From IMG/VR virus record IMGVR_UViG_3300030451_004849, positions 1 to 52,948 of that record: a stretch of 52,948 nucleotides of DNA. One strand, given 5' to 3'. Source of the stretch: a virus. Lineage: Duplodnaviria > Caudoviricetes. Under the pieces are notes generated by a model, which was not told the DNA's origin, ran no database searches, and saw only the letters and a list, made by a program, of their open reading frames with translations. Numbering within the stretch: position 1 is the first letter of the stretch; each line of letters starts with the position of its first letter. Positions 1 to 52,948 of this stretch are shown here, piece after piece. The position numbers and the translations under genes were made by a program.

Positions 1-21
1 CACTAAAAGTGGCAGGGACCA
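1..21. repeat. Terminal overlap (left copy); genome circular or circularly permuted
   Basis: cactaaaagtggcagggacca (1-21) matches cactaaaagtggcaggggcca (52928-52948) at 20/21 nt; the giant ORF reads in frame across the junction. Confidence 0.9.
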
Positions 22-3000
22 ACCGCAACCCTGGCGGAGTAACCATTTGGAGCGGAGCTAAAGCGGTTGGCCACTGACCAAAAAAGGCCCTATCTCGTTC
101 TTTTTCATCACCAAAGATCCAGTCGGCTGTGTCCTGGAACCAGTTCCATGGGGCAGGCATTGCACTTTCAAATAATGAGTATGCGAACACATTCCCAAGT
201 CCGAAAACGAACATGTCGGTAAGATATTGCCTTTTAAATTTTTCAAATTCAGGAGTACCTCTCCTAAATCCTAACATTTTTGCTTGTCTATAAGCATCAT
301 TTCTAAATCTAACAGAGTTCCAAGCCCAAGTTTGGAATCTTGTCATAACTTTACCTAATGCTGTAGTAGAAAAAGCTGGTCTATATGGAGCAGAATATAA
401 GAATTGTGTAGCTTGAACACCCTTTTTAGCCATTTCTATTAACAATGGATGATCTAACGGCATATTTGAATGTCCATATAGTTCTCTAGCTTGTAAATAA
501 TGAGCTGCAAAAGAATCTCTTCTTAACATTCTTTCAGGCTCTCTCATAAACCATGCTGCTTTTTGGAAAGCAGACTCTGTAATCTTATGTTTTTTAGCTA
601 TACTAATTAACGTTTCGTCTTTTACATTAGGATCTTTCTCTAAAACTTTTTTAGCATCATTTAAAAAATGCTTCCATTTAGCAGATTTAAAACTTGGATT
701 TAAGCCTGCTTCATACAATATGAAATCTGGAACTACGCCATGCCCGATGACCCATTTATCAATATCTTCCTTCGACTTCCACTTACCAGCATCGCCACCG
801 ACATGAGTCCTAAAGTACTCAACACTTCGTCCATTACGCCAATTACGCCAACCTGATGATTGAATTGTATGAAGAGTACCACCAAAAATGTTTGCTGCAG
901 CGGACTTAGGGTGAGCAAGAAGAGTAGCCATTTCATATTTAGCTTCGAGATTAGACCAGTGTCGTATATCCATTTCATCTAAACCTCTCAATTCTTCAGG
1001 TAATCTTAAATCCTCTTTAAAACCTAAAGACTTTCTTATTTTATTTAATCTATTTTTAACATGATTATCAGCATACCAAGAATAAGGAGTGCCTTTTACT
1101 TTCATTAAATCTGCCTCTGGCCCGTCCATCCAATTTTCTGGAAGTTTAGAAGGGAACCCTAATGCTCTAGATATATAATCTTGAATATAATTTTTCCAAG
1201 CATGTACTTGACCTGGGTCTTTCCATTCTACAGAAACCTTTTCACTAAAATCTTGCAACATTTTTTTAGACATTATTTGTCCTATTTGTCTAAAGTATGT
1301 ATCAATCAAATTCTTTTGGTATATATCCCATGAACCAATATCTCTAGACCAGCCAGGTAGATCACTAGAACGCGACATCATATTAGGGGCTATAGGATTT
1401 TTTTCTAAATGAGAAAGATGCTCTCCTTTTCTTTTATCAGCAATCTCTCTTAAAGCTCCCATTTCTATAGTATCTTGTGTTATATCAGATATAATCCAAT
1501 CTCCAGTCATAGACTTGTATTGACCCATAAGCTTTTTAATTTCATTCTTCTGCCAATCAGGACCTTTACCTGTTTGACTTTTAATTTTATCTATAGCTTT
1601 TTCAATAGCAGCCTTAGCGACAGCTTTATTGTGAATAAATTGAGGGTGATAATCATTAGGTTTATAATAATTAGTTAAGTCTAACTTTTGATTTTGAAGA
1701 CTCAATATCATGCTATCATACAACTCTATTGATGCTTTATCAGTAACAAGACTTCTTTCGCTCATTAACCTATCCAACATAATAGATCGAGATATTTTTC
1801 TTAAATTATCAAGACCTAAATTCATCTTCATAGGTTCACCACTTTTTAATATATTCATTAAATATCTGGTAAATTTAGGAGCGTCTATTTTAGGTATTGA
1901 AGTATTGTTAGCCCAATACTGATTTTTACCCTTTTTGTCTTTTAATATAAATTGCTCAATAGGATCTTCAACTTTACTGTTTCTAATATAAGTTTGACTT
2001 TTAGTATCAAACATATAATGGCTGCCTCTAATCCACTTAAAAGTTTCTATAGCCCTATTTGTTAGTACATTGTTAATATCATTTGCAATTTCTCTACCTG
2101 TTTTCTTGAATGAACCGCCTGGTCTACTAACATTAAAAACTTTCTTTTCATTTTCAGCCCAATTTGCTAATTCTTTCGCTTCTTTAAGAGATGCTTCATA
2201 CTCTGCTTTCTTTGTATGATATTCTGCACTACTCATTGAACGTCTTTTACCTTTAAAAGCCCTTAAAGCACGCTCTGCAGACACTATTTCTGCAAAATGA
2301 TACCCAAGTCCATCTTCAACAGATTCATAGCCTGTTTTATCCCTTAATTCAGTTTCAAGTTTTATTTTTTCATCTTGATCCATTTTAACAGCTAAAGCCT
2401 CTGTTCTACCTAACACATATTGAATGTTTTCTATAGTATGAGTAGGAACACCTTGAGTTCCTCCAACCCATTCACCTTTAAAGTTTTGGAATCTACCTTG
2501 TTGTTCAAATATAGTAAAATCTTTAACCATCATCTCTTTAGATACTGCTCTAGGGAATAACATCCAATGTCTTTGAGACAATTTAACTATTCCATCTGCA
2601 GTCAACTTACCTGGTTTTACAAAAATACTACCTGTACGCATTTCTCTAAAGAAATTATTCATAACTCTGAAATCATCAACTGTAAATGCATCAAAGTTTT
2701 TCTGTCTTAAACCTCTAGCAATAAGGTTTAAATTATCTATAGAGCCTACGCTATTATGATAATGTTTAATGTGCCCTATTAATTCATCAACCATTTTACG
2801 TTCAGCGTCAGTTAATTTAAATGGACCTGCTTTTTTAGCTCTTTCTCTAATATCCATTACGCCCTGTAAATCATTTTCCATAGGGTCTTGAGGAGCAATT
2901 TCTTTTAATTCTCCTTTAGTTTCCATATCTGCAGTAGTTTTTGATTCTTTTAAAGGTTCTGATACATAATTAAACTCTTCTGCATATTGTTTAAAGAAAT

Positions 3001-6000
3001 CTCTAATAGCACCATCATTAACATACTTACTTGAAAGACCCGTTTTATTAAAATATGTACCTGATCCGCCCAACTGAATTTCTTTAATTAAAGGTGCAAC
3101 TAATTGTCTAACATCATTATTAAGTTTTTTATAAGCTGCTAGTTTTGTTAAATCTGGACCTTTATAATATGAAGAAAGCATCATAGTATCAAATAGGTAG
3201 GACTCTTCTTTTGTTAAAACACCTTCTCCGCCTTGTTTCTTTTTCCAAGCATTATTTAATTTAAACCCTCTAATTCTTGTATCTATTTTCTCTTGTAAGG
3301 CAAAAGTTTTTAACTCAGGATCTACCTCAAATAGTGTTTTGAGATAGTATTTACCTTTATCATCAAGCATAACAACTTCTTCCTGGTCTACAATAGAACG
3401 TTCAGCAGCTTTTAATTTTTGAGCTCTTTCTATTTGTTTAGTATGATTAACAAAATTAGCCATATTATTTATAAACTCATCAGAAACACCCTTTTCTCTA
3501 GCATCTTTAATTGCTCTTAATAATTGTATTGCAGAGGTTCTGTCCATTGCATCATTTTGAGCAAATTCAGTTCCTTGTCTATATAGTCTATCAATAGCTC
3601 TAAATCTATAAGATTCTGAGTCTGAAATAGCTTGTGCTAAATCTTCTACACTTTTATATTTATTAGCATGTTCCCATGGAAATGATTTTTCTAAAAACTT
3701 TTTATCTTTCCATTGACCAGGTAAGTCTTCAAACAATTCTTTGTATAAATTAGGATTTTTAGCAAGTTCTGCTCTTACCTTAGGTAAGTATAGCTGTTTA
3801 CCAATAACTCTGTAAATGATAGGATTATCGACCGATTTAAAGCTTTCTCTACCTAATAGTCCTCCTGGCTTATTATATCCATCATTAATACCCTTTAATT
3901 CTAATGCTAGGTTGCTATTAAAATCTTCATACCTAGCTTCTAAAGTTTCAGGGTTAACTCTTCTTATTATATCATCAGTATAATCTAAAGGTTCTAATAT
4001 TTCAACCATTTTAGGCAACATAGTACCTCTTTGTGCCTCATTTAATTTATGTATACCTTGAGACATGTCATATACTTCATGAGCATAAAACCTTCTACCT
4101 TGGTCCCAATTTCTACTAAAGTATGCCTTATTAAAATCTGCAAATATTTTATAAGTTCCTTTTCTTGCATGAAAATGAGGAACAAATTTTGCTTGAACAT
4201 CTTTAGGAGCATTGTTCCAATCTATTTTGAATAATGAATGCCATCCTGTATTAAAATAATGATCAGCACCAGTTAATCCAACTTCATCTAATGGGTCAGA
4301 ACCGAAACCTATTTGAGCTCTTGATAATTCTCTAGAATAAGCAAGTTCAGCCTCAGTAACTCTAGGCTCTATATAAATAGTGTAAGCTTTTTTCTCACCT
4401 CTTGGAGAAAAATTAATAGCTTCTCTGTAGTCAGCTTTCCAACCTTTTCTTTTAGACTCTGGTAAAGCTTCATAGTCTTCAGTGGTTATTATATTACCTT
4501 TTTTATTAACAAATCTTTGAATACTATTTTTTAATAATGCATCATAAGTAGAATTTAATACTTGCTTTTGAACAACTGCTGGACCTAATTGATCTCTACC
4601 TGTAGAAGCATCTGCAGCTATATCCATTCTAGATTGAGGTGTATATTTACCAACAATAGATTTTTTTAATTCTAATGCTTTAGCATCACCATCATTTGTA
4701 GTCGTTAATAAATCTTGATAAGTTACCTTACCTTGCTTTATTTTAGCTAAAACAGCAGCATCATGAGCATTATTTGGATCTAAAGTAGACTTTAATACTT
4801 TTAAACCTTCTTTTGATATTTCAGCCGTTTTATTATCTTTGATAATTTTTGATTTAGGGTCTCTATACTCATACTTATTATCATGATACATTTTCCTATG
4901 AGCCTTATCAAGCCCAAATAAAACAAAAGCTTTATCTCCATCTAAATCTGCTCCACCTAATGCTCTCATTGTCCTAGGGTGAAATACTGCACCGTGTCCT
5001 TTAATACCTGTAAAACCTGCAAAAGTAAGTTCATGTGCCCCAGATATAGAGTCCATTGGAACCCTTAATGAGATTGTTTTAAAAAATTCTTTAACTTTAG
5101 GTTGATGCCCATACTTACTCCAAAGCTCTCCCAAAGTCATTCTTTGTTTACTTGATGTTATTATATTACTTACATCCCAGGAGACGTCTTTATAGTAATC
5201 ATCAAGGAAAAATAATTGGTCTGGATTTTCAACACCATATCTTTCTTTTAATATTTTTCTGTTAGCAGGGGCTCCTTTTCCAGAGGTGTTAAAATTTAGT
5301 TCAGGAAACTTTTTAACTAACCACGGATCATAACCTCTCATTCTAACTGATATAGAAGTGTCCCATTTCGGTCTAACGACTTTATTTACCACAAAGTTTC
5401 TCATTGAAGATTGTAAATAATTACGAACATCTTTATGTAGAAAAATAGCTAAATCAGGATAAATTTCCATAAGTCTATTTATATTAGAGGTAAATGTTTT
5501 AGCCTCTGCTACGGCATCTAAATATTCTGCTCTTGATATTTCACCAGAAGAATAATCTTGAGTTAATCTATCTACATTAGACCTTAATATTTTTTGATAT
5601 ATTCTAGCTACAAACTGAGGGTGATTTTCACTTTTAATAGCATCTATAGTCTCTGATAAACCTAATTTATCGATGTTATCTAAAATCTCATCTTGTTCAA
5701 ATCTTGTAAGTTCTTTTTGTTTCAATGCTTGATTTAATCTTGCATTCCAAGACTCTTCTCCAATATATCTATCACCAATAATCTCATTAAAGAACTTATT
5801 AATTTGTTCTTGAGGAATAGACTTAAAGGCATGTTCATGTAAGTTAGCCATTAACTGTTTAGGTATTAATTGAGGTTTAAGCATATGATCTGATTGCTTT
5901 TCAGATAATGAACCCCTAATATCAGATAGATTCATTTTATATGTTTCTCCCCCTGTATAATCAACAGAAAGGTCATCATTTACTTTTAATTCACCTATCT

Positions 6001-9000
6001 TCCTAGAACCATATTCCTTAGCAGCAGATTCAGGCATTAAAAATTGAATACCTTCTTTTCTCATATATTCAGATGCTTCTGGAGTTGCTTTATGAAACAT
6101 AAACTTACCTAACATAGCACCATGAGTTGGGTCACTACCAACAATAAAAGACTTATTTTGTCCAGACTCAGGCATTCCAAATGTTTTATTTAAAGCATCA
6201 ACAAACGTAGCCTCTGCAAGTATTGAACCATCTGTAGATTCAGTATATAGCACAGCTTTATCATCAGATGTTAAATTCTTATTATCAGCCTCTTTAAATA
6301 GTCTAAAACTAACCTGACCATTTGCCATAGACTTATCACCACCCATTTCCTGATATATTTTATTAAAGTATTTTGCATCAGCCTGAAAGCCGTCAGTCAT
6401 CCATATTTGATTACGCTTATTAAAACCTTTAGCATCTTTTATAGAAGAATTATCTCTAATCCAATGAATAAAATTTCTATCTGAACCATCTTTATTCTTA
6501 CCATAACTAGATTTCTTTAACCCATAAAGTTCTTTATCCCACATTAAATTAGAAAGAAAAGATCTATCAAAATATTCACTAGCCTCTTTTCTATTAAAAG
6601 CAGCCTTATTTCTATTTATAAATTTATTCTTTAGTTTATTGTAATGTTTTACTGCGTCTGGGGTAGTCTCTTTAAACACCTTTAATACACCATCAACCTC
6701 TGGCTTTAATTTTTTTACATTAACAACATCAGGGTGATACTTAAAGAAATACATTTTACCCGAATCGCCCTTACCACCATTATAGTAGTATCCTAATTCA
6801 TGAGCTTGCTTTAAAGATTGGGCTAGTAACTTATTAGCTGCACTCTGTGCTCTTTTAGCGCTCTTTCCACCCCAACCAGTAAAGTTCCCTTTTTTATTTA
6901 AATCTTTTAAAGGTATTTCTACTAACTTATTTCCTCTTTGAGTAACAGCATGATCAAGAACCATATATGCTCTATCTGGAGCGTCCTTACCTGTAGCTTT
7001 TCTATATATATTTTCATAAGCAAACTCAATTGCTTTAACAGAATCACCAGTCGACTTTAAGTTCCCAGCTAAATTCTCAGCTTGAGCACCTTCTAACACC
7101 ATTAATGATGTTCTGTTATCAACATTAGGGAAAAATTGAAGAGAAAAATGAGGAGTAGGTCTTTGCTCTACTTTTCTAATTAACATTTGTCTTAATTCAC
7201 CCTCTGCTATATTATCAAAGGCTGGTTGTTCTGGAAATGCTTTTTGTATGTCACCCAAAAATTTATCAAACTTGTCTAAAGACTTATGTTTTTCTAATAT
7301 ATCATAAATCTTTTTCTCTGCTTCAACTTTTTTAACACCCATTGCTTCAGAATCTAAACCATCTAAAACTTTAGGTAAATATTTGCTAACAAAAAATCTT
7401 GCTTTTTTCCTTATAATAACATCTGGAGCATCTCCAATATCAAAGTCTTCAACTTTATCTAATTCTTTTTGAGAGTCTATACGTCCATCTTTTTCTAATT
7501 GTTCCCTAGCTTTTTCTCTACCAGTTATAACATCACCGATTCTTTTCTGTAAATAATTAAGAGTATCGGGTGCATTATTTTTAAGCGCATTAAATATAGT
7601 CTCTGGAATAACTACCTTTTTACCTTCTGGTATTTGGTCTAAAGCCTCTTTAATTCTTTTTCTGTTTAAAGGAAGAGTTTCATCAGTCATTCCCTTTAAC
7701 GGCAACTCTATAACATTTTTATTAATTTCTTTTACATTGCCTTCTTTATTCAACTCTCCTGATGTAAGGAACACTTTTTCTTGATTTGCTTCAATATATT
7801 CAGGTGTAACTTGTTTTTCTACTTCAACTTTAGTCTCATATTTTTTAGCAGCCTCATTTATTTTAGCTTCTCTTACTGAATTACTAACCATTTCAGAAGT
7901 TATATCTACATCTATAGCATCCTTAATACCATCTATAGTTTCTCCTGCCATAACTGCTTGAGAACCAAATGTACCATGTCTCATAGCTATATTACTTATA
8001 ACTGATTCTTGTATATCTTTTGGTAGATCATCAAACCCTTTAACAAGTCTAGGGTCATAAACTTGCATATCCCATTGGAAAGGATTACCATTTTCATCTA
8101 ATCTTTTTAACTCTTTAGCAGTTGTTTTAGCTTGTTGTTCAACTTTTTCAGTGAACCTCATCGCTCTCATTTGACCTGCAGTGGTTTCATGAGCACCAAA
8201 ATATGCACCTAATAGGTACGAGTAGATTTGTTCTGGAGTTGTTTCTCCTCGCATTGACGATTGGAGCCCCTCATATAACGAAGACGCTGCTGCACGTATG
8301 AGCCTATCTTCGTTCTGAGTAGCTGTGTAAACCATTTTCCCTGTTTCCTGATCAAGCTTTGGTATACCTCCTTTATTAACTAGATTTGCTATACCTCTAA
8401 AGGCACCACCAGTAAGACCACCATGTAAACCAGCTTTAAGCATTTCATTAACACCTAATTGCCATGCAGATATACTACTTGCAACACCTAAATTAAAAGC
8501 ACCTTCTGCGACGTGTTTCGCATTATCTGTTGTTAAAAACTTTGCAACATCAGAATAAGCACTATTTTTTACTTCAGCAGCTTTAGTTAATGTTTTAGAT
8601 ACAATAGGAGCAACTTTTTCTGTTGCCTTATTAGATAGCCATAGTGGAACAGAATTACCTTTTAGAGCCCTGGCAGCCTCTGCTAATCCTTTCATTCCTA
8701 ATACTTTAAAAGGAGCTGATGGTATATAGCCTACAAAACCACCTAATTGACCAATAGAACGCATTATACGTTCATATTCATTTTGAGAGGGTTCGCCTAC
8801 ATTAAACGTAGAAAAGCCTGAAAGAAAACCTTCTCCCATGCCTTTAATACCTCTTAATAAATCAAACTCTGAATCTCTGGGACTTCCTTTTGGAGGTTCA
8901 GGTATATCCATTTTATAATGAACGGCATGATTTTTTAATTGAGATACTAACTCAGGTTTAAAAACCCAAGGTTTCTGTTTGTAAGCATCTAATAATCGAG

Positions 9001-9067
9001 CAGTAGTTTGCTGATTATAGAATGGCTTGAAATCGACCAGCCTGTCGAGTTCAGCATATTCCGACAT
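1..9067 (-). CDS. Giant (~3087 aa including the part across the junction) virion-associated two-barrel RNA polymerase / ejection protein
   Basis: Manual translation from ATG 9067 (GGAG RBS upstream): MSEYAELDRLVDFKP...; same frame carries ESTDGSI (D~946), LGKFMF (K~988), PESAAK (K~1017), LRVP (R~1335) and GGADLDGD (DLDGD at 4934-4948). No ORF is listed in this frame, consistent with no stop before the window edge; continues at 52927 to the stop at 52731. Confidence 0.85.
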   Translation of the reverse strand, partial: MSEYAELDRLVDFKPFYNQQTTARLLDAYKQKPWVFKPELVSQLKNHAVHYKMDIPEPPKGSPRDSEFDLLRGIKGMGEGFLSGFSTFNVGEPSQNEYERIMRSIGQLGGFVGYIPSAPFKVLGMKGLAEAARALKGNSVPLWLSNKATEKVAPIVSKTLTKAAEVKNSAYSDVAKFLTTDNAKHVAEGAFNLGVASSISAWQLGVNEMLKAGLHGGLTGGAFRGIANLVNKGGIPKLDQETGKMVYTATQNEDRLIRAAASSLYEGLQSSMRGETTPEQIYSYLLGAYFGAHETTAGQMRAMRFTEKVEQQAKTTAKELKRLDENGNPFQWDMQVYDPRLVKGFDDLPKDIQESVISNIAMRHGTFGSQAVMAGETIDGIKDAIDVDITSEMVSNSVREAKINEAAKKYETKVEVEKQVTPEYIEANQEKVFLTSGELNKEGNVKEINKNVIELPLKGMTDETLPLNRKRIKEALDQIPEGKKVVIPETIFNALKNNAPDTLNYLQKRIGDVITGREKAREQLEKDGRIDSQKELDKVEDFDIGDAPDVIIRKKARFFVSKYLPKVLDGLDSEAMGVKKVEAEKKIYDILEKHKSLDKFDKFLGDIQKAFPEQPAFDNIAEGELRQMLIRKVEQRPTPHFSLQFFPNVDNRTSLMVLEGAQAENLAGNLKSTGDSVKAIEFAYENIYRKATGKDAPDRAYMVLDHAVTQRGNKLVEIPLKDLNKKGNFTGWGGKSAKRAQSAANKLLAQSLKQAHELGYYYNGGKGDSGKMYFFKYHPDVVNVKKLKPEVDGVLKVFKETTPDAVKHYNKLKNKFINRNKAAFNRKEASEYFDRSFLSNLMWDKELYGLKKSSYGKNKDGSDRNFIHWIRDNSSIKDAKGFNKRNQIWMTDGFQADAKYFNKIYQEMGGDKSMANGQVSFRLFKEADNKNLTSDDKAVLYTESTDGSILAEATFVDALNKTFGMPESGQNKSFIVGSDPTHGAMLGKFMFHKATPEASEYMRKEGIQFLMPESAAKEYGSRKIGELKVNDDLSVDYTGGETYKMNLSDIRGSLSEKQSDHMLKPQLIPKQLMANLHEHAFKSIPQEQINKFFNEIIGDRYIGEESWNARLNQALKQKELTRFEQDEILDNIDKLGLSETIDAIKSENHPQFVARIYQKILRSNVDRLTQDYSSGEISRAEYLDAVAEAKTFTSNINRLMEIYPDLAIFLHKDVRNYLQSSMRNFVVNKVVRPKWDTSISVRMRGYDPWLVKKFPELNFNTSGKGAPANRKILKERYGVENPDQLFFLDDYYKDVSWDVSNIITSSKQRMTLGELWSKYGHQPKVKEFFKTISLRVPMDSISGAHELTFAGFTGIKGHGAVFHPRTMRALGGADLDGDKAFVLFGLDKAHRKMYHDNKYEYRDPKSKIIKDNKTAEISKEGLKVLKSTLDPNNAHDAAVLAKIKQGKVTYQDLLTTTNDGDAKALELKKSIVGKYTPQSRMDIAADASTGRDQLGPAVVQKQVLNSTYDALLKNSIQRFVNKKGNIITTEDYEALPESKRKGWKADYREAINFSPRGEKKAYTIYIEPRVTEAELAYSRELSRAQIGFGSDPLDEVGLTGADHYFNTGWHSLFKIDWNNAPKDVQAKFVPHFHARKGTYKIFADFNKAYFSRNWDQGRRFYAHEVYDMSQGIHKLNEAQRGTMLPKMVEILEPLDYTDDIIRRVNPETLEARYEDFNSNLALELKGINDGYNKPGGLLGRESFKSVDNPIIYRVIGKQLYLPKVRAELAKNPNLYKELFEDLPGQWKDKKFLEKSFPWEHANKYKSVEDLAQAISDSESYRFRAIDRLYRQGTEFAQNDAMDRTSAIQLLRAIKDAREKGVSDEFINNMANFVNHTKQIERAQKLKAAERSIVDQEEVVMLDDKGKYYLKTLFEVDPELKTFALQEKIDTRIRGFKLNNAWKKKQGGEGVLTKEESYLFDTMMLSSYYKGPDLTKLAAYKKLNNDVRQLVAPLIKEIQLGGSGTYFNKTGLSSKYVNDGAIRDFFKQYAEEFNYVSEPLKESKTTADMETKGELKEIAPQDPMENDLQGVMDIRERAKKAGPFKLTDAERKMVDELIGHIKHYHNSVGSIDNLNLIARGLRQKNFDAFTVDDFRVMNNFFREMRTGSIFVKPGKLTADGIVKLSQRHWMLFPRAVSKEMMVKDFTIFEQQGRFQNFKGEWVGGTQGVPTHTIENIQYVLGRTEALAVKMDQDEKIKLETELRDKTGYESVEDGLGYHFAEIVSAERALRAFKGKRRSMSSAEYHTKKAEYEASLKEAKELANWAENEKKVFNVSRPGGSFKKTGREIANDINNVLTNRAIETFKWIRGSHYMFDTKSQTYIRNSKVEDPIEQFILKDKKGKNQYWANNTSIPKIDAPKFTRYLMNILKSGEPMKMNLGLDNLRKISRSIMLDRLMSERSLVTDKASIELYDSMILSLQNQKLDLTNYYKPNDYHPQFIHNKAVAKAAIEKAIDKIKSQTGKGPDWQKNEIKKLMGQYKSMTGDWIISDITQDTIEMGALREIADKRKGEHLSHLEKNPIAPNMMSRSSDLPGWSRDIGSWDIYQKNLIDTYFRQIGQIMSKKMLQDFSEKVSVEWKDPGQVHAWKNYIQDYISRALGFPSKLPENWMDGPEADLMKVKGTPYSWYADNHVKNRLNKIRKSLGFKEDLRLPEELRGLDEMDIRHWSNLEAKYEMATLLAHPKSAAANIFGGTLHTIQSSGWRNWRNGRSVEYFRTHVGGDAGKWKSKEDIDKWVIGHGVVPDFILYEAGLNPSFKSAKWKHFLNDAKKVLEKDPNVKDETLISIAKKHKITESAFQKAAWFMREPERMLRRDSFAAHYLQARELYGHSNMPLDHPLLIEMAKKGVQATQFLYSAPYRPAFSTTALGKVMTRFQTWAWNSVRFRNDAYRQAKMLGFRRGTPEFEKFKRQYLTDMFVFGLGNVFAYSLFESAMPAPWNWFQDTADWIFGDEKERDRAFFGQWPTALAPLQMVTPPGLRLVPATFS

Positions 9068-9078
9068 TTATTACTCCA

Positions 9079-10353
9079 TTATACGTTAAAAGGATCTAAG
9101 GCAGCATCTTCTAATTCTTGTCTGCTTGGTTCCCTTTTATTAAGCATAGACAATGCACCAAGACCCATACCACCAGACATTGCTGCTTGCCATTTATCTA
9201 TATCACCCAAAGTTGCAGGAGTAGGTAATTCAGTTGACCCTTTTCTTTGAGCTAATTTTACAATCTGTTTAACAGCTTCACTATCTAATTTAGTTACATT
9301 TTTAGATTTTAAATATTCTTCTATAACCTGTACTTGAGGTTTAGTAGGATTCTTAACTCCAGCCTTAATTAAAGCATCTTTAATATTTTTAGAATTTACT
9401 AGTTTTCTAGCATCTAATCCATTAGCCATTTTAATAATTTGGTCTGGTTTTAATCCATTTAAATTAACAGGACCAGACATATTAGCCGTATTTAATTGAG
9501 ATATATATTCTTTAGCAATCTTGCTATTTTTTCCATATGTTCTGTTAATCATATTAGTTAAAGATTTAACCTGACCAGAAGTTAAGTTTGCTCCAGAAAC
9601 AACTTCTTCTAAATTGCCAGTGTTAGCTATTGCTTGTCTACTTCTAACTAATGTATCTGCTTGAGCTTTTCTACCAGCTGCAGTTTGAGCATTTTTAGCC
9701 CATTGCCATCCAGCATTTGCACCATAAGGTGTTAAAGCTTGTTTGCCTGACTGAATTGCACTAGTAGTCATTCTTCCTACAGGAAGTTTTGATATTGCAG
9801 TTGCCCCTAAACCTCCTAAAGATTTAGCAGTTCCACCTAATCCTCTGGCAGCTGCACTAATTTTACCTAATCCTTGAGCTCCCCTTACTCCTGAAGCTAG
9901 AGCCGCACCTGCTTTACCTACATTACCTAATGCCGCACCAACTGTAGGAGCCGCCATTCCACCTGATGCTATAGTCGCTGCTACTGCTGCAGCTATTTGA
10001 GCCGCTGCACCGCCTATTTTACCAGCGTTTTTAGCAACTCTAGTACTTTCATCTGAATACCATTTATCTGGCATTAAATCAAATACTACAGAGTCTGCTA
10101 AACCACCTCCAAATGCTAAGGCATTCGCCCCAAAACTAGCAGTTTTTTCTTGTCTTTGAAATGGGATCTGATATTGCATAGCCATACGCTCTATCTGAGC
10201 AATCATAGTATTGTTGAAATTATTAGGATTACGCTCATACTGCCTAATATAAGCCAACACTCTTTTTCTTTCGTTCTTTAACTGTCTTTCTTCAGCTGTA
10301 ATTGGAGCCTGCATTTGGCCACCAGTTAAGCTCATTTGTCCCATTATTGGCAT
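9079..10353 (-). CDS. Internal virion/ejection protein (Ala/Gly-rich, hydrophobic segment)
   Basis: 424-aa ORF, Ala/Gly-rich, between tail genes and the giant protein; RBS AAGGAG. Confidence 0.55.
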   Translation of the reverse strand: MPIMGQMSLTGGQMQAPITAEERQLKNERKRVLAYIRQYERNPNNFNNTMIAQIERMAMQYQIPFQRQEKTASFGANALAFGGGLADSVVFDLMPDKWYSDESTRVAKNAGKIGGAAAQIAAAVAATIASGGMAAPTVGAALGNVGKAGAALASGVRGAQGLGKISAAARGLGGTAKSLGGLGATAISKLPVGRMTTSAIQSGKQALTPYGANAGWQWAKNAQTAAGRKAQADTLVRSRQAIANTGNLEEVVSGANLTSGQVKSLTNMINRTYGKNSKIAKEYISQLNTANMSGPVNLNGLKPDQIIKMANGLDARKLVNSKNIKDALIKAGVKNPTKPQVQVIEEYLKSKNVTKLDSEAVKQIVKLAQRKGSTELPTPATLGDIDKWQAAMSGGMGLGALSMLNKREPSRQELEDAALDPFNV

Positions 10354-10363
10354 TATATTCTCC

Positions 10364-11350
10364 TTACCATATGTTTGCTGAACTTCCTGACATGTCTTGC
10401 CACTTACCGTCTACCTTAACTTGAGCTTTGCCTTCATGAACCCTTACTTCATAGTAATCGTTAGGACTCCAAGCATCGTTTTCACCTAACATAAACTTAC
10501 CATCACCTTGTGCCTCTAGCCACATATCATCTAATTGAGTCCACTTACCTTGACCTACTTCCCAATTACGCATATCTTCTATAGCTTGAAGTAATATACC
10601 TTTTTCTCTTACATCGTCTTTTGTTGGATTTAAAGTGTTTGACTTAAAGTATGTACCACCACCCCAATCTGAGGTATCTCCGTGGATCGTCATATAACCA
10701 TCATAATCTTCGCCTGGAGTAAAGTATTTAGATGCCTCTATTTCACTAGCTAAAGAACTAGATGCATTATCTTTATTAAATACATCATAAAAATCTTCAT
10801 CAGGAGACTTTTCTTGACCTAATTCCATCAAGTAACCTTCTACTGCATTTGCAAACCCTGGATTATCTTTAAACAATTGATTAAACTCAGTCTCATTTAA
10901 GTGAGAGAGACTTTTCTTTAGACCAAGTAACTTTGTTTTTGCATAATCGGTTGAGGCTTGATTAATATATTGCATATCAGCATAAGTTAAATCCTCTCCA
11001 GACCAACCATCTCCAGCTTGATTTATATAATCTGAATAACTGTGTTGATTAGTCCATGTATCTAATATATCTTGATAGTTTTCTGCAACTACAGGCTTAC
11101 CATCTGCACCTACTTGTATAATAGGAGAGTCCGAAACATCTCTAAACATATTTTGTAATATACCTTCTCTAGCAGTCTGAGCTTTATTTTCTTTTTCTTG
11201 AGCAGCATAAGATGCTATAGCCCTTTTACGAGCTATTTCATTATTCTTTTGCTGTTCTTTAAACTCAAAAGCCTGCTTAACACTGTTAACAGCATTATCC
11301 ATAGCATTGCTAAGAATGTTATGTCCTTGATATGTTCCGAAATCTGGCAT
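10364..11350 (-). CDS. Putative internal virion protein
   Basis: 328-aa ORF with N-terminal coiled coil, in the ejection-protein cluster. Confidence 0.5.
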   Translation of the reverse strand: MPDFGTYQGHNILSNAMDNAVNSVKQAFEFKEQQKNNEIARKRAIASYAAQEKENKAQTAREGILQNMFRDVSDSPIIQVGADGKPVVAENYQDILDTWTNQHSYSDYINQAGDGWSGEDLTYADMQYINQASTDYAKTKLLGLKKSLSHLNETEFNQLFKDNPGFANAVEGYLMELGQEKSPDEDFYDVFNKDNASSSLASEIEASKYFTPGEDYDGYMTIHGDTSDWGGGTYFKSNTLNPTKDDVREKGILLQAIEDMRNWEVGQGKWTQLDDMWLEAQGDGKFMLGENDAWSPNDYYEVRVHEGKAQVKVDGKWQDMSGSSANIW

Positions 11351-11997
11351 TACTTAGGAGCCTGTCCTGGTCTATTCTTATATTGTTCTGCAGTCATAAT
11401 GTTATCATTACTATATCCACCTGGAAGTATTCCTCCAAGACCTTTATCTGCATTATACCAAGCATTTTTAAGCCAACCACCTAATTTAGTGTTAGCGTTT
11501 GCTTTTCTTTCTGCAGCCATTTTATCATTATAATCATATTTTAAAGGATCATTTCCTGCAAGAGCTTCTTCTTGAGCAACTCTTTCTCTATATGCAGCTT
11601 CAGTTTTAGGACCAAACATACCGTCTTCTTTAACTCCTAAAGCTCTTTGAACCTTTTTTACTGATTCAGGGTCATTCATATCAAATTCTCTGATAGATGT
11701 TTGTTTTGCAAACCCACCAGTTCCTGGATCATCATTATAACCTAATCCACCATCATAAGCGTAATCAAATGCTGCAGCTGCAGGAAGAAAAGGTGCTGTT
11801 GCAGTGTAATAAGCTGCATTGCCTAATGCATTTTTAGCCTTTTCTTTTGTACCTATGATAGCCGTATCGTCTGCAAACCAACCCTCATTTGGGCCTGCGC
11901 CTGTAAAATCTTTTACTGTTTGTGTAGTGGACTTACCATCCCAATCAGGGAGTATTCCCTCATTGCCTGCCCACCAATTTGACCAATTAAAAGCCAT
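11350..11997 (-). CDS. Virion protein with PG_binding_1-like peptidoglycan-binding domain
   Basis: VKKVQRALGVKEDGMFGPKTEAA matches the Q-x-x-L-G-x-x-x-DG-x-x-G-x-x-T motif. Confidence 0.65.
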   Translation of the reverse strand: MAFNWSNWWAGNEGILPDWDGKSTTQTVKDFTGAGPNEGWFADDTAIIGTKEKAKNALGNAAYYTATAPFLPAAAAFDYAYDGGLGYNDDPGTGGFAKQTSIREFDMNDPESVKKVQRALGVKEDGMFGPKTEAAYRERVAQEEALAGNDPLKYDYNDKMAAERKANANTKLGGWLKNAWYNADKGLGGILPGGYSNDNIMTAEQYKNRPGQAPK

Positions 11998-12018
11998 TTG
12001 TCTCTCTCCTCTTTGTTA

Positions 12019-12444
12019 TTATTTATAACTTTGGTAGTGTCCAAAGTCCATGTTGTTAAAAGCATCTTGTAAAGGATTACCTTTACTTTCTTTTTTAGCT
12101 TCATTCATTGCTTGTTGAGCAGCATTATCTGCGCTCTGAGCTGTATCTTGAGATGGTTGTCCAGATACCCACTTATCATAAGCACCTTGTGTTTCTGGTC
12201 CTACTATACCATCTACTGTTACACCTAATTCTGATTGAACTTTTTTAATTTGGTCAGGAGACATTTGGCTAAAATCTAGCCCAGTACCTAAAGCACCACC
12301 GCCACCTCCTGCAGAGTTTCCACCAGATAAAAACCCTCCAGCTTTATCCATAAAACCGCCAAATTTATCCATTCCTAATCCACTAGCAACACTTCCTATT
12401 CCTGATGCTGCTTGTCCTAATAACCCTGTTAATCCTGCAAACAT
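12019..12444 (-). CDS. Gly-rich virion protein with PG_binding_1-like domain
   Basis: IKKVQSELGVTVDGIVGPETQGA motif. Confidence 0.65.
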   Translation of the reverse strand: MFAGLTGLLGQAASGIGSVASGLGMDKFGGFMDKAGGFLSGGNSAGGGGGALGTGLDFSQMSPDQIKKVQSELGVTVDGIVGPETQGAYDKWVSGQPSQDTAQSADNAAQQAMNEAKKESKGNPLQDAFNNMDFGHYQSYK

Positions 12445-13140
12445 TTAAAATACCTCATCTGGTTTAATATACATGATTCCATTTTTACCTTTGTGTACAG
12501 CCTTAGGATTATTTTTCATTAAATCTTGAGCAACTACTCCTATGCGTTCAGTACCTTTTTTGCTATTTTTATATGTGAATCTATATAAGTTAGTAGTTTT
12601 ACCGTTTTTCATTTTAGCCTTACCAACTTTACCTAATATATTTTTCATTCTAGCATCACACATCATTAAAGCAGCTCCACCAAGTTTCATAACGTTACCT
12701 GCCATTGCAGAATTATAGTTATTTTGATTGGTTATATTTTGCCCATAAGCAGAAGCCATGGCATCTCTTGCCTGCATATCTGCACTTTGAGCCGTTCCTA
12801 ATAATTGATTAGATGCACCTAAATTAGAACTTAACATGTTTTGAAAAGCGGTACCTAAATTGCCTGCAGTTTTAGATGCAGCATCAGCTGCCATTTGATT
12901 TGCAATACCACTTTGACCACTCATACCTGTAGCGGCCATATTCATTCTATTCATTCTATTTTGAGTGTATAATGTATCTTGTCCTTGTTGTTGCATAGCA
13001 TTAAATTGTGCTTGCATTAAAGGACTATTGGGGTCTATCATTTGTTCAGCTCGTTCACCCATTGTCTTGGTGTAGTCTGACTGCATCATCCCATAAATCT
13101 TATTAGGATCTATTTTTTTCGGAGCTGAAAACCAACCCAT
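12445..13140 (-). CDS. Pilot/ejection-like protein with C-terminal peptidase S74-like (intramolecular chaperone) domain
   Basis: Q/N/M/A-rich helical N-terminus; C-terminal CDARMKNI...YRFTYK...IGVVAQDL...PKAV resembles S74 SDxRLK...GxIAQE. Confidence 0.65.
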   Translation of the reverse strand: MGWFSAPKKIDPNKIYGMMQSDYTKTMGERAEQMIDPNSPLMQAQFNAMQQQGQDTLYTQNRMNRMNMAATGMSGQSGIANQMAADAASKTAGNLGTAFQNMLSSNLGASNQLLGTAQSADMQARDAMASAYGQNITNQNNYNSAMAGNVMKLGGAALMMCDARMKNILGKVGKAKMKNGKTTNLYRFTYKNSKKGTERIGVVAQDLMKNNPKAVHKGKNGIMYIKPDEVF

Positions 13141-13188
13141 TTATGAATACCCCCTAGTATACGTATATAAAAGCTTACATTAAGCCAT

Positions 13189-13201
13189 TATAATATATTA
13201 A
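13189..13201 (-). promoter_or_regulatory. Candidate late-promoter motif TTAATATATTATA (copy 1)
   Basis: Identical 13-mer at 34118-34130; both lie in rare intergenic gaps upstream of a GGGGGTATT RBS. Confidence 0.35.
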
Positions 13202-13221
13202 AGCCTTATGTAAGAAAACAA

Positions 13222-13380
13222 CTACTTTTTATCTTTTTTAGCAGTTTTTTCCTTCAATAGGTCTTTAGTTTGTTTTAAAGCTTCTATAGCACCCTGTATT
13301 TTAATATACATTGTCTTAGAATTTTCTAATTGCTCTTCTAAACTTGCTATTTGCTCGTCTATTACTTTACTATCCGCCAT
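13222..13380 (-). CDS. Small coiled-coil protein (52 aa), not in ORF track
   Basis: MADSKVIDEQIASLEEQLENSKTMYIKIQGAIEALKQTKDLLKEKTAKKDKK; RBS AAGGAG. Confidence 0.7.
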   Translation of the reverse strand: MADSKVIDEQIASLEEQLENSKTMYIKIQGAIEALKQTKDLLKEKTAKKDKK

Positions 13381-13389
13381 TTTTACTCC

Positions 13390-13872
13390 TTATTGATGTT
13401 CTTCTGAGTTTGTCATCCATGGACTCAGACTATTATTATATTGCTGGGTCACTGTATTATTAGCTCCTCCAGTATAAACTTCAGAACCAGTGCTCCAATT
13501 AAAAGATGTCATTGTATTATCAAAGTCTGACTCTGTATCAAATACAAATGCTTTTTGATCATACACCATAATATACTTATTATCTACCGTATTTTTAAAG
13601 TTAAAAACTGTGTTTGCTGATTTTATTTTTGCTATAATGTTAGCCTCTTTGATTGCATCTATACCTAAATCGGTATTGCTAACTGAAGATATATCATCAT
13701 AGTATGTATAGTTTCCTGATATATTTATATCTCCTTCATCGTGAGCACTAATCATAGAATCTTGCAAAGTTTGTGCTGCGGCCTGAATATCAGCTGGATT
13801 AATTATAATTAAGCTTTCACTTGTGTAATTAGAAACCAAATCATAAACTCTTTGTGAAATTGTGCCTGCCAT
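13390..13872 (-). CDS. Hypothetical protein (tail region)
   Basis: 160-aa ORF tightly packed in the operon. Confidence 0.6.
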   Translation of the reverse strand: MAGTISQRVYDLVSNYTSESLIIINPADIQAAAQTLQDSMISAHDEGDINISGNYTYYDDISSVSNTDLGIDAIKEANIIAKIKSANTVFNFKNTVDNKYIMVYDQKAFVFDTESDFDNTMTSFNWSTGSEVYTGGANNTVTQQYNNSLSPWMTNSEEHQ

Positions 13873-13875
13873 ATA

Positions 13876-14538
13876 TTATAATCCAGATGGGTGAGTAATT
13901 GCTTTTAAATCAGAGTAACTAGTTTGAGTATCCTTTCCTCCGTGAAGAGCATACTCTGTTCTAAGTCCCGCAGCTTCTTCAGTACTTAATTGTATAAGTC
14001 CATTGCTATATTTTTCTAATAATATTCCAAGAACTTTATTCTTATCTTTAGTGCTTGCATGGACAATTTTAGGACTAACGTTTAAATGGTCATAAGCATA
14101 TAAGTTTTCTAGTTTTAAATAGTTTCCAAAGAAAGCAGAATCATAGATTAAGGCAATTATATATTTTCCTAAAGTTGAAGAGTAAACACATGTAGGTGGA
14201 ATAAGATAATTAGAGCCCGCTCCTTTTAACCATTCAAAATAATCAGTATTAAACCTATCACTTTCCATAATATGATCTGTTTCTCCGTAAACAACAATAT
14301 CGTCAAAATCAACAGACACTCCAGATTCACCTCTATTTGGATTATCATACCATAAATCATGGAAACTCTCAGTTGATGGTAAAGATCTAGTTAATTCAAT
14401 AAAAGTATCATACTCAGCCTCTGTTGCAGAAGCTAAGTTGTTTGGATTTTCCCAATCAGCATCGTTAGTCCTATGTACGTATTGATAAGATAATCCATTT
14501 GCTTTAGTTTTAGTTTCTTTAAAATAATAATAAGCCAT
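13876..14538 (-). CDS. Hypothetical protein (possible tail-fibre accessory)
   Basis: 220-aa ORF directly after the large tail-fibre gene. Confidence 0.6.
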   Translation of the reverse strand: MAYYYFKETKTKANGLSYQYVHRTNDADWENPNNLASATEAEYDTFIELTRSLPSTESFHDLWYDNPNRGESGVSVDFDDIVVYGETDHIMESDRFNTDYFEWLKGAGSNYLIPPTCVYSSTLGKYIIALIYDSAFFGNYLKLENLYAYDHLNVSPKIVHASTKDKNKVLGILLEKYSNGLIQLSTEEAAGLRTEYALHGGKDTQTSYSDLKAITHPSGL

Positions 14539-14539
14539 A

Positions 14540-17500
14540 TTAGTTAGTCCCCGTATTAGATACTTGCCACGTCAAATATACTCTAAATATATCATCTCTA
14601 TCAGATTTTGCTGTAATTTGTATTCTACCCTTATTGTTACCATAATGGTAAGGTCGAGCGCCTGTCGTTGTTCCTGAGGTCATTACAGGGACTCTTTGAT
14701 AAATAGAGTGATTGTGCAAGCTATTTGTAGATGTAGTCGCATTACCCCAATCAATACCTATAGAATCTCCAAATGAATACCAACTACTCCAAGTATCACC
14801 AGTACCATAGCGATAATATAATCTTATATAGTCTTCTGCACCTCTTACAGCATCTGGTTGAAAATAAGCAACACAGTTTAATGTGTTATAATACCCAGCA
14901 TTATATATAGTATCATAAAAATTATTATCATAAGATTCTTGAGGAGTTGACCCTATAATGTCTCTAGTATATTTATAATAAGAGCCAAAAATGTGGTGTG
15001 GTACATAATAATATTGATTTGTTTCGGTATTAGGCTTTAAACTTCTTATTATAGGTTTGTCGTTAAAAGATACTCTTGCGTCAAAAACAGGAGCCTTGAT
15101 AAGCCCTTTAAATTCCATCTGCCCTGTAGATGAATCAAATAAAATCTTAGGCTGAACACCAGTTCCTGGTATAGTCACCCCACTTCCAGCTCTGACACTA
15201 AATTTTTGAGAGCTATTTACAGTTCCTAAGAAAAAACTATTATTAGTATCATATCCTCCTCCATTATTCATGATATGAGCATTATCACCGACTCGCAAAC
15301 TTCCTTGCATGCTAATATCCCCAGTATCGCCGCTTATAATTACACTAGGGGAACCTTGTGAAAGCGAACCAAACATTAAACTGTTACCATTCCAATTAAG
15401 TTGATTTACACCGTCATCATCTTTTAATTGAAATACAGAATTACCAGAATTTAAACCAAAGTATGTTCTCCAATTGTCTCCATCATATATTCCAAATATA
15501 TCACTACCTGCATAAAATCCTGCTCCTGCTGGCGGTGCTGCAGGTAAAGCTAAACTTGAATCAATATACATTTGCACTTGGTCAAAATATACATGCTCAA
15601 CACCTGGAGATTCTTGACTACTATGTTCATCTACAAATATCCAAGGAACTACCCACCCAATAGGCTCTGTTGAACCTGAAAAATTCCAAGTAGCAGGAAT
15701 AACCCATGTACCTTGAAATTGATTCCATGAATTTGCAGTTTGGTCTGTTTTTGCTATACTATACCAAGTCCAACTAGTCTTGTCTGCATTATACATTTTT
15801 ACACCGACTCTACCTAGTTCATTTTTAATTGCTTGCTGCCATTGTCCAGATTTAATATATCCCATAAATGAAACCGAAATCTTCATTCCAGGAACAACAG
15901 GGTATACTGTTTCTGCTCCTGTTAAATCAGTTTGATAGGCGTCTGAATTAGCATTTGTACCACTTACTATTGATGCTCCTTTTAAAGAATAATCTCCAGA
16001 AGAAGGGTTAACATCTCCTGAGTCCGCTTTAGAAAATAAAGATGAATTACTACCATCTCCTCCTTTCCACATTTGCATATTATCATAATTAGAGCCAGGG
16101 TCAGGGTTAAATTCCATATTCCAATCAACAATCATGTTTCCACCAATTTGTTGACTGATCCATTCTGCTGCCTGATAATTTGAAAGAGCATCAAAGTTAG
16201 GTAAATTATTTAAATCAGTTCCTAAATCATCTATACTATCTGATAAATTGTCTAATTCTTGCTGTAACCCTCCACCAGTAACATTAATATCTCCTGATAT
16301 AACTAAATTAGAGCCGTCCCAAGATAAACCGACACCTTCACCAGATTGATCAGTTTGCCAAGTGTCACTAGTATCCCCTGTATTAACTAACGCAGAACCT
16401 AACCTAAACGTTCCATCTACATTAAGTTCTACTTTTTTACTTCCATTGTTATATATATTTAAAGGAGTATTAAAAAGCCTTAAGCCCTTATTGTTATCTA
16501 TAGTAGCACCTTTTAAATAAGATGTGCTTAATGTTGCATCATCGGCGATTATCATACCAAAATCAACATCTTCATTTTCGCTATAATCTGCCATATTACG
16601 CAAGTTACCCAACACAACTACCTTTTTAGCAGCATCCCATGCTGTATCAGTAGTTTTTGCGGCATTTAAGCTTATTCTAGGGCCATAACTATTTAATGTA
16701 GAGCCAGTAGACGTTAATTCAATATATCCTTTATTTCCAGCTCCTCCTAATTTGTATAAACAAACTACAGCTTCACCTGGGTTCCAAGTATTTTGAACAC
16801 CATCGTTATTTACATCTCTATTGGTTATTTGTATTCTATATTCTGGATTTGCAGAAGTGCCATAATTCGTATCATCATCAACTGCACTTGTTTTTATTAC
16901 CTCAGTTTTAGGAGCACCATCATCTTTTATTCCTTGTAATATAACATAGGCATTTTTTAGATTATCATCATTATGCTCTACTGCCATATAACCTGTTTCT
17001 GTATTAGACAAGGTCTGAACTAATTTTGTTGTAGGTGCTATTAATAACTGTCCTCCAATAGTACTCATAACATGCATAGCAACTAGATTTTGAACAACTA
17101 ATTCTCCAGCATGAATACTATTAAATTGCCTATCTAAATCACCTAAATTGGTTTGAAGTGTCCCTTCTGGTAAAACTGCCTTACCAGCGGGTAATAAGTT
17201 TATATTACCTATAGTTTCAAGATTTAAATTACCACCTGTATCTACTTTAAAATCAAAGTATTTATTAGAGTCATATTCAATTCTTAATTGACCTACAGAC
17301 CTTGTGTCTCTTATAATAACACCAGGTTTATTTTGGTCATCTGTTAAATAATGATAATCTTGCCCAAAGTTTGAGTGGCTAGCAACATCTATAAGCACAC
17401 CACCATCTATTCTAGTAGGTCCATATATTCTAGTTTTATTAGACATAGAATCGATAACATTAATATTTAAGTTACCTTTATTAAGATCTACATTTCCACC

Positions 17501-18331
17501 TAGCTCAGTATCATTGTTTTGTAATTGAGCGTAAGAAACTACTAAGTCTCCATCTATCCTAACATCTCCGTACACATCTAATGCCCAATCAGTTCCAGAT
17601 GTTGGACCATTTATAGTAAGTTTTTTACCAGTTGTTCCAGGCGTTGTTCCACCAAAGGTATTAGCTCCTTCCCATACATAATCTGGAGCAGGGTCAATTT
17701 TATGCTTATGATCCCATCTAGCTGCAACATTTTGACTACCTGTATCGGCATTAGTATTATCAACTAAACTATCTGCTATATTAGGTGGAGATAAAGGGAA
17801 GTGTATAACGTTTAGATGATTGTTTTCATCATTATATGTGATATTACCACCAGTATAAGATAGGTCTAAAAGAATAGGGTTATTAAGAGTCCAGTGTTCA
17901 TGAGTGTGATTACCTACTGCTACTTGATCTGCTTGAGTCCCAACATCAGAGTTTCCTGCTAAATTTTCAAAGGTAACGCCATATTTAGTTATATAAGGCT
18001 CTATTCCTTGTCCAGGCATAGTATATGTAGCTATATCTGAATTATCGGGATTTTTCTCCTCTAAAGTAAGATTTACTGTTGCCCAACCATCATCAAACCT
18101 ACCTTGTAAAAAATAACCACTAGATCCGTCTAACCCCGAACCTTTATAAAGGCGCATGTCTCCTGGTTTACCAATAATTCCTTGTACGCTTGAAGTTCCA
18201 CTTGGAAAGTTTACAGCATCAGCGACACTATTTAAATCTTTATATATAGTATCTACTATTCTCTGTACTTTTGGGTCAGAGATTTTAGGAGCACTTTTCC
18301 TTAATTTTCCTAAAGCACCTCTTATTCCCAT
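14540..18331 (-). CDS. Large tail fibre / receptor-binding protein with carbohydrate-binding-like domain
   Basis: 1263 aa, Gly/Asn/Thr-rich beta repeats; segment from GGNMIVDWNME to HVYFDQVQM resembles a jelly-roll CBM. Confidence 0.65.
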   Translation of the reverse strand: MGIRGALGKLRKSAPKISDPKVQRIVDTIYKDLNSVADAVNFPSGTSSVQGIIGKPGDMRLYKGSGLDGSSGYFLQGRFDDGWATVNLTLEEKNPDNSDIATYTMPGQGIEPYITKYGVTFENLAGNSDVGTQADQVAVGNHTHEHWTLNNPILLDLSYTGGNITYNDENNHLNVIHFPLSPPNIADSLVDNTNADTGSQNVAARWDHKHKIDPAPDYVWEGANTFGGTTPGTTGKKLTINGPTSGTDWALDVYGDVRIDGDLVVSYAQLQNNDTELGGNVDLNKGNLNINVIDSMSNKTRIYGPTRIDGGVLIDVASHSNFGQDYHYLTDDQNKPGVIIRDTRSVGQLRIEYDSNKYFDFKVDTGGNLNLETIGNINLLPAGKAVLPEGTLQTNLGDLDRQFNSIHAGELVVQNLVAMHVMSTIGGQLLIAPTTKLVQTLSNTETGYMAVEHNDDNLKNAYVILQGIKDDGAPKTEVIKTSAVDDDTNYGTSANPEYRIQITNRDVNNDGVQNTWNPGEAVVCLYKLGGAGNKGYIELTSTGSTLNSYGPRISLNAAKTTDTAWDAAKKVVVLGNLRNMADYSENEDVDFGMIIADDATLSTSYLKGATIDNNKGLRLFNTPLNIYNNGSKKVELNVDGTFRLGSALVNTGDTSDTWQTDQSGEGVGLSWDGSNLVISGDINVTGGGLQQELDNLSDSIDDLGTDLNNLPNFDALSNYQAAEWISQQIGGNMIVDWNMEFNPDPGSNYDNMQMWKGGDGSNSSLFSKADSGDVNPSSGDYSLKGASIVSGTNANSDAYQTDLTGAETVYPVVPGMKISVSFMGYIKSGQWQQAIKNELGRVGVKMYNADKTSWTWYSIAKTDQTANSWNQFQGTWVIPATWNFSGSTEPIGWVVPWIFVDEHSSQESPGVEHVYFDQVQMYIDSSLALPAAPPAGAGFYAGSDIFGIYDGDNWRTYFGLNSGNSVFQLKDDDGVNQLNWNGNSLMFGSLSQGSPSVIISGDTGDISMQGSLRVGDNAHIMNNGGGYDTNNSFFLGTVNSSQKFSVRAGSGVTIPGTGVQPKILFDSSTGQMEFKGLIKAPVFDARVSFNDKPIIRSLKPNTETNQYYYVPHHIFGSYYKYTRDIIGSTPQESYDNNFYDTIYNAGYYNTLNCVAYFQPDAVRGAEDYIRLYYRYGTGDTWSSWYSFGDSIGIDWGNATTSTNSLHNHSIYQRVPVMTSGTTTGARPYHYGNNKGRIQITAKSDRDDIFRVYLTWQVSNTGTN

Positions 18332-21300
18332 TAATCTACCTTACGCTGTATGTATGTTATTGCAATTGAGTCAATTTCAACGTTAGAGTTTATAATTTCT
18401 AACCTTAATTTTTTAGTTTTATTTTTTGGCATTCTATATTCTCTCTCATGTTCTTCGTCTTTAAATTTCTTTGCTGAAGAAGTATGAGATGAGTCGTCAT
18501 GATTACACTCATATAATAAAACATCGTCAGAATAAACCTTTAGATGATATTCTGCATTAGCAACATCTGTAGTGTTATTCATGATAAACTTAATTTTTTT
18601 AATCTTTTTATCTACTGTAGCAAACCCAAAATCTATACTAGGGGTATAATGAGTAAATTTACTTCTAGAAGAATCTTCATTTAACTGATACAAGTATGTT
18701 CCATCAGAAAGGAATCTTTCTCCAAATTTACCTTGAGCAAACGATAATGGTCTTGGTATATCAATTAAATCCCATCTATTTCTAGGTATATTATAATTCC
18801 AAGAACCTTTGTCTCCATTAGTGTCTTCCCACATAAACATTACAGTTTGGTTAAAAGCATCATAAGCTACATAAGGGTCGTATGCGTGATTTATGTTATG
18901 CCAATTAGACTTTATTGTATTGGTTTCATCAAATTTAGCATTTTTTAGTATATCTGTTCCTATTGCTTGAACTTGAGAGCCGTTATGCATATACATATTA
19001 TTTGCATCACAGAAGAAAAATCCAAAATCGGTAATTATATAAGATTGCTCACCAAAACAACCCACACCTTTGTGTTCATCTTCTATTATTAAAGAGTTTA
19101 CGTCAATTTTATACATGTTAGATCTATCAAAAGCAAACAATCTTCCTGCAAAATAAGCAAGAGCAGTAGGTTCATTTGGCAATATTAAATAATCTCTAGC
19201 CCAATTAAATATAGAATAATTTCCAGGTTGACTTCTATATATAAAGTTTTGACCATTCTTTATCTCTGGGTGAAAGCAGTTTCCTGCTATTAAATATCCT
19301 CCTGCAGTAGTTGATAATTTATAATTTATACCTGTACCTCTCATTGATTCGGGCATACCAGTAATAGACTCATAAGTTCCACTTAAGTTACCATCGTCCA
19401 CTTCAACCTTAAAGAACATGTCACCTGATTTTCCCCAACCTGTTGATAGGTCTAACTCAGATACCATTCTATAAAAGTCTTCTACATTATTTTTTCTATA
19501 TATCATTACATGAGTCGCTCTTGGGGGAGGACTCTCTAGTTTGACTGTCATGATAACTGTATTGCAATTTGCTGTAGGGGAATATACAAAGTAGAATGTA
19601 GTTAATGGACTCTCTTGGAACCCATCATACAAAACAGACATTTTGTAATAATAGTTGGTACCAGCATTAAAGTTTCCTGGTTCCGCTGAACCATCTACAA
19701 CATCTGTTGCGTCTCCATCTTGTAATGCTATACCATAAGGTAATTCACTATGTTCATGATAATGTGCATACGTGTCTAGATATAAATCGCTGCCTTCATT
19801 GCTGCTTAAATCAGTTGGAGCAATCCACCCAGTACTAGGGTTATAATTAGCCTCTGCATTAATATATTGGCCCATCCTAGGACTTAAAAAGAATCTTTCA
19901 TTTCCACTTGCATAATCATGAGCAAATGTCGAACTTCCTAAGTCTTCAAAAATCATAGGCACAAAGTCAGTTCCATTTACAGGACCTACAGGGATTGTTG
20001 AATCTATAGGCTCTGTTCCAGTTCTGTCTGGATAAGAATAGGTGTATCTTTGTAGGACTGTAGAGTTTGTTTTTTCTCCTTTTACAGAAAACCAAAAATT
20101 AGTAGTTGAACTTTGAGCCATTATTTTATTAGTACTAATTATATTAGCTATATTATCTGGAAGTCTATTTATATCATTCCAACCAGGATAACCTGTAGCT
20201 ATAGTTGCAGAAGCAAACCTTCTAGCCATCATATTTATTTTATCACTACTACTATCTAGTTTATAATTTGATTGTCTAATTGCATATGTATCTGAATCAC
20301 TATCCCAAGACGTAGCATATCCAGTAGATGGATCTAACCCTCGAGATACTCTCCTATGTCTAACACCTTTATGTTCTGGGTCAATAAAAAATAACATAGT
20401 TTCATCTAAATCTATTGTAGATGAATTTCTAACGGGATAAGCATAATACCATCTTTTAGGCCACTTACTTCTTCTAGCTGTATCCATTTCTCCCATATCA
20501 GTAACATATTTACCTTTTAAATGAGCCAACATACCTATTCTATGACCATGACCTAAATCAATTAGTCCTTTTGGATGAGGATTTATTTCATAATCAACAC
20601 TTTTATCAAAACCTCCATCATAACCCATATCCCAGTTTGCTATACCATTTCTATGCCAATGTCTTCCATTTAAAGAGCTCCAATCGTTATCTCCTGGATC
20701 TCCTAATTCGTCTACACCTCTATATTTTAATTTATTTTGCCTAGCACTATAACCAGCACCTTCAGTACATACATAAGGAAGACTTCCAAAATTTATATTT
20801 TGACTAACTTCATCACAATATACTGAATAACCGCTGTTAGCGCCTAAATTCCACGCATTGCATTTTTTCATTTTTAATGCAGGAGGAGTATGTTCGTGTA
20901 AAGTTACACTATTGCCAGACCAATTAATGTCACTAACATCAAAACTATAAACAAATTCTTCATCCCAAGTAAATGGTCCAAAATCTTTTTTAGTAAATAA
21001 CACCCAAACTCTGTAAGTACTACCATCATAAGTTTCAATTATGTCTTGAACTTTTGTTCCTGCCCCTGGAGGTCTTGTGAAATTGAATTGTATTGCACTT
21101 CCACTTAAACCAGTTGTAACATCTAAAGTGTTTGCTGATGTGTCAAATTTAGAATAAAAAAGCTGTATCCCTTCTTTATATTTATTTGAAGCCCACCAAT
21201 ATGTAGTGTTTGCATCATGTGTATGACTACTATATATTGTAGTGTTGTCAGCTGCAGTCCAATCACTTTCTGTCGTTCTATTATAATTATTAGCCCACTG

Positions 21301-22794
21301 ATATTTAGAAGGTGTGATTACTGTTGGCGTAAAAGGAAGTTTAGTAGTAGATTGTACTTGAACACCTAGATCAGTATTGCTTGTCGAATTACTACTAGTA
21401 TCTATAGCAAATAAATCCATCATTCCATCTGCTATACCATATACTTTGAGAGAATCTATAGCTTCTCCTAATGTTGATCCATGCCTATTGTAAGACAACC
21501 AAGAAAGATTAAATACTGTTTGACCATCATCTATAGGATAAACTTCTGCATCTTCTAATCTATAATCACCTACAGACTCGTCAAATTGTTTATGATCTAA
21601 TTTTCCAAACCATTTAGTTTTAGCTCCTTCAGTATTTCCACAACCTATATATATGTGAGCATTATTTTTAGTTAAAGACACATCTTCTGGCTCATTAGGT
21701 ATATCAAAATGGACAGTTTCATCATTTATAGTAGTATTAGCAAGAATTTCTTTTTCGCCGTATATATCTGATAAAATTTTCATTCTATAGGTTGTTCCAG
21801 CACCTGTATCAGTTTCTGGATCATAACCTGGAAATGTTACATCATTTTCAGTTACAGAATAAAAAGCTATATTGTCTTTATTTTCAGAATTAAATAGTTC
21901 CATTTCCGTAGCATTAACTTCTAAATACGACGTAACATCTTCAACAACCTTATACGGACCTGTAGAACCTCCAATATTTTCATTTAAAGTATTAGGCCTT
22001 GTTTCATCTTCAGTAAAAGTTCCATAAGAACCGTGAGTTTTTAAACTTACATTCATATGCTTTACTTCAAACTCAGTACCATTATTAGTATATTTTGCAT
22101 CAAATAACAACTCTAAAGACCTGTAAGGCGGAAGAAGTCTTAATGGCACAGGATCTCCACTGCTATAAGATGCTCCATTATCTGCGTCATGAGTAGATGT
22201 GTGACTTGTTATAAATTCTTCTCTGTCATTAGCTACATTAAATTCAGTTACGTTCTCCAATGGATATGGATACTCTGTTCCTTTTTCACCTCTAGCAAGC
22301 TGAACTGTTAAACTTGGTGCAGATAATGCATCTAAATATGTTTTTATGTCAACATAATGCTGGTCATTTTGCATTTTATATATTTGAGCATCAGTAATAT
22401 TAGCTATACCGCTATTATCTACTGGAGACCAATTTATAGTATGAGTAATAGGTGTAGTTCCTAAGCCTCCATGATTAAAGGTTATAGTATAAGGCCATCC
22501 TCCTAGTAAAGAGTTTCCTGTCGCATCACGATAAGCATATGTGCTTTCATCTGCATAATCAAACCAACTGCCGCTACCTCCACTAATTACATCTGGGTGA
22601 GTTAACTTAAAAATTATAAGTTCTTCATTAGGCAATACTTTTATATGCTCTTTAACGCCTTTTAATTTGCCTTCCTCTGATATAGGGTCTATATTCTTAC
22701 TATATATTGCCGACTCTTCTTGTACATCAGTATCTGCAGCAGCACTTTTAGTTCCTGCCTGAAATCTTCTCAATTCTTTTAATTGCTTTGGCAT
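18331..22794 (-). CDS. Tail nozzle / head-stabilisation protein (P22 gp10-like) with large insertion
   Basis: N-terminal MPKQLKELRRF..G...SKNIDP...GKL; C-terminal propeller-like region with GVGC, FFCD and IDFGFATVDKKIKK motifs typical of podovirus nozzle proteins. Confidence 0.6.
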   Translation of the reverse strand: MPKQLKELRRFQAGTKSAAADTDVQEESAIYSKNIDPISEEGKLKGVKEHIKVLPNEELIIFKLTHPDVISGGSGSWFDYADESTYAYRDATGNSLLGGWPYTITFNHGGLGTTPITHTINWSPVDNSGIANITDAQIYKMQNDQHYVDIKTYLDALSAPSLTVQLARGEKGTEYPYPLENVTEFNVANDREEFITSHTSTHDADNGASYSSGDPVPLRLLPPYRSLELLFDAKYTNNGTEFEVKHMNVSLKTHGSYGTFTEDETRPNTLNENIGGSTGPYKVVEDVTSYLEVNATEMELFNSENKDNIAFYSVTENDVTFPGYDPETDTGAGTTYRMKILSDIYGEKEILANTTINDETVHFDIPNEPEDVSLTKNNAHIYIGCGNTEGAKTKWFGKLDHKQFDESVGDYRLEDAEVYPIDDGQTVFNLSWLSYNRHGSTLGEAIDSLKVYGIADGMMDLFAIDTSSNSTSNTDLGVQVQSTTKLPFTPTVITPSKYQWANNYNRTTESDWTAADNTTIYSSHTHDANTTYWWASNKYKEGIQLFYSKFDTSANTLDVTTGLSGSAIQFNFTRPPGAGTKVQDIIETYDGSTYRVWVLFTKKDFGPFTWDEEFVYSFDVSDINWSGNSVTLHEHTPPALKMKKCNAWNLGANSGYSVYCDEVSQNINFGSLPYVCTEGAGYSARQNKLKYRGVDELGDPGDNDWSSLNGRHWHRNGIANWDMGYDGGFDKSVDYEINPHPKGLIDLGHGHRIGMLAHLKGKYVTDMGEMDTARRSKWPKRWYYAYPVRNSSTIDLDETMLFFIDPEHKGVRHRRVSRGLDPSTGYATSWDSDSDTYAIRQSNYKLDSSSDKINMMARRFASATIATGYPGWNDINRLPDNIANIISTNKIMAQSSTTNFWFSVKGEKTNSTVLQRYTYSYPDRTGTEPIDSTIPVGPVNGTDFVPMIFEDLGSSTFAHDYASGNERFFLSPRMGQYINAEANYNPSTGWIAPTDLSSNEGSDLYLDTYAHYHEHSELPYGIALQDGDATDVVDGSAEPGNFNAGTNYYYKMSVLYDGFQESPLTTFYFVYSPTANCNTVIMTVKLESPPPRATHVMIYRKNNVEDFYRMVSELDLSTGWGKSGDMFFKVEVDDGNLSGTYESITGMPESMRGTGINYKLSTTAGGYLIAGNCFHPEIKNGQNFIYRSQPGNYSIFNWARDYLILPNEPTALAYFAGRLFAFDRSNMYKIDVNSLIIEDEHKGVGCFGEQSYIITDFGFFFCDANNMYMHNGSQVQAIGTDILKNAKFDETNTIKSNWHNINHAYDPYVAYDAFNQTVMFMWEDTNGDKGSWNYNIPRNRWDLIDIPRPLSFAQGKFGERFLSDGTYLYQLNEDSSRSKFTHYTPSIDFGFATVDKKIKKIKFIMNNTTDVANAEYHLKVYSDDVLLYECNHDDSSHTSSAKKFKDEEHEREYRMPKNKTKKLRLEIINSNVEIDSIAITYIQRKVD

Positions 22795-23058
22795 TTATCT
22801 CTTCTTTAATAAGTTTGTTACTATTTTAACAAGTGCGTCATAAGATGCACTCATTTTTTTCACTTCAAGTTGTAATTTCTTTTGCTGGTCAATTAACTTT
22901 ACTATTATAGCTTCTAATCTAGTAAATTGTTGACTTAAATCTTTAGCTAAATCATCTTGTATATATTTGTTTTGCTTCCATATGAAGTAACCGAACGCTA
23001 CAGCTACTGCAACTGGAACACCAAATTGCTCGAGCAAAGTTATTGGATCCATTATCAC
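22795..23058 (-). CDS. Holin-like membrane protein (one N-terminal TM plus coiled coil)
   Basis: LLEQFGVPVAVAVAFGYFIWK followed by a coiled coil; BhlA/UviB-like architecture. Confidence 0.55.
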   Translation of the reverse strand: MIMDPITLLEQFGVPVAVAVAFGYFIWKQNKYIQDDLAKDLSQQFTRLEAIIVKLIDQQKKLQLEVKKMSASYDALVKIVTNLLKKR

Positions 23059-23807
23059 CCCTCAATTAACACTCCGCCCAGAATTGTTTTTCCATTTTTA
23101 ATTTCAATTACTTCAACAAAACTCTTTTGTCCATGAAAAGTTACTATTGCAAAAGCTTGAGCCCAATTAATAGGTCTCCCCCCTATAAATTCGTTAGCTT
23201 CCCTTTTCATATCCTTTAAGCAGCCTATACTATAAGCTGCTATTTTTCCTTCAGCCGACCTATCTGAATATACTTGAATATCATGATGATGTCCATACAT
23301 TATATTTCTTTTATACTGCTTACAATGTGCTGCAGCATGATGCATTCCACCATAATTATGACCATGATAAAAGGTCATATCCCCTATAGTTAACAAGTCG
23401 CCTGCCCTATGGAATTTATAATCTCTTTCCTCTAGTTTTAAAGCTGTTTTACAAGAATACTGAGGAAGGTATGGATAAGTATCTACAAAATAGTCTAGCC
23501 ATAATTCATGATTTCCTTGTATAAAATGTTTTTCTTTTACGTTTGCTTTATCTAGACTTTCATCTATTATATCCATTCCCTTGTTAACTTCATTTACGTC
23601 TGTGATAACTTCTGGTAAGTACCATTCTAGATTTGGTTTTGCTTTGTTTTTCCACTTCCATCTAGAAACACTTGACCATTCACCTGTATCACCTAGGTCA
23701 ATATATCCATCAGGCTTGATTGCCTCGATAGCTTTGCAGACTACATTAATGCTCTTCTTGTCATGAAGAGGAAAATGCTTGTCTGGCGTTACAATGTATT
23801 TCTTCAT
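23055..23807 (-). CDS. Calcineurin-like metallophosphoesterase
   Basis: Motifs PDKH, LGD, GNHE, HGH, GHHH; likely start MKKYIV at 23807. Confidence 0.85.
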   Translation of the reverse strand: MKKYIVTPDKHFPLHDKKSINVVCKAIEAIKPDGYIDLGDTGEWSSVSRWKWKNKAKPNLEWYLPEVITDVNEVNKGMDIIDESLDKANVKEKHFIQGNHELWLDYFVDTYPYLPQYSCKTALKLEERDYKFHRAGDLLTIGDMTFYHGHNYGGMHHAAAHCKQYKRNIMYGHHHDIQVYSDRSAEGKIAAYSIGCLKDMKREANEFIGGRPINWAQAFAIVTFHGQKSFVEVIEIKNGKTILGGVLIEG

Positions 23808-24175
23808 TAGTTTACATTCTCCGTTGTATCTAACCAATCATTAGGATTGGTCCATAGTTTGCTGCCTTCTTCAAGCATTTTTTCTGTATAGCTTCCTGTA
23901 TATTTTAGGTGTAAGTGCTCACAATCATCGCAAATCCAAAATAGATTGTCTTTATTGCAAGCACCTAATATTTCTAAAGCTACTATTCTTTTACTCTTAC
24001 ACTTATTACAACATTCAGGTTTTTTCTTATAGACTTTATCGTCTTTTTTAACTCCAACTTGTCCAAGTCTTGTCGAAGAATTATTATTTATAACTATATC
24101 TGAATAAACAGTTATTTCTGTGTAGTCTAACAATTCTACTTTTTTCCTAACAGTTGCGATTTTACTTTTGCCCAT
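23807..24175 (-). CDS. Zinc-ribbon protein
   Basis: CNKC...CDDC; start uncertain. Confidence 0.6.
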   Translation of the reverse strand: MGKSKIATVRKKVELLDYTEITVYSDIVINNNSSTRLGQVGVKKDDKVYKKKPECCNKCKSKRIVALEILGACNKDNLFWICDDCEHLHLKYTGSYTEKMLEEGSKLWTNPNDWLDTTENVN

Positions 24176-24315
24176 ACTTTATCGTCCAATTTGTTTTTAG
24201 AACTTTTAACAAGTAGATCTCCTAAGCTGGTCACGATTTTTATTTTTATTTTTTCACCTATAAGTCCTTTTGCTGCAGCTTTTAGAATTTTACCTGCGAT
24301 AATCTTGCCTACCAC
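24136..24315 (-). CDS. Small hypothetical protein (59 aa), not in ORF track
   Basis: GTG start coupled to the upstream TAG; MVGKIIAGKILK...LGDLLVKSSKNKLDDKVWAKVK. Confidence 0.6.
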   Translation of the reverse strand: MVGKIIAGKILKAAAKGLIGEKIKIKIVTSLGDLLVKSSKNKLDDKVWAKVKSQLLGKK

Positions 24316-24488
24316 TATTCTAAGATTTTAGCTTTAATTACATCTTCTACAGAGTCGTATATAGCTGTAAGTATTTTTTCCTCTGTTTTTTCAGATATAA
24401 TAGGTACATCGATATTCTCATTTAAAGCTTTAATGATTTTTTCTTTCATCTCATCATTAAATAAGTAATCTGCTATTAGTTGCTTCAT
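24315..24488 (-). CDS. Small hypothetical protein (57 aa), not in ORF track
   Basis: RBS AAGGAGG; MKQLIADYLFNDEMKEKIIKALNENIDVPIISEKTEEKIL... Confidence 0.7.
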   Translation of the reverse strand: MKQLIADYLFNDEMKEKIIKALNENIDVPIISEKTEEKILTAIYDSVEDVIKAKILE

Positions 24489-24643
24489 TTTACCTCCTTG
24501 TATATTTTAATTAACATAAATATTAAAGTTGCTAGTGCCGCTAATGCACTAAAAAGCGGTGGAACCCATTCGGTCCAATATAAAGTATGAGATGTTGCAG
24601 ATCCAACTACTCCTACTGCTGAAGTTTTTAATGTGTCTATCAT
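24485..24643 (-). CDS. Small membrane protein, holin-like (52 aa), not in ORF track
   Basis: MIDTLKTSAVGVVGSA...WVPPLFSALAALATLIFMLIKIYKEVK; ATGA overlaps at both ends. Confidence 0.6.
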   Translation of the reverse strand: MIDTLKTSAVGVVGSATSHTLYWTEWVPPLFSALAALATLIFMLIKIYKEVK

Positions 24644-25122
24644 TTTTTATTTGTTACCTTTGTAAGTGTCTCCGACATTGTATATCTAGTACCATTTGAT
24701 AAAAGTACAGTAGTATCTAATGTTGCAGCACCAGTTTTTGCATTAACGTTTACCATTTTTGTAATTTGTGCAGTTACCTTACTGATGTTTGTTCCTACAC
24801 CACTTGCTCTTCCAGCATTTAAATTTGATAATTGCTGTGCTTGAGTAGTAGTTATGCCCGTTTTAGCAGTATTGTCTACAATTGCACTTGCTTGTGCACT
24901 TGTTATACCAGTTTTAGCAGTATTTAAAGCAATATCAGACTTCATATTTGAAACATCTGTAATATGCTCGTTTGTTTTATCGATGCTTATGTTAAGCTTA
25001 TCAAATAATTGTTTAGCATATTCAGGAATTTGGTCGTAATCTACTACAGACTCATCCCCTGATTCAAGTTTAGCCTGATCTGACTCACTATGATTTTTCC
25101 ATTCGTCTTTAGATATTGCCAT
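24640..25122 (-). CDS. Tail-fibre-associated protein with NTAKTGIT repeats
   Basis: Start MAISKDEW at a TAATG overlap; two NTAKTGIT repeats in a coiled coil. Confidence 0.6.
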   Translation of the reverse strand: MAISKDEWKNHSESDQAKLESGDESVVDYDQIPEYAKQLFDKLNISIDKTNEHITDVSNMKSDIALNTAKTGITSAQASAIVDNTAKTGITTTQAQQLSNLNAGRASGVGTNISKVTAQITKMVNVNAKTGAATLDTTVLLSNGTRYTMSETLTKVTNKK

Positions 25123-25694
25123 TAATATTTTATCCTTATTCCCGTTGTTAGGTACCAATATGTACTATCTATACCTGTATTTCCTGGTTTTGCAGTAGCC
25201 ATTACATGCAATGAATCTCCTTTGTTTAAAGAGCATGCAGCGCTACTTACTATGGTCCCATCTCTATATTCATGAAGAGAACTTGTATCTGCTGCTGCAT
25301 CATAATCAATAAACCCTATATTATCTAAAGTAGTATCGCCATCTGCACTAGCCGAATTACTTGTTACGGGAGTATGTTTCCATATTACCAGTCTCACATC
25401 CATATTTGTACCAGCTTGTTCTCCAAATCCTCCAAAACCATCAACTGTACAATCTTGCATTGCTATAAACACTGGACTTCTATATATTGGCCACCCATAA
25501 GAGCTAGTATCACTGTATGAACCAGGCATACCTCCAGTTGGTATATTTGTAGATAAACCATAAACTCTAGATGAAGCAGTTGAGTTGTCTGTATATCCAG
25601 TTACAAAAATAGAAGAACTAAAGCCGCTATATCTTTTTTGCACTGTTACAGTTTCGTAGGTTCCCCCAGTTACTACTTTTTCCCACTTAGCCAT
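25122..25694 (-). CDS. Putative small tail-fibre/head-domain protein
   Basis: Beta-rich 190 aa; N-terminus MAKWEKVVT resembles MANWKKVVT of 25886-27268. Confidence 0.55.
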   Translation of the reverse strand: MAKWEKVVTGGTYETVTVQKRYSGFSSSIFVTGYTDNSTASSRVYGLSTNIPTGGMPGSYSDTSSYGWPIYRSPVFIAMQDCTVDGFGGFGEQAGTNMDVRLVIWKHTPVTSNSASADGDTTLDNIGFIDYDAAADTSSLHEYRDGTIVSSAACSLNKGDSLHVMATAKPGNTGIDSTYWYLTTGIRIKY

Positions 25695-25873
25695 TAAACT
25701 TGCGCCTTATAGCTCATTAAGCTAGTATGTATTTTTATTACTTTTTCCATTAGTTTTGAGGCTAATGCAACCTGAGAGCCTTTGAAATCGGTATCATTTA
25801 GTATCCTAAGTAACAAATCTGTTTCTTCTATATTAAACGATACCTTTTCACTTTTATTAACTAATCCGCTCAT
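25694..25873 (-). CDS. Small hypothetical protein (59 aa), possible fibre chaperone; not in ORF track
   Basis: RBS AAGGAG; MSGLVNKSEKVSFNIEETDLLLRILNDTDFKGSQ... Confidence 0.65.
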   Translation of the reverse strand: MSGLVNKSEKVSFNIEETDLLLRILNDTDFKGSQVALASKLMEKVIKIHTSLMSYKAQV

Positions 25874-25885
25874 TATACTCCTTTA

Positions 25886-27268
25886 TTAATCTTCAACTCT
25901 TAGATATAAAACGCCATTATCGTATTGCATATGTCCAACAGGAACTTCTGTTGAGCTAGCGTCGTAACCGCCATCAATCCTTACTTGCATAATATCAGCT
26001 GAGTAACCACCTATTTCAGCAGTTCCATCATCGGTACTACCTACTACCCATCTTCCAGTAGTATCATCTGCCCCTGCTGTAACATCATACCAAAGATTAG
26101 CATTATTACCAGAAGAACTTCCAAGTTGAACTACAAACCCTGCATCTACTGCTGTTCCAGTTAAATCAGAGTTTAATACTAATGTATTATCAGCTATTTC
26201 TAATGTCTCTGTAGAAGTTGTAATGGTTGTACCTGATACTGTTAAATCTCCAGCCATAGTAACATTACCATTATTATCTACTGAGAATTTTTCCTGATTA
26301 ATACTATTTTTTACTTTTAACGTGCCTCCAACTGCTTGCACATTTGCACCTGTAATAGTGTTAGGCCCTGCAGATATATTTCCACCTGCTGTAATGCTAC
26401 CAGTAGATGTAACTTCACCAGCTTCAGTTACTTTAAATTCAATATTGCCATCATGGTCTTGAATTTCAAATTGAGCTGTATGTGCACTAGTATCTTCATC
26501 AGAATCTAATTTTATAATGCAATCTTGTACCGCATTAATAGTAAAATCAATATCTGTTTCTATATTGTTACACTTAATTCCATTATTACTTACGTCAAGA
26601 CCATCGCCGTCTAAAGTAGCCATTATTGAGCTAGTTCCGCTGTTTACCCACCTTCTGAAAGTAAGTTTGCTCTCACTATGGTCTGCATAAATATCGAATC
26701 TACTAGCAGAAGTTGCATTATTATTAGCAGCTAATCTTAATATTGCGTCTTCTGTTCCACTTGAAGGTCCATATATTTGCAGCTGAGTACCTACTTGAAC
26801 ACTTCCTGTAAATGTACATAAATCATCAGCTTGGTTTCCAATTGTAAATCCACCCCCTGCGTCTGCATTTAAATCACTAGGAAAGTTAAATCCTGCATCT
26901 GCTCCCCAAGATATATCTGTACCATCTGATCTTAAAATTTGTCCATTTGAGCCAACATCTAATAATGCTGGGTTTCCATTTGTATCACCATATATTATTT
27001 TACCTCTAGCAATTCCTGCTAATTTTGCCATTGTAATTGCGTTATCTGATACTGTAGTTGCTGTAGTTGCAGTGGCTGCGTTTCCACTTGTGTCTTGCGT
27101 TCCAGACTGATTAACACCAGGCAGGTTAATATTTGCGGTACCATCAAATGATACCCCACCAATATTTCTTGCTGTTTCTAAAGCTGTTGCTGTTGCGGCG
27201 TTACCAGAAGTCGCTTGAGATATAGTATTCGCAGACGACTCAGTAACGACCTTTTTCCAGTTTGCCAT
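25886..27268 (-). CDS. Tail fibre protein
   Basis: GNAATATALETARNIGGVSFDGTANI repeat typical of phage fibres; Gly/Thr-rich. Confidence 0.75.
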   Translation of the reverse strand: MANWKKVVTESSANTISQATSGNAATATALETARNIGGVSFDGTANINLPGVNQSGTQDTSGNAATATTATTVSDNAITMAKLAGIARGKIIYGDTNGNPALLDVGSNGQILRSDGTDISWGADAGFNFPSDLNADAGGGFTIGNQADDLCTFTGSVQVGTQLQIYGPSSGTEDAILRLAANNNATSASRFDIYADHSESKLTFRRWVNSGTSSIMATLDGDGLDVSNNGIKCNNIETDIDFTINAVQDCIIKLDSDEDTSAHTAQFEIQDHDGNIEFKVTEAGEVTSTGSITAGGNISAGPNTITGANVQAVGGTLKVKNSINQEKFSVDNNGNVTMAGDLTVSGTTITTSTETLEIADNTLVLNSDLTGTAVDAGFVVQLGSSSGNNANLWYDVTAGADDTTGRWVVGSTDDGTAEIGGYSADIMQVRIDGGYDASSTEVPVGHMQYDNGVLYLRVED

Positions 27269-27281
27269 TATGTTTACCCTC

Positions 27282-27596
27282 CTATAGGTATATTTTTAGT
27301 TCGCCGTTAATCTGAGCCATCATTCCTACAACAGGCGTGCTTGGCTCACTCGTTTGATTAACAAAAGTTAAATTTGTTGCACCTTGAGCAGTAAGAGTTA
27401 AAACAGAACTTACACCTTTTTTAAAAGTTAAATTCTCTTTAGACGCTGTAGTACTCCATTCTTGTCCTAAATTCCATGTATTAGTAGTTCCTGTAGTATT
27501 TTGCCATAATTGAAAAGTAGGCGATGTTACAGGAGTTACATCAGTTCCTGTTTGGAAAGTAGAAGTTGAGTTTATTTGCCTTCTTTGAAATGCCAT
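27282..27596 (-). CDS. Hypothetical structural protein
   Basis: 104-aa Thr-rich ORF in the tail cluster. Confidence 0.55.
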   Translation of the reverse strand: MAFQRRQINSTSTFQTGTDVTPVTSPTFQLWQNTTGTTNTWNLGQEWSTTASKENLTFKKGVSSVLTLTAQGATNLTFVNQTSEPSTPVVGMMAQINGELKIYL

Positions 27597-27597
27597 A

Positions 27598-27996
27598 TTA
27601 ATATGTATGAGGCTTTATAACCCCACTCCTCATGTGATTTCTTTTAGCGTATTTCTTACCTTCTCTAACTTGCTCAGCATATAATTGATCATAATACTGA
27701 GACAATTGTAAATTCATAGATTCTCCAGGAAGTCTATATAAATCTGCTATAACTTTAAAAGCTATTGCTTCATGAAATTGAGCAGGAACATCTGTAGGAG
27801 TATCTTCTAAGTTTGTAGTAAAAGGTGTTGCAAGTGCAATATAATGAACAGTTAATATAGATCCTGCTGTTTGAGGAGAGACATATTTGCCTTCCATACT
27901 TTCATCTAAAGAATCAATATTATTCTCTACTATTGCAATTCGTTCACCATCAATAAACCATCTCCATTTACCTTGTATATCTGCTATATTTGCCAT
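27598..27996 (-). CDS. Head-tail adaptor-like protein (C-terminal-half-like)
   Basis: TPTDVPAQFHEAIAFKVIADLY resembles the C-terminal motif of podovirus adaptor/tail-tube A proteins. Confidence 0.55.
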   Translation of the reverse strand: MANIADIQGKWRWFIDGERIAIVENNIDSLDESMEGKYVSPQTAGSILTVHYIALATPFTTNLEDTPTDVPAQFHEAIAFKVIADLYRLPGESMNLQLSQYYDQLYAEQVREGKKYAKRNHMRSGVIKPHTY

Positions 27997-28259
27997 TAAT
28001 CTAAATCTCCTTTAACTGGAGGAGTAACTAATCTAGGTATCTGAACACTATCTATTTCAACCCTTTTAATTGTTAACATTCCTGGGTCTAAATCATACAT
28101 TCTTTTATCTTTTACTATTGTATCTGTAGCAACTGCATCAGTTATAGATGTTTTTGCAGTAAAATCATTTAAAGCTCTATTTAAAGAACTTCTTATTATA
28201 GACTCGCCTTGGTCTGGAAAATGCTGCTGTATAATTTCTATTAGCTCTTTTTGAGTCAT
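27996..28259 (-). CDS. Head-tail adaptor-like protein (N-terminal-half-like)
   Basis: MTQKELIEII...LNRALNDF...YDL..MLTIKRV resembles an adaptor N-terminus. Confidence 0.5.
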   Translation of the reverse strand: MTQKELIEIIQQHFPDQGESIIRSSLNRALNDFTAKTSITDAVATDTIVKDKRMYDLDPGMLTIKRVEIDSVQIPRLVTPPVKGDLD

Positions 28260-29068
28260 TAGTTAGTTTCCCATTCTTGTTGTAGTTTTAATAATCCATC
28301 TTTTATTTCTTGTGTTAAACTTGCAACAACACCTTGAAGTAATTGGTATAATTCTGTATCTTCTTCTTGAGTAGCCATAGTTGCTAGTTTTCTTTCTGCA
28401 ATCTTTAATGCTATTCTTTTTATAAATATATCTTCTGATTCCTCTGGAACATTAGCAATGCTAGTAAATACGTTCCATCCTGAGGTAGTCGTATCTGTGT
28501 CAGCTATTGTTTGTCTAGTGTATAAATATACTTGTATAGTAGAACTTCCGTTTGCTAGTACTGCTGCGTTGTTTCCAGGCCACCCTGTTGTTGCTGGTGC
28601 TGTTTGTAAACTATTAGTAGTATCTGATATTGATTCTATCCAATATACTGGAGAACTATCAGTTGCAAAATATATACTACTAGCATCTAGCGATTTAAAT
28701 GAATCTTCATACGCTATCTCTTTACATGGTTTTTGTATATATCTCTCTGTTGATATACTTGCACCGTCCATAATATGATTCGCTGCTGTTCTTATAACCA
28801 TTAATATTAATTTATCATCTACAGTGTAAGGAGTTCCTTTTCCAGTTGACCATTGTTGTGTTTGAGTGTTATATAAACTAGCACCATTTGGATCAACCTC
28901 TGCTTCTCTCATTAACATCCTTTTGGGTAAAGATGTTGCTATATCCCAAATAGCATCTTCAAACAATTGGTCTAATCCAACCATATCGTCTAGATAGTCA
29001 GTATTTTCCTCGCCTAAAACAGCGATTACTTTTTCTGCAATTGTTCCTGATGTTATTGTATAAGCCAT
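28259..29068 (-). CDS. Putative neck/adaptor protein
   Basis: 269-aa ORF directly downstream of the capsid gene. Confidence 0.5.
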   Translation of the reverse strand: MAYTITSGTIAEKVIAVLGEENTDYLDDMVGLDQLFEDAIWDIATSLPKRMLMREAEVDPNGASLYNTQTQQWSTGKGTPYTVDDKLILMVIRTAANHIMDGASISTERYIQKPCKEIAYEDSFKSLDASSIYFATDSSPVYWIESISDTTNSLQTAPATTGWPGNNAAVLANGSSTIQVYLYTRQTIADTDTTTSGWNVFTSIANVPEESEDIFIKRIALKIAERKLATMATQEEDTELYQLLQGVVASLTQEIKDGLLKLQQEWETN

Positions 29069-29088
29069 TTATTTCCTTTATAAGGTTA

Positions 29089-29108
29089 GGGGTGAAATTA
29101 ATCACCCC
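29089..29108 (-). terminator. Hairpin after the major capsid gene (terminator or stabiliser)
   Basis: ggggtga-aattaa-tcacccc; no strong U-tract. Confidence 0.55.
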
Positions 29109-29136
29109 GTCCCTTGATTGTGTTAACTATTGTTGA

Positions 29137-30669
29137 CTAAACAAAGTCAATAACAGCGTGAGTTTCTGGTAACATAATTTCCAGACCTGCTTCTGTTATG
29201 ATCATGTCTTTTCTGCCATCAATATCGTTCTCTTGAACATTAGTTTCAATGAATGTATCTCTCGATATTCCATTTCCTGCTAATGGTCTTAAAGTAACGT
29301 TGTTAAGATCTACACATACTGCTGTATCTTCCATATCACCTCTAAATAATGGATGTGCTACGAAATTCATAGAACCCCATGATGTTGAGATTGATGTGAT
29401 GTCGATAGGCATAAAGCTAGAAGTCTTAATATCCATACCAGCTCTAAATACACCTGAAGCTTCTGAAGCAGTACCTTCTGGTTTTAAAGAGTTTGATAAG
29501 AAGTTTCCAGCACCTACTTTATGTAGAGAGTTGATAACTTTTCTAGAAGTTAAACATAGTTTTTGACCACTATTTCCACCTTCCCAATTCATAAAGTTAT
29601 CCATAATGTCTACAATACCATCGTAGTGGAATCCAGTATTAACATCATAGCCTGAACCGTTACTAGCAGTTCCGCTATATGCTACTTCATACTTTTTACC
29701 ACCTTTGTTTCTAATAAAAGGCTCTACACCCCATGAGAAACGTTCATCAGCTGAATGATAAGCACCATGTCCGAATAAGAATGCATTTTCTAGATCCATT
29801 TTATGTGCTTTTAAGTGTTCTGTATAAATACGTTTCCACTCATTAGCATATCCTCTGTATCTAGTAGCTTGCATAGAGCCAGACATTAAAGGTACTGATG
29901 TTTTAAATATCTGTGTAAAGAACTCAACAGAACTTAGTTCATCTCTGAACCCATCAGGAGCACCAGTTGCCTCACCCCATTGTGACCCCATTACTTGACC
30001 TTTTTTATTCCAAGCTGCTTCTTCACCAGTGATAGCGCTGTTACCAGCATCTGCTATCTTTTCTAGTCCGTTTAAAGCTACTACTGCGAAACCTTTTTCA
30101 GTTCCTGCTTTTGCTTTAGTTGATACTGCCGCTGTATTAGTTGCAGTATATTTATAATAATATGGCTCACTTACTAATTTATAAGCTTCACCATCTATTC
30201 TAACTACTTGGTTTTTTGTCAAGAAAATAGGAGCAAATCCAGTGTAAGCATCACCTGCTACATCTAAATCGCCACCACTTGCTGTTATTTTACCATATTT
30301 ATCGTAATCTACGTGAAAAACAACGTGATCAGCAGCTGTTCCACTAGCACCATCTGCGATACCTGTGATAGCACCATCGGTACCATCACCTAGTGTAGTA
30401 ACTGTTAATTTATATTGTTCTACCGTAAAATTACGTCTTTGCCATTGATTTCTATATTCCAATGGTCTCCATACTGTTTCGTCAGTTGATTTCTTACCTA
30501 ATTTTGATAAATATGAGAAGAAAATTGATGTCTCTGGAGCTAATTCCGCAACTTTGTCACCAATACCAAACGTTCTTCTTATATTATCTACAGCAGGGCT
30601 GTTAGTCCCAATGCTGAATGAATTACTAGGAGCTGAAGAAATCAATTGATTATTTGCATAATCACCCAT
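29137..30669 (-). CDS. Major capsid protein (HK97 fold, DUF5309/SU10-like)
   Basis: Position after portal and scaffold; FTQIFKTS, HKMDLENAFLFG and MIITEAGLEIMLPETHAV motifs. Confidence 0.8.
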   Translation of the reverse strand: MGDYANNQLISSAPSNSFSIGTNSPAVDNIRRTFGIGDKVAELAPETSIFFSYLSKLGKKSTDETVWRPLEYRNQWQRRNFTVEQYKLTVTTLGDGTDGAITGIADGASGTAADHVVFHVDYDKYGKITASGGDLDVAGDAYTGFAPIFLTKNQVVRIDGEAYKLVSEPYYYKYTATNTAAVSTKAKAGTEKGFAVVALNGLEKIADAGNSAITGEEAAWNKKGQVMGSQWGEATGAPDGFRDELSSVEFFTQIFKTSVPLMSGSMQATRYRGYANEWKRIYTEHLKAHKMDLENAFLFGHGAYHSADERFSWGVEPFIRNKGGKKYEVAYSGTASNGSGYDVNTGFHYDGIVDIMDNFMNWEGGNSGQKLCLTSRKVINSLHKVGAGNFLSNSLKPEGTASEASGVFRAGMDIKTSSFMPIDITSISTSWGSMNFVAHPLFRGDMEDTAVCVDLNNVTLRPLAGNGISRDTFIETNVQENDIDGRKDMIITEAGLEIMLPETHAVIDFV

Positions 30670-30683
30670 TTTTTATTCCCTCC

Positions 30684-31706
30684 TTAGAGAAATGATTTGT
30701 TATTGTTGTCTTTAATTAAAGAACTCATGAAATCATTATCATTGGAAGAGGTCTGTGGATTCTGAGCTGGCTGAACCCCCATAGGCCTTGGAACACTTTG
30801 GGCTCTTTGAGTTTGCCTAAAGTTATTACTTGCCTGTCTTGGCGGTTGTTGCACAGGTCGACTTTGTTGAGCGGTTAAACCATTTTTATATTGATAATAA
30901 CCTACCAAATCGTCCATATTAATTGACTTTGGGTCATTCATTGTATTAATGAAATCGTCCAATTTGTCCCCCAGATTATACCTTTGTCCTACATAAGATC
31001 TGATACGACCCATTTCCTCTATTTCAGCGGCTTTGGCATTTCGTATCTTTTCTTGTTCTTCTAATGCATTAACTTTTTCATCATAGTTCTCGCGCATTTT
31101 AGCTATTTCATATTGAGAAGCAAGTTGATTATATGTTTGCATATCATCTCTCCACTTTTCAACATTATCTAAATAAACTGCGCTTTCAGATGAAGGATCA
31201 CTCATTGCCTCTTCTCGAGAAAATCCACGAGGTTGCTCAGGCTTTTCAGGTGGAGGAGGAAACTCCTCTGGTTCCTGACTTGGTGGTTGCTGACCTGCAG
31301 GAGCTTTTCCATTAGGTGTTAAATTAGCAACGGCCTCGGGATTCGTTCTTAAATAATCTACCATAGGCATATATTCTTTAACGGCATCCAATTGATTCTT
31401 CATTTGGGCAGCTTGCGACTGCCAGTATTCATAGCGGACTTTGTCATTATCGTTATTAGGAGCTACTTCATTTTGGGAAAAATTTGGAGCAGGTGCAGCA
31501 GGTTCTGCTGGTTGCTCATTTCCTAACACTGCATTACTACCTGGTTGAGGTGGTTGCGGTGCCCCATCTGATGGAATAGGTAATCCTAAATCCTGTTCAA
31601 ATCTAAAGTCCTGGTCATCTCTTTCAATACGGGTATCAATAGCTTCCTGCTCCATTGCTGGAATTTCAGGTTGCTCTTGAGCCGCATTTTCTTGATTAGC
31701 GTCCAT
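30684..31706 (-). CDS. Scaffolding protein
   Basis: Pro/Gln-rich, acidic and coiled-coil; between portal and capsid genes. Confidence 0.7.
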   Translation of the reverse strand: MDANQENAAQEQPEIPAMEQEAIDTRIERDDQDFRFEQDLGLPIPSDGAPQPPQPGSNAVLGNEQPAEPAAPAPNFSQNEVAPNNDNDKVRYEYWQSQAAQMKNQLDAVKEYMPMVDYLRTNPEAVANLTPNGKAPAGQQPPSQEPEEFPPPPEKPEQPRGFSREEAMSDPSSESAVYLDNVEKWRDDMQTYNQLASQYEIAKMRENYDEKVNALEEQEKIRNAKAAEIEEMGRIRSYVGQRYNLGDKLDDFINTMNDPKSINMDDLVGYYQYKNGLTAQQSRPVQQPPRQASNNFRQTQRAQSVPRPMGVQPAQNPQTSSNDNDFMSSLIKDNNNKSFL

Positions 31707-31708
31707 TT

Positions 31709-34078
31709 CTATTTCCTCTTACTTTTTGACGGCTTCTTAGATGCGGAAGAAGGTGCGTCGGGTTTCTTTGCTGCATCTTGAGCGTCTTTCCTTAACATTG
31801 ACAAGTTATCATCTAATCTCTTCTCAAAAAGTGTTCCAGCTAATTTAGCTTTCTGACTTGTTGTATCGAGTTCAGTTTTAAACTTCTCGACTTCAACCTT
31901 CTGCTTAAGGTGAACATTTTCTCGCTCTAACGTTTGCATATCACCGCCTAATTTCTTAAGCTGCTTTGTTAGACCTTCGACTTGTTGCGTAAGCTGGTTG
32001 ATAGTATCTGTTCTTTGAAGTACGCCCTCCATATCGAAAACTTCTGTTTTCTTAAGCACTTCTGCTTTATCGATAAGACCTTTAGAGTAAGCATCCATAT
32101 AAAATTCGAGTTCCGCATATCTATTGCTTGGAAGTGTCGAACCTGATACATATACTACATCATATTTTCCTACCGTAATATCATTAAAAATCTTTATTTC
32201 ATTAGTTTTGTCGTCCCACATTTTTTTATTAATTGCATATTCACTTAAAGAGTTATTTGCTTGGACAACTCTAAATACTTTTTCTTCTTGATATAATTCT
32301 TGCATTAATTGTACAGCCACTTTTCCTACTCTTTGTAAAGCTCCCTCTATATCAGCTAATTTAGATCTAATTTTTCTTTGACCAAACTCATCTAAAGATA
32401 TAGTTGCCTTATAAGTTTGTGGGGCAGCTTGGGAATTTCCCATCATCATCTCGTACAGTCCTAATTGATGGTCTATGTCGTTTTTAGCGGTCTGTTCGTT
32501 ATTGTAGAGCTCATTCGGAAGAGGAGCTGGACTTGCGACAACAGGCTGCCCCATATCAAAGTCAACCTCTATACCAACACCAGGTTGTGCCCACTTTTCT
32601 TCAAACTCCGCCATATCTACACTACCAGAAGGCACTAGCACTTTCATATTTGTAGATGTAGTTGCGTGAGCAATAATCAAAGACCTAGTTTTATTGATAT
32701 AGTCTTGTAATCCTTTAACCATACGAACATCAGAGATAGGATAAGGTGTTCTTGTATGTAAATTACAAATTGGGACAATAGGATAGCTACTTGTTGGTAG
32801 AATCCTGGAATAAATATAGGTATCGCCGATAATTACGCATTGTTTCACTTTTGTGATAGATATAGGAACAGATTCGACTGCTCCCTCCTGAATAAGATGA
32901 GCCATTGTTTTCATCTCTACACCAGGTATTTCCGTAGCATTACCAGCGTCTATCATAGCCTGTTCTCGCGTCTGAGTAACTTGTTTGTCAATATTTTCCC
33001 TTAAATTAGATAGTTCTAGCTCCATTCTATCTGGAATCATATTGCCTAAAGCTACTTGTTCCTCCAATTGCTTTTCTGTTTCTTGATATTGAACTTCAAG
33101 CTCTTCTGATAATCTATATACATCATCTTCAATGATTTTAAGATTTTTATCCATTATATCTTGCTTTTGCTTAGATACTGTTTCTTGAGCTTTTTCAATT
33201 TCAGAGCCCATTAATATATTACCATTTAATACTCCTATTCTCTGGTTAATATATGCTTGAAACTCTTCTTCGTTAAAACGATATTCTGTTCCAGAGAATT
33301 TTTCAAATACTCTGTAAGCAAGTTCTTCAACTTTATAATATCTTTCATATCCTCTAACGTAATGACCATCTTCTAATGTGTCTATATCTCCAGGGAAAGT
33401 GATTCCAGTGTTATCTGTATTTCCTGTTATGATTTCATCACTATCATACATTCCATGTGCAGCGTCAATTGCTTGTTTATATTGGGGATATAAAGCTTTA
33501 GCTTGTGCTTTTGTGAAATTCCTTGATACAATAATGTTTTCAGCATCATCAAAGAACTGGTCTCTGGAATTTGGATCTACATAAACATCCATTGGGTCAA
33601 CATCTTTAAATACAACTTCTCCCTTACCATCGTCTGCTTGTGGGTTTTGATATACCATAAAATAACCAAGTCCAGTTACATAGTAATCGTCTACCGCATT
33701 TCTAACAATAGAACGTCCATCTGATATATCATACATGTAAGAAAGTAATGCATTTAAAACATTAGCAACTTTAGTGTCACTATCTTCTCTTGGGGATACT
33801 TTAAATGAGGGTCTATTTGCAGTAAGCATTGCTTTTGCTGTTTCTACTGCTGGGTGTATTCTATTAACGACAATAGGAGCTTGACCCCTTGATTTAAGAG
33901 TCTTTTCTTGTTCTATCGTCCATTGTCGTCCTAAACGATATTCCTGGTCTTCCCTTGCCTGATGTTCCCAAATGTCTCTTTTTCGCTTATATAAGTCAAA
34001 AATTTCTTTGGTTTCTTCTACAATCTTTGTATAATCTTCAGTGGGTTGTTCAGGATTCTGATAATTTTCATCTGCCAA
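31709..34078 (-). CDS. Portal protein (P22-like)
   Basis: GRQW, PIVVNRI and VYVDP motifs; follows TerL; probable TTG start at 34078 after a GGGGGT RBS (track start 34117). Confidence 0.85.
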   Translation of the reverse strand: MADENYQNPEQPTEDYTKIVEETKEIFDLYKRKRDIWEHQAREDQEYRLGRQWTIEQEKTLKSRGQAPIVVNRIHPAVETAKAMLTANRPSFKVSPREDSDTKVANVLNALLSYMYDISDGRSIVRNAVDDYYVTGLGYFMVYQNPQADDGKGEVVFKDVDPMDVYVDPNSRDQFFDDAENIIVSRNFTKAQAKALYPQYKQAIDAAHGMYDSDEIITGNTDNTGITFPGDIDTLEDGHYVRGYERYYKVEELAYRVFEKFSGTEYRFNEEEFQAYINQRIGVLNGNILMGSEIEKAQETVSKQKQDIMDKNLKIIEDDVYRLSEELEVQYQETEKQLEEQVALGNMIPDRMELELSNLRENIDKQVTQTREQAMIDAGNATEIPGVEMKTMAHLIQEGAVESVPISITKVKQCVIIGDTYIYSRILPTSSYPIVPICNLHTRTPYPISDVRMVKGLQDYINKTRSLIIAHATTSTNMKVLVPSGSVDMAEFEEKWAQPGVGIEVDFDMGQPVVASPAPLPNELYNNEQTAKNDIDHQLGLYEMMMGNSQAAPQTYKATISLDEFGQRKIRSKLADIEGALQRVGKVAVQLMQELYQEEKVFRVVQANNSLSEYAINKKMWDDKTNEIKIFNDITVGKYDVVYVSGSTLPSNRYAELEFYMDAYSKGLIDKAEVLKKTEVFDMEGVLQRTDTINQLTQQVEGLTKQLKKLGGDMQTLERENVHLKQKVEVEKFKTELDTTSQKAKLAGTLFEKRLDDNLSMLRKDAQDAAKKPDAPSSASKKPSKSKRK

Positions 34079-34117
34079 TGCTTTTAATACCCCCATATTA
34101 TGCCTACACTGAGGCAA

Positions 34118-34130
34118 TATAATATATTAA
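34118..34130 (-). promoter_or_regulatory. Candidate late-promoter motif TTAATATATTATA (copy 2)
   Basis: Identical to 13189-13201. Confidence 0.35.
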
Positions 34131-35624
34131 TTATAATGTCATCCAATCAAGGACTTTTTTAAATTTATTTTCTTTAGCTTCTGGATCTAAGGACTTTATT
34201 CTACAAGGCCTTGACCCTTCTAATGAAGTCCATACCGCATCCATTATATCATCATGCTTACCTTTTGGATAGGATAAAAACTCTGCTTGTGCTTCTGTGT
34301 CTTGGCTTCTAAAATAAAACTCACCCTTAGCAAACATAGGAACTAAAGACAATAAACGTTCTGATTTTCTTGTTCTAGGCTTAACACCCTTTTCTAATCC
34401 AGGTATATATAGATTCTCTTCTAACATACGTTTTTTAACTGCTGCTCTTAATGCTTCCTGGTAAGCAACTGTCTCTATTTTCATTTTTTTATGTCTATAT
34501 TTTTTAAACTTTTCTATTATTATATCAGGCTGCTCTGCTGGAGAAACGTGTTTTCTATATAAATCTATTATATACTTATTACCCTCATGGTCTATACCTA
34601 AAGTTATTAAAACAAAGAAGTCTGCTCTTGCAGACAAAGATGATGCAGGATCTACACCGCCATATACTTCTATTGGAATAACTTTTTCACCATCACCAGT
34701 TTCTTTAACTAAGCATGGTTGACCACCAACCCTTTTATATTCATATTGATGTAATTTAATCCATTCAGGTTTAAAGGGAGCTTCATCTGGCGATTGAGCA
34801 ATATTCATATACTCCTGGTAAAAACCATTTATATTACCAACAGATGCATATTCTTCTTTTATTTGGTCAATTCTTTCTTTAGGAAATCTTTCGGGCCATA
34901 TAGGAGTTCCATCCTCATTTATTATACTATACCACAACACATTCCATGCTGAAGAATCTTTAGCCCAATATAAAAAACAATCTTCTGATATAACTGTACC
35001 AATCATAACTATCCTACCTTCATCTGATAATGATGGTATAACAGCTTCTGTCATCCACTTTCTATTTTTAGCCCTTGCTTCTAATGTAAAAGCATTTAAT
35101 TCTGATTCAAAGTCATCTACAATAATTAATGTTGGTCTTGTATCACCCTCAATAAAACCCCTAACTCTTTGTCCAGTACCAACCGCTACTATCCTAACGC
35201 CATTTGCAGTTACTATATCAGTTGCAGTCCATCTTCTAGCAGTAGTAGGTCCCATATCTCCAAATAATTGCTTAAACCTATCACTATGAGTTAAATGATA
35301 TTTAATACGAGATAAGAAGTTAATAGACTGCGCCTGTGATTCGGAGATGATTACAATGAACTCTTCTTCATTGTCCGCCTTGAATGCGATGCGGTGCATA
35401 GGTAGGAGTAGTGAGGTAACTGTAGATTTTGCCGTTCCACGAGGCGCTGCTATTAAAACTCTTTTTTTATCTCTATTTCTTAAATCTCTATATATTTCAT
35501 GGTGAAATGGAGGAGTAGCTTTTCTTAGGGCTGTTGGAAAACATGTCCTACCAAATAAAGCAATATTACTTCTTAATTTCTTTAGTGCTTGCTTTTTTTG
35601 ATATAAAGCCTCATAATCTTCCAT
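34131..35624 (-). CDS. terL: Terminase large subunit
   Basis: APRGTAKST Walker A, LIIVDDFE Walker B, GVDPA and HDDIMDA RNase H-like nuclease motifs. Confidence 0.92.
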   Translation of the reverse strand: MEDYEALYQKKQALKKLRSNIALFGRTCFPTALRKATPPFHHEIYRDLRNRDKKRVLIAAPRGTAKSTVTSLLLPMHRIAFKADNEEEFIVIISESQAQSINFLSRIKYHLTHSDRFKQLFGDMGPTTARRWTATDIVTANGVRIVAVGTGQRVRGFIEGDTRPTLIIVDDFESELNAFTLEARAKNRKWMTEAVIPSLSDEGRIVMIGTVISEDCFLYWAKDSSAWNVLWYSIINEDGTPIWPERFPKERIDQIKEEYASVGNINGFYQEYMNIAQSPDEAPFKPEWIKLHQYEYKRVGGQPCLVKETGDGEKVIPIEVYGGVDPASSLSARADFFVLITLGIDHEGNKYIIDLYRKHVSPAEQPDIIIEKFKKYRHKKMKIETVAYQEALRAAVKKRMLEENLYIPGLEKGVKPRTRKSERLLSLVPMFAKGEFYFRSQDTEAQAEFLSYPKGKHDDIMDAVWTSLEGSRPCRIKSLDPEAKENKFKKVLDWMTL

Positions 35625-36394
35625 TACTTATCTGTAGATGTCTTTTCTTCTATTTGAGTCTGAGTACCTTTTAAATGTTGCTCTTCTTCAGCTATTTCAT
35701 CTAAAAGCTTTCTAGTAGAGGTTGCTTCTAATTGAGTAGTTGTTTGAGTTACAGTCTTATCCTTCATACCTAACATATCTTGTATATTCTCTACAACTCT
35801 TAAGAAATTGGTAACATCATTCTTTACCTTAGCCATTTCAAGGCCTTCAGTTAATAAGTCAATTGCTTTTGACCTATTATATCCTTTTTCACTTAAAACT
35901 TCTTTTAATTCATCTTTTACCATACTTTTAAACTCCTGTGTTCTCATCCATCTTTTAACTGTTCTTCTTTTAGATGGAGTTGGGTTTTCAAATACCTGAT
36001 CTATCGCTAAATCCATATCAAAACATACGGCATATACCATAGCAAGGTCTCTCCACTCCTTAGATCCTTTTCTTACTTCAAGCTGCGGTTTTCCCGATAA
36101 CGTGTGATTAGATAATCTACCATCTGCTTTAAGTTTTTGATTAGGATAACGAGGAGAATGAAAGGCATAACCAAAAGGCATCCTAACATAATAAGACTCA
36201 ACACCATTAGCTGATTCATACTTCTTCTTCTGGATGACCTTTCCAACATAGTTATCATCAGTGAGCGCATATTCTCCTTTTTCTGCTTCTTTCCAATAGG
36301 TATAACTTAAATTATCGCTATCGGCTTCATCTTTTGTAAACACTTTATAAGATACACGACCCTTATCTTTATGTTTAATAGTTATTTCGTACAT
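35624..36394 (-). CDS. Probable terminase small subunit
   Basis: Directly upstream of terL; helical C-terminal region. Confidence 0.5.
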   Translation of the reverse strand: MYEITIKHKDKGRVSYKVFTKDEADSDNLSYTYWKEAEKGEYALTDDNYVGKVIQKKKYESANGVESYYVRMPFGYAFHSPRYPNQKLKADGRLSNHTLSGKPQLEVRKGSKEWRDLAMVYAVCFDMDLAIDQVFENPTPSKRRTVKRWMRTQEFKSMVKDELKEVLSEKGYNRSKAIDLLTEGLEMAKVKNDVTNFLRVVENIQDMLGMKDKTVTQTTTQLEATSTRKLLDEIAEEEQHLKGTQTQIEEKTSTDK

Positions 36395-36777
36395 AATTCG
36401 AAGTGTGGAAAGTCATCGAACTTATTGTCATCTACTTCAAAGTTCATATTCCAGTCTCCTCCCCAACGAAGAGTAATACCCATCCCACGAGCCACCCCAA
36501 GGACATACCCAGCAAAAAGGTGGAAACGCTCTCTGTCTTCCCAGTCAATAGGGTAAGGAACGACATCAGCAGCGTTACTAGGGATAGCGTTATGCCTACC
36601 ATTTGGGTAACGTACTTTAGTTTTTCCTTCGTCATAGAGTTTATTCTGTCTTTCTTTACTTCGATTACCCTCAATAACTGAGCAATCTACATGTTTAATT
36701 ACTTCGTTAAATACTTTTTGCAGGTCTTCATGACAACTTGCAAGGTTCGCTCTTGATCTTTTTCCAAATCTAGGCAT
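36382..36777 (-). CDS. Endolysin, peptidase M15 (L-Ala-D-Glu endopeptidase-like)
   Basis: EGNRS..RQ, RHN...AAD, WGGDW and DFPHFEL motifs. Confidence 0.88.
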   Translation of the reverse strand: MPRFGKRSRANLASCHEDLQKVFNEVIKHVDCSVIEGNRSKERQNKLYDEGKTKVRYPNGRHNAIPSNAADVVPYPIDWEDRERFHLFAGYVLGVARGMGITLRWGGDWNMNFEVDDNKFDDFPHFELCTK

Positions 36778-37267
36778 AGTTCCTCCTAATCAAATATTAG
36801 TATTATTCCTATCATTATAAGTTTGTCTATTATCCATAGTATAATAAGGATGTCTAGTTTACTTAGTGCCTTCTCTGTGTTTGTTGGAAGCACGGTTACT
36901 CCTTGGGTATCTTCTTATATTATCTATAGGGATAGTAGTAGACCACCTAACCTTAGGTTCATCAGTCTTTATTGTAGTGTATTTACTAGACATTACTACT
37001 CCTGTAGTATATTTAAATAAAGTTCAATATAGTTTGTCTATAGTCTGTCTATAGAACATTAAAGTACAGGAACGCCGTAATCTATAGTATAGGTAATATA
37101 GTATACTTATATAGTATTATCCAATAAAATCTTTAAAATATTATATTTGCCCAAAATAAACTAAAAAATATTTCAGGGTACCTTAACCTACCTTTTACCT
37201 AGATCTAGCCTAGAAAGCCCTATTTTACGTTGAAAAAGGCATTTGTAAAAATTTCCCCAAGAATTGG

Positions 37268-37403
37268 TGTACGTGATATACATTGACCCGACCCCGTCGG
37301 ATTCTACGGCATGGGGTGCCTTGCCAGGTTGAATCCAGGACGGTTCAGTTCAACTTGAGCCAAGTGTGGCTCTTCCCCTATCCTGCTTGGGCAGGTTGCC
37401 CAC
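37268..37403 (+). other. GC-rich multi-hairpin element upstream of the first plus-strand gene
   Basis: Stems accccg/tggggt (37291-37317), caggttgaa/ttcaacttg (37325-37357), gagcca/tggctc (37357-37372), cctgc/gcagg (37382-37395) in AT-rich surroundings. Confidence 0.55.
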
Positions 37404-37445
37404 AATTAATCTTAATAATAAATAATAAAATAAGGAATATTAATT

Positions 37446-37883
37446 ATGAGCAAAGTTAAATTATCAGTTGAATCTTACAAGAATACTATAACACCTGATA
37501 CATCTAAGGCTAAAGTCGTGGTTTTAGATGATAATGGTAAACCTAAAGTTAGTCCTACTACTAATACCATTATAACTAAATATCCAGACTTATTAGATGC
37601 AAATAATCAAAAAGTGTATTCTAATAATATTCAAGTGATATTTATACCTAATGAAGGTGCAGTAGTTCCAAAACTCTTGAGTAAAGCCAATATTCAATCT
37701 ATGGTTCAAGAGTTTAGCAACAACTATAATAAGGATTTGAAACATAAACCAAATTCTACTTACACATTGAAGAAATCAAACATCTTTGAGTATGTCGACA
37801 AAGAAACAGGCGAGGTAACTCAAAGGATTTCTGCAATATTCACACCTACTTTCACACCTATCAAATCCTCATTATCCTTCTAA
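37446..37883 (+). CDS. Hypothetical early protein
   Basis: 145-aa ORF with AAGGA RBS and downstream terminator. Confidence 0.7.
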   Translation: MSKVKLSVESYKNTITPDTSKAKVVVLDDNGKPKVSPTTNTIITKYPDLLDANNQKVYSNNIQVIFIPNEGAVVPKLLSKANIQSMVQEFSNNYNKDLKHKPNSTYTLKKSNIFEYVDKETGEVTQRISAIFTPTFTPIKSSLSF

Positions 37884-37905
37884 AGGCTTCACAAAGCCGA
37901 TTATT

Positions 37906-37934
37906 AAGGGGTATACATTCGTATATCCCTTTTT
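37906..37934 (+). terminator. Rho-independent terminator
   Basis: aaggggtatac-attc-gtatatccctt followed by a T-run. Confidence 0.65.
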
Positions 37935-38008
37935 AAGTTCGTCCACAATAGAGCGAGCTATGAGTATTATAGTATACATAAAATAAGCATAATAAGGAGC
38001 AAACAGTT

Positions 38009-38170
38009 ATGAATGATGGTCAAGTAAGCATAAATGATAAACCTTCGTATTTTCACTATTATAACCCTTTAAATGGGTCAATTATAAGTGTGGAAAGAAC
38101 TGACGAAGTTAACACAATATCTTTAGGGCTAAGCAAAGCTCAAAAGATGATAAATGAAGGAGGTAAGTAA
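38009..38170 (+). CDS. Small hypothetical protein (53 aa), not in ORF track
   Basis: RBS AAGGAG; MNDGQVSINDKPSYFHYYNP...; TAATG coupling to the next gene. Confidence 0.6.
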   Translation: MNDGQVSINDKPSYFHYYNPLNGSIISVERTDEVNTISLGLSKAQKMINEGGK

Positions 38171-38406
38171 TGTTTAGATATAAACACTTATTTAAACCTT
38201 TGCAGTTCATTGTAATCTATGGTTCAGCCATTGCATTCTGGTATACATTTTTACCTGAACATTGGTTAAGCTTTTTAGCAAGATTATCTATTACTATGGT
38301 AGTAATTATGATAATGTTTGTAATAGCCTCTAATATCGTAGGATTAGTAGTAAGATTACTAAGAAAACGATATAAATGGGCGAGGAAAGTATTTATGAAA
38401 CCATAG
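38170..38406 (+). CDS. Two-TM membrane protein
   Basis: Two hydrophobic segments and a basic tail; RBS GGAGG. Confidence 0.65.
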   Translation: MFRYKHLFKPLQFIVIYGSAIAFWYTFLPEHWLSFLARLSITMVVIMIMFVIASNIVGLVVRLLRKRYKWARKVFMKP

Positions 38407-38487
38407 AGCATAAATGAACAACTCAAGCTCGTAGCACGAATAATTACGAGTCTAAATAAAGGATTATTCACAATTAGTAATTAAGTC

Positions 38488-38623
38488 TGGCAGTTACTTA
38501 ATGAACATTGGGCGATCAACGTAGCCGATAACACAGGGGTTTAATACTGTGTAAACTGCCAAAAATTTAAAAAACAGTCATGAAGTTAACAGAACTGTTA
38601 GTGGTAATGGCGACAGACCACTA
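38488..38623 (+). ncRNA. Candidate structured RNA (stem-enclosed element plus GCGA tetraloop hairpins)
   Basis: tggcagtt/aactgcca encloses ttgg-GCGA-tcaa and acacag/ctgtgt; next hairpin tagtggt..tg-GCGA-ca..accacta. Confidence 0.45.
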
Positions 38624-38715
38624 TAATCAAAGATGCTATGGAAACGATGAAAATTCTAGACAAGTAATCGGGCCTTTGTCGCATACATTTTAAATAAACT
38701 ACACAAGGAGGTGTA

Positions 38716-39123
38716 ATGAGAGTTCAAACAGACAAAACTAAACTGCACACTAAATGTGTAGAGTATGAAGATAATAGTAAATGCATTACAAAAATAAGAC
38801 AATATTTAATCATAAATAAAGGTAAAGCAGTAGGAATAGCTGCAAATCAACTATTTATGAACAATAGAGTCTTTGGTATATGGTATAACAATAAAATAAT
38901 GATTTTTGAAAATCCAGAGATAATAGCATACAGCGGTGATGACTTACAAGACAGCACTGAAGGATGTATGTCTATTAAAAATGGAAAGAAACCATACCAT
39001 TTAAAAAGACCAAGACAAGTAGTGATAAAGAATGGTAAAGAAGAATACACATTCAATGATTACTACGCAACAGTAATATGTCATGAAATGGATCATTTAA
39101 ATGGTAAACTTATAAGCGATTAG
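38716..39123 (+). CDS. def: Peptide deformylase (short viral type)
   Basis: GIAANQ, EGCMS and HEMDH motifs. Confidence 0.92.
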   Translation: MRVQTDKTKLHTKCVEYEDNSKCITKIRQYLIINKGKAVGIAANQLFMNNRVFGIWYNNKIMIFENPEIIAYSGDDLQDSTEGCMSIKNGKKPYHLKRPRQVVIKNGKEEYTFNDYYATVICHEMDHLNGKLISD

Positions 39124-39131
39124 GAGGAAGT

Positions 39132-39419
39132 ATGGGAAGAGTAAAAGAAATGCTGATGGATCAACAAGAGTATTATGATGACTATGATGCAGCACTGTTT
39201 GAGTATCAGCAAATAATGTATGAGGAAGAGCAAATAAGGCTAGGTAAATCAGCCTATCAACTAGAACCAGGAATCGAGGAAGATTCTTATAATCTTTACA
39301 TGGAGGGCAAATTATGTGGAGAACAAACAAATACTGTCCATTTAGGTATAAGTACGAACTCGTCAACTGGGCAGCAAACAAATATCCGTCTGAGAACAAA
39401 GCGAAATTCCAACGGATGA
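39132..39419 (+). CDS. Hypothetical acidic protein
   Basis: RBS AGGAGG; Tyr/Asp/Glu-rich N-terminal half. Confidence 0.55.
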   Translation: MGRVKEMLMDQQEYYDDYDAALFEYQQIMYEEEQIRLGKSAYQLEPGIEEDSYNLYMEGKLCGEQTNTVHLGISTNSSTGQQTNIRLRTKRNSNG

Positions 39420-39457
39420 AGAAAAAACAACTGTATGCAATATTTTACAATGCGTGA
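39314..39457 (+). CDS. Small basic protein (47 aa), not in ORF track
   Basis: RBS GGAGG; MWRTNKYCPFRYKYELVNWAANKYPSENKAKFQRMKKKQLYAIFYNA. Confidence 0.55.
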   Translation: MWRTNKYCPFRYKYELVNWAANKYPSENKAKFQRMKKKQLYAIFYNA

Positions 39458-39568
39458 AGTGCACCAGGTATATACGGCCCGACAAGAGCATGGTCCTATT
39501 TAGGATAATTGCCAGTTCCTATCCGTTGACCCCTGAGAAATCCTATTAGCGCATTGTAATTGCATACA
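39432..39568 (+). ncRNA. Long-stem-enclosed RNA element
   Basis: tgtatgcaa..ttacaatgcg (39432-39454) pairs with cgcattgtaa-ttgcataca (39550-39568). Confidence 0.5.
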
Positions 39569-39584
39569 TCAACACGGAGGTGAT

Positions 39585-39749
39585 ATGTATCTAAATAAAA
39601 ACGAAACAACACACCTAAAGAAAATAGTAAACTATCTAGATACAAGTGAAAGTAAGCACTATGAAGAAAGTAATAAACCAAAAGACCATATTTATAACAG
39701 CGTAATAGTAGTAAAGAAGAAATTTAATCATAAAGTAATAAAATACTAG
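39585..39749 (+). CDS. Small hypothetical protein (54 aa), not in ORF track
   Basis: RBS GGAGGTG; MYLNKNETTHLKKIVNYL...ESKHYEE...DHIY. Confidence 0.65.
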   Translation: MYLNKNETTHLKKIVNYLDTSESKHYEESNKPKDHIYNSVIVVKKKFNHKVIKY

Positions 39750-39753
39750 AAAA

Positions 39754-39851
39754 AATCGCCCTTACAAGGTAAACCAATCAAGGTTTGCCGACCAATCGGG
39801 ATACCCCCAGTATACCGCGGGGTTACAGCTTTGGCGATTAGTTGTAGCCCC
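39754..39851 (+). ncRNA. Candidate pseudoknotted RNA
   Basis: Hairpin ggggttacagct/agttgtagcccc; its loop ggcgatt complements upstream aatcgcc; extra stem ggtaaacc/ggtttgcc. Confidence 0.45.
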
Positions 39852-39897
39852 AAATATTTCACTATATACTATAAATATAATAATAGAGGAGAAAACA

Positions 39898-39996
39898 ATG
39901 GATTTTTTATCAAATTTACCTAATTGGGTTATATATGTTTCTATGTTCTTTATAGGAGCAGTTATTTGGTATTACATAGTTAAATATCTATTTTAG
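39898..39996 (+). CDS. Single-TM micropeptide (32 aa), not in ORF track
   Basis: RBS GAGGAG; MDFLSNLPNWVIYVSMFFIGAVIWYYIVKYLF. Confidence 0.6.
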   Translation: MDFLSNLPNWVIYVSMFFIGAVIWYYIVKYLF

Positions 39997-40093
39997 TAGT
40001 ACAAGACCTGGCTGGCATACCCTGGGCAGAAGACTTAAAAGCTATAGCGGTCATTATGCAATGTATGCCAACAATTTAAAAGAAGGAGGACAT

Positions 40094-40237
40094 ATGTCTG
40101 ATTGTTGTAAAGAAGAAAACTTACATTATTTTGAGGCTGATGATGTATGGCCTTATGAAATATGGCAATGTAATGATTGTAATAAATATTACAGTGTTGA
40201 ACTAATAAGGGACTTTAAAAATAAGGAGGAAGTATAA
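40094..40237 (+). CDS. Small Cys-containing (zinc-ribbon-like) protein (47 aa), not in ORF track
   Basis: RBS AGGAGG; MSDCC...WQCNDCNKYY. Confidence 0.65.
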   Translation: MSDCCKEENLHYFEADDVWPYEIWQCNDCNKYYSVELIRDFKNKEEV

Positions 40238-40440
40238 TGGCTCAAGGAGACAGTATATTCTATAGAATGAAGAATGTTAAGCTAATACCTGACAATTATG
40301 GACTTACTATAGAAATTAAAATGTTAAGTGCTCATAAAGGTGATGGAACTTTTGTGAAAAACTTAAAACTAGATGAAGATGCTCTAAAAATAATAAAAGA
40401 GGGTATTATAGTCTACAATGAAAGGAGTGATCATGCCTAA
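40237..40440 (+). CDS. Hypothetical protein
   Basis: 67-aa ORF, RBS AGGAGG. Confidence 0.65.
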   Translation: MAQGDSIFYRMKNVKLIPDNYGLTIEIKMLSAHKGDGTFVKNLKLDEDALKIIKEGIIVYNERSDHA

Positions 40441-41140
40441 TTGGTGTTATAACGATTTAGAAGTATGGAGTGACGGTAGCACAGAATCTCAAAAAGAAAT
40501 GAGAGATTTTAAAAAGTCATCCATAATAGAGGAAAAAGTAGTAGAAGAAGATGGCAATATTAGAAATAGAACTAAATTTACGTTTGAAGGTGCTGAACCA
40601 ATGCCATCAACTTTAAGAATTACATCTGGTGGCACAGTAGATGAAGCAATAACCTATTTAAAAGCTAAAGATAAAGATTACAAGCAATTAGATGAATACT
40701 TTGATTATAAATGGGTTAAAGAAGATATTATTAACGAAAAGGATAGTGTTAAACAAAAAAGAGCAAAATTAATGGCTTATTTTGAAAACAAACTTGAAGT
40801 AAATGATGTCGAAGAAGGAAGATTAGCGATAGAGAACCTTGAAAAGTATGGTTCTAAAGATTGGTACGACTGGTCAATTCGTACCTGGGGAACTAAGTGG
40901 GACGCTGGATACACAACACATGAAGATGATGACGAAGATATGTGTAGGTATTCATTTGAAACAGCTTGGTCACCTCCAATGGGATGGTTGCAATCAGCGA
41001 CTACCAAATGGCCAAATCTCTTATTTAAAATGAGAGTAAGTGAAGAATCGGAAGCCTTTATGGGCATGCCAGTAGCACAGGGTGGTGAAGTGGTAGACAA
41101 TATTGTAGATATAAGATACCCTGAACCAATGAACAGTTAA
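40433..41140 (+). CDS. DUF1281/YubB (Api92-like) ferredoxin-like fold protein
   Basis: MPNWCYN, WYDW...WGTKWD and FETAWSPP signature motifs. Confidence 0.8.
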   Translation: MPNWCYNDLEVWSDGSTESQKEMRDFKKSSIIEEKVVEEDGNIRNRTKFTFEGAEPMPSTLRITSGGTVDEAITYLKAKDKDYKQLDEYFDYKWVKEDIINEKDSVKQKRAKLMAYFENKLEVNDVEEGRLAIENLEKYGSKDWYDWSIRTWGTKWDAGYTTHEDDDEDMCRYSFETAWSPPMGWLQSATTKWPNLLFKMRVSEESEAFMGMPVAQGGEVVDNIVDIRYPEPMNS

Positions 41141-41162
41141 CTAAATAAGTAAAGGAGGCATT

Positions 41163-41402
41163 ATGCCAGCTAATAACACAGTAAACGTAGAAGTATCATC
41201 TTACACAAGAGGCGGTACATTTGAATCAGGTTCATTTTCAACATTAGGCGATCTATTAAGAGAGTACAATGTAGAAATGTCTGACGCAGTAGTAGAAGTA
41301 ACAGGTGAAGACGGCGAAGAAAGAAGAGTAACAGCCGCTGGAAGGTTACAAGAAGGCGATACTATTGTAATCATGAAAGCTAAGAATAAATCAGGTAAGT
41401 AA
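41163..41402 (+). CDS. Ubiquitin-like (beta-grasp) protein
   Basis: 79 aa; TLGDLL helix, RLQEGDTIVI strand as in ThiS/MoaD/Ubl proteins; C-terminus KSG-K; first gene of an E2-JAB-E1 cluster. Confidence 0.8.
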   Translation: MPANNTVNVEVSSYTRGGTFESGSFSTLGDLLREYNVEMSDAVVEVTGEDGEERRVTAAGRLQEGDTIVIMKAKNKSGK

Positions 41403-41426
41403 TTTGATTTAGGTCGGCTTTAATTA

Positions 41427-41529
41427 ATATTGTGAGAGAGTTACGGCTAAAACCACCATCCGTTAGATATAAGCCTTACCAAACTAGTCATACGTGGCGG
41501 ACTAGCAAGCGTGGTCTCTCTCATAATAT
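41427..41529 (+). ncRNA. Long-stem-enclosed RNA element between Ubl and E2
   Basis: atattgtgagagag/ctctctcataatat 14-bp stem (one GU); inner accac/gtggt and ctagtc/gactag. Confidence 0.55.
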
Positions 41530-41545
41530 AAAACAAGGAGGTATT

Positions 41546-42976
41546 ATGCAATTAATGAAAGAAATGCTCGAATTTTGGCTAGAATCAACAGCCAATTTAG
41601 AAGAGTTACCAATACCTTTAGAGCAACAAGCCAAAAAGATAAGCATAAAATATGAAGTAAAGAAAGTAGAGCTAGAAATGCCAAAGTTCAATCCACAAAC
41701 AGAAGAAACTAATATGGAATTGACAGATTGCTATCTAGTAAACTTTAAAGATATTATATGCAAATATCGTCCTCATTTACATTTAGGGGATTATTGGTTA
41801 AATGTTCAATTCGCAAATGGTCAACCGCAATATATGTTTTATTATCCATTAACAATAGATGGTGTAGTAAAATGGCAACATGCAGACCATCCTCATTTAA
41901 GTGGAGGTAAGCCGTGTTTTGGTAGTCATCAAGGAGATATTGCAGATGCTATAACATCAGGTAATTATATGAGATTCTTTTCTCAAATAAAAGCATACTT
42001 GAGTAGTTATTATGGTAGAAGCACATATATAAGAGGAACAGCATACAAAAAAAGAAAAATATGTTATAGTCTTTATTCAAGACAAGAAATATTTGATATG
42101 TTTGCTCCCGAAGTTGATGAACCAGGTGATATGGATATACAAGGTTTAGCAAAAGATCCAATGCGTTGGAACTGGCCTAAAGATATTCCAGCTTGGGGTA
42201 CTATCGAAGTACAAGGTCAAGAACTAAGACAATTTTATAGAATGCTAAAAGTATCAGCAGACTATAGATTGAGCGGTCTTGACATAGAGTTTCCATTTAT
42301 AAGCGAACAAAGCACTTGGGAAGATAATTTAATGACATATGCTTATAATGATAGAAATCCATTGGCAGAGGCCATGAATAAAATATTGGGATATATCTAT
42401 CTAGCTAAAATATATGGCGAAATGAGTCTTCTAGAGGCAACTGAATTTGTTAGAATATTTTTAATTAAACTATATCTTGATTACACAGGAGCATTAGATA
42501 GTGAAATGATGAAAAGTTTAAAAGAAATGTCTGATAAATTAAACGCTTGCGAATATCAGAACAAATGGAATCTAAATAGAAGGTATACAGTAGTATTAGA
42601 CTCTAAACGAAGAGAAGATACTAGCAAACTAAGAAAGGATCTACGTAAGATAATAGGTGACGGAGGAACATCAGCTAAATTTATTAAAGAGCTGAAGTTT
42701 GCTGGACACAAATTATCTAATTTTATGATTCTACTTAGAAAAGGTAAACCAGAAAATGCAACTGCAACAGGATATTTGTGGAATGCAAACTCTGAAGATA
42801 TAGACTTTATAAATTATCGTAAAAGATATAGAGCTATAGAGAGATTTGTATATACACAAGCAATGCAGCAGTTAGAAAAAGACAAAAGGAGGTTCGTAAA
42901 TGAGCTCAACAAGTCCGACATTATACATCTCGAAACAGATGATGGACAAGCTACATTATTTTCTCAAGACCTTTAA
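41546..42976 (+). CDS. E2 (UBC-fold) conjugating enzyme with long C-terminal extension
   Basis: HPHLSGGKPCFG matches the E2 HPN/HPH...C active-site motif (Cys codon 41915-41917); start at ATG 41546 after AAGGAGG. Confidence 0.72.
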   Translation: MQLMKEMLEFWLESTANLEELPIPLEQQAKKISIKYEVKKVELEMPKFNPQTEETNMELTDCYLVNFKDIICKYRPHLHLGDYWLNVQFANGQPQYMFYYPLTIDGVVKWQHADHPHLSGGKPCFGSHQGDIADAITSGNYMRFFSQIKAYLSSYYGRSTYIRGTAYKKRKICYSLYSRQEIFDMFAPEVDEPGDMDIQGLAKDPMRWNWPKDIPAWGTIEVQGQELRQFYRMLKVSADYRLSGLDIEFPFISEQSTWEDNLMTYAYNDRNPLAEAMNKILGYIYLAKIYGEMSLLEATEFVRIFLIKLYLDYTGALDSEMMKSLKEMSDKLNACEYQNKWNLNRRYTVVLDSKRREDTSKLRKDLRKIIGDGGTSAKFIKELKFAGHKLSNFMILLRKGKPENATATGYLWNANSEDIDFINYRKRYRAIERFVYTQAMQQLEKDKRRFVNELNKSDIIHLETDDGQATLFSQDL

Positions 42977-43739
42977 GAATCTTGAATGGTCTGGCCCTGC
43001 TTGGTATTCTCATGAAAAAGATGAGAACGGGTTTCCAGAGAAAATAAGACTTGAGTACTGGTATCCTCTTGATTTAGGTACTAGTGGTAATACAGATTGG
43101 GATGGCAAAGACCTAATCAAATTGTATCCAAAATTAAGAAAAGAGTTTCCAGAAATAGGAAAATCTTGGGTACAAGGTAATGTTCATTCACATCATAGTA
43201 TGGGTGCATTCTTTTCAGGTACTGATGAACAACAATTAATAGATGGAGCAAATGAAAATTTTTATTATTCATTAGTTGTATCTACTAAACCTGGAAAAGA
43301 ATTGTTCTTTGGTGTTAGTTATCCTGATCAATTTGGACAAATACATATTGTTGAAATAGATAATATTGAAACAGAAAGTGTTGCAGAAGTATTGCCTGAA
43401 TGGAAAAAGGAAGCTAAATGGATAAAGAAAAACAAAAAGCCAGAAACGACTACTCTTTTCAAATATAATAATAGAGGGACTAATCATCAGGCTACTTTAT
43501 TCGGAGACATCAAGGGCGAAGCCCAAAAACACGACGAAGCCATAGACATCAACGACAGGTATGATGAATATCTTGACTTTAATTCTTACAACGCAATAGG
43601 ATCAGAAATGGACTTTGACGTATTCCAAGAATATGACAAGATAATGCTTGACTTTGACAGAGGCAGAATAAACAAGAAAAAGCTTAATCAAAAGCTTAAA
43701 AAACTAGGAGTAGACGAATATGGCAGACAGGTATCTTAG
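42900..43739 (+). CDS. JAB/MPN+ (JAMM) metalloprotease
   Basis: N-terminal catalytic E (LEWSG) and HSHHSMGAFFSGTD matching HxH-x7-S-x2-D. Confidence 0.9.
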   Translation: MSSTSPTLYISKQMMDKLHYFLKTFKNLEWSGPAWYSHEKDENGFPEKIRLEYWYPLDLGTSGNTDWDGKDLIKLYPKLRKEFPEIGKSWVQGNVHSHHSMGAFFSGTDEQQLIDGANENFYYSLVVSTKPGKELFFGVSYPDQFGQIHIVEIDNIETESVAEVLPEWKKEAKWIKKNKKPETTTLFKYNNRGTNHQATLFGDIKGEAQKHDEAIDINDRYDEYLDFNSYNAIGSEMDFDVFQEYDKIMLDFDRGRINKKKLNQKLKKLGVDEYGRQVS

Positions 43740-44382
43740 AAACAAAGACCTTATCGACCAATCTAAATTGGACAAGATAACGGTTATAGGTGCTGGCGGA
43801 ATAGGTTCGGCATTACTTCAAAACGCTGCAATAATGGGATTTAAGGAAATAACAATTTGGGACCCTGACAGGTTAGAGGAACACAATCTATCCACAACCT
43901 CATGGCCAGAGTGTTACTTAAATTGCACTAAACTTCAAGCAGCAGAAGAAACATTACATCAGTTAAATAAAAGTTGTAATGTTAAAGCAAGACCTCATTT
44001 TTGGGAAAGTGGAATGCCATTGGAAAACAAAGTATTTCTAACACCAGACAATATGGAAGTTAGACTTGCAGTATATGAACAATGGAAAGAAAACCCAAAT
44101 AGAGAGTTCTTAATAGATATGAGGATGGGAGCATTGGGTTATGAAATAATAACTGTTACCCGTGAGTACGATTATTTCATGGACTCATATGTTCCTAGCT
44201 CAGAAATAGCTGACGATCCATGTACAGCTAAACATACAATCTTTTGTGGTTCATTAGCAGCATCATTTGGACTATCACAAGCATTTAATGTCTTGCAAAA
44301 TAGATTGTATTATGCGTACATTTGGGGGTCGTTAGGTCCTGTTAGTTTAAGACGAGAACACCTCGTTAAACCTCAACAGTAA
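43720..44382 (+). CDS. E1-like ThiF/MoeB-family adenylating enzyme
   Basis: RYLRN, VIGAGGIGS, DPDRLEEHNL, DN...R and IDMRM motifs; candidate catalytic Cys in DDPCTAK. Confidence 0.92.
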   Translation: MADRYLRNKDLIDQSKLDKITVIGAGGIGSALLQNAAIMGFKEITIWDPDRLEEHNLSTTSWPECYLNCTKLQAAEETLHQLNKSCNVKARPHFWESGMPLENKVFLTPDNMEVRLAVYEQWKENPNREFLIDMRMGALGYEIITVTREYDYFMDSYVPSSEIADDPCTAKHTIFCGSLAASFGLSQAFNVLQNRLYYAYIWGSLGPVSLRREHLVKPQQ

Positions 44383-44390
44383 ATTAATAT

Positions 44391-44462
44391 TTAGGCAATA
44401 GGGATAGGGGACTGTCCAGTGGATGGTGCATAGTCATAAAATCAAACCACACTATTGCCTAA
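44391..44462 (+). ncRNA. Long-stem-enclosed RNA element after E1
   Basis: Perfect 11-bp stem ttaggcaatag/ctattgcctaa enclosing 50 nt. Confidence 0.5.
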
Positions 44463-44485
44463 TTAACCCTAAAAAAAGGAGTAAC

Positions 44486-45349
44486 ATGTTACAAGTTAAC
44501 AAAGTAGAAACCAACTGGAAAGATGAATTACCTGGTGGAATTACTTGGTATTTCATTGGCCAACCAAAAAGTGGCAAAACTACACAAGCTTCTAAATGGA
44601 GTAAAGGTGGATCTGATTCGTGTCTAGTAATAGATACAGATTTAGGTGCAGACTTCGTTGACAAAGCAAATGTAGTGACCTGTTGTTCATTAAATCCTCC
44701 GATTAGAGTTAAAGAAAAAGACGGCGTAAAGGTTGTTAAAAATGGACAAGAAGTTGTAGAAGTAATACCTCCTGAAGAGAGAGGTTTTTATTATAGAGCT
44801 GGTTCAAATAGAGGCAAACCAATGGCCGCCTATTCTTTAGCAGAAATCATACAAGATTTAATGAAGAATTGGCATGATTATCCGTATGATACGGTAGTAA
44901 TCGACACCATAGACCAAGTTAATATCTGGATAGAAGACGTTGTTAAAAACGACTTAGGTATCGAGAATATGGGCGACGGTTCATGGGGTAGTGATTGGGC
45001 AGCTGCAAAGAAAAAGAATGCTGATATAGTTAAAAAGTTACAAGACTTTATGAAAAAAGTTGGTGGCAATTTAGTTATATGTAGTCATTCGAAATCTACT
45101 GCAGTAACTGATGATAAAGTTCAGTTAGCTCCTAATCTACCAAGTGGTTTAGGCAGAATATTATGTGCTAAAGCTGATGTTATAGGATATACAACTATTA
45201 ACAAAGACGATGGCTCATACTGCATAAGCTTCGAAGGTTACGACGAAAGAATGGTAGGCTCAAGGCTTAAACCATTAGCACAAAAGCTATTACCATTTGA
45301 CTATAACGAAATACTAAACGAAATCAATTCCTATAAGGAGGATAAATAA
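44486..45349 (+). CDS. AAA_24 / Sak4-like ATPase (recombination, ssDNA annealing)
   Basis: GQPKSGKTT Walker A, VVIDTID Walker B, ICSH; start ATG 44486 after AAGGAG. Confidence 0.8.
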   Translation: MLQVNKVETNWKDELPGGITWYFIGQPKSGKTTQASKWSKGGSDSCLVIDTDLGADFVDKANVVTCCSLNPPIRVKEKDGVKVVKNGQEVVEVIPPEERGFYYRAGSNRGKPMAAYSLAEIIQDLMKNWHDYPYDTVVIDTIDQVNIWIEDVVKNDLGIENMGDGSWGSDWAAAKKKNADIVKKLQDFMKKVGGNLVICSHSKSTAVTDDKVQLAPNLPSGLGRILCAKADVIGYTTINKDDGSYCISFEGYDERMVGSRLKPLAQKLLPFDYNEILNEINSYKEDK

Positions 45350-45951
45350 TGGCAATAATGAGGTCAGAAGTAAAGTCAGGCGGCGGAGACTGGCTTGGTA
45401 TCAAGACAGGTTCTTTAACAAAAGTAACTGATGAATCGCACAAATATGATTGGGCGGACGTATATTTGTTAGTTGAGTTTATGGTTGAAGGATCTGAATA
45501 TCCGAGAGTTATGAAAGTTACAGGGTCATGGGAAAAGAATCCAGATGGAACTATCCAGGATTGTCCATTACTTAAAAGAGTAACTTTCTTATTTGATGCA
45601 TTAGGTGACATGGGTGGTGTAAACCAACATGGCGAATGGTGTGATTCAAATGAGCAAAAGATCGATGACATATGTGATTATCTGATGGCTAATTACAAAG
45701 ACAGCAGATGCACTATATATGTTTATAGAGAACTTGCTAAGAATGGAAATGCTTATACCAGAGTTCACAATAAAATTCTTAAGGCTGGAAACGGCAGTGA
45801 GAAAGAGCTTGAAAGCTATATCAATTTTATGAAAACTAAAGGTTACTTGAAAGAGGCACCTGCAGATCATCAAAATGGTACTGCTGCTACACAAACAAAT
45901 GTAGGTTCTCAAGCGATGAACACGGACGGTATAGACATTGCAAACCTATAA
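45349..45951 (+). CDS. Probable ssDNA-binding protein
   Basis: Follows the Sak4-like ATPase; beta-rich with a flexible C-terminal tail. Confidence 0.5.
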   Translation: MAIMRSEVKSGGGDWLGIKTGSLTKVTDESHKYDWADVYLLVEFMVEGSEYPRVMKVTGSWEKNPDGTIQDCPLLKRVTFLFDALGDMGGVNQHGEWCDSNEQKIDDICDYLMANYKDSRCTIYVYRELAKNGNAYTRVHNKILKAGNGSEKELESYINFMKTKGYLKEAPADHQNGTAATQTNVGSQAMNTDGIDIANL

Positions 45952-47722
45952 TTATATAGAGATTGCAAAAGAGACCCCTCGGAAACGGGGGGTTCTCATT
46001 CCTAAAGATGAGCTCAAAGGACACTTCAGCAATAATACTGCTTTGTATCGTTCTATGTATCTTTATAGCTTTGACGCCGTTGATTTCGCAGATTCTAATA
46101 ATAATAGCTTACGTAATTATTATGGTGTGCGAGATATTGACAACATTCTTATAGATATAGACAAAGAACAGAATACCGATGAATATACTTTAAGAAAATG
46201 TCAAGGAATATTATATGCATTAACAGAAGAACTCGATTTACAAACAAGTAATTTTAGAGTTTATTTCTCTGGTAGCGGTTATCATATAATCATACCAAAT
46301 ACTGTATTTAATTTTCCAGCTAGCGATTCATTACCTTTTCATGTAAAAGAAACAATGACAAAGTTATTACCCGATATAGACCCTATGGTTTATATAAGGA
46401 CTGGACTGTATAGAGTAGCCCATACAATAAATCCAAAGACGAATTTATATAAAATTCCTCTAACATATAACGAGGCTATGACTCTATCAACAGAAGAGAT
46501 ACATAAACTAGCAAAAACACCACGGTTCGAGTTTCCATATGAAGTATTAATTGGGGACGGAGAACTTGAGGAACATATTATTACAAAGGTTGAAATGACA
46601 AGACCTATGGGGAAAGTAATGGAACCAAAAAAAGTCGCTACATGTGTACAAACAATGTATAATGTAGGACCACAAGAAGGGTCACGACACAAAACCTTAT
46701 TAAGAATAGTTTCTCACTTTAGGAGACATGGACTTCCATCAACTGCAGCGAAAGCAGCACTAAAAGAATGGAACAATGGAAGTCTTAACGAACTAGAAGT
46801 CGCAGATCAGGTCGAATATGCTTATAATAAAGGGTATAAGTTTGGATGCAATGATGAGCTAATGAGCGCAAATTGTAGTCCTAAATGTATTTATTATAAA
46901 AGAAAAGACTATCTAGTAGATGTTATGGGACCTAAAGAAATGCAAGACGACTTAGCTGCAAGATTAACCACGGATTTTACTGGTAGATCTTATAATCTAG
47001 GTGCTTCATTAGGAGTAGACAGAGATTGTCAATTTTATCCTGGCGATTTAGTGACTATATTTGGACCAACTGGTAGTAGTAAAACTACACTTGCTCATAA
47101 TATAGCATTAGGTTACGATTTTGCCAATGATGCGATAAATCCACAATTTCAAATCCCAACATTATATCTATCTTTAGAGCTAGCTGCATGGTATATGCAT
47201 AGAAGAAGTTTACAAATAGTAAGCGGACTAGATAAAGATAGAGTGACTAACGATTATGCTAATATATATAATCAAAATTCAGATAAACTTGCACATATTA
47301 ACGTACAAACTGTTTCACCTACACTGGAACAAATACAGGCAAAAATAACTGAATTACAGCCATCTATGGTTATTGTAGATTATATCGACTTAGTTACTAC
47401 GCCTCCACATATAAGAGGAGAGTATGAACAAGTTAAATATATATCACACGGGCTATCAAATATGGCTGTAAATAATGATATTATAATAGTACAAGTTAGT
47501 CAAGTTAGTAGGGATTATAGTAGGAATGAAGTATTAGACCTATATGCAGGTAAGGGTAGTGGTGCAATAGAAAATGCATCAAGAAAGGTTATCGGTCTTA
47601 ACGGACAAGCCAATTCTGGCTTAAAAGATGTTAAGTTATTTAAAAATACTGATGGAGAACTATTTGAAACACAACTTGAATGGAGTCCATCATTTAGACT
47701 ACGGAGGACAAATGGCTACTAA
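45938..47722 (+). CDS. AEP primase(-polymerase) fused to SF4/DnaB-like helicase
   Basis: LIDID, FSGSGYH, IDPMVY AEP motifs; EGSRH PriCT-like region; Cys cluster; GPTGSSKT, LSLE, IVDYID and VSQVSR helicase motifs. Confidence 0.88.
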   Translation: MQTYNYIEIAKETPRKRGVLIPKDELKGHFSNNTALYRSMYLYSFDAVDFADSNNNSLRNYYGVRDIDNILIDIDKEQNTDEYTLRKCQGILYALTEELDLQTSNFRVYFSGSGYHIIIPNTVFNFPASDSLPFHVKETMTKLLPDIDPMVYIRTGLYRVAHTINPKTNLYKIPLTYNEAMTLSTEEIHKLAKTPRFEFPYEVLIGDGELEEHIITKVEMTRPMGKVMEPKKVATCVQTMYNVGPQEGSRHKTLLRIVSHFRRHGLPSTAAKAALKEWNNGSLNELEVADQVEYAYNKGYKFGCNDELMSANCSPKCIYYKRKDYLVDVMGPKEMQDDLAARLTTDFTGRSYNLGASLGVDRDCQFYPGDLVTIFGPTGSSKTTLAHNIALGYDFANDAINPQFQIPTLYLSLELAAWYMHRRSLQIVSGLDKDRVTNDYANIYNQNSDKLAHINVQTVSPTLEQIQAKITELQPSMVIVDYIDLVTTPPHIRGEYEQVKYISHGLSNMAVNNDIIIVQVSQVSRDYSRNEVLDLYAGKGSGAIENASRKVIGLNGQANSGLKDVKLFKNTDGELFETQLEWSPSFRLRRTNGY

Positions 47723-48278
47723 CAAGCTAACAACTCGTGATTTAATAGGTAACCTCATAGAACTAACTAATGATAGAGAGTTCCTAGAAATGACTCAGGG
47801 TGATGATCCTGGGTTTGCAGATGAGGTTGCACCTATTGATGCAGCGATAATTAAAGTAAAAAAAGAGATAGCACAGAAGACATCTGGAATAGATTATATG
47901 ATAGTTGAAATGAATAGGAAAAAAGACATACTACAAGCAGAAATAACATCATATATGGACGAAGTAAAACGATTAAGAAATAGACAAAAAGCTATAGCGA
48001 AAGTAGAAGACTACTTCAATAAGGATCTGCTGCCTATGATAATAGAAACAGCAGGTAATGATGGAGTATTTGAAACAGATAGTACTCGCTATAAAATGTA
48101 CACAACATGGGGACCTGTTCAAATTACCGATGAAGACGCTATTAGTGACAATTTTAAGCGTTATAAGGTCGAAATCGATAAGAAAGGTGCCCGTAAATCA
48201 ATTATTGAAGCTGCAGAACAAGGTATGGGTATTGCTGGCTTTAAAATTGAAAAAGTTAAACGTGTAAGGAGGTCATAA
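47712..48278 (+). CDS. Siphovirus Gp157-like protein
   Basis: Coiled coil, EVKRL..RQK, KVEIDKK...GIAG; start ATG 47712 after GGAGG. Confidence 0.65.
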   Translation: MATNKLTTRDLIGNLIELTNDREFLEMTQGDDPGFADEVAPIDAAIIKVKKEIAQKTSGIDYMIVEMNRKKDILQAEITSYMDEVKRLRNRQKAIAKVEDYFNKDLLPMIIETAGNDGVFETDSTRYKMYTTWGPVQITDEDAISDNFKRYKVEIDKKGARKSIIEAAEQGMGIAGFKIEKVKRVRRS

Positions 48279-48442
48279 TGGGTAAATTAATTAATATCCG
48301 TTTTAATGAAGGTGGTTTTATGCTTACCTTATTCTCTTTAATAGGGTTTGGCATTACTTTAGAGACAGACAAAGAAAAATCTATAACATTTACTTTTAAG
48401 TTATGGAAACTACATGTCTTTAATAGTATTGCCATCATGTAA
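48278..48442 (+). CDS. Small hypothetical protein (54 aa), not in ORF track
   Basis: RBS AAGGAGG; TAATG coupling; MGKLINIRFNEGGFMLTLF... Confidence 0.6.
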   Translation: MGKLINIRFNEGGFMLTLFSLIGFGITLETDKEKSITFTFKLWKLHVFNSIAIM

Positions 48443-48452
48443 AGGAGATTAA

Positions 48453-48932
48453 ATGGCCTACAAACCTACAATGAAAAGAAGAGGTCGTGTAGCTGTTTGG
48501 GAAGAAAAGTTCGATAAAGTGCTCAAGAAACATCATGGGCACTTTTCGAAAAAAGTCTTTCATAGACTAATGAAAAAATCAGCAACATTAAAATCTTCTT
48601 TAAAGAAAAGGAGTAAAGAGTATGAAGTCATATTTGAAATCACTTTGGATCAAATTAGAGGATTATTTCTTAGGTATTATGGACGTACGTGTCGTTACTG
48701 CAGTGATGTATTGTTGGTATCTAATATTGTATGTGACCATAAGTATCCTCTTTCTTTGGGCGGTGACTCAACTCCTAATAATCTCACAATAATATGCAAA
48801 AGATGTAATACTAGAAAAGGTCACTTAACTGATAAAGAATACATGTCTTTATTAAGATTCTTAGGCAAGAAGAGTGATAATATGAAAAATTACGTCTTAC
48901 GCAAACTAGCAAAAGGAGATATGTTCGAATGA
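48453..48932 (+). CDS. HNH endonuclease
   Basis: CRYC...DHKYPLSLGG...NL..ICKRCN. Confidence 0.9.
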   Translation: MAYKPTMKRRGRVAVWEEKFDKVLKKHHGHFSKKVFHRLMKKSATLKSSLKKRSKEYEVIFEITLDQIRGLFLRYYGRTCRYCSDVLLVSNIVCDHKYPLSLGGDSTPNNLTIICKRCNTRKGHLTDKEYMSLLRFLGKKSDNMKNYVLRKLAKGDMFE

Positions 48933-49282
48933 GAGTGAATATGGTAAACGTGGTAAAGGGGTTTTTAACTGCTAAACCTGAATTAAGAGATAGTGATGTA
49001 GATTTAATTTGGGCTATATGGGCATGGCAACTAAGTCAAGCTAAACCAGCAATAAAAATCGAAAAACTGTCTGCTAGAGACTTAATGAAACACTGGAAGA
49101 ATAAAGACGTATCCTCTCCTTTTAACATAAGCCGTTCAAGACGAAAGTGTCAAGAACATTATATTGAAACAAGAGGAGAAAAGCATGTCAAAAAGCAAGA
49201 GCACCAGAGAGTCATTAAGGAAGATGTCAAAAGAGCAACTAATCAGGCAAATAGATTTCTATCAAAAGGATCTACAAGTTAA
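48929..49282 (+). CDS. Hypothetical protein
   Basis: PELRDSD...ISRSRRKCQE; ATGA coupling. Confidence 0.7.
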   Translation: MRVNMVNVVKGFLTAKPELRDSDVDLIWAIWAWQLSQAKPAIKIEKLSARDLMKHWKNKDVSSPFNISRSRRKCQEHYIETRGEKHVKKQEHQRVIKEDVKRATNQANRFLSKGSTS

Positions 49283-49400
49283 AGATGGTAATGCTTTGAG
49301 ATATTACCAGGCATATAATCTCTTAATGGAGTATTGGGATAATATACCTGATGAGGACAAAAAGAAGGTCTCAGACAAATTACATCAAATGGGACTTTAG
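49185..49400 (+). CDS. Hypothetical protein
   Basis: RBS GAGGAG before MSKSK. Confidence 0.6.
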   Translation: MSKSKSTRESLRKMSKEQLIRQIDFYQKDLQVKDGNALRYYQAYNLLMEYWDNIPDEDKKKVSDKLHQMGL

Positions 49401-49405
49401 TAAAA

Positions 49406-49495
49406 TTAAAGGGCGGAGTACAAAGGTAATAGAATAACTAAGGTTAGGATATTGAAGCTTTCTCGTCGGAAAAGAAGTGATATTCTGCCCTTTAA
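49406..49495 (+). ncRNA. Long-stem-enclosed RNA element
   Basis: ttaaagggcggagta/tattctgccctttaa 15-bp stem with two GU pairs, ending just before an AAGGAGG RBS. Confidence 0.55.
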
Positions 49496-49512
49496 ATTTA
49501 AGGAGGTAACTA

Positions 49513-49806
49513 ATGAGTTACAAAATGACGCAGTGCACAGCATGCGGGAGCTACATTTCAGCTATGGCTTGCAATTTTGGATGTCCACATTGTGGATATA
49601 CAGACGGCTGAGATGCAACAATTCCTCCAGTGGAGGAGATTAAAGGAGTCGGCAATGGCAATGACAAGGAAAGATTACGAAACGATTGCAGCTGTATTAA
49701 AGAGCTTCAATCATCTTCACAAGAAGATAGTAAAAAGTGTAACAGATGCTCTAGTAGAGCAACTAGAAAAAGAGAATCCAGCATTCGACAGGAAGAGGTT
49801 TCTTGA
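49513..49806 (+). CDS. Small zinc-finger protein, candidate selenoprotein (UGA at 49609-49611; 32 aa if UGA is a stop)
   Basis: RBS AAGGAGG; MSYKMTQCTACGSYISAMACNFGCPHCGYTDG-UGA-DATIPP; hairpin tcctcc-agt-ggagga with loop 17 nt after the UGA. Confidence 0.55.
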
Positions 49807-49828
49807 AGCGTGTGGATTCATAAAATAA
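49655..49828 (+). CDS. Hypothetical protein (MTRKDY...IA type)
   Basis: RBS AAGGAG; ends ENPAFDRKRFLEAC. Confidence 0.7.
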   Translation: MAMTRKDYETIAAVLKSFNHLHKKIVKSVTDALVEQLEKENPAFDRKRFLEACGFIK

Positions 49829-49840
49829 GGAGGGCATAAA

Positions 49841-50083
49841 ATGCCATATACTAAGTTAGGTAACGTAACAATGTACGTTAATAAAGACGCAACAGAAGAG
49901 AATAGACAACCACATTTCAAAGGTAATATTGAAATAACAAAGACTATTCCAGCTGGTGCAAAAATAGGCGTAGCGGGCTGGTTAAACGAGAAAGGATCTG
50001 ATAAAAGTCTTTTCTTTAGTGTGTCTGCTCATGATGATGAACTAAAAAATGATAAGGAGGAAGACCTGTTCCCACCACAGTAG
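49841..50083 (+). CDS. DUF736-like putative ssDNA-binding protein
   Basis: N...QPHFKG...VAGW...SVS with acidic tail. Confidence 0.55.
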   Translation: MPYTKLGNVTMYVNKDATEENRQPHFKGNIEITKTIPAGAKIGVAGWLNEKGSDKSLFFSVSAHDDELKNDKEEDLFPPQ

Positions 50084-50186
50084 TTATGGATTGGGATGAA
50101 ATAAAAGAGGTCTTTCGCCTTAGAGACGAAGGTATTGCTGACCCTGCGAAAGCAATACAGATAGTTCTAAATCAAAGGGGGTAGAT

Positions 50187-50411
50187 ATGAGTAAAGTTAC
50201 GTTGGTAAACCTAAGTGGAGCAGGAATGGACAATAGGCGTCCAGACCAAGATAAAACCAAAATCAGAAGCACCAATGTATTACCAGAATACCAGGGATTA
50301 GATGTGATTACTAGAGCAAAAAAAGCAGCTAATGCCGTATCTGATAATGGTCGATGTTGGTGGATTTATGATTATGTTTACAGAGAGTTAACATGGAGGG
50401 ATAAAAGATGA
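50187..50411 (+). CDS. Hypothetical protein
   Basis: 74-aa ORF, ATGA coupling to the next gene. Confidence 0.6.
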   Translation: MSKVTLVNLSGAGMDNRRPDQDKTKIRSTNVLPEYQGLDVITRAKKAANAVSDNGRCWWIYDYVYRELTWRDKR

Positions 50412-50827
50412 AACTTTCTCAACATAATGAACTTATGGACAAGATCTGGAGTGAAATCATTTCAACTAGAAATGAAGGACAAAAAGAGTATGCCCAAGAC
50501 AAAGATAATGTCTTTGCTAATTTTGAAAGAATTAGTGAACAATTAAAAATTGACAGACAGCATGTTTTGTGGGTATATTTAGCTAAACACATTGATGGAA
50601 TAGCATCCTTCATTAATGGTCATCATTCTCAAAGAGAAGATGTAAGAGGTAGAATAACTGACGTTATTGTATATTTATGTCTTTTGTGGGGAATGATAGA
50701 TGAAGACGAGTTCGGAATTGAAAAAGGTATTGACTTAGAAGTTAGTGCTGAGCATCAAATTGCTAAAAAATTCAAAGGCGAATGGAAACCAGAACCTAAA
50801 CGAAAGTTCGAGGAGAATGATGAGTAA
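50408..50827 (+). CDS. All-alpha MazG-like / nucleotide-modification-associated protein
   Basis: KEYA..DNVFANFE...LAKH...ED..GRITDVIVYL pattern. Confidence 0.5.
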   Translation: MKLSQHNELMDKIWSEIISTRNEGQKEYAQDKDNVFANFERISEQLKIDRQHVLWVYLAKHIDGIASFINGHHSQREDVRGRITDVIVYLCLLWGMIDEDEFGIEKGIDLEVSAEHQIAKKFKGEWKPEPKRKFEENDE

Positions 50828-51110
50828 AACACCTACAGAAGAAGCTACTAACTATATCGAAGATAGAGTTAAAGGCTTTCAAGACGTAAGCGAAATTGCT
50901 TGGAGATTTCTTATAGGTAATCGTATATTAGAGAAGTGTCAGGATATGAATATTGACATTTCCAAAGGAACAGACATGAAAGATGTAGTCATCAATCAAG
51001 ATGAAGTACATATGAAGTTCGGTTCAGTTATGGTTATTATTAAGAATGCTCAGGCAACCAAGCCTAATAGTGGGGGTAATAGCCCTGAAAGTCAGCTGAA
51101 CTCAGAATAA
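50820..51110 (+). CDS. Hypothetical protein
   Basis: RBS GAGGAG before MSKTPTEE. Confidence 0.6.
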   Translation: MSKTPTEEATNYIEDRVKGFQDVSEIAWRFLIGNRILEKCQDMNIDISKGTDMKDVVINQDEVHMKFGSVMVIIKNAQATKPNSGGNSPESQLNSE

Positions 51111-51124
51111 GTAGAGACCTGAGC

Positions 51125-51176
51125 TATTAGTATGTATATAAAGGGGGGATTTAGTTATCTCCCCTATATACTAATA
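51125..51176. terminator. Probable bidirectional terminator between convergent arms
   Basis: aggggggat-ttagtt-atctcccct with extended tattagtat/atactaata arms. Confidence 0.65.
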
Positions 51177-51183
51177 ATAAAAA

Positions 51184-51378
51184 TTAAATGTCGTCTGACT
51201 TAGACTGACGCTGTAATTCTTGTAAAGGCTTAATAAGTTCTTTTTCGATAATTTCATACTTATCATACAACTCTTGGATTGCTTTTTCAATTGCTTCAAT
51301 TCTTGATTCCTCCATTATCGGTGGGTGAGCCATCAATTCTAATGCTTTTAATCTAGCTCTAAACCCTGGTTTTTTCAT
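51184..51378 (-). CDS. Small coiled-coil protein
   Basis: Last gene of the minus arm; start could be 51387 or 51378. Confidence 0.6.
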   Translation of the reverse strand: MKKPGFRARLKALELMAHPPIMEESRIEAIEKAIQELYDKYEIIEKELIKPLQELQRQSKSDDI

Positions 51379-51379
51379 A

Positions 51380-52744
51380 TTACTCATCGTCATCTCCTAA
51401 TAACGTTGCTCCTGTTGCAAAAAGACCTCCACCTGTAGCAGTCCCCCATTTAGCAACTCTGCTAGCAGTGATCGGTGTATTATCCAATACATCAACAATT
51501 TCTTTATTACCTTCTAATTGCTTTTTCGTTAACTGAGTATTCCTATAGACAAGTTCATTGTCAGTAGGAGCTTTAGTGTTTTTATATTTTTTTTTCATAG
51601 TCTTAATAGACTCTGTTTGTTTTTTATACTTTTTAGCGTCACGCTTAGTTTTAGCAGCTATTTTTTTATTTATTTCAACAAAATTCTTATTCCAGTTATT
51701 TGGGTCTGGTATATCTATTTTTTTCATGCCCATAATATTTAAGTTTTGATTCTTAAACCCTAAACCTTTAGAAATTAATTTATCAAAACCTCTGCCATAT
51801 ATATCATAAACATCATTAGGTATTAAATAAGCCTTACCTGGCTCAGAAGGTTTAAGTAGTACTCTTGCGTTTATTCCTCCTGTGTAAAAGTTAGATTTAA
51901 ATTGAGGACTATAATTAACCATAACATAGTTACCTACTTTTTTAACCTGACCTGGATTAAAGCCGTTACTTACAAGATAGCCCATTAATTCATCTTTATT
52001 TTTAAACTTTCTATTAAAAGTTATACCAGCCATCTGTCTAAATTGTTTAGAAAATTGAACATCTCTATGTAGGTTATTTAAAGCACCTTTATTTAACTCC
52101 ATAATCTTTAATGTTTTTGGGTCTAATCCTTCAAACCTTATTATATCGTCTAATACGGCTTTATTTCCAGTAAGTTTAGCAGCAGATGTTTTACTAATGT
52201 TTTTACCATAGATTTTATTAAATATATCACTTACAATCGTATTCTTAGGAGTTACTCCAGTTCTATTTATATTTGCTTGTGCAAAATAAGGTGTAGCATG
52301 TAAGTCTTTAACTAATGGAGTTACAGCAGATTGAGCTTCATCAGTTAACTTAACTTTTCTAGGCTTTGTCCATCTACCATTTTTTAATTGTCTAGAAGGA
52401 ATCGTATAAGATTGTCCAACGACACCAGAACGCCAATTTTTAGGGTCTTTTAATATTTTAGCAATTAGATCAGGATTATTTCTTAATACTTGTTGTTGAT
52501 TCAATGCTAAGCCTGTATTTTTAAACGCCTCTGCACTTCTCATAGAAAAAGGATTAAACGTTTGATTTGCTAGCGTTTTAAATGCTTTTGCAGCACCGAT
52601 TAAAAATGTTTCTACTTGAGGCATTCCCGTCGCAGGATTATACAAAGAAGGTAAATAAGAAGGTGTAGATGCACCTGCTTTTAAGCCTTGACGACCTAAA
52701 AACTTTGCTGCTGCCTGTGCAATACTTAAGCTACTCTTCAGCAT
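51380..52744 (-). CDS. Basic hypothetical protein downstream of the giant RNAP
   Basis: 454-aa Lys/Asn-rich ORF overlapping the RNAP stop codon. Confidence 0.65.
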   Translation of the reverse strand: MLKSSLSIAQAAAKFLGRQGLKAGASTPSYLPSLYNPATGMPQVETFLIGAAKAFKTLANQTFNPFSMRSAEAFKNTGLALNQQQVLRNNPDLIAKILKDPKNWRSGVVGQSYTIPSRQLKNGRWTKPRKVKLTDEAQSAVTPLVKDLHATPYFAQANINRTGVTPKNTIVSDIFNKIYGKNISKTSAAKLTGNKAVLDDIIRFEGLDPKTLKIMELNKGALNNLHRDVQFSKQFRQMAGITFNRKFKNKDELMGYLVSNGFNPGQVKKVGNYVMVNYSPQFKSNFYTGGINARVLLKPSEPGKAYLIPNDVYDIYGRGFDKLISKGLGFKNQNLNIMGMKKIDIPDPNNWNKNFVEINKKIAAKTKRDAKKYKKQTESIKTMKKKYKNTKAPTDNELVYRNTQLTKKQLEGNKEIVDVLDNTPITASRVAKWGTATGGGLFATGATLLGDDDE

Positions 52745-52948
52745 CGTCTTTTACCCTATATTTAGTAATTTCTCTAGCCATTTGTTGATAAGGAATACCA
52801 GTTGTTTTTTCTATAGTTCTCATAGGATTTTCTAAAATACCTTTAGTATCTCTAGCCATACGGCCAAAGGGGAACATTGTCCACATATAATATTCAGAAA
52901 TCCTGCTAAAATCATTGTTCACCAGACCACTAAAAGTGGCAGGGGCCA
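52731..52948 (-). CDS. C-terminal 65 aa of the giant RNAP ORF (continues from position 1)
   Basis: ...PATFS|GLVNNDFSRISEYY...DDAEE* is in frame across the terminal overlap. Confidence 0.85.
   Translation of the reverse strand, partial: APATFSGLVNNDFSRISEYYMWTMFPFGRMARDTKGILENPMRTIEKTTGIPYQQMAREITKYRVKDDAEE
52928..52948. repeat. Terminal overlap (right copy)
   Basis: 20/21 identity with positions 1-21. Confidence 0.9.

What the first reader, a model, noticed from the sequence alone, without database searches (positions are those of the whole stretch)
1..9067. Hidden ~3087-aa single-chain two-barrel RNA polymerase in the ejection-protein cluster
Seen: the ORF is absent from the track because it runs off the edge. 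In one frame it has STDGS, GK, SAAK, then LRVP and GGADLDGD. Known: this motif order is that of double-psi beta-barrel polymerases such as eukaryotic RNAi RdRPs, YonO and crAss-like phage virion RNAPs. Inference: a virion-packaged RNAP fused between an Ala/Gly-rich N-terminal region and an ejection-protein-like C-terminus. The genome is about half the size of typical crAss-like phages and has strong Shine-Dalgarno signals, so it may represent a distinct lineage. I spot-checked the frame rather than translating all 9 kb.
Basis: partly seen in the sequence, partly recalled or inferred. Interest (0 to 1): 0.8.

Follow-up and report, generated by a model that had tools for sequence, protein, structure and literature searches.

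The report
Hidden RNA polymerase in marine phage
A 3087-residue protein of an uncultured 53-kb marine phage contains a cell-type ("two-barrel") RNA polymerase that was probably carried in the virus particle and injected with the DNA, a trick so far known mainly from the gut crAss-like phages.

Summary
A stop-free minus-strand frame runs from 9067 to the window start and continues across the record ends, giving 3087 aa.

The gene closes the late structural operon. It has no cysteine, as do 76 of 80 homologues, and it has conserved non-polymerase ends. Packaging into the virion and ejection are therefore likely, but inferred.

The capsid, portal and terminase genes fall in different families from those of phi14:2. 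Shine-Dalgarno sites are common. The lineage is therefore separate from the crAss-like phages. The family has at least 318 clusters at 50% identity, mostly from marine metagenomes, and no cultured member.

Verdict: a new variant of a known kind, and interesting.

The parts
2..9067 (-). Giant ORF, residues 1-3022 of 3087. It starts at the ATG at 9065-9067 and runs off the window start.
   Evidence: It equals the first 3022 aa of P0002.
52731..52948 (-). Wrap-around end of the giant ORF (last 65 residues plus stop). Bases 52928-52948 duplicate window 1-21 with one mismatch.
   Evidence: The tail is conserved in homologues.
7928..9067 (-). Conserved N-terminal module (about residues 1-380; conservation peaks at 101-300). 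It contains Gly-rich, mildly hydrophobic stretches. Function is inferred to be ejection or envelope interaction.
   Evidence: Conservation profile, hydropathy. Protein-atlas leads to LPD22 and P22 gp16 only. No Pfam hit in 56 fragments.
6848..7927 (-). Variable linker (about residues 381-740). This is the region where relatives carry inserted AlkB-like, cpYpsA/SLOG or other domains.
3548..6847 (-). Two-barrel RNA polymerase core, residues 741-1840 (the modelled part).
5903..6385 (-). First double-psi beta-barrel (beta-like), about residues 895-1055. It carries STDGS (6224-6238), GK (6104-6109) and SAAK (6017-6028).
   Evidence: Invariant D946, G947, K972, K988, K1017. Model 154-315 aligns to an expansin chain (7xc8), whose DPBB fold is recalled, not told by the call.
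4913..5362 (-). Second double-psi beta-barrel (beta'-like), about residues 1236-1385. It carries LRVP (5057-5068) and GGADLDGD (4934-4957); the catalytic triad is D1374, D1376, D1378.
   Evidence: Invariant R1335, P1337, A1373, D1374, D1376, D1378. Model 496-645 aligns to designed DPBB proteins 7dww/7dvc and to VAT-N/Cdc48-N. hhalign places it on gp66 1313-1372, which includes DFDID.
2..3547 (-). C-terminal 1182 residues in the window (1841-3022), mostly helical. The first ~190 residues may still belong to the polymerase. Residues ~2500-3087 are the most conserved part of the protein and hold its only clearly hydrophobic stretch (2948-2970).
9079..12444 (-). Four cysteine-free genes directly upstream: 424 aa (Ala/Gly-rich with a hydrophobic stretch), 328 aa, 215 aa (PG_binding_3) and 141 aa (Gly-rich, with a peptidoglycan-binding-like motif). 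These are candidate companion ejection proteins.
51380..52744 (-). 454-aa cysteine-free gene that overlaps the giant ORF's stop. It is the last gene of the late operon.
   Evidence: A homologue follows the giant gene in relatives.

Best explanation
The 3087-aa protein is a single-chain two-barrel DNA-dependent RNA polymerase (core at about residues 741-2030), set between a conserved N-terminal module and a long, highly conserved helical C-terminal module.

The most likely mechanism is as follows. The protein is made late and packaged into the podovirus particle. At infection it is threaded unfolded through the tail, together with the small cysteine-free proteins encoded beside it. It refolds in or at the cell envelope. 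There it transcribes the plus-strand early module (37.4-51.1 kb) independently of the host polymerase, as phi14:2 gp66 and N4 gp50 do.

Shown here: the ORF, the invariant catalytic residues and the polymerase fold. Inferred: packaging, ejection, the template and the timing.
For: ORF and junction.

Catalytic signature: D1374/D1376/D1378 are invariant, as are K972, K988, K1017 and R1335, across 61 sequences down to 21% identity and 62 sequences.

Fold:
- The AF2 model has pLDDT 90.3.
- Foldseek against PDB puts gp66 (6vr4_A) first at E 4.7e-8, then QDE-1 at 2.3e-6, then beta' chains.
- BFVD hits beyond the protein's own family are crAss-like phage polymerase proteins, phi14:2 gp66 and P23-45.

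Evidence for packaging and ejection (indirect):
- The gene is next to last in the late structural operon, after the tail genes. This position is kept in relatives.
- It has 0 Cys in 3087 aa, against 0.65% in the rest of the proteome. Of 80 homologues, 76 have 0 Cys and 4 have 1.
- The virion proteins gp65, gp66 and gp67 of phi14:2 are depleted in the same way, at 1-2 Cys each.
- The neighbouring genes are cysteine-free and include peptidoglycan-binding proteins.
- Relatives carry inserted AlkB-like and SLOG domains, as cargo-delivering polyvalent proteins do.
- The C-terminal model weakly resembles polyvalent and internal-core proteins.
- gp66 is virion-borne and transcribes early genes (passages of preprint 10.1101/2020.03.07.982082).
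Against: No sequence-level homology to any known polymerase was found:
- PDB sequences: none with the single sequence, and only an unrelated hit at E 0.79 with the profile.
- Pfam: nothing above cut-off.
- PHROGs: none.
- hhalign against gp66: E 0.23.

The case therefore rests on a predicted structure plus motifs. Global TM-scores are low (0.33 or less), because only the core superposes.

Confidence: 0.72

Rival explanations
1. It is a two-barrel RNA polymerase that is not packaged. It acts inside the cell as a non-virion polymerase for middle or late genes, and its long flanks serve regulation or localisation.
Against: The gene sits at the end of the late structural operon, so the product appears too late to drive its own operon. 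Family-wide cysteine exclusion and a cysteine-free neighbourhood point to passage through the tail and the periplasm. Known non-virion enzymes are about 600 aa, not 3087 aa. The ends are more conserved than most of the core.
Confidence: 0.12
2. It is an ejected internal virion protein whose polymerase-like core has another nucleic-acid role. Examples are priming replication (no DNA polymerase gene was recognised in the genome), RNA-templated synthesis as in QDE-1, or acting as a motor that pulls the DNA in, rather than making early mRNAs.
For: No DNA polymerase or second RNA polymerase was detected among 46 ORFs. QDE-1 and RDR2 match as well as gp66 by Z (12.2-12.3 against 12.5). The DLDGD motif is the form I recall from RNAi polymerases, and gp66 has DFDID.
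Against: The best and longest structural match is the DNA-dependent virion enzyme gp66 (647-746 aligned residues, against 445-537 for QDE-1/RDR2). The phage has its own primase-helicase. Transcription-coupled DNA entry would still be transcription.
Confidence: 0.12
3. It is a purely structural ejection protein in which the polymerase fold is an inactive relic.
For: No activity data exist.
Against: All three aspartates, and the lysines and arginine of both barrels, are invariant down to 21% identity. The barrel segments are local conservation peaks, at 0.39 and 0.53 identity against 0.11-0.28 in neighbouring segments.
Confidence: 0.03

Closest known systems
[quoted passage not shown]
   Different: There is no detectable sequence similarity. 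The motif here is DLDGD, not DFDID. This protein has 3087 aa against 2180, with an extra ~1050-residue conserved C-terminal module. The genome is 53 kb against 100 kb. TerL, portal and MCP belong to other PHROG families. The host probably uses Shine-Dalgarno sites.
Eukaryotic RNAi RNA-dependent RNA polymerases (QDE-1, RDR2)
   Different: Pfam RdRP does not hit at E<=1. This is a phage structural-operon protein with huge flanks. The template is expected to be DNA.
P23-45 gp96 (polymerase fused to the tape-measure protein) and gp64 / P74 gp62
   Different: gp96 belongs to a siphovirus tape-measure protein. Here the polymerase lies in the middle of a podovirus internal protein.
N4-like virion RNA polymerase (gp50; DEV gp71)
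   Same: This is a functional analogy. N4 gp50 is a giant (~3500 aa) protein that is ejected with two smaller ejection proteins and transcribes early genes (abstract starts of PMC13434306 and PMC11445570 in the listing). The layout is the same: polymerase in the middle, with non-polymerase ends.
   Different: As I recall, the N4 enzyme is a T7-like right-hand polymerase, an unrelated fold. No such chain appeared among the matches shown.
Polyvalent and internal-core (T7 gp16-type) ejection proteins
   Same: The C-terminal model's non-family BFVD hits are LPD-containing polyvalent proteins, SLT/lysozyme-bearing ~1300-aa proteins and a phiKMV-type internal core protein (E 1e-6 to 1e-2). Relatives carry cargo-like inserted enzymes.
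   Different: TM-scores are only 0.15-0.3 on a helical model. No LPD, SLT or MuF Pfam domain was found in this protein or in the 94 fragments scanned.

Membership tests
Two-barrel (double-psi beta-barrel) RNA polymerase superfamily | Two DPBB domains that form one active centre | tested here: met
   Model 496-645 aligns to designed DPBB proteins (7dww, 7dvc) and to VAT-N/Cdc48-N. Model 154-315 aligns to an expansin chain (7xc8), whose DPBB fold I recall rather than saw in the call. Ranks 1-16 of 48,161 chains are two-barrel polymerases.
Two-barrel (double-psi beta-barrel) RNA polymerase superfamily | Invariant DxDxD metal-binding motif in the beta'-like barrel | tested here: met
   DLDGD lies at 1374-1378. 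D1374, D1376 and D1378 are invariant in 61 and 62 sequences.
Two-barrel (double-psi beta-barrel) RNA polymerase superfamily | Conserved basic residues in the beta-like barrel that face the active site | tested here: inconclusive
   K972, K988 and K1017 are invariant.
Two-barrel (double-psi beta-barrel) RNA polymerase superfamily | Bridge helix and trigger loop after the second barrel | not tested
   Long helices follow the barrel in the model (for example 737-772), but no residue-level superposition was available.
Two-barrel (double-psi beta-barrel) RNA polymerase superfamily | Mg-dependent, template-directed RNA synthesis | not testable with these tools
   This needs biochemistry.
crAss-like phage virion RNA polymerase (gp66 family) / Crassvirales | Sequence homology to gp66 orthologues | tested here: not met
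   phmmer and the profile search against PDB sequences found no gp66. hhalign gave E 0.23, although the only aligned stretch is the catalytic barrel. tblastn against 50,697 phage records found nothing.
crAss-like phage virion RNA polymerase (gp66 family) / Crassvirales | gp66 is the closest fold | tested here: met
   gp66 is top in Foldseek (E 4.7e-8) and in both VIA runs, with the longest aligned length. By Z it is tied with RDR2 and QDE-1.
crAss-like phage virion RNA polymerase (gp66 family) / Crassvirales | Crassvirales-type TerL, portal and MCP | tested here: not met
   Window: phrog_38, phrog_156, phrog_1328 and Pfam SU10_MCP / P22_portal. phi14:2: phrog_6681, phrog_6547, phrog_11589. BLASTP for MCP and portal gave E>=0.38. 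Only one crassvirus was compared and no phylogeny was made.
crAss-like phage virion RNA polymerase (gp66 family) / Crassvirales | Protein present in the virion and delivered to the host | not testable with these tools
   Only indirect support: operon position and cysteine exclusion.
Eukaryotic-type RdRP (Pfam PF05183) | Match to the family profile | tested here: not met
   hmmscan of the whole protein at E<=1 lists only LysM and EAD11, both below cut-off.
Polyvalent / internal virion ejection proteins | Recognised LPD, MuF, SLT or similar domains | tested here: not met
   Neither the window protein nor any of 38 C-terminal and 56 N-terminal fragments of the family has a Pfam hit of these families. 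The atlas leads are only 0.80-0.94.
Polyvalent / internal virion ejection proteins | Fold resemblance to such proteins | tested here: inconclusive

The most novel reading that the evidence does not exclude
One polypeptide may be the phage's whole entry-and-takeover machine. Its conserved ends would build or anchor the trans-envelope conduit, and its central two-barrel polymerase would transcribe the incoming DNA and so help pull the genome in. In relatives the variable linker would carry enzymes (AlkB-like, SLOG) as injected cargo. Because the family is widespread in ocean phages of non-Bacteroidota hosts and carries the GG.DLDGD form of the motif, it could also be a closer viral relative of the eukaryotic RNAi polymerases than YonO or the crAss enzymes.
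Probability: 0.25. Interest if true: 0.85.

Novelty: new variant of a known kind. Interest (0 to 1): 0.66.

Why it matters
Single-chain two-barrel virion polymerases have been shown experimentally in a crAss-like phage and in a Thermus siphovirus. This finding places the same enzyme type, with no detectable sequence similarity, in a separate and widespread lineage of ~53-kb marine podoviruses. The lineage has 318 protein clusters at 50% identity and 198 IMG/VR contigs, and its capsid genes are not crassviral.

It suggests that host-independent early transcription by an injected cell-type polymerase is a recurrent strategy in ocean phages. It also gives a compact and highly conserved model with a confident structure prediction, and adds a deep branch for tracing the origin of two-barrel polymerases and of the RNAi RdRPs.

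The family-wide absence of cysteine is a simple signature that could be tested as a way to flag ejected proteins.

Tried and rejected
Sequence searches that gave nothing for the giant protein:
- PDB sequences with the single sequence and with the 62-sequence profile.
- Pfam at E<=1 and PHROGs.
- tblastn against 50,697 GenBank phage records.
- The genome-contig scan: 121 pattern matches, none confirmed.
- Earlier scan notes: three look-ups, nothing.

hhalign of the family profile against gp66 was not significant (E 0.23), although it aligned the catalytic barrel.

Polyvalent-domain leads from the protein atlas (LPD22, LPD14, P22 gp16, LPD38/39) were not confirmed.

The candidate early-promoter motif GTATTATAGTATAC has 8 hits at <=2 mismatches against 1.17 expected, three of them in the early region. 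It is absent at <=1 mismatch from 5 of 5 relatives' genomes, so I dropped it as a conserved promoter. Sigma-70-like sites are not enriched, at 64 against 69.8 expected.

The GC-rich island at 37255-37420 has no Rfam match and no tRNA, and its folding z-score is -0.6.

Six literature searches found no description of this marine family. Supplementary homologue lists of the crAss papers could therefore already include such contigs.

The minus-strand references were offset by one codon: the start codon was cut and the stop codon kept. This has no effect on the hits.
Full report
THE OBSERVATION

The window is a complete IMG/VR virus record of 52,948 bp, with CheckV completeness 100%. On the minus strand an ATG at 9067 opens a frame that reaches base 2 without a stop, giving 3022 aa. 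The two record ends share 21 nt with one mismatch. Reading across the junction adds 65 residues after the duplicated 7 are removed, and the frame stops at 52731. The 3087-aa product exists as P0002 in the protein collection. It is identical over the first 3022 residues and continues as predicted. Uninterrupted homologues carry the same tail.

WHAT SEQUENCE METHODS SAY

They say nothing by name. There is no PDB sequence match. Pfam gives only two matches, both below cut-off. PHROGs gives none. tblastn against 50,697 GenBank phage records gives none. A 62-sequence profile finds only an unrelated PDB chain at E 0.79.

The protein nevertheless heads a large family:
- 211 proteins of about 1,700-3,500 aa (most near 3,000) in the word-indexed search.
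- 318 representatives at 50% identity with E<=1e-3, of which 99 have E<=1e-30.
- 198 IMG/VR contigs.

Source names where given are TARA and other marine metagenomes. Complete relatives are 49-54 kb. No relative was found in one genome for each of 185,579 prokaryote species.

Across 61 members down to 21% identity, the invariant positions in the modelled part are K884, D946, G947, K972, K988, K1017, G1103, R1335, P1337, G1343, G1351, A1373, D1374, D1376 and D1378.

FOLD

I cut 61 relatives to the homologous region through locus references and aligned them with residues 741-1840. AlphaFold2 gave mean pLDDT 90.3 and pTM 0.87.

Foldseek against the PDB ranks phi14:2 gp66 first (6vr4_A, E 4.7e-8), then QDE-1 (2.3e-6 and up), then bacterial beta' chains, RDR2 and P74 gp62.

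VIA-align on Foldseek's candidates gives the following:

In BFVD the hits beyond the protein's own family are crAss-like phage polymerase proteins, gp66 itself and P23-45.

hhalign of the family profile against gp66 is not significant (E 0.23). Its single aligned stretch, however, lays RVPMDS...GGADLDGDKAF on gp66 1313-1372, which includes DFDID.

So the polymerase reading is supported by fold and by invariant chemistry, but not by sequence homology.

THE REST OF THE PROTEIN

Conservation along the chain peaks at residues 101-300, 901-1100, 1301-1400 and, highest of all, 2701-3087 (0.49-0.64 identity to 34 relatives). Residues 301-700 are variable. The N-terminal region varies in length across relatives (322-1111 aa), whereas the C-terminal part is uniform (1135-1417 aa).

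Some relatives carry extra domains (also L026):
- AlkB-like 2OG-Fe(II) oxygenase, placed before the polymerase core.
- cpYpsA/SLOG, placed before the core or in the C-terminal part.
- DUF7831, found within the region aligned to the core.

CONTEXT

The genome is podovirus-like. On the minus strand the late operon encodes endolysin, TerL, a P22-type portal, an SU10-type capsid protein, a tail fibre, a metallophosphoesterase and proteins of 1487 and 1263 aa. Then come four small proteins, the giant protein and a 454-aa protein. On the plus strand an early and replication module (37.4-51.1 kb) encodes peptide deformylase, ThiF, a weak, sub-threshold JAB-like match, Sak4, primase-helicase, a Gam-like protein and HNH. 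No DNA polymerase and no other RNA polymerase was recognised.

The order TerL, portal, capsid, phosphoesterase, giant proteins recalls phi14:2. The hallmark proteins, however, fall in other PHROG families and show no BLASTP similarity. The nearest cultured portals and terminases are only 23-28% identical. Shine-Dalgarno-like sites precede 25 of 47 ORFs, against a background of 8% and 2 of 31 in phi14:2. This argues for a host outside the Bacteroidota.

A SIGNATURE OF EJECTION

The giant protein has no cysteine. At the 0.65% frequency of the other 46 ORFs, about 20 would be expected. Of 80 homologous giant ORFs, 76 have none and 4 have one. The four upstream genes and the downstream gene are also cysteine-free. 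Two of the upstream genes carry peptidoglycan-binding motifs, and one is Ala/Gly-rich with a hydrophobic stretch.

The phi14:2 virion proteins gp65, gp66 and gp67 are depleted in the same way, with 1, 2 and 1 Cys in 1421, 2180 and 1797 aa. gp66 is known to be virion-borne and to transcribe early genes in a rifampicin-resistant way (passages of preprint 10.1101/2020.03.07.982082). I read the cysteine exclusion as adaptation to passage unfolded through the tail and the oxidising periplasm. This is inference.

MECHANISM PROPOSED

The protein is made late, packaged, ejected with its small neighbours and refolded at the envelope. It then transcribes the early module without the host polymerase. The ORF, the invariant residues and the fold are shown here. 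Packaging, ejection, template and timing are inferred. Fusion of virion polymerases to large proteins has been noted for crAss-like, N4-like and P23-45 phages (passages of PMC10770324).

NOVELTY

The enzyme type and the strategy are known. New are the family, its separate podovirus lineage and likely host range, the three-module 3087-aa architecture and the cysteine-free signature. Six literature searches found no description. Supplements were closed and the library is incomplete.

Noticed in passing
window 2-12444 and 51380-52948 (minus strand): A run of six adjacent late genes (141, 215, 328, 424, 3087 and 454 aa; about 4650 residues) contains no cysteine at all. The rest of the proteome has 0.65% Cys. 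The exclusion holds in 76 of 80 homologous giant ORFs, and phi14:2 gp65-gp67 are similarly depleted.
   Followed up: partly
relatives P0016, P0024, P0030, P0031, P0048, P0181; locus L026: Homologous giant proteins carry inserted AlkB-like 2OG-Fe(II) oxygenase, cpYpsA/SLOG or DUF7831 domains, at different places along the chain. They may be injected cargo enzymes.
   Followed up: partly
window 41432-42976 (+): A 514-aa early-module ORF has no Pfam or PHROG match. No DNA polymerase gene was recognised anywhere in the genome, although a primase-helicase, Sak4 and a Gam-like gene are present.
   Followed up: no
window 42900-44382 (+): Two adjacent early ORFs: a weak JAB-like match (E 7.5e-4, below the Pfam cut-off) and a ThiF-family E1-like protein (E 9.8e-17). 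This may be a phage ubiquitin-like conjugation or deconjugation pair.
   Followed up: no
window 36778-37445, especially 37255-37420: The 670-bp divergent intergenic region between the late and early modules holds a GC-rich island in an AT-rich genome. It has no Rfam match and no tRNA, and its folding z-score is -0.6.
   Followed up: partly
window 37093, 37964, 40403 (+): The motif GTATTATAGTATAC (<=1 mismatch) occurs three times on the plus strand of the early region. Across the window there are 8 hits at <=2 mismatches, against 1.17 expected. It is not found in 5 of 5 relatives' genomes.
   Followed up: yes
window 14540-22794 (-): Two further large late proteins (1263 and 1487 aa) have no family match. 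The 1487-aa one has tblastn homologues in 28 of the 80 related loci. This parallels the giant-protein cluster around gp66 in phi14:2.
   Followed up: no
window 23055-23837 (-): A metallophosphoesterase is encoded inside the structural module, as in phi14:2 (g075).
   Followed up: no
window 1-21 and 52928-52948: The record ends overlap by 21 nt with one mismatch (G/A). This is probably a circular or permuted assembly of a slightly heterogeneous population. IMG/VR classes the record as linear.
   Followed up: partly
window 38716-39123 (+): A phage-encoded peptide deformylase lies in the early module.
   Followed up: no

Follow-up and report, generated by a model that had tools for sequence, protein, structure and literature searches.

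An invariant in-frame UGA followed by a SECIS-like hairpin marks a candidate recoding site, possibly for selenocysteine, in a zinc-ribbon gene of marine phages

What do ribosomes do at the TGA that follows the 32nd codon of a small zinc-ribbon gene in an uncultured marine phage? The gene lies in the IMG/VR record IMGVR_UViG_3300030451_004849, whose 52,948 nucleotides form the window analyzed here. Its ORF translation MSYKMTQCTACGSYISAMACNFGCPHCGYTDG follows the pattern C8-x2-C11-x8-C20-x3-C24-P-H-C27-GYTDG, then TGA, then D. A first-pass annotation had described this cysteine pattern with the aspartate behind the UGA, a strong ribosome binding site, and a frame that stays open to position 49806, and had proposed that selenocysteine (Sec) is inserted at the UGA. 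The described features were all found again in the sequence (Table 1), with AAGGAGG 6 nt ahead of the ATG and 64 codons up to a second TGA. TGA was also said to be a normal stop elsewhere in this genome (GC content 34.6%), which is correct: 5 of the 56 crude ORFs in the window end in it, including an HNH endonuclease gene in which the TGA lies within an ATGA overlap. It is nevertheless a rare choice, the usual stop being TAA. The zinc-ribbon gene, the UGA, the hairpin and the open frame beyond the UGA are shared by the window and its relatives, which make up a marine phage family.

Table 1. Coordinates of the features at the zinc-ribbon locus, in window positions.
Feature	Position	Strand	Remarks
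Shine-Dalgarno AAGGAGG	49500..49506	+	Read from the sequence; 6 nt ahead of the zinc-ribbon ATG at 49513
Zinc-ribbon ORF, 32 codons	49513..49608	+	Five invariant Cys: C8/C11/C20/C24/C27
In-frame TGA	49609..49611	+	Proposed recoded codon, residue 33
Extension, 64 codons	49612..49803	+	Zinc-ribbon frame; hydrophilic, poorly conserved; overprinted on the next gene from 49655
SECIS-like hairpin UUCCUCC[AGU]GGAGGAG	49622..49638	+	Loop 49629-49631; loop G 49630, 19 nt past the UGA
Shine-Dalgarno AAAGGAG of the downstream gene	49642..49648	+	6 nt ahead of its ATG; conserved in group-A relatives
Downstream gene, 57 aa, MAMTRKDY...	49655..49828	+	Function not assigned; +1 frame relative to the zinc ribbon
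Second stop TGA	49804..49806	+	Closes the extension

To characterize the short protein, its sequence was compared with those of its relatives and with family collections. Residues C8, C11, A17, A19, C20, F22, G23, C24, P25, C27, G28 and G32 are invariant in 22 distinct relatives. The two knuckles that define a zinc ribbon, CxxC and CPxCG about 12 residues apart, are present in 22/22 as C8-x2-C11 and C24-P-x-C27-G, and the 32-residue product is a complete four-Cys ribbon. Matches to known families are weak, and all point to zinc-ribbon families: the best Pfam match, HVO_2753_ZBP, reaches 15.6 bits against a curated cut-off of 33.2, NCBIfam PRK14890 matches 11 of the 22 members (best E 7.7e-4), and the best PDB match has an E-value of 0.053. 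A match to a 2335-aa protein (P0009) was rejected as an unrelated repeat protein without the Cys pattern. Cultured phages yielded no similar DNA. The zinc-ribbon Shine-Dalgarno sequence AAGGAGG is unchanged in a close relative (L002/L022). The 57-aa product of the downstream gene, whose overlap with the open frame the first-pass annotation had overlooked, matches phrog_19432 (E 4.4e-7), with 20 relatives in viral contigs and weak tblastn matches in cultured phages.

The window and the 31 related loci that were retrieved all have TGA at the end of the ribbon (32/32; 22 distinct sequences). Neither TAA, TAG nor a sense codon occurs at this position among the 32 sequences, and thus homologues ending here with TAA or TAG, which the first-pass annotation had named as evidence against its reading, were not seen. 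A TGG variant, which would fix the long form, is likewise missing from these 32 sequences. In contigs of three other sequencing runs no variant at 49609-49611 was found among the variants listed (40 of 44), while the neighbouring positions 49605, 49608, 49614 and 49615 do vary, and synonymous sites vary on both sides of the TGA. The sole sense-codon variant, a Leu in P0004, stems from one 682-bp contig that looks error-laden. Neither the 31 loci nor protein searches of 1.8-5.8 billion sequences yielded a homologue with Cys at this codon; the TGY-containing homologues expected from the selenoprotein proposal did not turn up, and the sixth Cys that had been proposed for the UGA position was found in no relative or family.

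The hairpin behind the UGA has six Watson-Crick pairs and one U-G pair in the window, lies with its loop 17 nt from the UGA, and carries G as the second loop base, the loop distance and the G being as previously claimed. Judged by the window alone it is not beyond chance: its fold z-score is -0.91, and an equally good fold is obtained in 28 of 200 shuffles. Hairpins of similar quality stand behind 136 of 1829 TGA triplets and 37 of 626 ORF ends. The comparative data, by contrast, place the feature far beyond chance. A hairpin of 4-9 pairs with a loop of 3-5 nt stands at the same place in all 22 distinct sequences, 6-15 nt past the stop and with its loop about 20 nt away. Throughout this set the distance from the UGA to the loop is 16-19 nt, the loop G falls at nucleotides 18-21 after the UGA, and a G[G/U] is present. 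It is the distance to the UGA that is kept, not the one to the next start codon, which was calculated to be 8-24 nt away. In a MAFFT alignment 77.9% of the cells are paired, compared with 66.8 +/- 2.3% in shuffles (0 of 500 reach the real value) and with 43-52% when the pairing partner is slid out of register, and four of the seven pairs have changed on both sides. When the sequences are instead put into a hairpin-centred register, 81% are paired and six of the seven pairs have changed on both sides.

Codon choice within the hairpin is also biased. At the hairpin site GAG is used in 19 of 19 cases, against 24% of Glu codons genome-wide, and CAG in 9 of 9, against 21% of Gln codons. Before a TTG codon, Pro is written CCG in 8 of 8 cases, against 3.7% of Pro codons in the genome, while CCA and CCC are found only before GTG, which itself supplies the loop G. 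Rare codons of this genome thus hold the loop G and the stem. The stability of the hairpins ranges from -2.3 to -8.6 kcal/mol. RNAalifold returned no consensus structure in two attempts, and a scan of positions 49300-50000 with the Rfam covariance models at E-values up to 10 gave three matches, all outside the SECIS families; bacterial SECIS elements are poorly captured by these models, according to a passage of preprint 10.64898/2026.04.03.716425. Searching the window and 15 other loci with a covariance model of the site revealed no second copy, the next best hit scoring 15.8 bits at 49735-49777, and nowhere else in the window does a TGA occur together with a real gene, a long open frame and a hairpin of this kind.

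We next consider the frame past the TGA, which is open for 14-73 codons across the relatives (64 in the window). It is the -1 frame across real downstream genes, which belong to at least five gene families and always lie in the +1 frame. For frames of this type the background run to a stop has a median of 4 codons, with a probability of 0.5% for runs of at least 50; the 64-codon run is therefore unusual (P ~0.4%). At third positions where T would create a stop, T occurs in 0 of 308 cases within the overlap (21 loci) and at none of the 21-25 such sites in the window, compared with 108 of 299 (36%) in the remaining parts of these downstream genes and 42.5% of 4552 sites in background genes. A natural control is provided by 16 distinct loci in which the 57-aa gene has no zinc ribbon upstream, and there the same frame is open for a median of only 8 codons. 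Between the TGA and the next gene lie 14 codons, and most of their variation falls at third positions (GAT/GAC, ATT/ATA, CCT/CCC, CCA/CCC/CCG, GAG/GAA). As the selenoprotein proposal would lead one to expect, the stretch past the UGA is thus conserved as coding sequence, and from this pattern of evolution we infer that the extension is translated.

The tail itself consists to 70% of K/R/E/D/S/N/T/Q and looks disordered. It evolves faster than the gene that it overlaps, with 45-51% versus 68-75% identity. In one relative (L052) the UGA and the hairpin are kept, and the tail is only 14 residues long and overlaps nothing. Other ways of reaching this frame or its neighbour were considered and rejected. 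The extension has no start codon of its own; as for an independent start inside it, GTG or TTG is present only in group A, and most tails lack Met. A +1 frameshift into the downstream gene does not agree with the +1-frame stops that many loci have before the next start, and GGN UGA lacks re-pairing. A bypass from GGC to a downstream GGC in the style of T4 gene 60 fails because group B lacks the matching downstream Gly codon and because the sequence that would be skipped evolves like a coding one.

These data bear on two readings in which nothing is recoded at this particular codon. If the TGA were a plain stop, only the 32-residue protein would be made, the hairpin would act between two genes in regulation or processing, and the composition of the downstream genes would leave the frame open as a by-product. 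Such a reading agrees with a hairpin that is not significant in the window alone and with the table-11 gene callers, which stop the protein at this TGA (P0002, P0003, P0007). It also agrees with the overlapped genes being better conserved than the extension frame: relative to L002, 7 of the 8 substitutions in the 57-aa gene fall at its third codon positions, and 6 are synonymous. However, it leaves unexplained why all 32 sequences have TGA where TAA is usual, why T is avoided at every one of the 308 sites across five downstream gene families yet occupies 36% of such sites just beyond the overlap, why the frame closes early in the loci without a zinc ribbon upstream, and why third positions vary in the 14 codons that precede the next gene. 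We consider a plain stop improbable. The opposite reading, that every UGA is read as sense, through genetic code 4 or 25 or by a suppressor tRNA of the phage, and the gene encodes an ordinary 97-residue protein, is close to refuted. It would account for the W at this codon in five database proteins (P0005, P0006, P0008, P0010, P0011) and would suit an AT-rich genome. Three of these residues, though, trace back to loci that have TGA at the codon (L044, L024 and L041, encoding P0005, P0010 and P0011), which makes the W a table-4 gene-call reading. Moreover, the window contains unbroken table-11 ORFs of at least 3021, 1487 and 1263 codons, long ORFs write Trp as TGG 249 times in 15,716 codons, TGA serves as the stop of several genes including the one for the HNH endonuclease, and no tRNA was found in the phage or in five complete relatives. 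Taken together, the UGA is very probably a programmed recoding site of some kind.

Which decoder acts at this site is less clear-cut. Bacterial SECIS elements have been described with loops of 3-9 nt, stems of 4-16 bp, a G early in the loop with G or U after it, and 16-37 nt between UGA and loop (PMC13188914, in part). Another source gives, in an excerpt, a stem of 6-8 bp and a conserved loop G about 20 nt past the UGA (PMC4605307), and the minimal E. coli SECIS is given as a 17-nt stem-loop in a passage of a third (PMC11431864). Loop size, stem length, the distance from the UGA and the loop G of the phage hairpins lie within these ranges in 22 of 22 sequences, while the energy limit of the SECIS model, -7.5 kcal/mol, is reached by only 4 of 22. 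The geometry therefore fits a bacterial SECIS in all points but stability. Of the earlier proposal of Sec insertion, the parts that held are that the UGA is not a plain stop and that the hairpin belongs to it; the supports offered for Sec itself, a Cys homologue and a sixth Cys, did not. The UGA site also forms no CxxU or UxxC motif and lies at the border between the folded ribbon and the tail. To our knowledge, Cys homologues exist for nearly all accepted selenoprotein families. On balance, we consider a host selenocysteine system, with Sec as residue 33, the likeliest decoder, at a little under an even chance.

Under the selenocysteine reading, some ribosomes would stop at 49609-49611 and release a 32-residue zinc-ribbon protein with five Cys. 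Other ribosomes would insert an amino acid and read 64 more codons; the resulting form would have 97 residues and end in a hydrophilic tail that overprints the next gene. SelB with Sec-tRNA(Sec) would bind the hairpin at 49622-49638 through the apical G-U about 20 nt past the UGA and deliver Sec into the A site. Sec33 would then lie six residues past the last Cys in a C-x3-C-x2-C-x5-U string. The fifth invariant Cys, C20, is surplus to the four-Cys ribbon; it would pair with U33 and was counted for Sec. In its full form, which we put forward tentatively and at somewhat less than an even chance, the proposal is that this would be the first bacteriophage-encoded selenoprotein family, with host SelB and tRNA(Sec) recruited by a minimal SECIS-like hairpin of 13-19 nt and a metal or redox centre formed by the C-x3-C-x2-C-x5-U string. 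The tail would have grown over the downstream gene since a SECIS must be translated, the ratio of the short to the long form would report the selenium or SelB status of the host, and the gene would mark Sec-using hosts.

If an ordinary near-cognate tRNA (for Trp most probably, else for Cys or Arg) carried out programmed readthrough in the manner of Q-beta A1, a small and constant fraction of ribosomes would misread the leaky UGA and append the tail, which would also yield two isoforms, with a hairpin that tunes termination or serves, for example, the initiation of the next gene. The invariant TGA and the stop-avoiding open frame count equally for this explanation. Of the stop codons, UGA leaks most and is decoded by tRNA-Trp and tRNA-Cys, and the extensions added by readthrough are usually disordered and low in complexity, as stated in a section of PMC7026636; the tail fits this description. 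The short product is already a complete ribbon, the lack of a Cys homologue and of a redox motif would need no explanation, and no special host machinery is required, which makes near-cognate readthrough compatible with any host. In group C, the Shine-Dalgarno sequence of the next gene coincides with the hairpin's 3' arm. In all relatives the residues just before the stop are [D/E]-G, and in E. coli termination at UGA is weaker when the penultimate residue is acidic. On the other hand, a covarying hairpin with a loop G-U kept at synonymous sites would be superfluous for mere leakage, and we know of no such bacterial readthrough stimulator. The hairpin is positioned according to the geometry for SelB as outlined in part of PMC4605307, and not as a roadblock at the mRNA entrance. 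The 14-residue tail of L052 would be odd if the tail were the payload, and the absence of TGG from all 32 sequences does not favour a near-cognate tRNA either. We regard this explanation as plausible, if somewhat less likely than insertion of Sec.

Several observations bear on the host. The phage encodes a peptide deformylase, indicating a bacterial host. Its TerL is at most 28% identical to those of cultured phages, and the nearest TerL relatives in genome collections lie in two archaeal-labelled MAGs, in which no tRNA-Sec or selD was found above the cut-off; this link is a weak pointer and probably a binning artefact. The zinc-ribbon family was not found in the genome contig collection, and no WhiB was found in five genomes. 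A protein atlas assigned the helicase only to 'Viruses' and gave a two-member hint at Actinomycetota for the deformylase. Sigma-70-like promoters and terminators were not enriched, and no RNA run is listed among the sequencing runs that hold the site. AT-rich marine bacterioplankton with a full Sec system do exist (Actinomarina), and SAR11, a leading AT-rich marine host candidate, is given as lacking selC, both according to excerpts of preprint 10.64898/2026.04.03.716425.

The locus resembles several known systems in part. Like bacterial selenoprotein genes, with E. coli fdhF as the model, it has an in-frame UGA, a hairpin within the ORF, an apical G-[G/U] about 20 nt on, and translation that would pass through the hairpin. 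It differs from them in the missing Cys homologue, the missing CxxU or UxxC motif and the hairpins, most of which are weaker than -7.5 kcal/mol. Unlike in those genes, the carrier is a phage, and what follows the hairpin is a tail that looks disordered and is written over another gene. The FmdB family is a zinc-ribbon family. Ocean selenoproteins of this family (COG2331) are likewise small and Cys-rich, with Sec predicted in marine samples, but there Sec lies within a CxxU knuckle and 807 Cys homologues are reported (PMC2398784, in part), whereas here it would lie six residues past the last knuckle and no Cys form was found. No sequence relationship to the FmdB family was seen.

In Q-beta, an RNA phage, minority readthrough of the leaky UGA by tRNA-Trp adds a C-terminal extension, A1, and gives two products, as in a passage of PMC8310308. 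Here, in contrast, the phage has a DNA genome, the short product is a 32-residue zinc ribbon and not a coat protein, the stop is followed by a conserved hairpin with a conserved loop, and the next gene is overlapped by the extension in a different frame. Stop-recoded phages read TAG as Gln or TGA as Trp across many late genes, often with suppressor tRNAs, whereas here a single codon in a single gene is concerned, TGA still works as a stop in other genes, and no tRNA was found. As in the overprinted genes of phiX174, one DNA is read in two frames and the younger frame is hydrophilic and poorly conserved, but the second frame is reached through an upstream stop and not from its own start codon.

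In the literature searched, recoding of a single stop in a phage is that of the RNA phage Q-beta and viral selenoproteins are those of a few poxviruses, and a phrase search found no paper on a phage selenoprotein. Either recoding reading, Sec or near-cognate, would be new for a DNA phage, and here a whole marine family keeps one UGA, one hairpin and one overprinted frame. If the selenocysteine reading is true, the gene would be the first phage selenoprotein, its hairpin a very small natural SECIS in AT-rich marine bacteria, and its presence a marker of the hosts of uncultured phages. If near-cognate readthrough is true, the site would be the first structured readthrough signal in a DNA phage and a clear case of a tail overwritten on neighbouring genes. 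Selenoprotein searches that rely on Sec/Cys pairs, as described in part of PMC2398784, and standard gene callers both miss such genes, and a table-4 'W' in public protein sets can mask recoding sites. The site spans about 330 nt, which is short enough for reporter work.

The first-pass annotation had described this locus as a candidate phage selenoprotein gene, with an in-frame UGA followed by a SECIS-like hairpin, and each of its sequence details (ribosome-binding site, ORF, UGA, hairpin and open frame) was correct. The features are listed in the table below. The window is a complete metagenome virus record of 52,948 bp with a GC content of 34.6%. The frame behind the TGA under study, which would be residue 33 of the zinc-ribbon protein, shares 50 of its 64 codons with a downstream gene of 57 amino acids that has 20 relatives among viral contigs.

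Features of the zinc-ribbon locus and the peptide deformylase gene
Feature	Position	Strand or frame	Basis
Shine-Dalgarno AAGGAGG	6 nt upstream of 49513	+	read from sequence; strong
Zinc-ribbon ORF, 32 codons, MSYKMTQCTACGSYISAMACNFGCPHCGYTDG	starts 49513, TGA at 49609-49611	+	read from sequence
Extension, 64 codons past first TGA	second TGA 49804-49806	+	in-frame translation
Hairpin UUCCUCC[AGU]GGAGGAG	49622-49638	+	sequence and folding
57-aa gene, MAMTRKDY start, own AAAGGAG	from 49655	+1 frame	phrog_19432, E 4e-7
Peptide deformylase	38716..39123	+	Pfam Pep_deformylase, E 3e-18

Judged from the window alone, the case for recoding looked weak, and a plain stop with an off-frame artefact behind it seemed the likelier reading. 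The fold of the hairpin was not exceptional (z = -0.91, with 28 of 200 shuffles equally good), hairpins of loose SECIS geometry lie behind 136 of the window's 1829 TGA triplets, and no Rfam family matched at the site. A locus 96% identical to the window (L002) differs from it by 8 substitutions behind the TGA, 7 of them at third positions of the 57-aa gene and 6 synonymous in that gene. However, this picture was overturned by the comparative data. A covariance model of the recoding site also gave a second, weak match at 49735..49777 (+) (15.8 bits, rough E 0.017), where GCUC[UAGUA]GAGC lies within the 57-aa gene; since no TGA precedes it, this match is probably due to chance.

When the read-through translation was used as a HMMER query against 1.8 billion representative proteins, the matches ran on past the stop and carried tryptophan at its position. 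Through alignment of these proteins, 18 viral and 13 metagenome DNA loci were fetched, while genome_contigs yielded no locus of the zinc-ribbon family. The homologous codon is TGA in 19 of 19 sequences including the window and in all 13 metagenome loci, which together comprise 22 distinct sequences; homologues ending here in TAA or TAG, which would have spoken against the first-pass annotation, were not found. In contigs at least 80% alike from three further marine runs, no variant stood at positions 49609-49611 among the entries listed (40 of 44), and 49605, 49608, 49614, 49615, 49617 and 49618 were variable. The tryptophan in these database proteins is an artefact: three loci (L044, L024 and L041) encode P0005, P0010 and P0011 exactly, with TGA at that codon, so that these proteins were table-4 gene calls. 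The same tryptophan occurs in P0006 and P0008, which are known here from protein entries alone. Such residues in AT-rich metagenome proteins can conceal recoding sites or produce false extensions.

The extension measures 14-73 codons across the loci. Of the 22 distinct loci, 21 have an extension that enters the next gene, every time with that gene in the +1 frame. No fewer than five families are represented among these downstream genes: the MT[RK]KDY gene, a phrog_6802-like gene and three others. For the same frame relation the background run to a stop has a median of 4 codons, and runs of at least 50 codons have a probability of 0.5%. A stop is created in this relation by an overlapped-gene codon ending in T before a codon starting with AA, AG or GA, and third positions before such codons are therefore stop-prone. 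In 30 long window genes T occupies 42.5% of 4552 such sites, and in the remainder of the downstream genes 108 of 299, compared with 0 of 308 within the overlaps, where the G+C of such positions is 46%, up from 14%. A natural control is provided by 16 distinct loci in which a homologue of the 57-aa gene lacks an upstream zinc ribbon: here a stop closes the corresponding frame after a median of 8 open codons (range 3-58), and only one of the 16 loci reaches 40. Most groups of loci lack a separate start codon for the extension, and in the 14-codon stretch that leads from the TGA to the next gene, variation is chiefly at third positions. The conservation past the UGA that the first-pass annotation had proposed as a check is seen as a frame kept open by avoidance of stops. 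From this selection we conclude that translation most probably begins at the zinc-ribbon start codon and continues past the UGA into the extension. In two relatives without the zinc-ribbon gene (L004 and L005, ~1850-1990), another small CxxC...CxxC ORF, MQKLKHKVNCLSC...FCFNCHDLLNEII, with an ordinary end lies directly upstream of the 57-aa gene homologue.

In 22 of 22 distinct sequences, the minimum-energy fold calculated for the first 32 nt behind the UGA has a hairpin at the same position, with 4-9 pairs and a loop of 3-5 nt. A gap of 16-19 nt separates this loop from the UGA, and its first G is at nt 18-21. The stem arms differ between groups (CCUCC/GGAGG, AUCUC/GAGAU, AGCUC/GAGCU, UCCUA/UAGGA). 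In an unguided MAFFT alignment 77.9% of cells were paired, compared with 66.8 ± 2.3 in shuffles (0 of 500 as high) and 43-52% with slid partners, and both sides had changed in 4 of 7 pairs; a hairpin-centred register, which is biased towards structure, gave 81% and 6 of 7 pairs. RNAalifold found no consensus structure in either alignment, and single-sequence energies were modest (-2.3 to -8.6 kcal/mol). All loops (seven GUU, four AGGUA, three GGU, three GUA, two AGUUA, and one each of AGU, CGU and CGUU) contain a G followed by G or U. This pattern is held at synonymous sites by codons otherwise avoided in the genome, namely GAG in all 19 cases (24% of genome Glu codons), CAG in 9 of 9 (21% of Gln codons) and CCG in 8 of 8 before UUG (3.7% of Pro codons); before GUG, which brings its own G, CCA or CCC is used instead, and in group C the Ser codon AGU supplies the loop G-U. 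The hairpin keeps a tight distance to the UGA, whereas the next start codon lies anywhere between 8 and 24 nt from the hairpin. Together with the codon bias, this indicates that the hairpin belongs with the UGA and that its loop sequence matters. In the window and its group-A relatives, GCUGA (49607..49611) can additionally pair with UCGGC (49649..49653), located between the Shine-Dalgarno sequence and the AUG of the 57-aa gene, in a lower stem around the hairpin that includes the UGA itself and is absent from other groups.

A genome-wide code change was rejected: ORFs of at least 3021, 1487 and 1263 codons stay uninterrupted under table 11, there are 249 TGG codons, and tRNA genes are absent from the window and from five complete relatives. 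As the first-pass annotation had held, UGA is a normal stop elsewhere, ending the HNH endonuclease gene and 5 of 56 crude ORFs, compared with 41 of 56 for TAA. Three other routes, a frameshift, a bypass and a start inside the extension, were also weighed and rejected. The longest ORF, at 2..9067 (-), runs off the record start and is adjoined by those at 18331..22794 and 14540..18331 (both -); their proteins are very large for a 53-kb phage. The TGA stop of a 74-codon gene at 50187..50411 (+) overlaps the start of the following gene as ATGA and has 44 open codons behind it (P about 4% in a frame of this type); a search for a SECIS-like hairpin after this TGA found none.

We regard recoding of some kind at the UGA as highly probable, and a plain stop, to which the single-sequence results had seemed to lend weight, as improbable. 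Insertion of selenocysteine is a tentative reading that falls somewhat short of an even chance. The minimal E. coli SECIS element has to be placed 11 nt from the UGA. The known factor that reads the loop is SelB, and the selection seen on the loop in these phages points to a putative factor of this kind. The hairpin agrees with the bacterial SECIS model, as outlined in part of PMC13188914, in loop size, stem length, G[G/U] in the first loop positions and spacing, and is a 17-nt stem-loop, as is the minimal E. coli element in an excerpt of PMC11431864. The fifth invariant cysteine, C20, would complete the string C20-x3-C24-x2-C27-x5-U33. Its CxxxCxxC part produced weak Radical_SAM matches in 8 of 22 members (E 0.012 or higher), a possible similarity to be taken as no more than a lead.

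Near-cognate readthrough, in which a standard residue is inserted, is the other of the two mechanisms that remain and is judged somewhat less likely than selenocysteine; several observations favor it. Contrary to the first-pass expectation, no homologue with Cys at the UGA codon was found in the loci or protein searches. The sole sense-codon form, P0004, has Leu and lacks the zinc ligand C24; it comes from one 682-bp contig in which single G>T changes make up 8 of 19 differences. No CxxU motif is formed at the site, and the UGA separates a finished four-Cys ribbon from a tail that is 70% K/R/E/D/S/N/T/Q and conserved at only 45-51%, compared with 68-75% for the overlapped genes; readthrough extensions usually look like such tails, according to a portion of PMC7026636. 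The -7.5 kcal/mol of the SECIS model is reached by only 4 of 22 hairpins. Two more observations bear on the choice between the mechanisms. One locus (L052) retains UGA and hairpin with a tail of just 14 residues and no overlap, which suggests that the tail may matter less than the residue put in or the recoding event itself; pointing the other way, the strong avoidance of stops in the other loci suggests that the tail is usually wanted. The remaining probability falls to explanations we have not thought of.

Among known systems, the phage gene comes closest to bacterial selenoprotein genes that carry a SECIS inside the ORF and to the Q-beta A1 readthrough protein. It departs from the former in two of the customary criteria, the existence of Cys homologues and the stability of the element, and agrees with them in the others; it looks, and may work, like a selenoprotein gene, and is not classed as one because of these two differences. 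In the full-text literature, phage selenoprotein searches returned only eukaryotic-virus cases, and phage UGA readthrough only Q-beta-type cases and genome-wide recoded phages. Ocean selenoproteome surveys depend on Sec/Cys pairs, as stated in a section of PMC2398784, and would therefore have missed this family. With either selenocysteine or readthrough, this would be a new recoding case in an uncultured marine DNA phage family, and the claim of recoding is easy to test.

Formylation of the initiator Met is confined to bacteria and organelles, and since the phage encodes a peptide deformylase, its host is bacterial. The closest protein-atlas clusters of the deformylase are viral, apart from one small Actinomycetota cluster (2 members). 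Cultured phages gave no megablast match, with TerL identity of at most 28%. The TerL relatives L053 (68% identity) and L054 (59%) are short contigs in two MAGs labelled archaeal; they have the same GC as their MAGs and lack the zinc-ribbon gene, and searches of these MAGs for tRNA-Sec and selD returned nothing over cut-off. Because the window encodes a deformylase, their archaeal placement may be a binning artefact of mis-binned viral DNA. The runs containing the sequence are marine or seawater metagenomes, and marine AT-rich bacteria with a complete Sec system exist: a 2026 preprint (10.64898/2026.04.03.716425) gives selA, selB, selC and selD in 84 of 84 Actinomarina genomes, and selC in 0 of 135 Pelagibacter genomes. 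The window further carries a ThiF-family ORF at 43720..44382 (+) (E 1e-16), adjoining an ORF at 42900..43739 (+) with a weak JAB-domain match below the Pfam cut-off, a pair that resembles ubiquitin-like conjugation modules.
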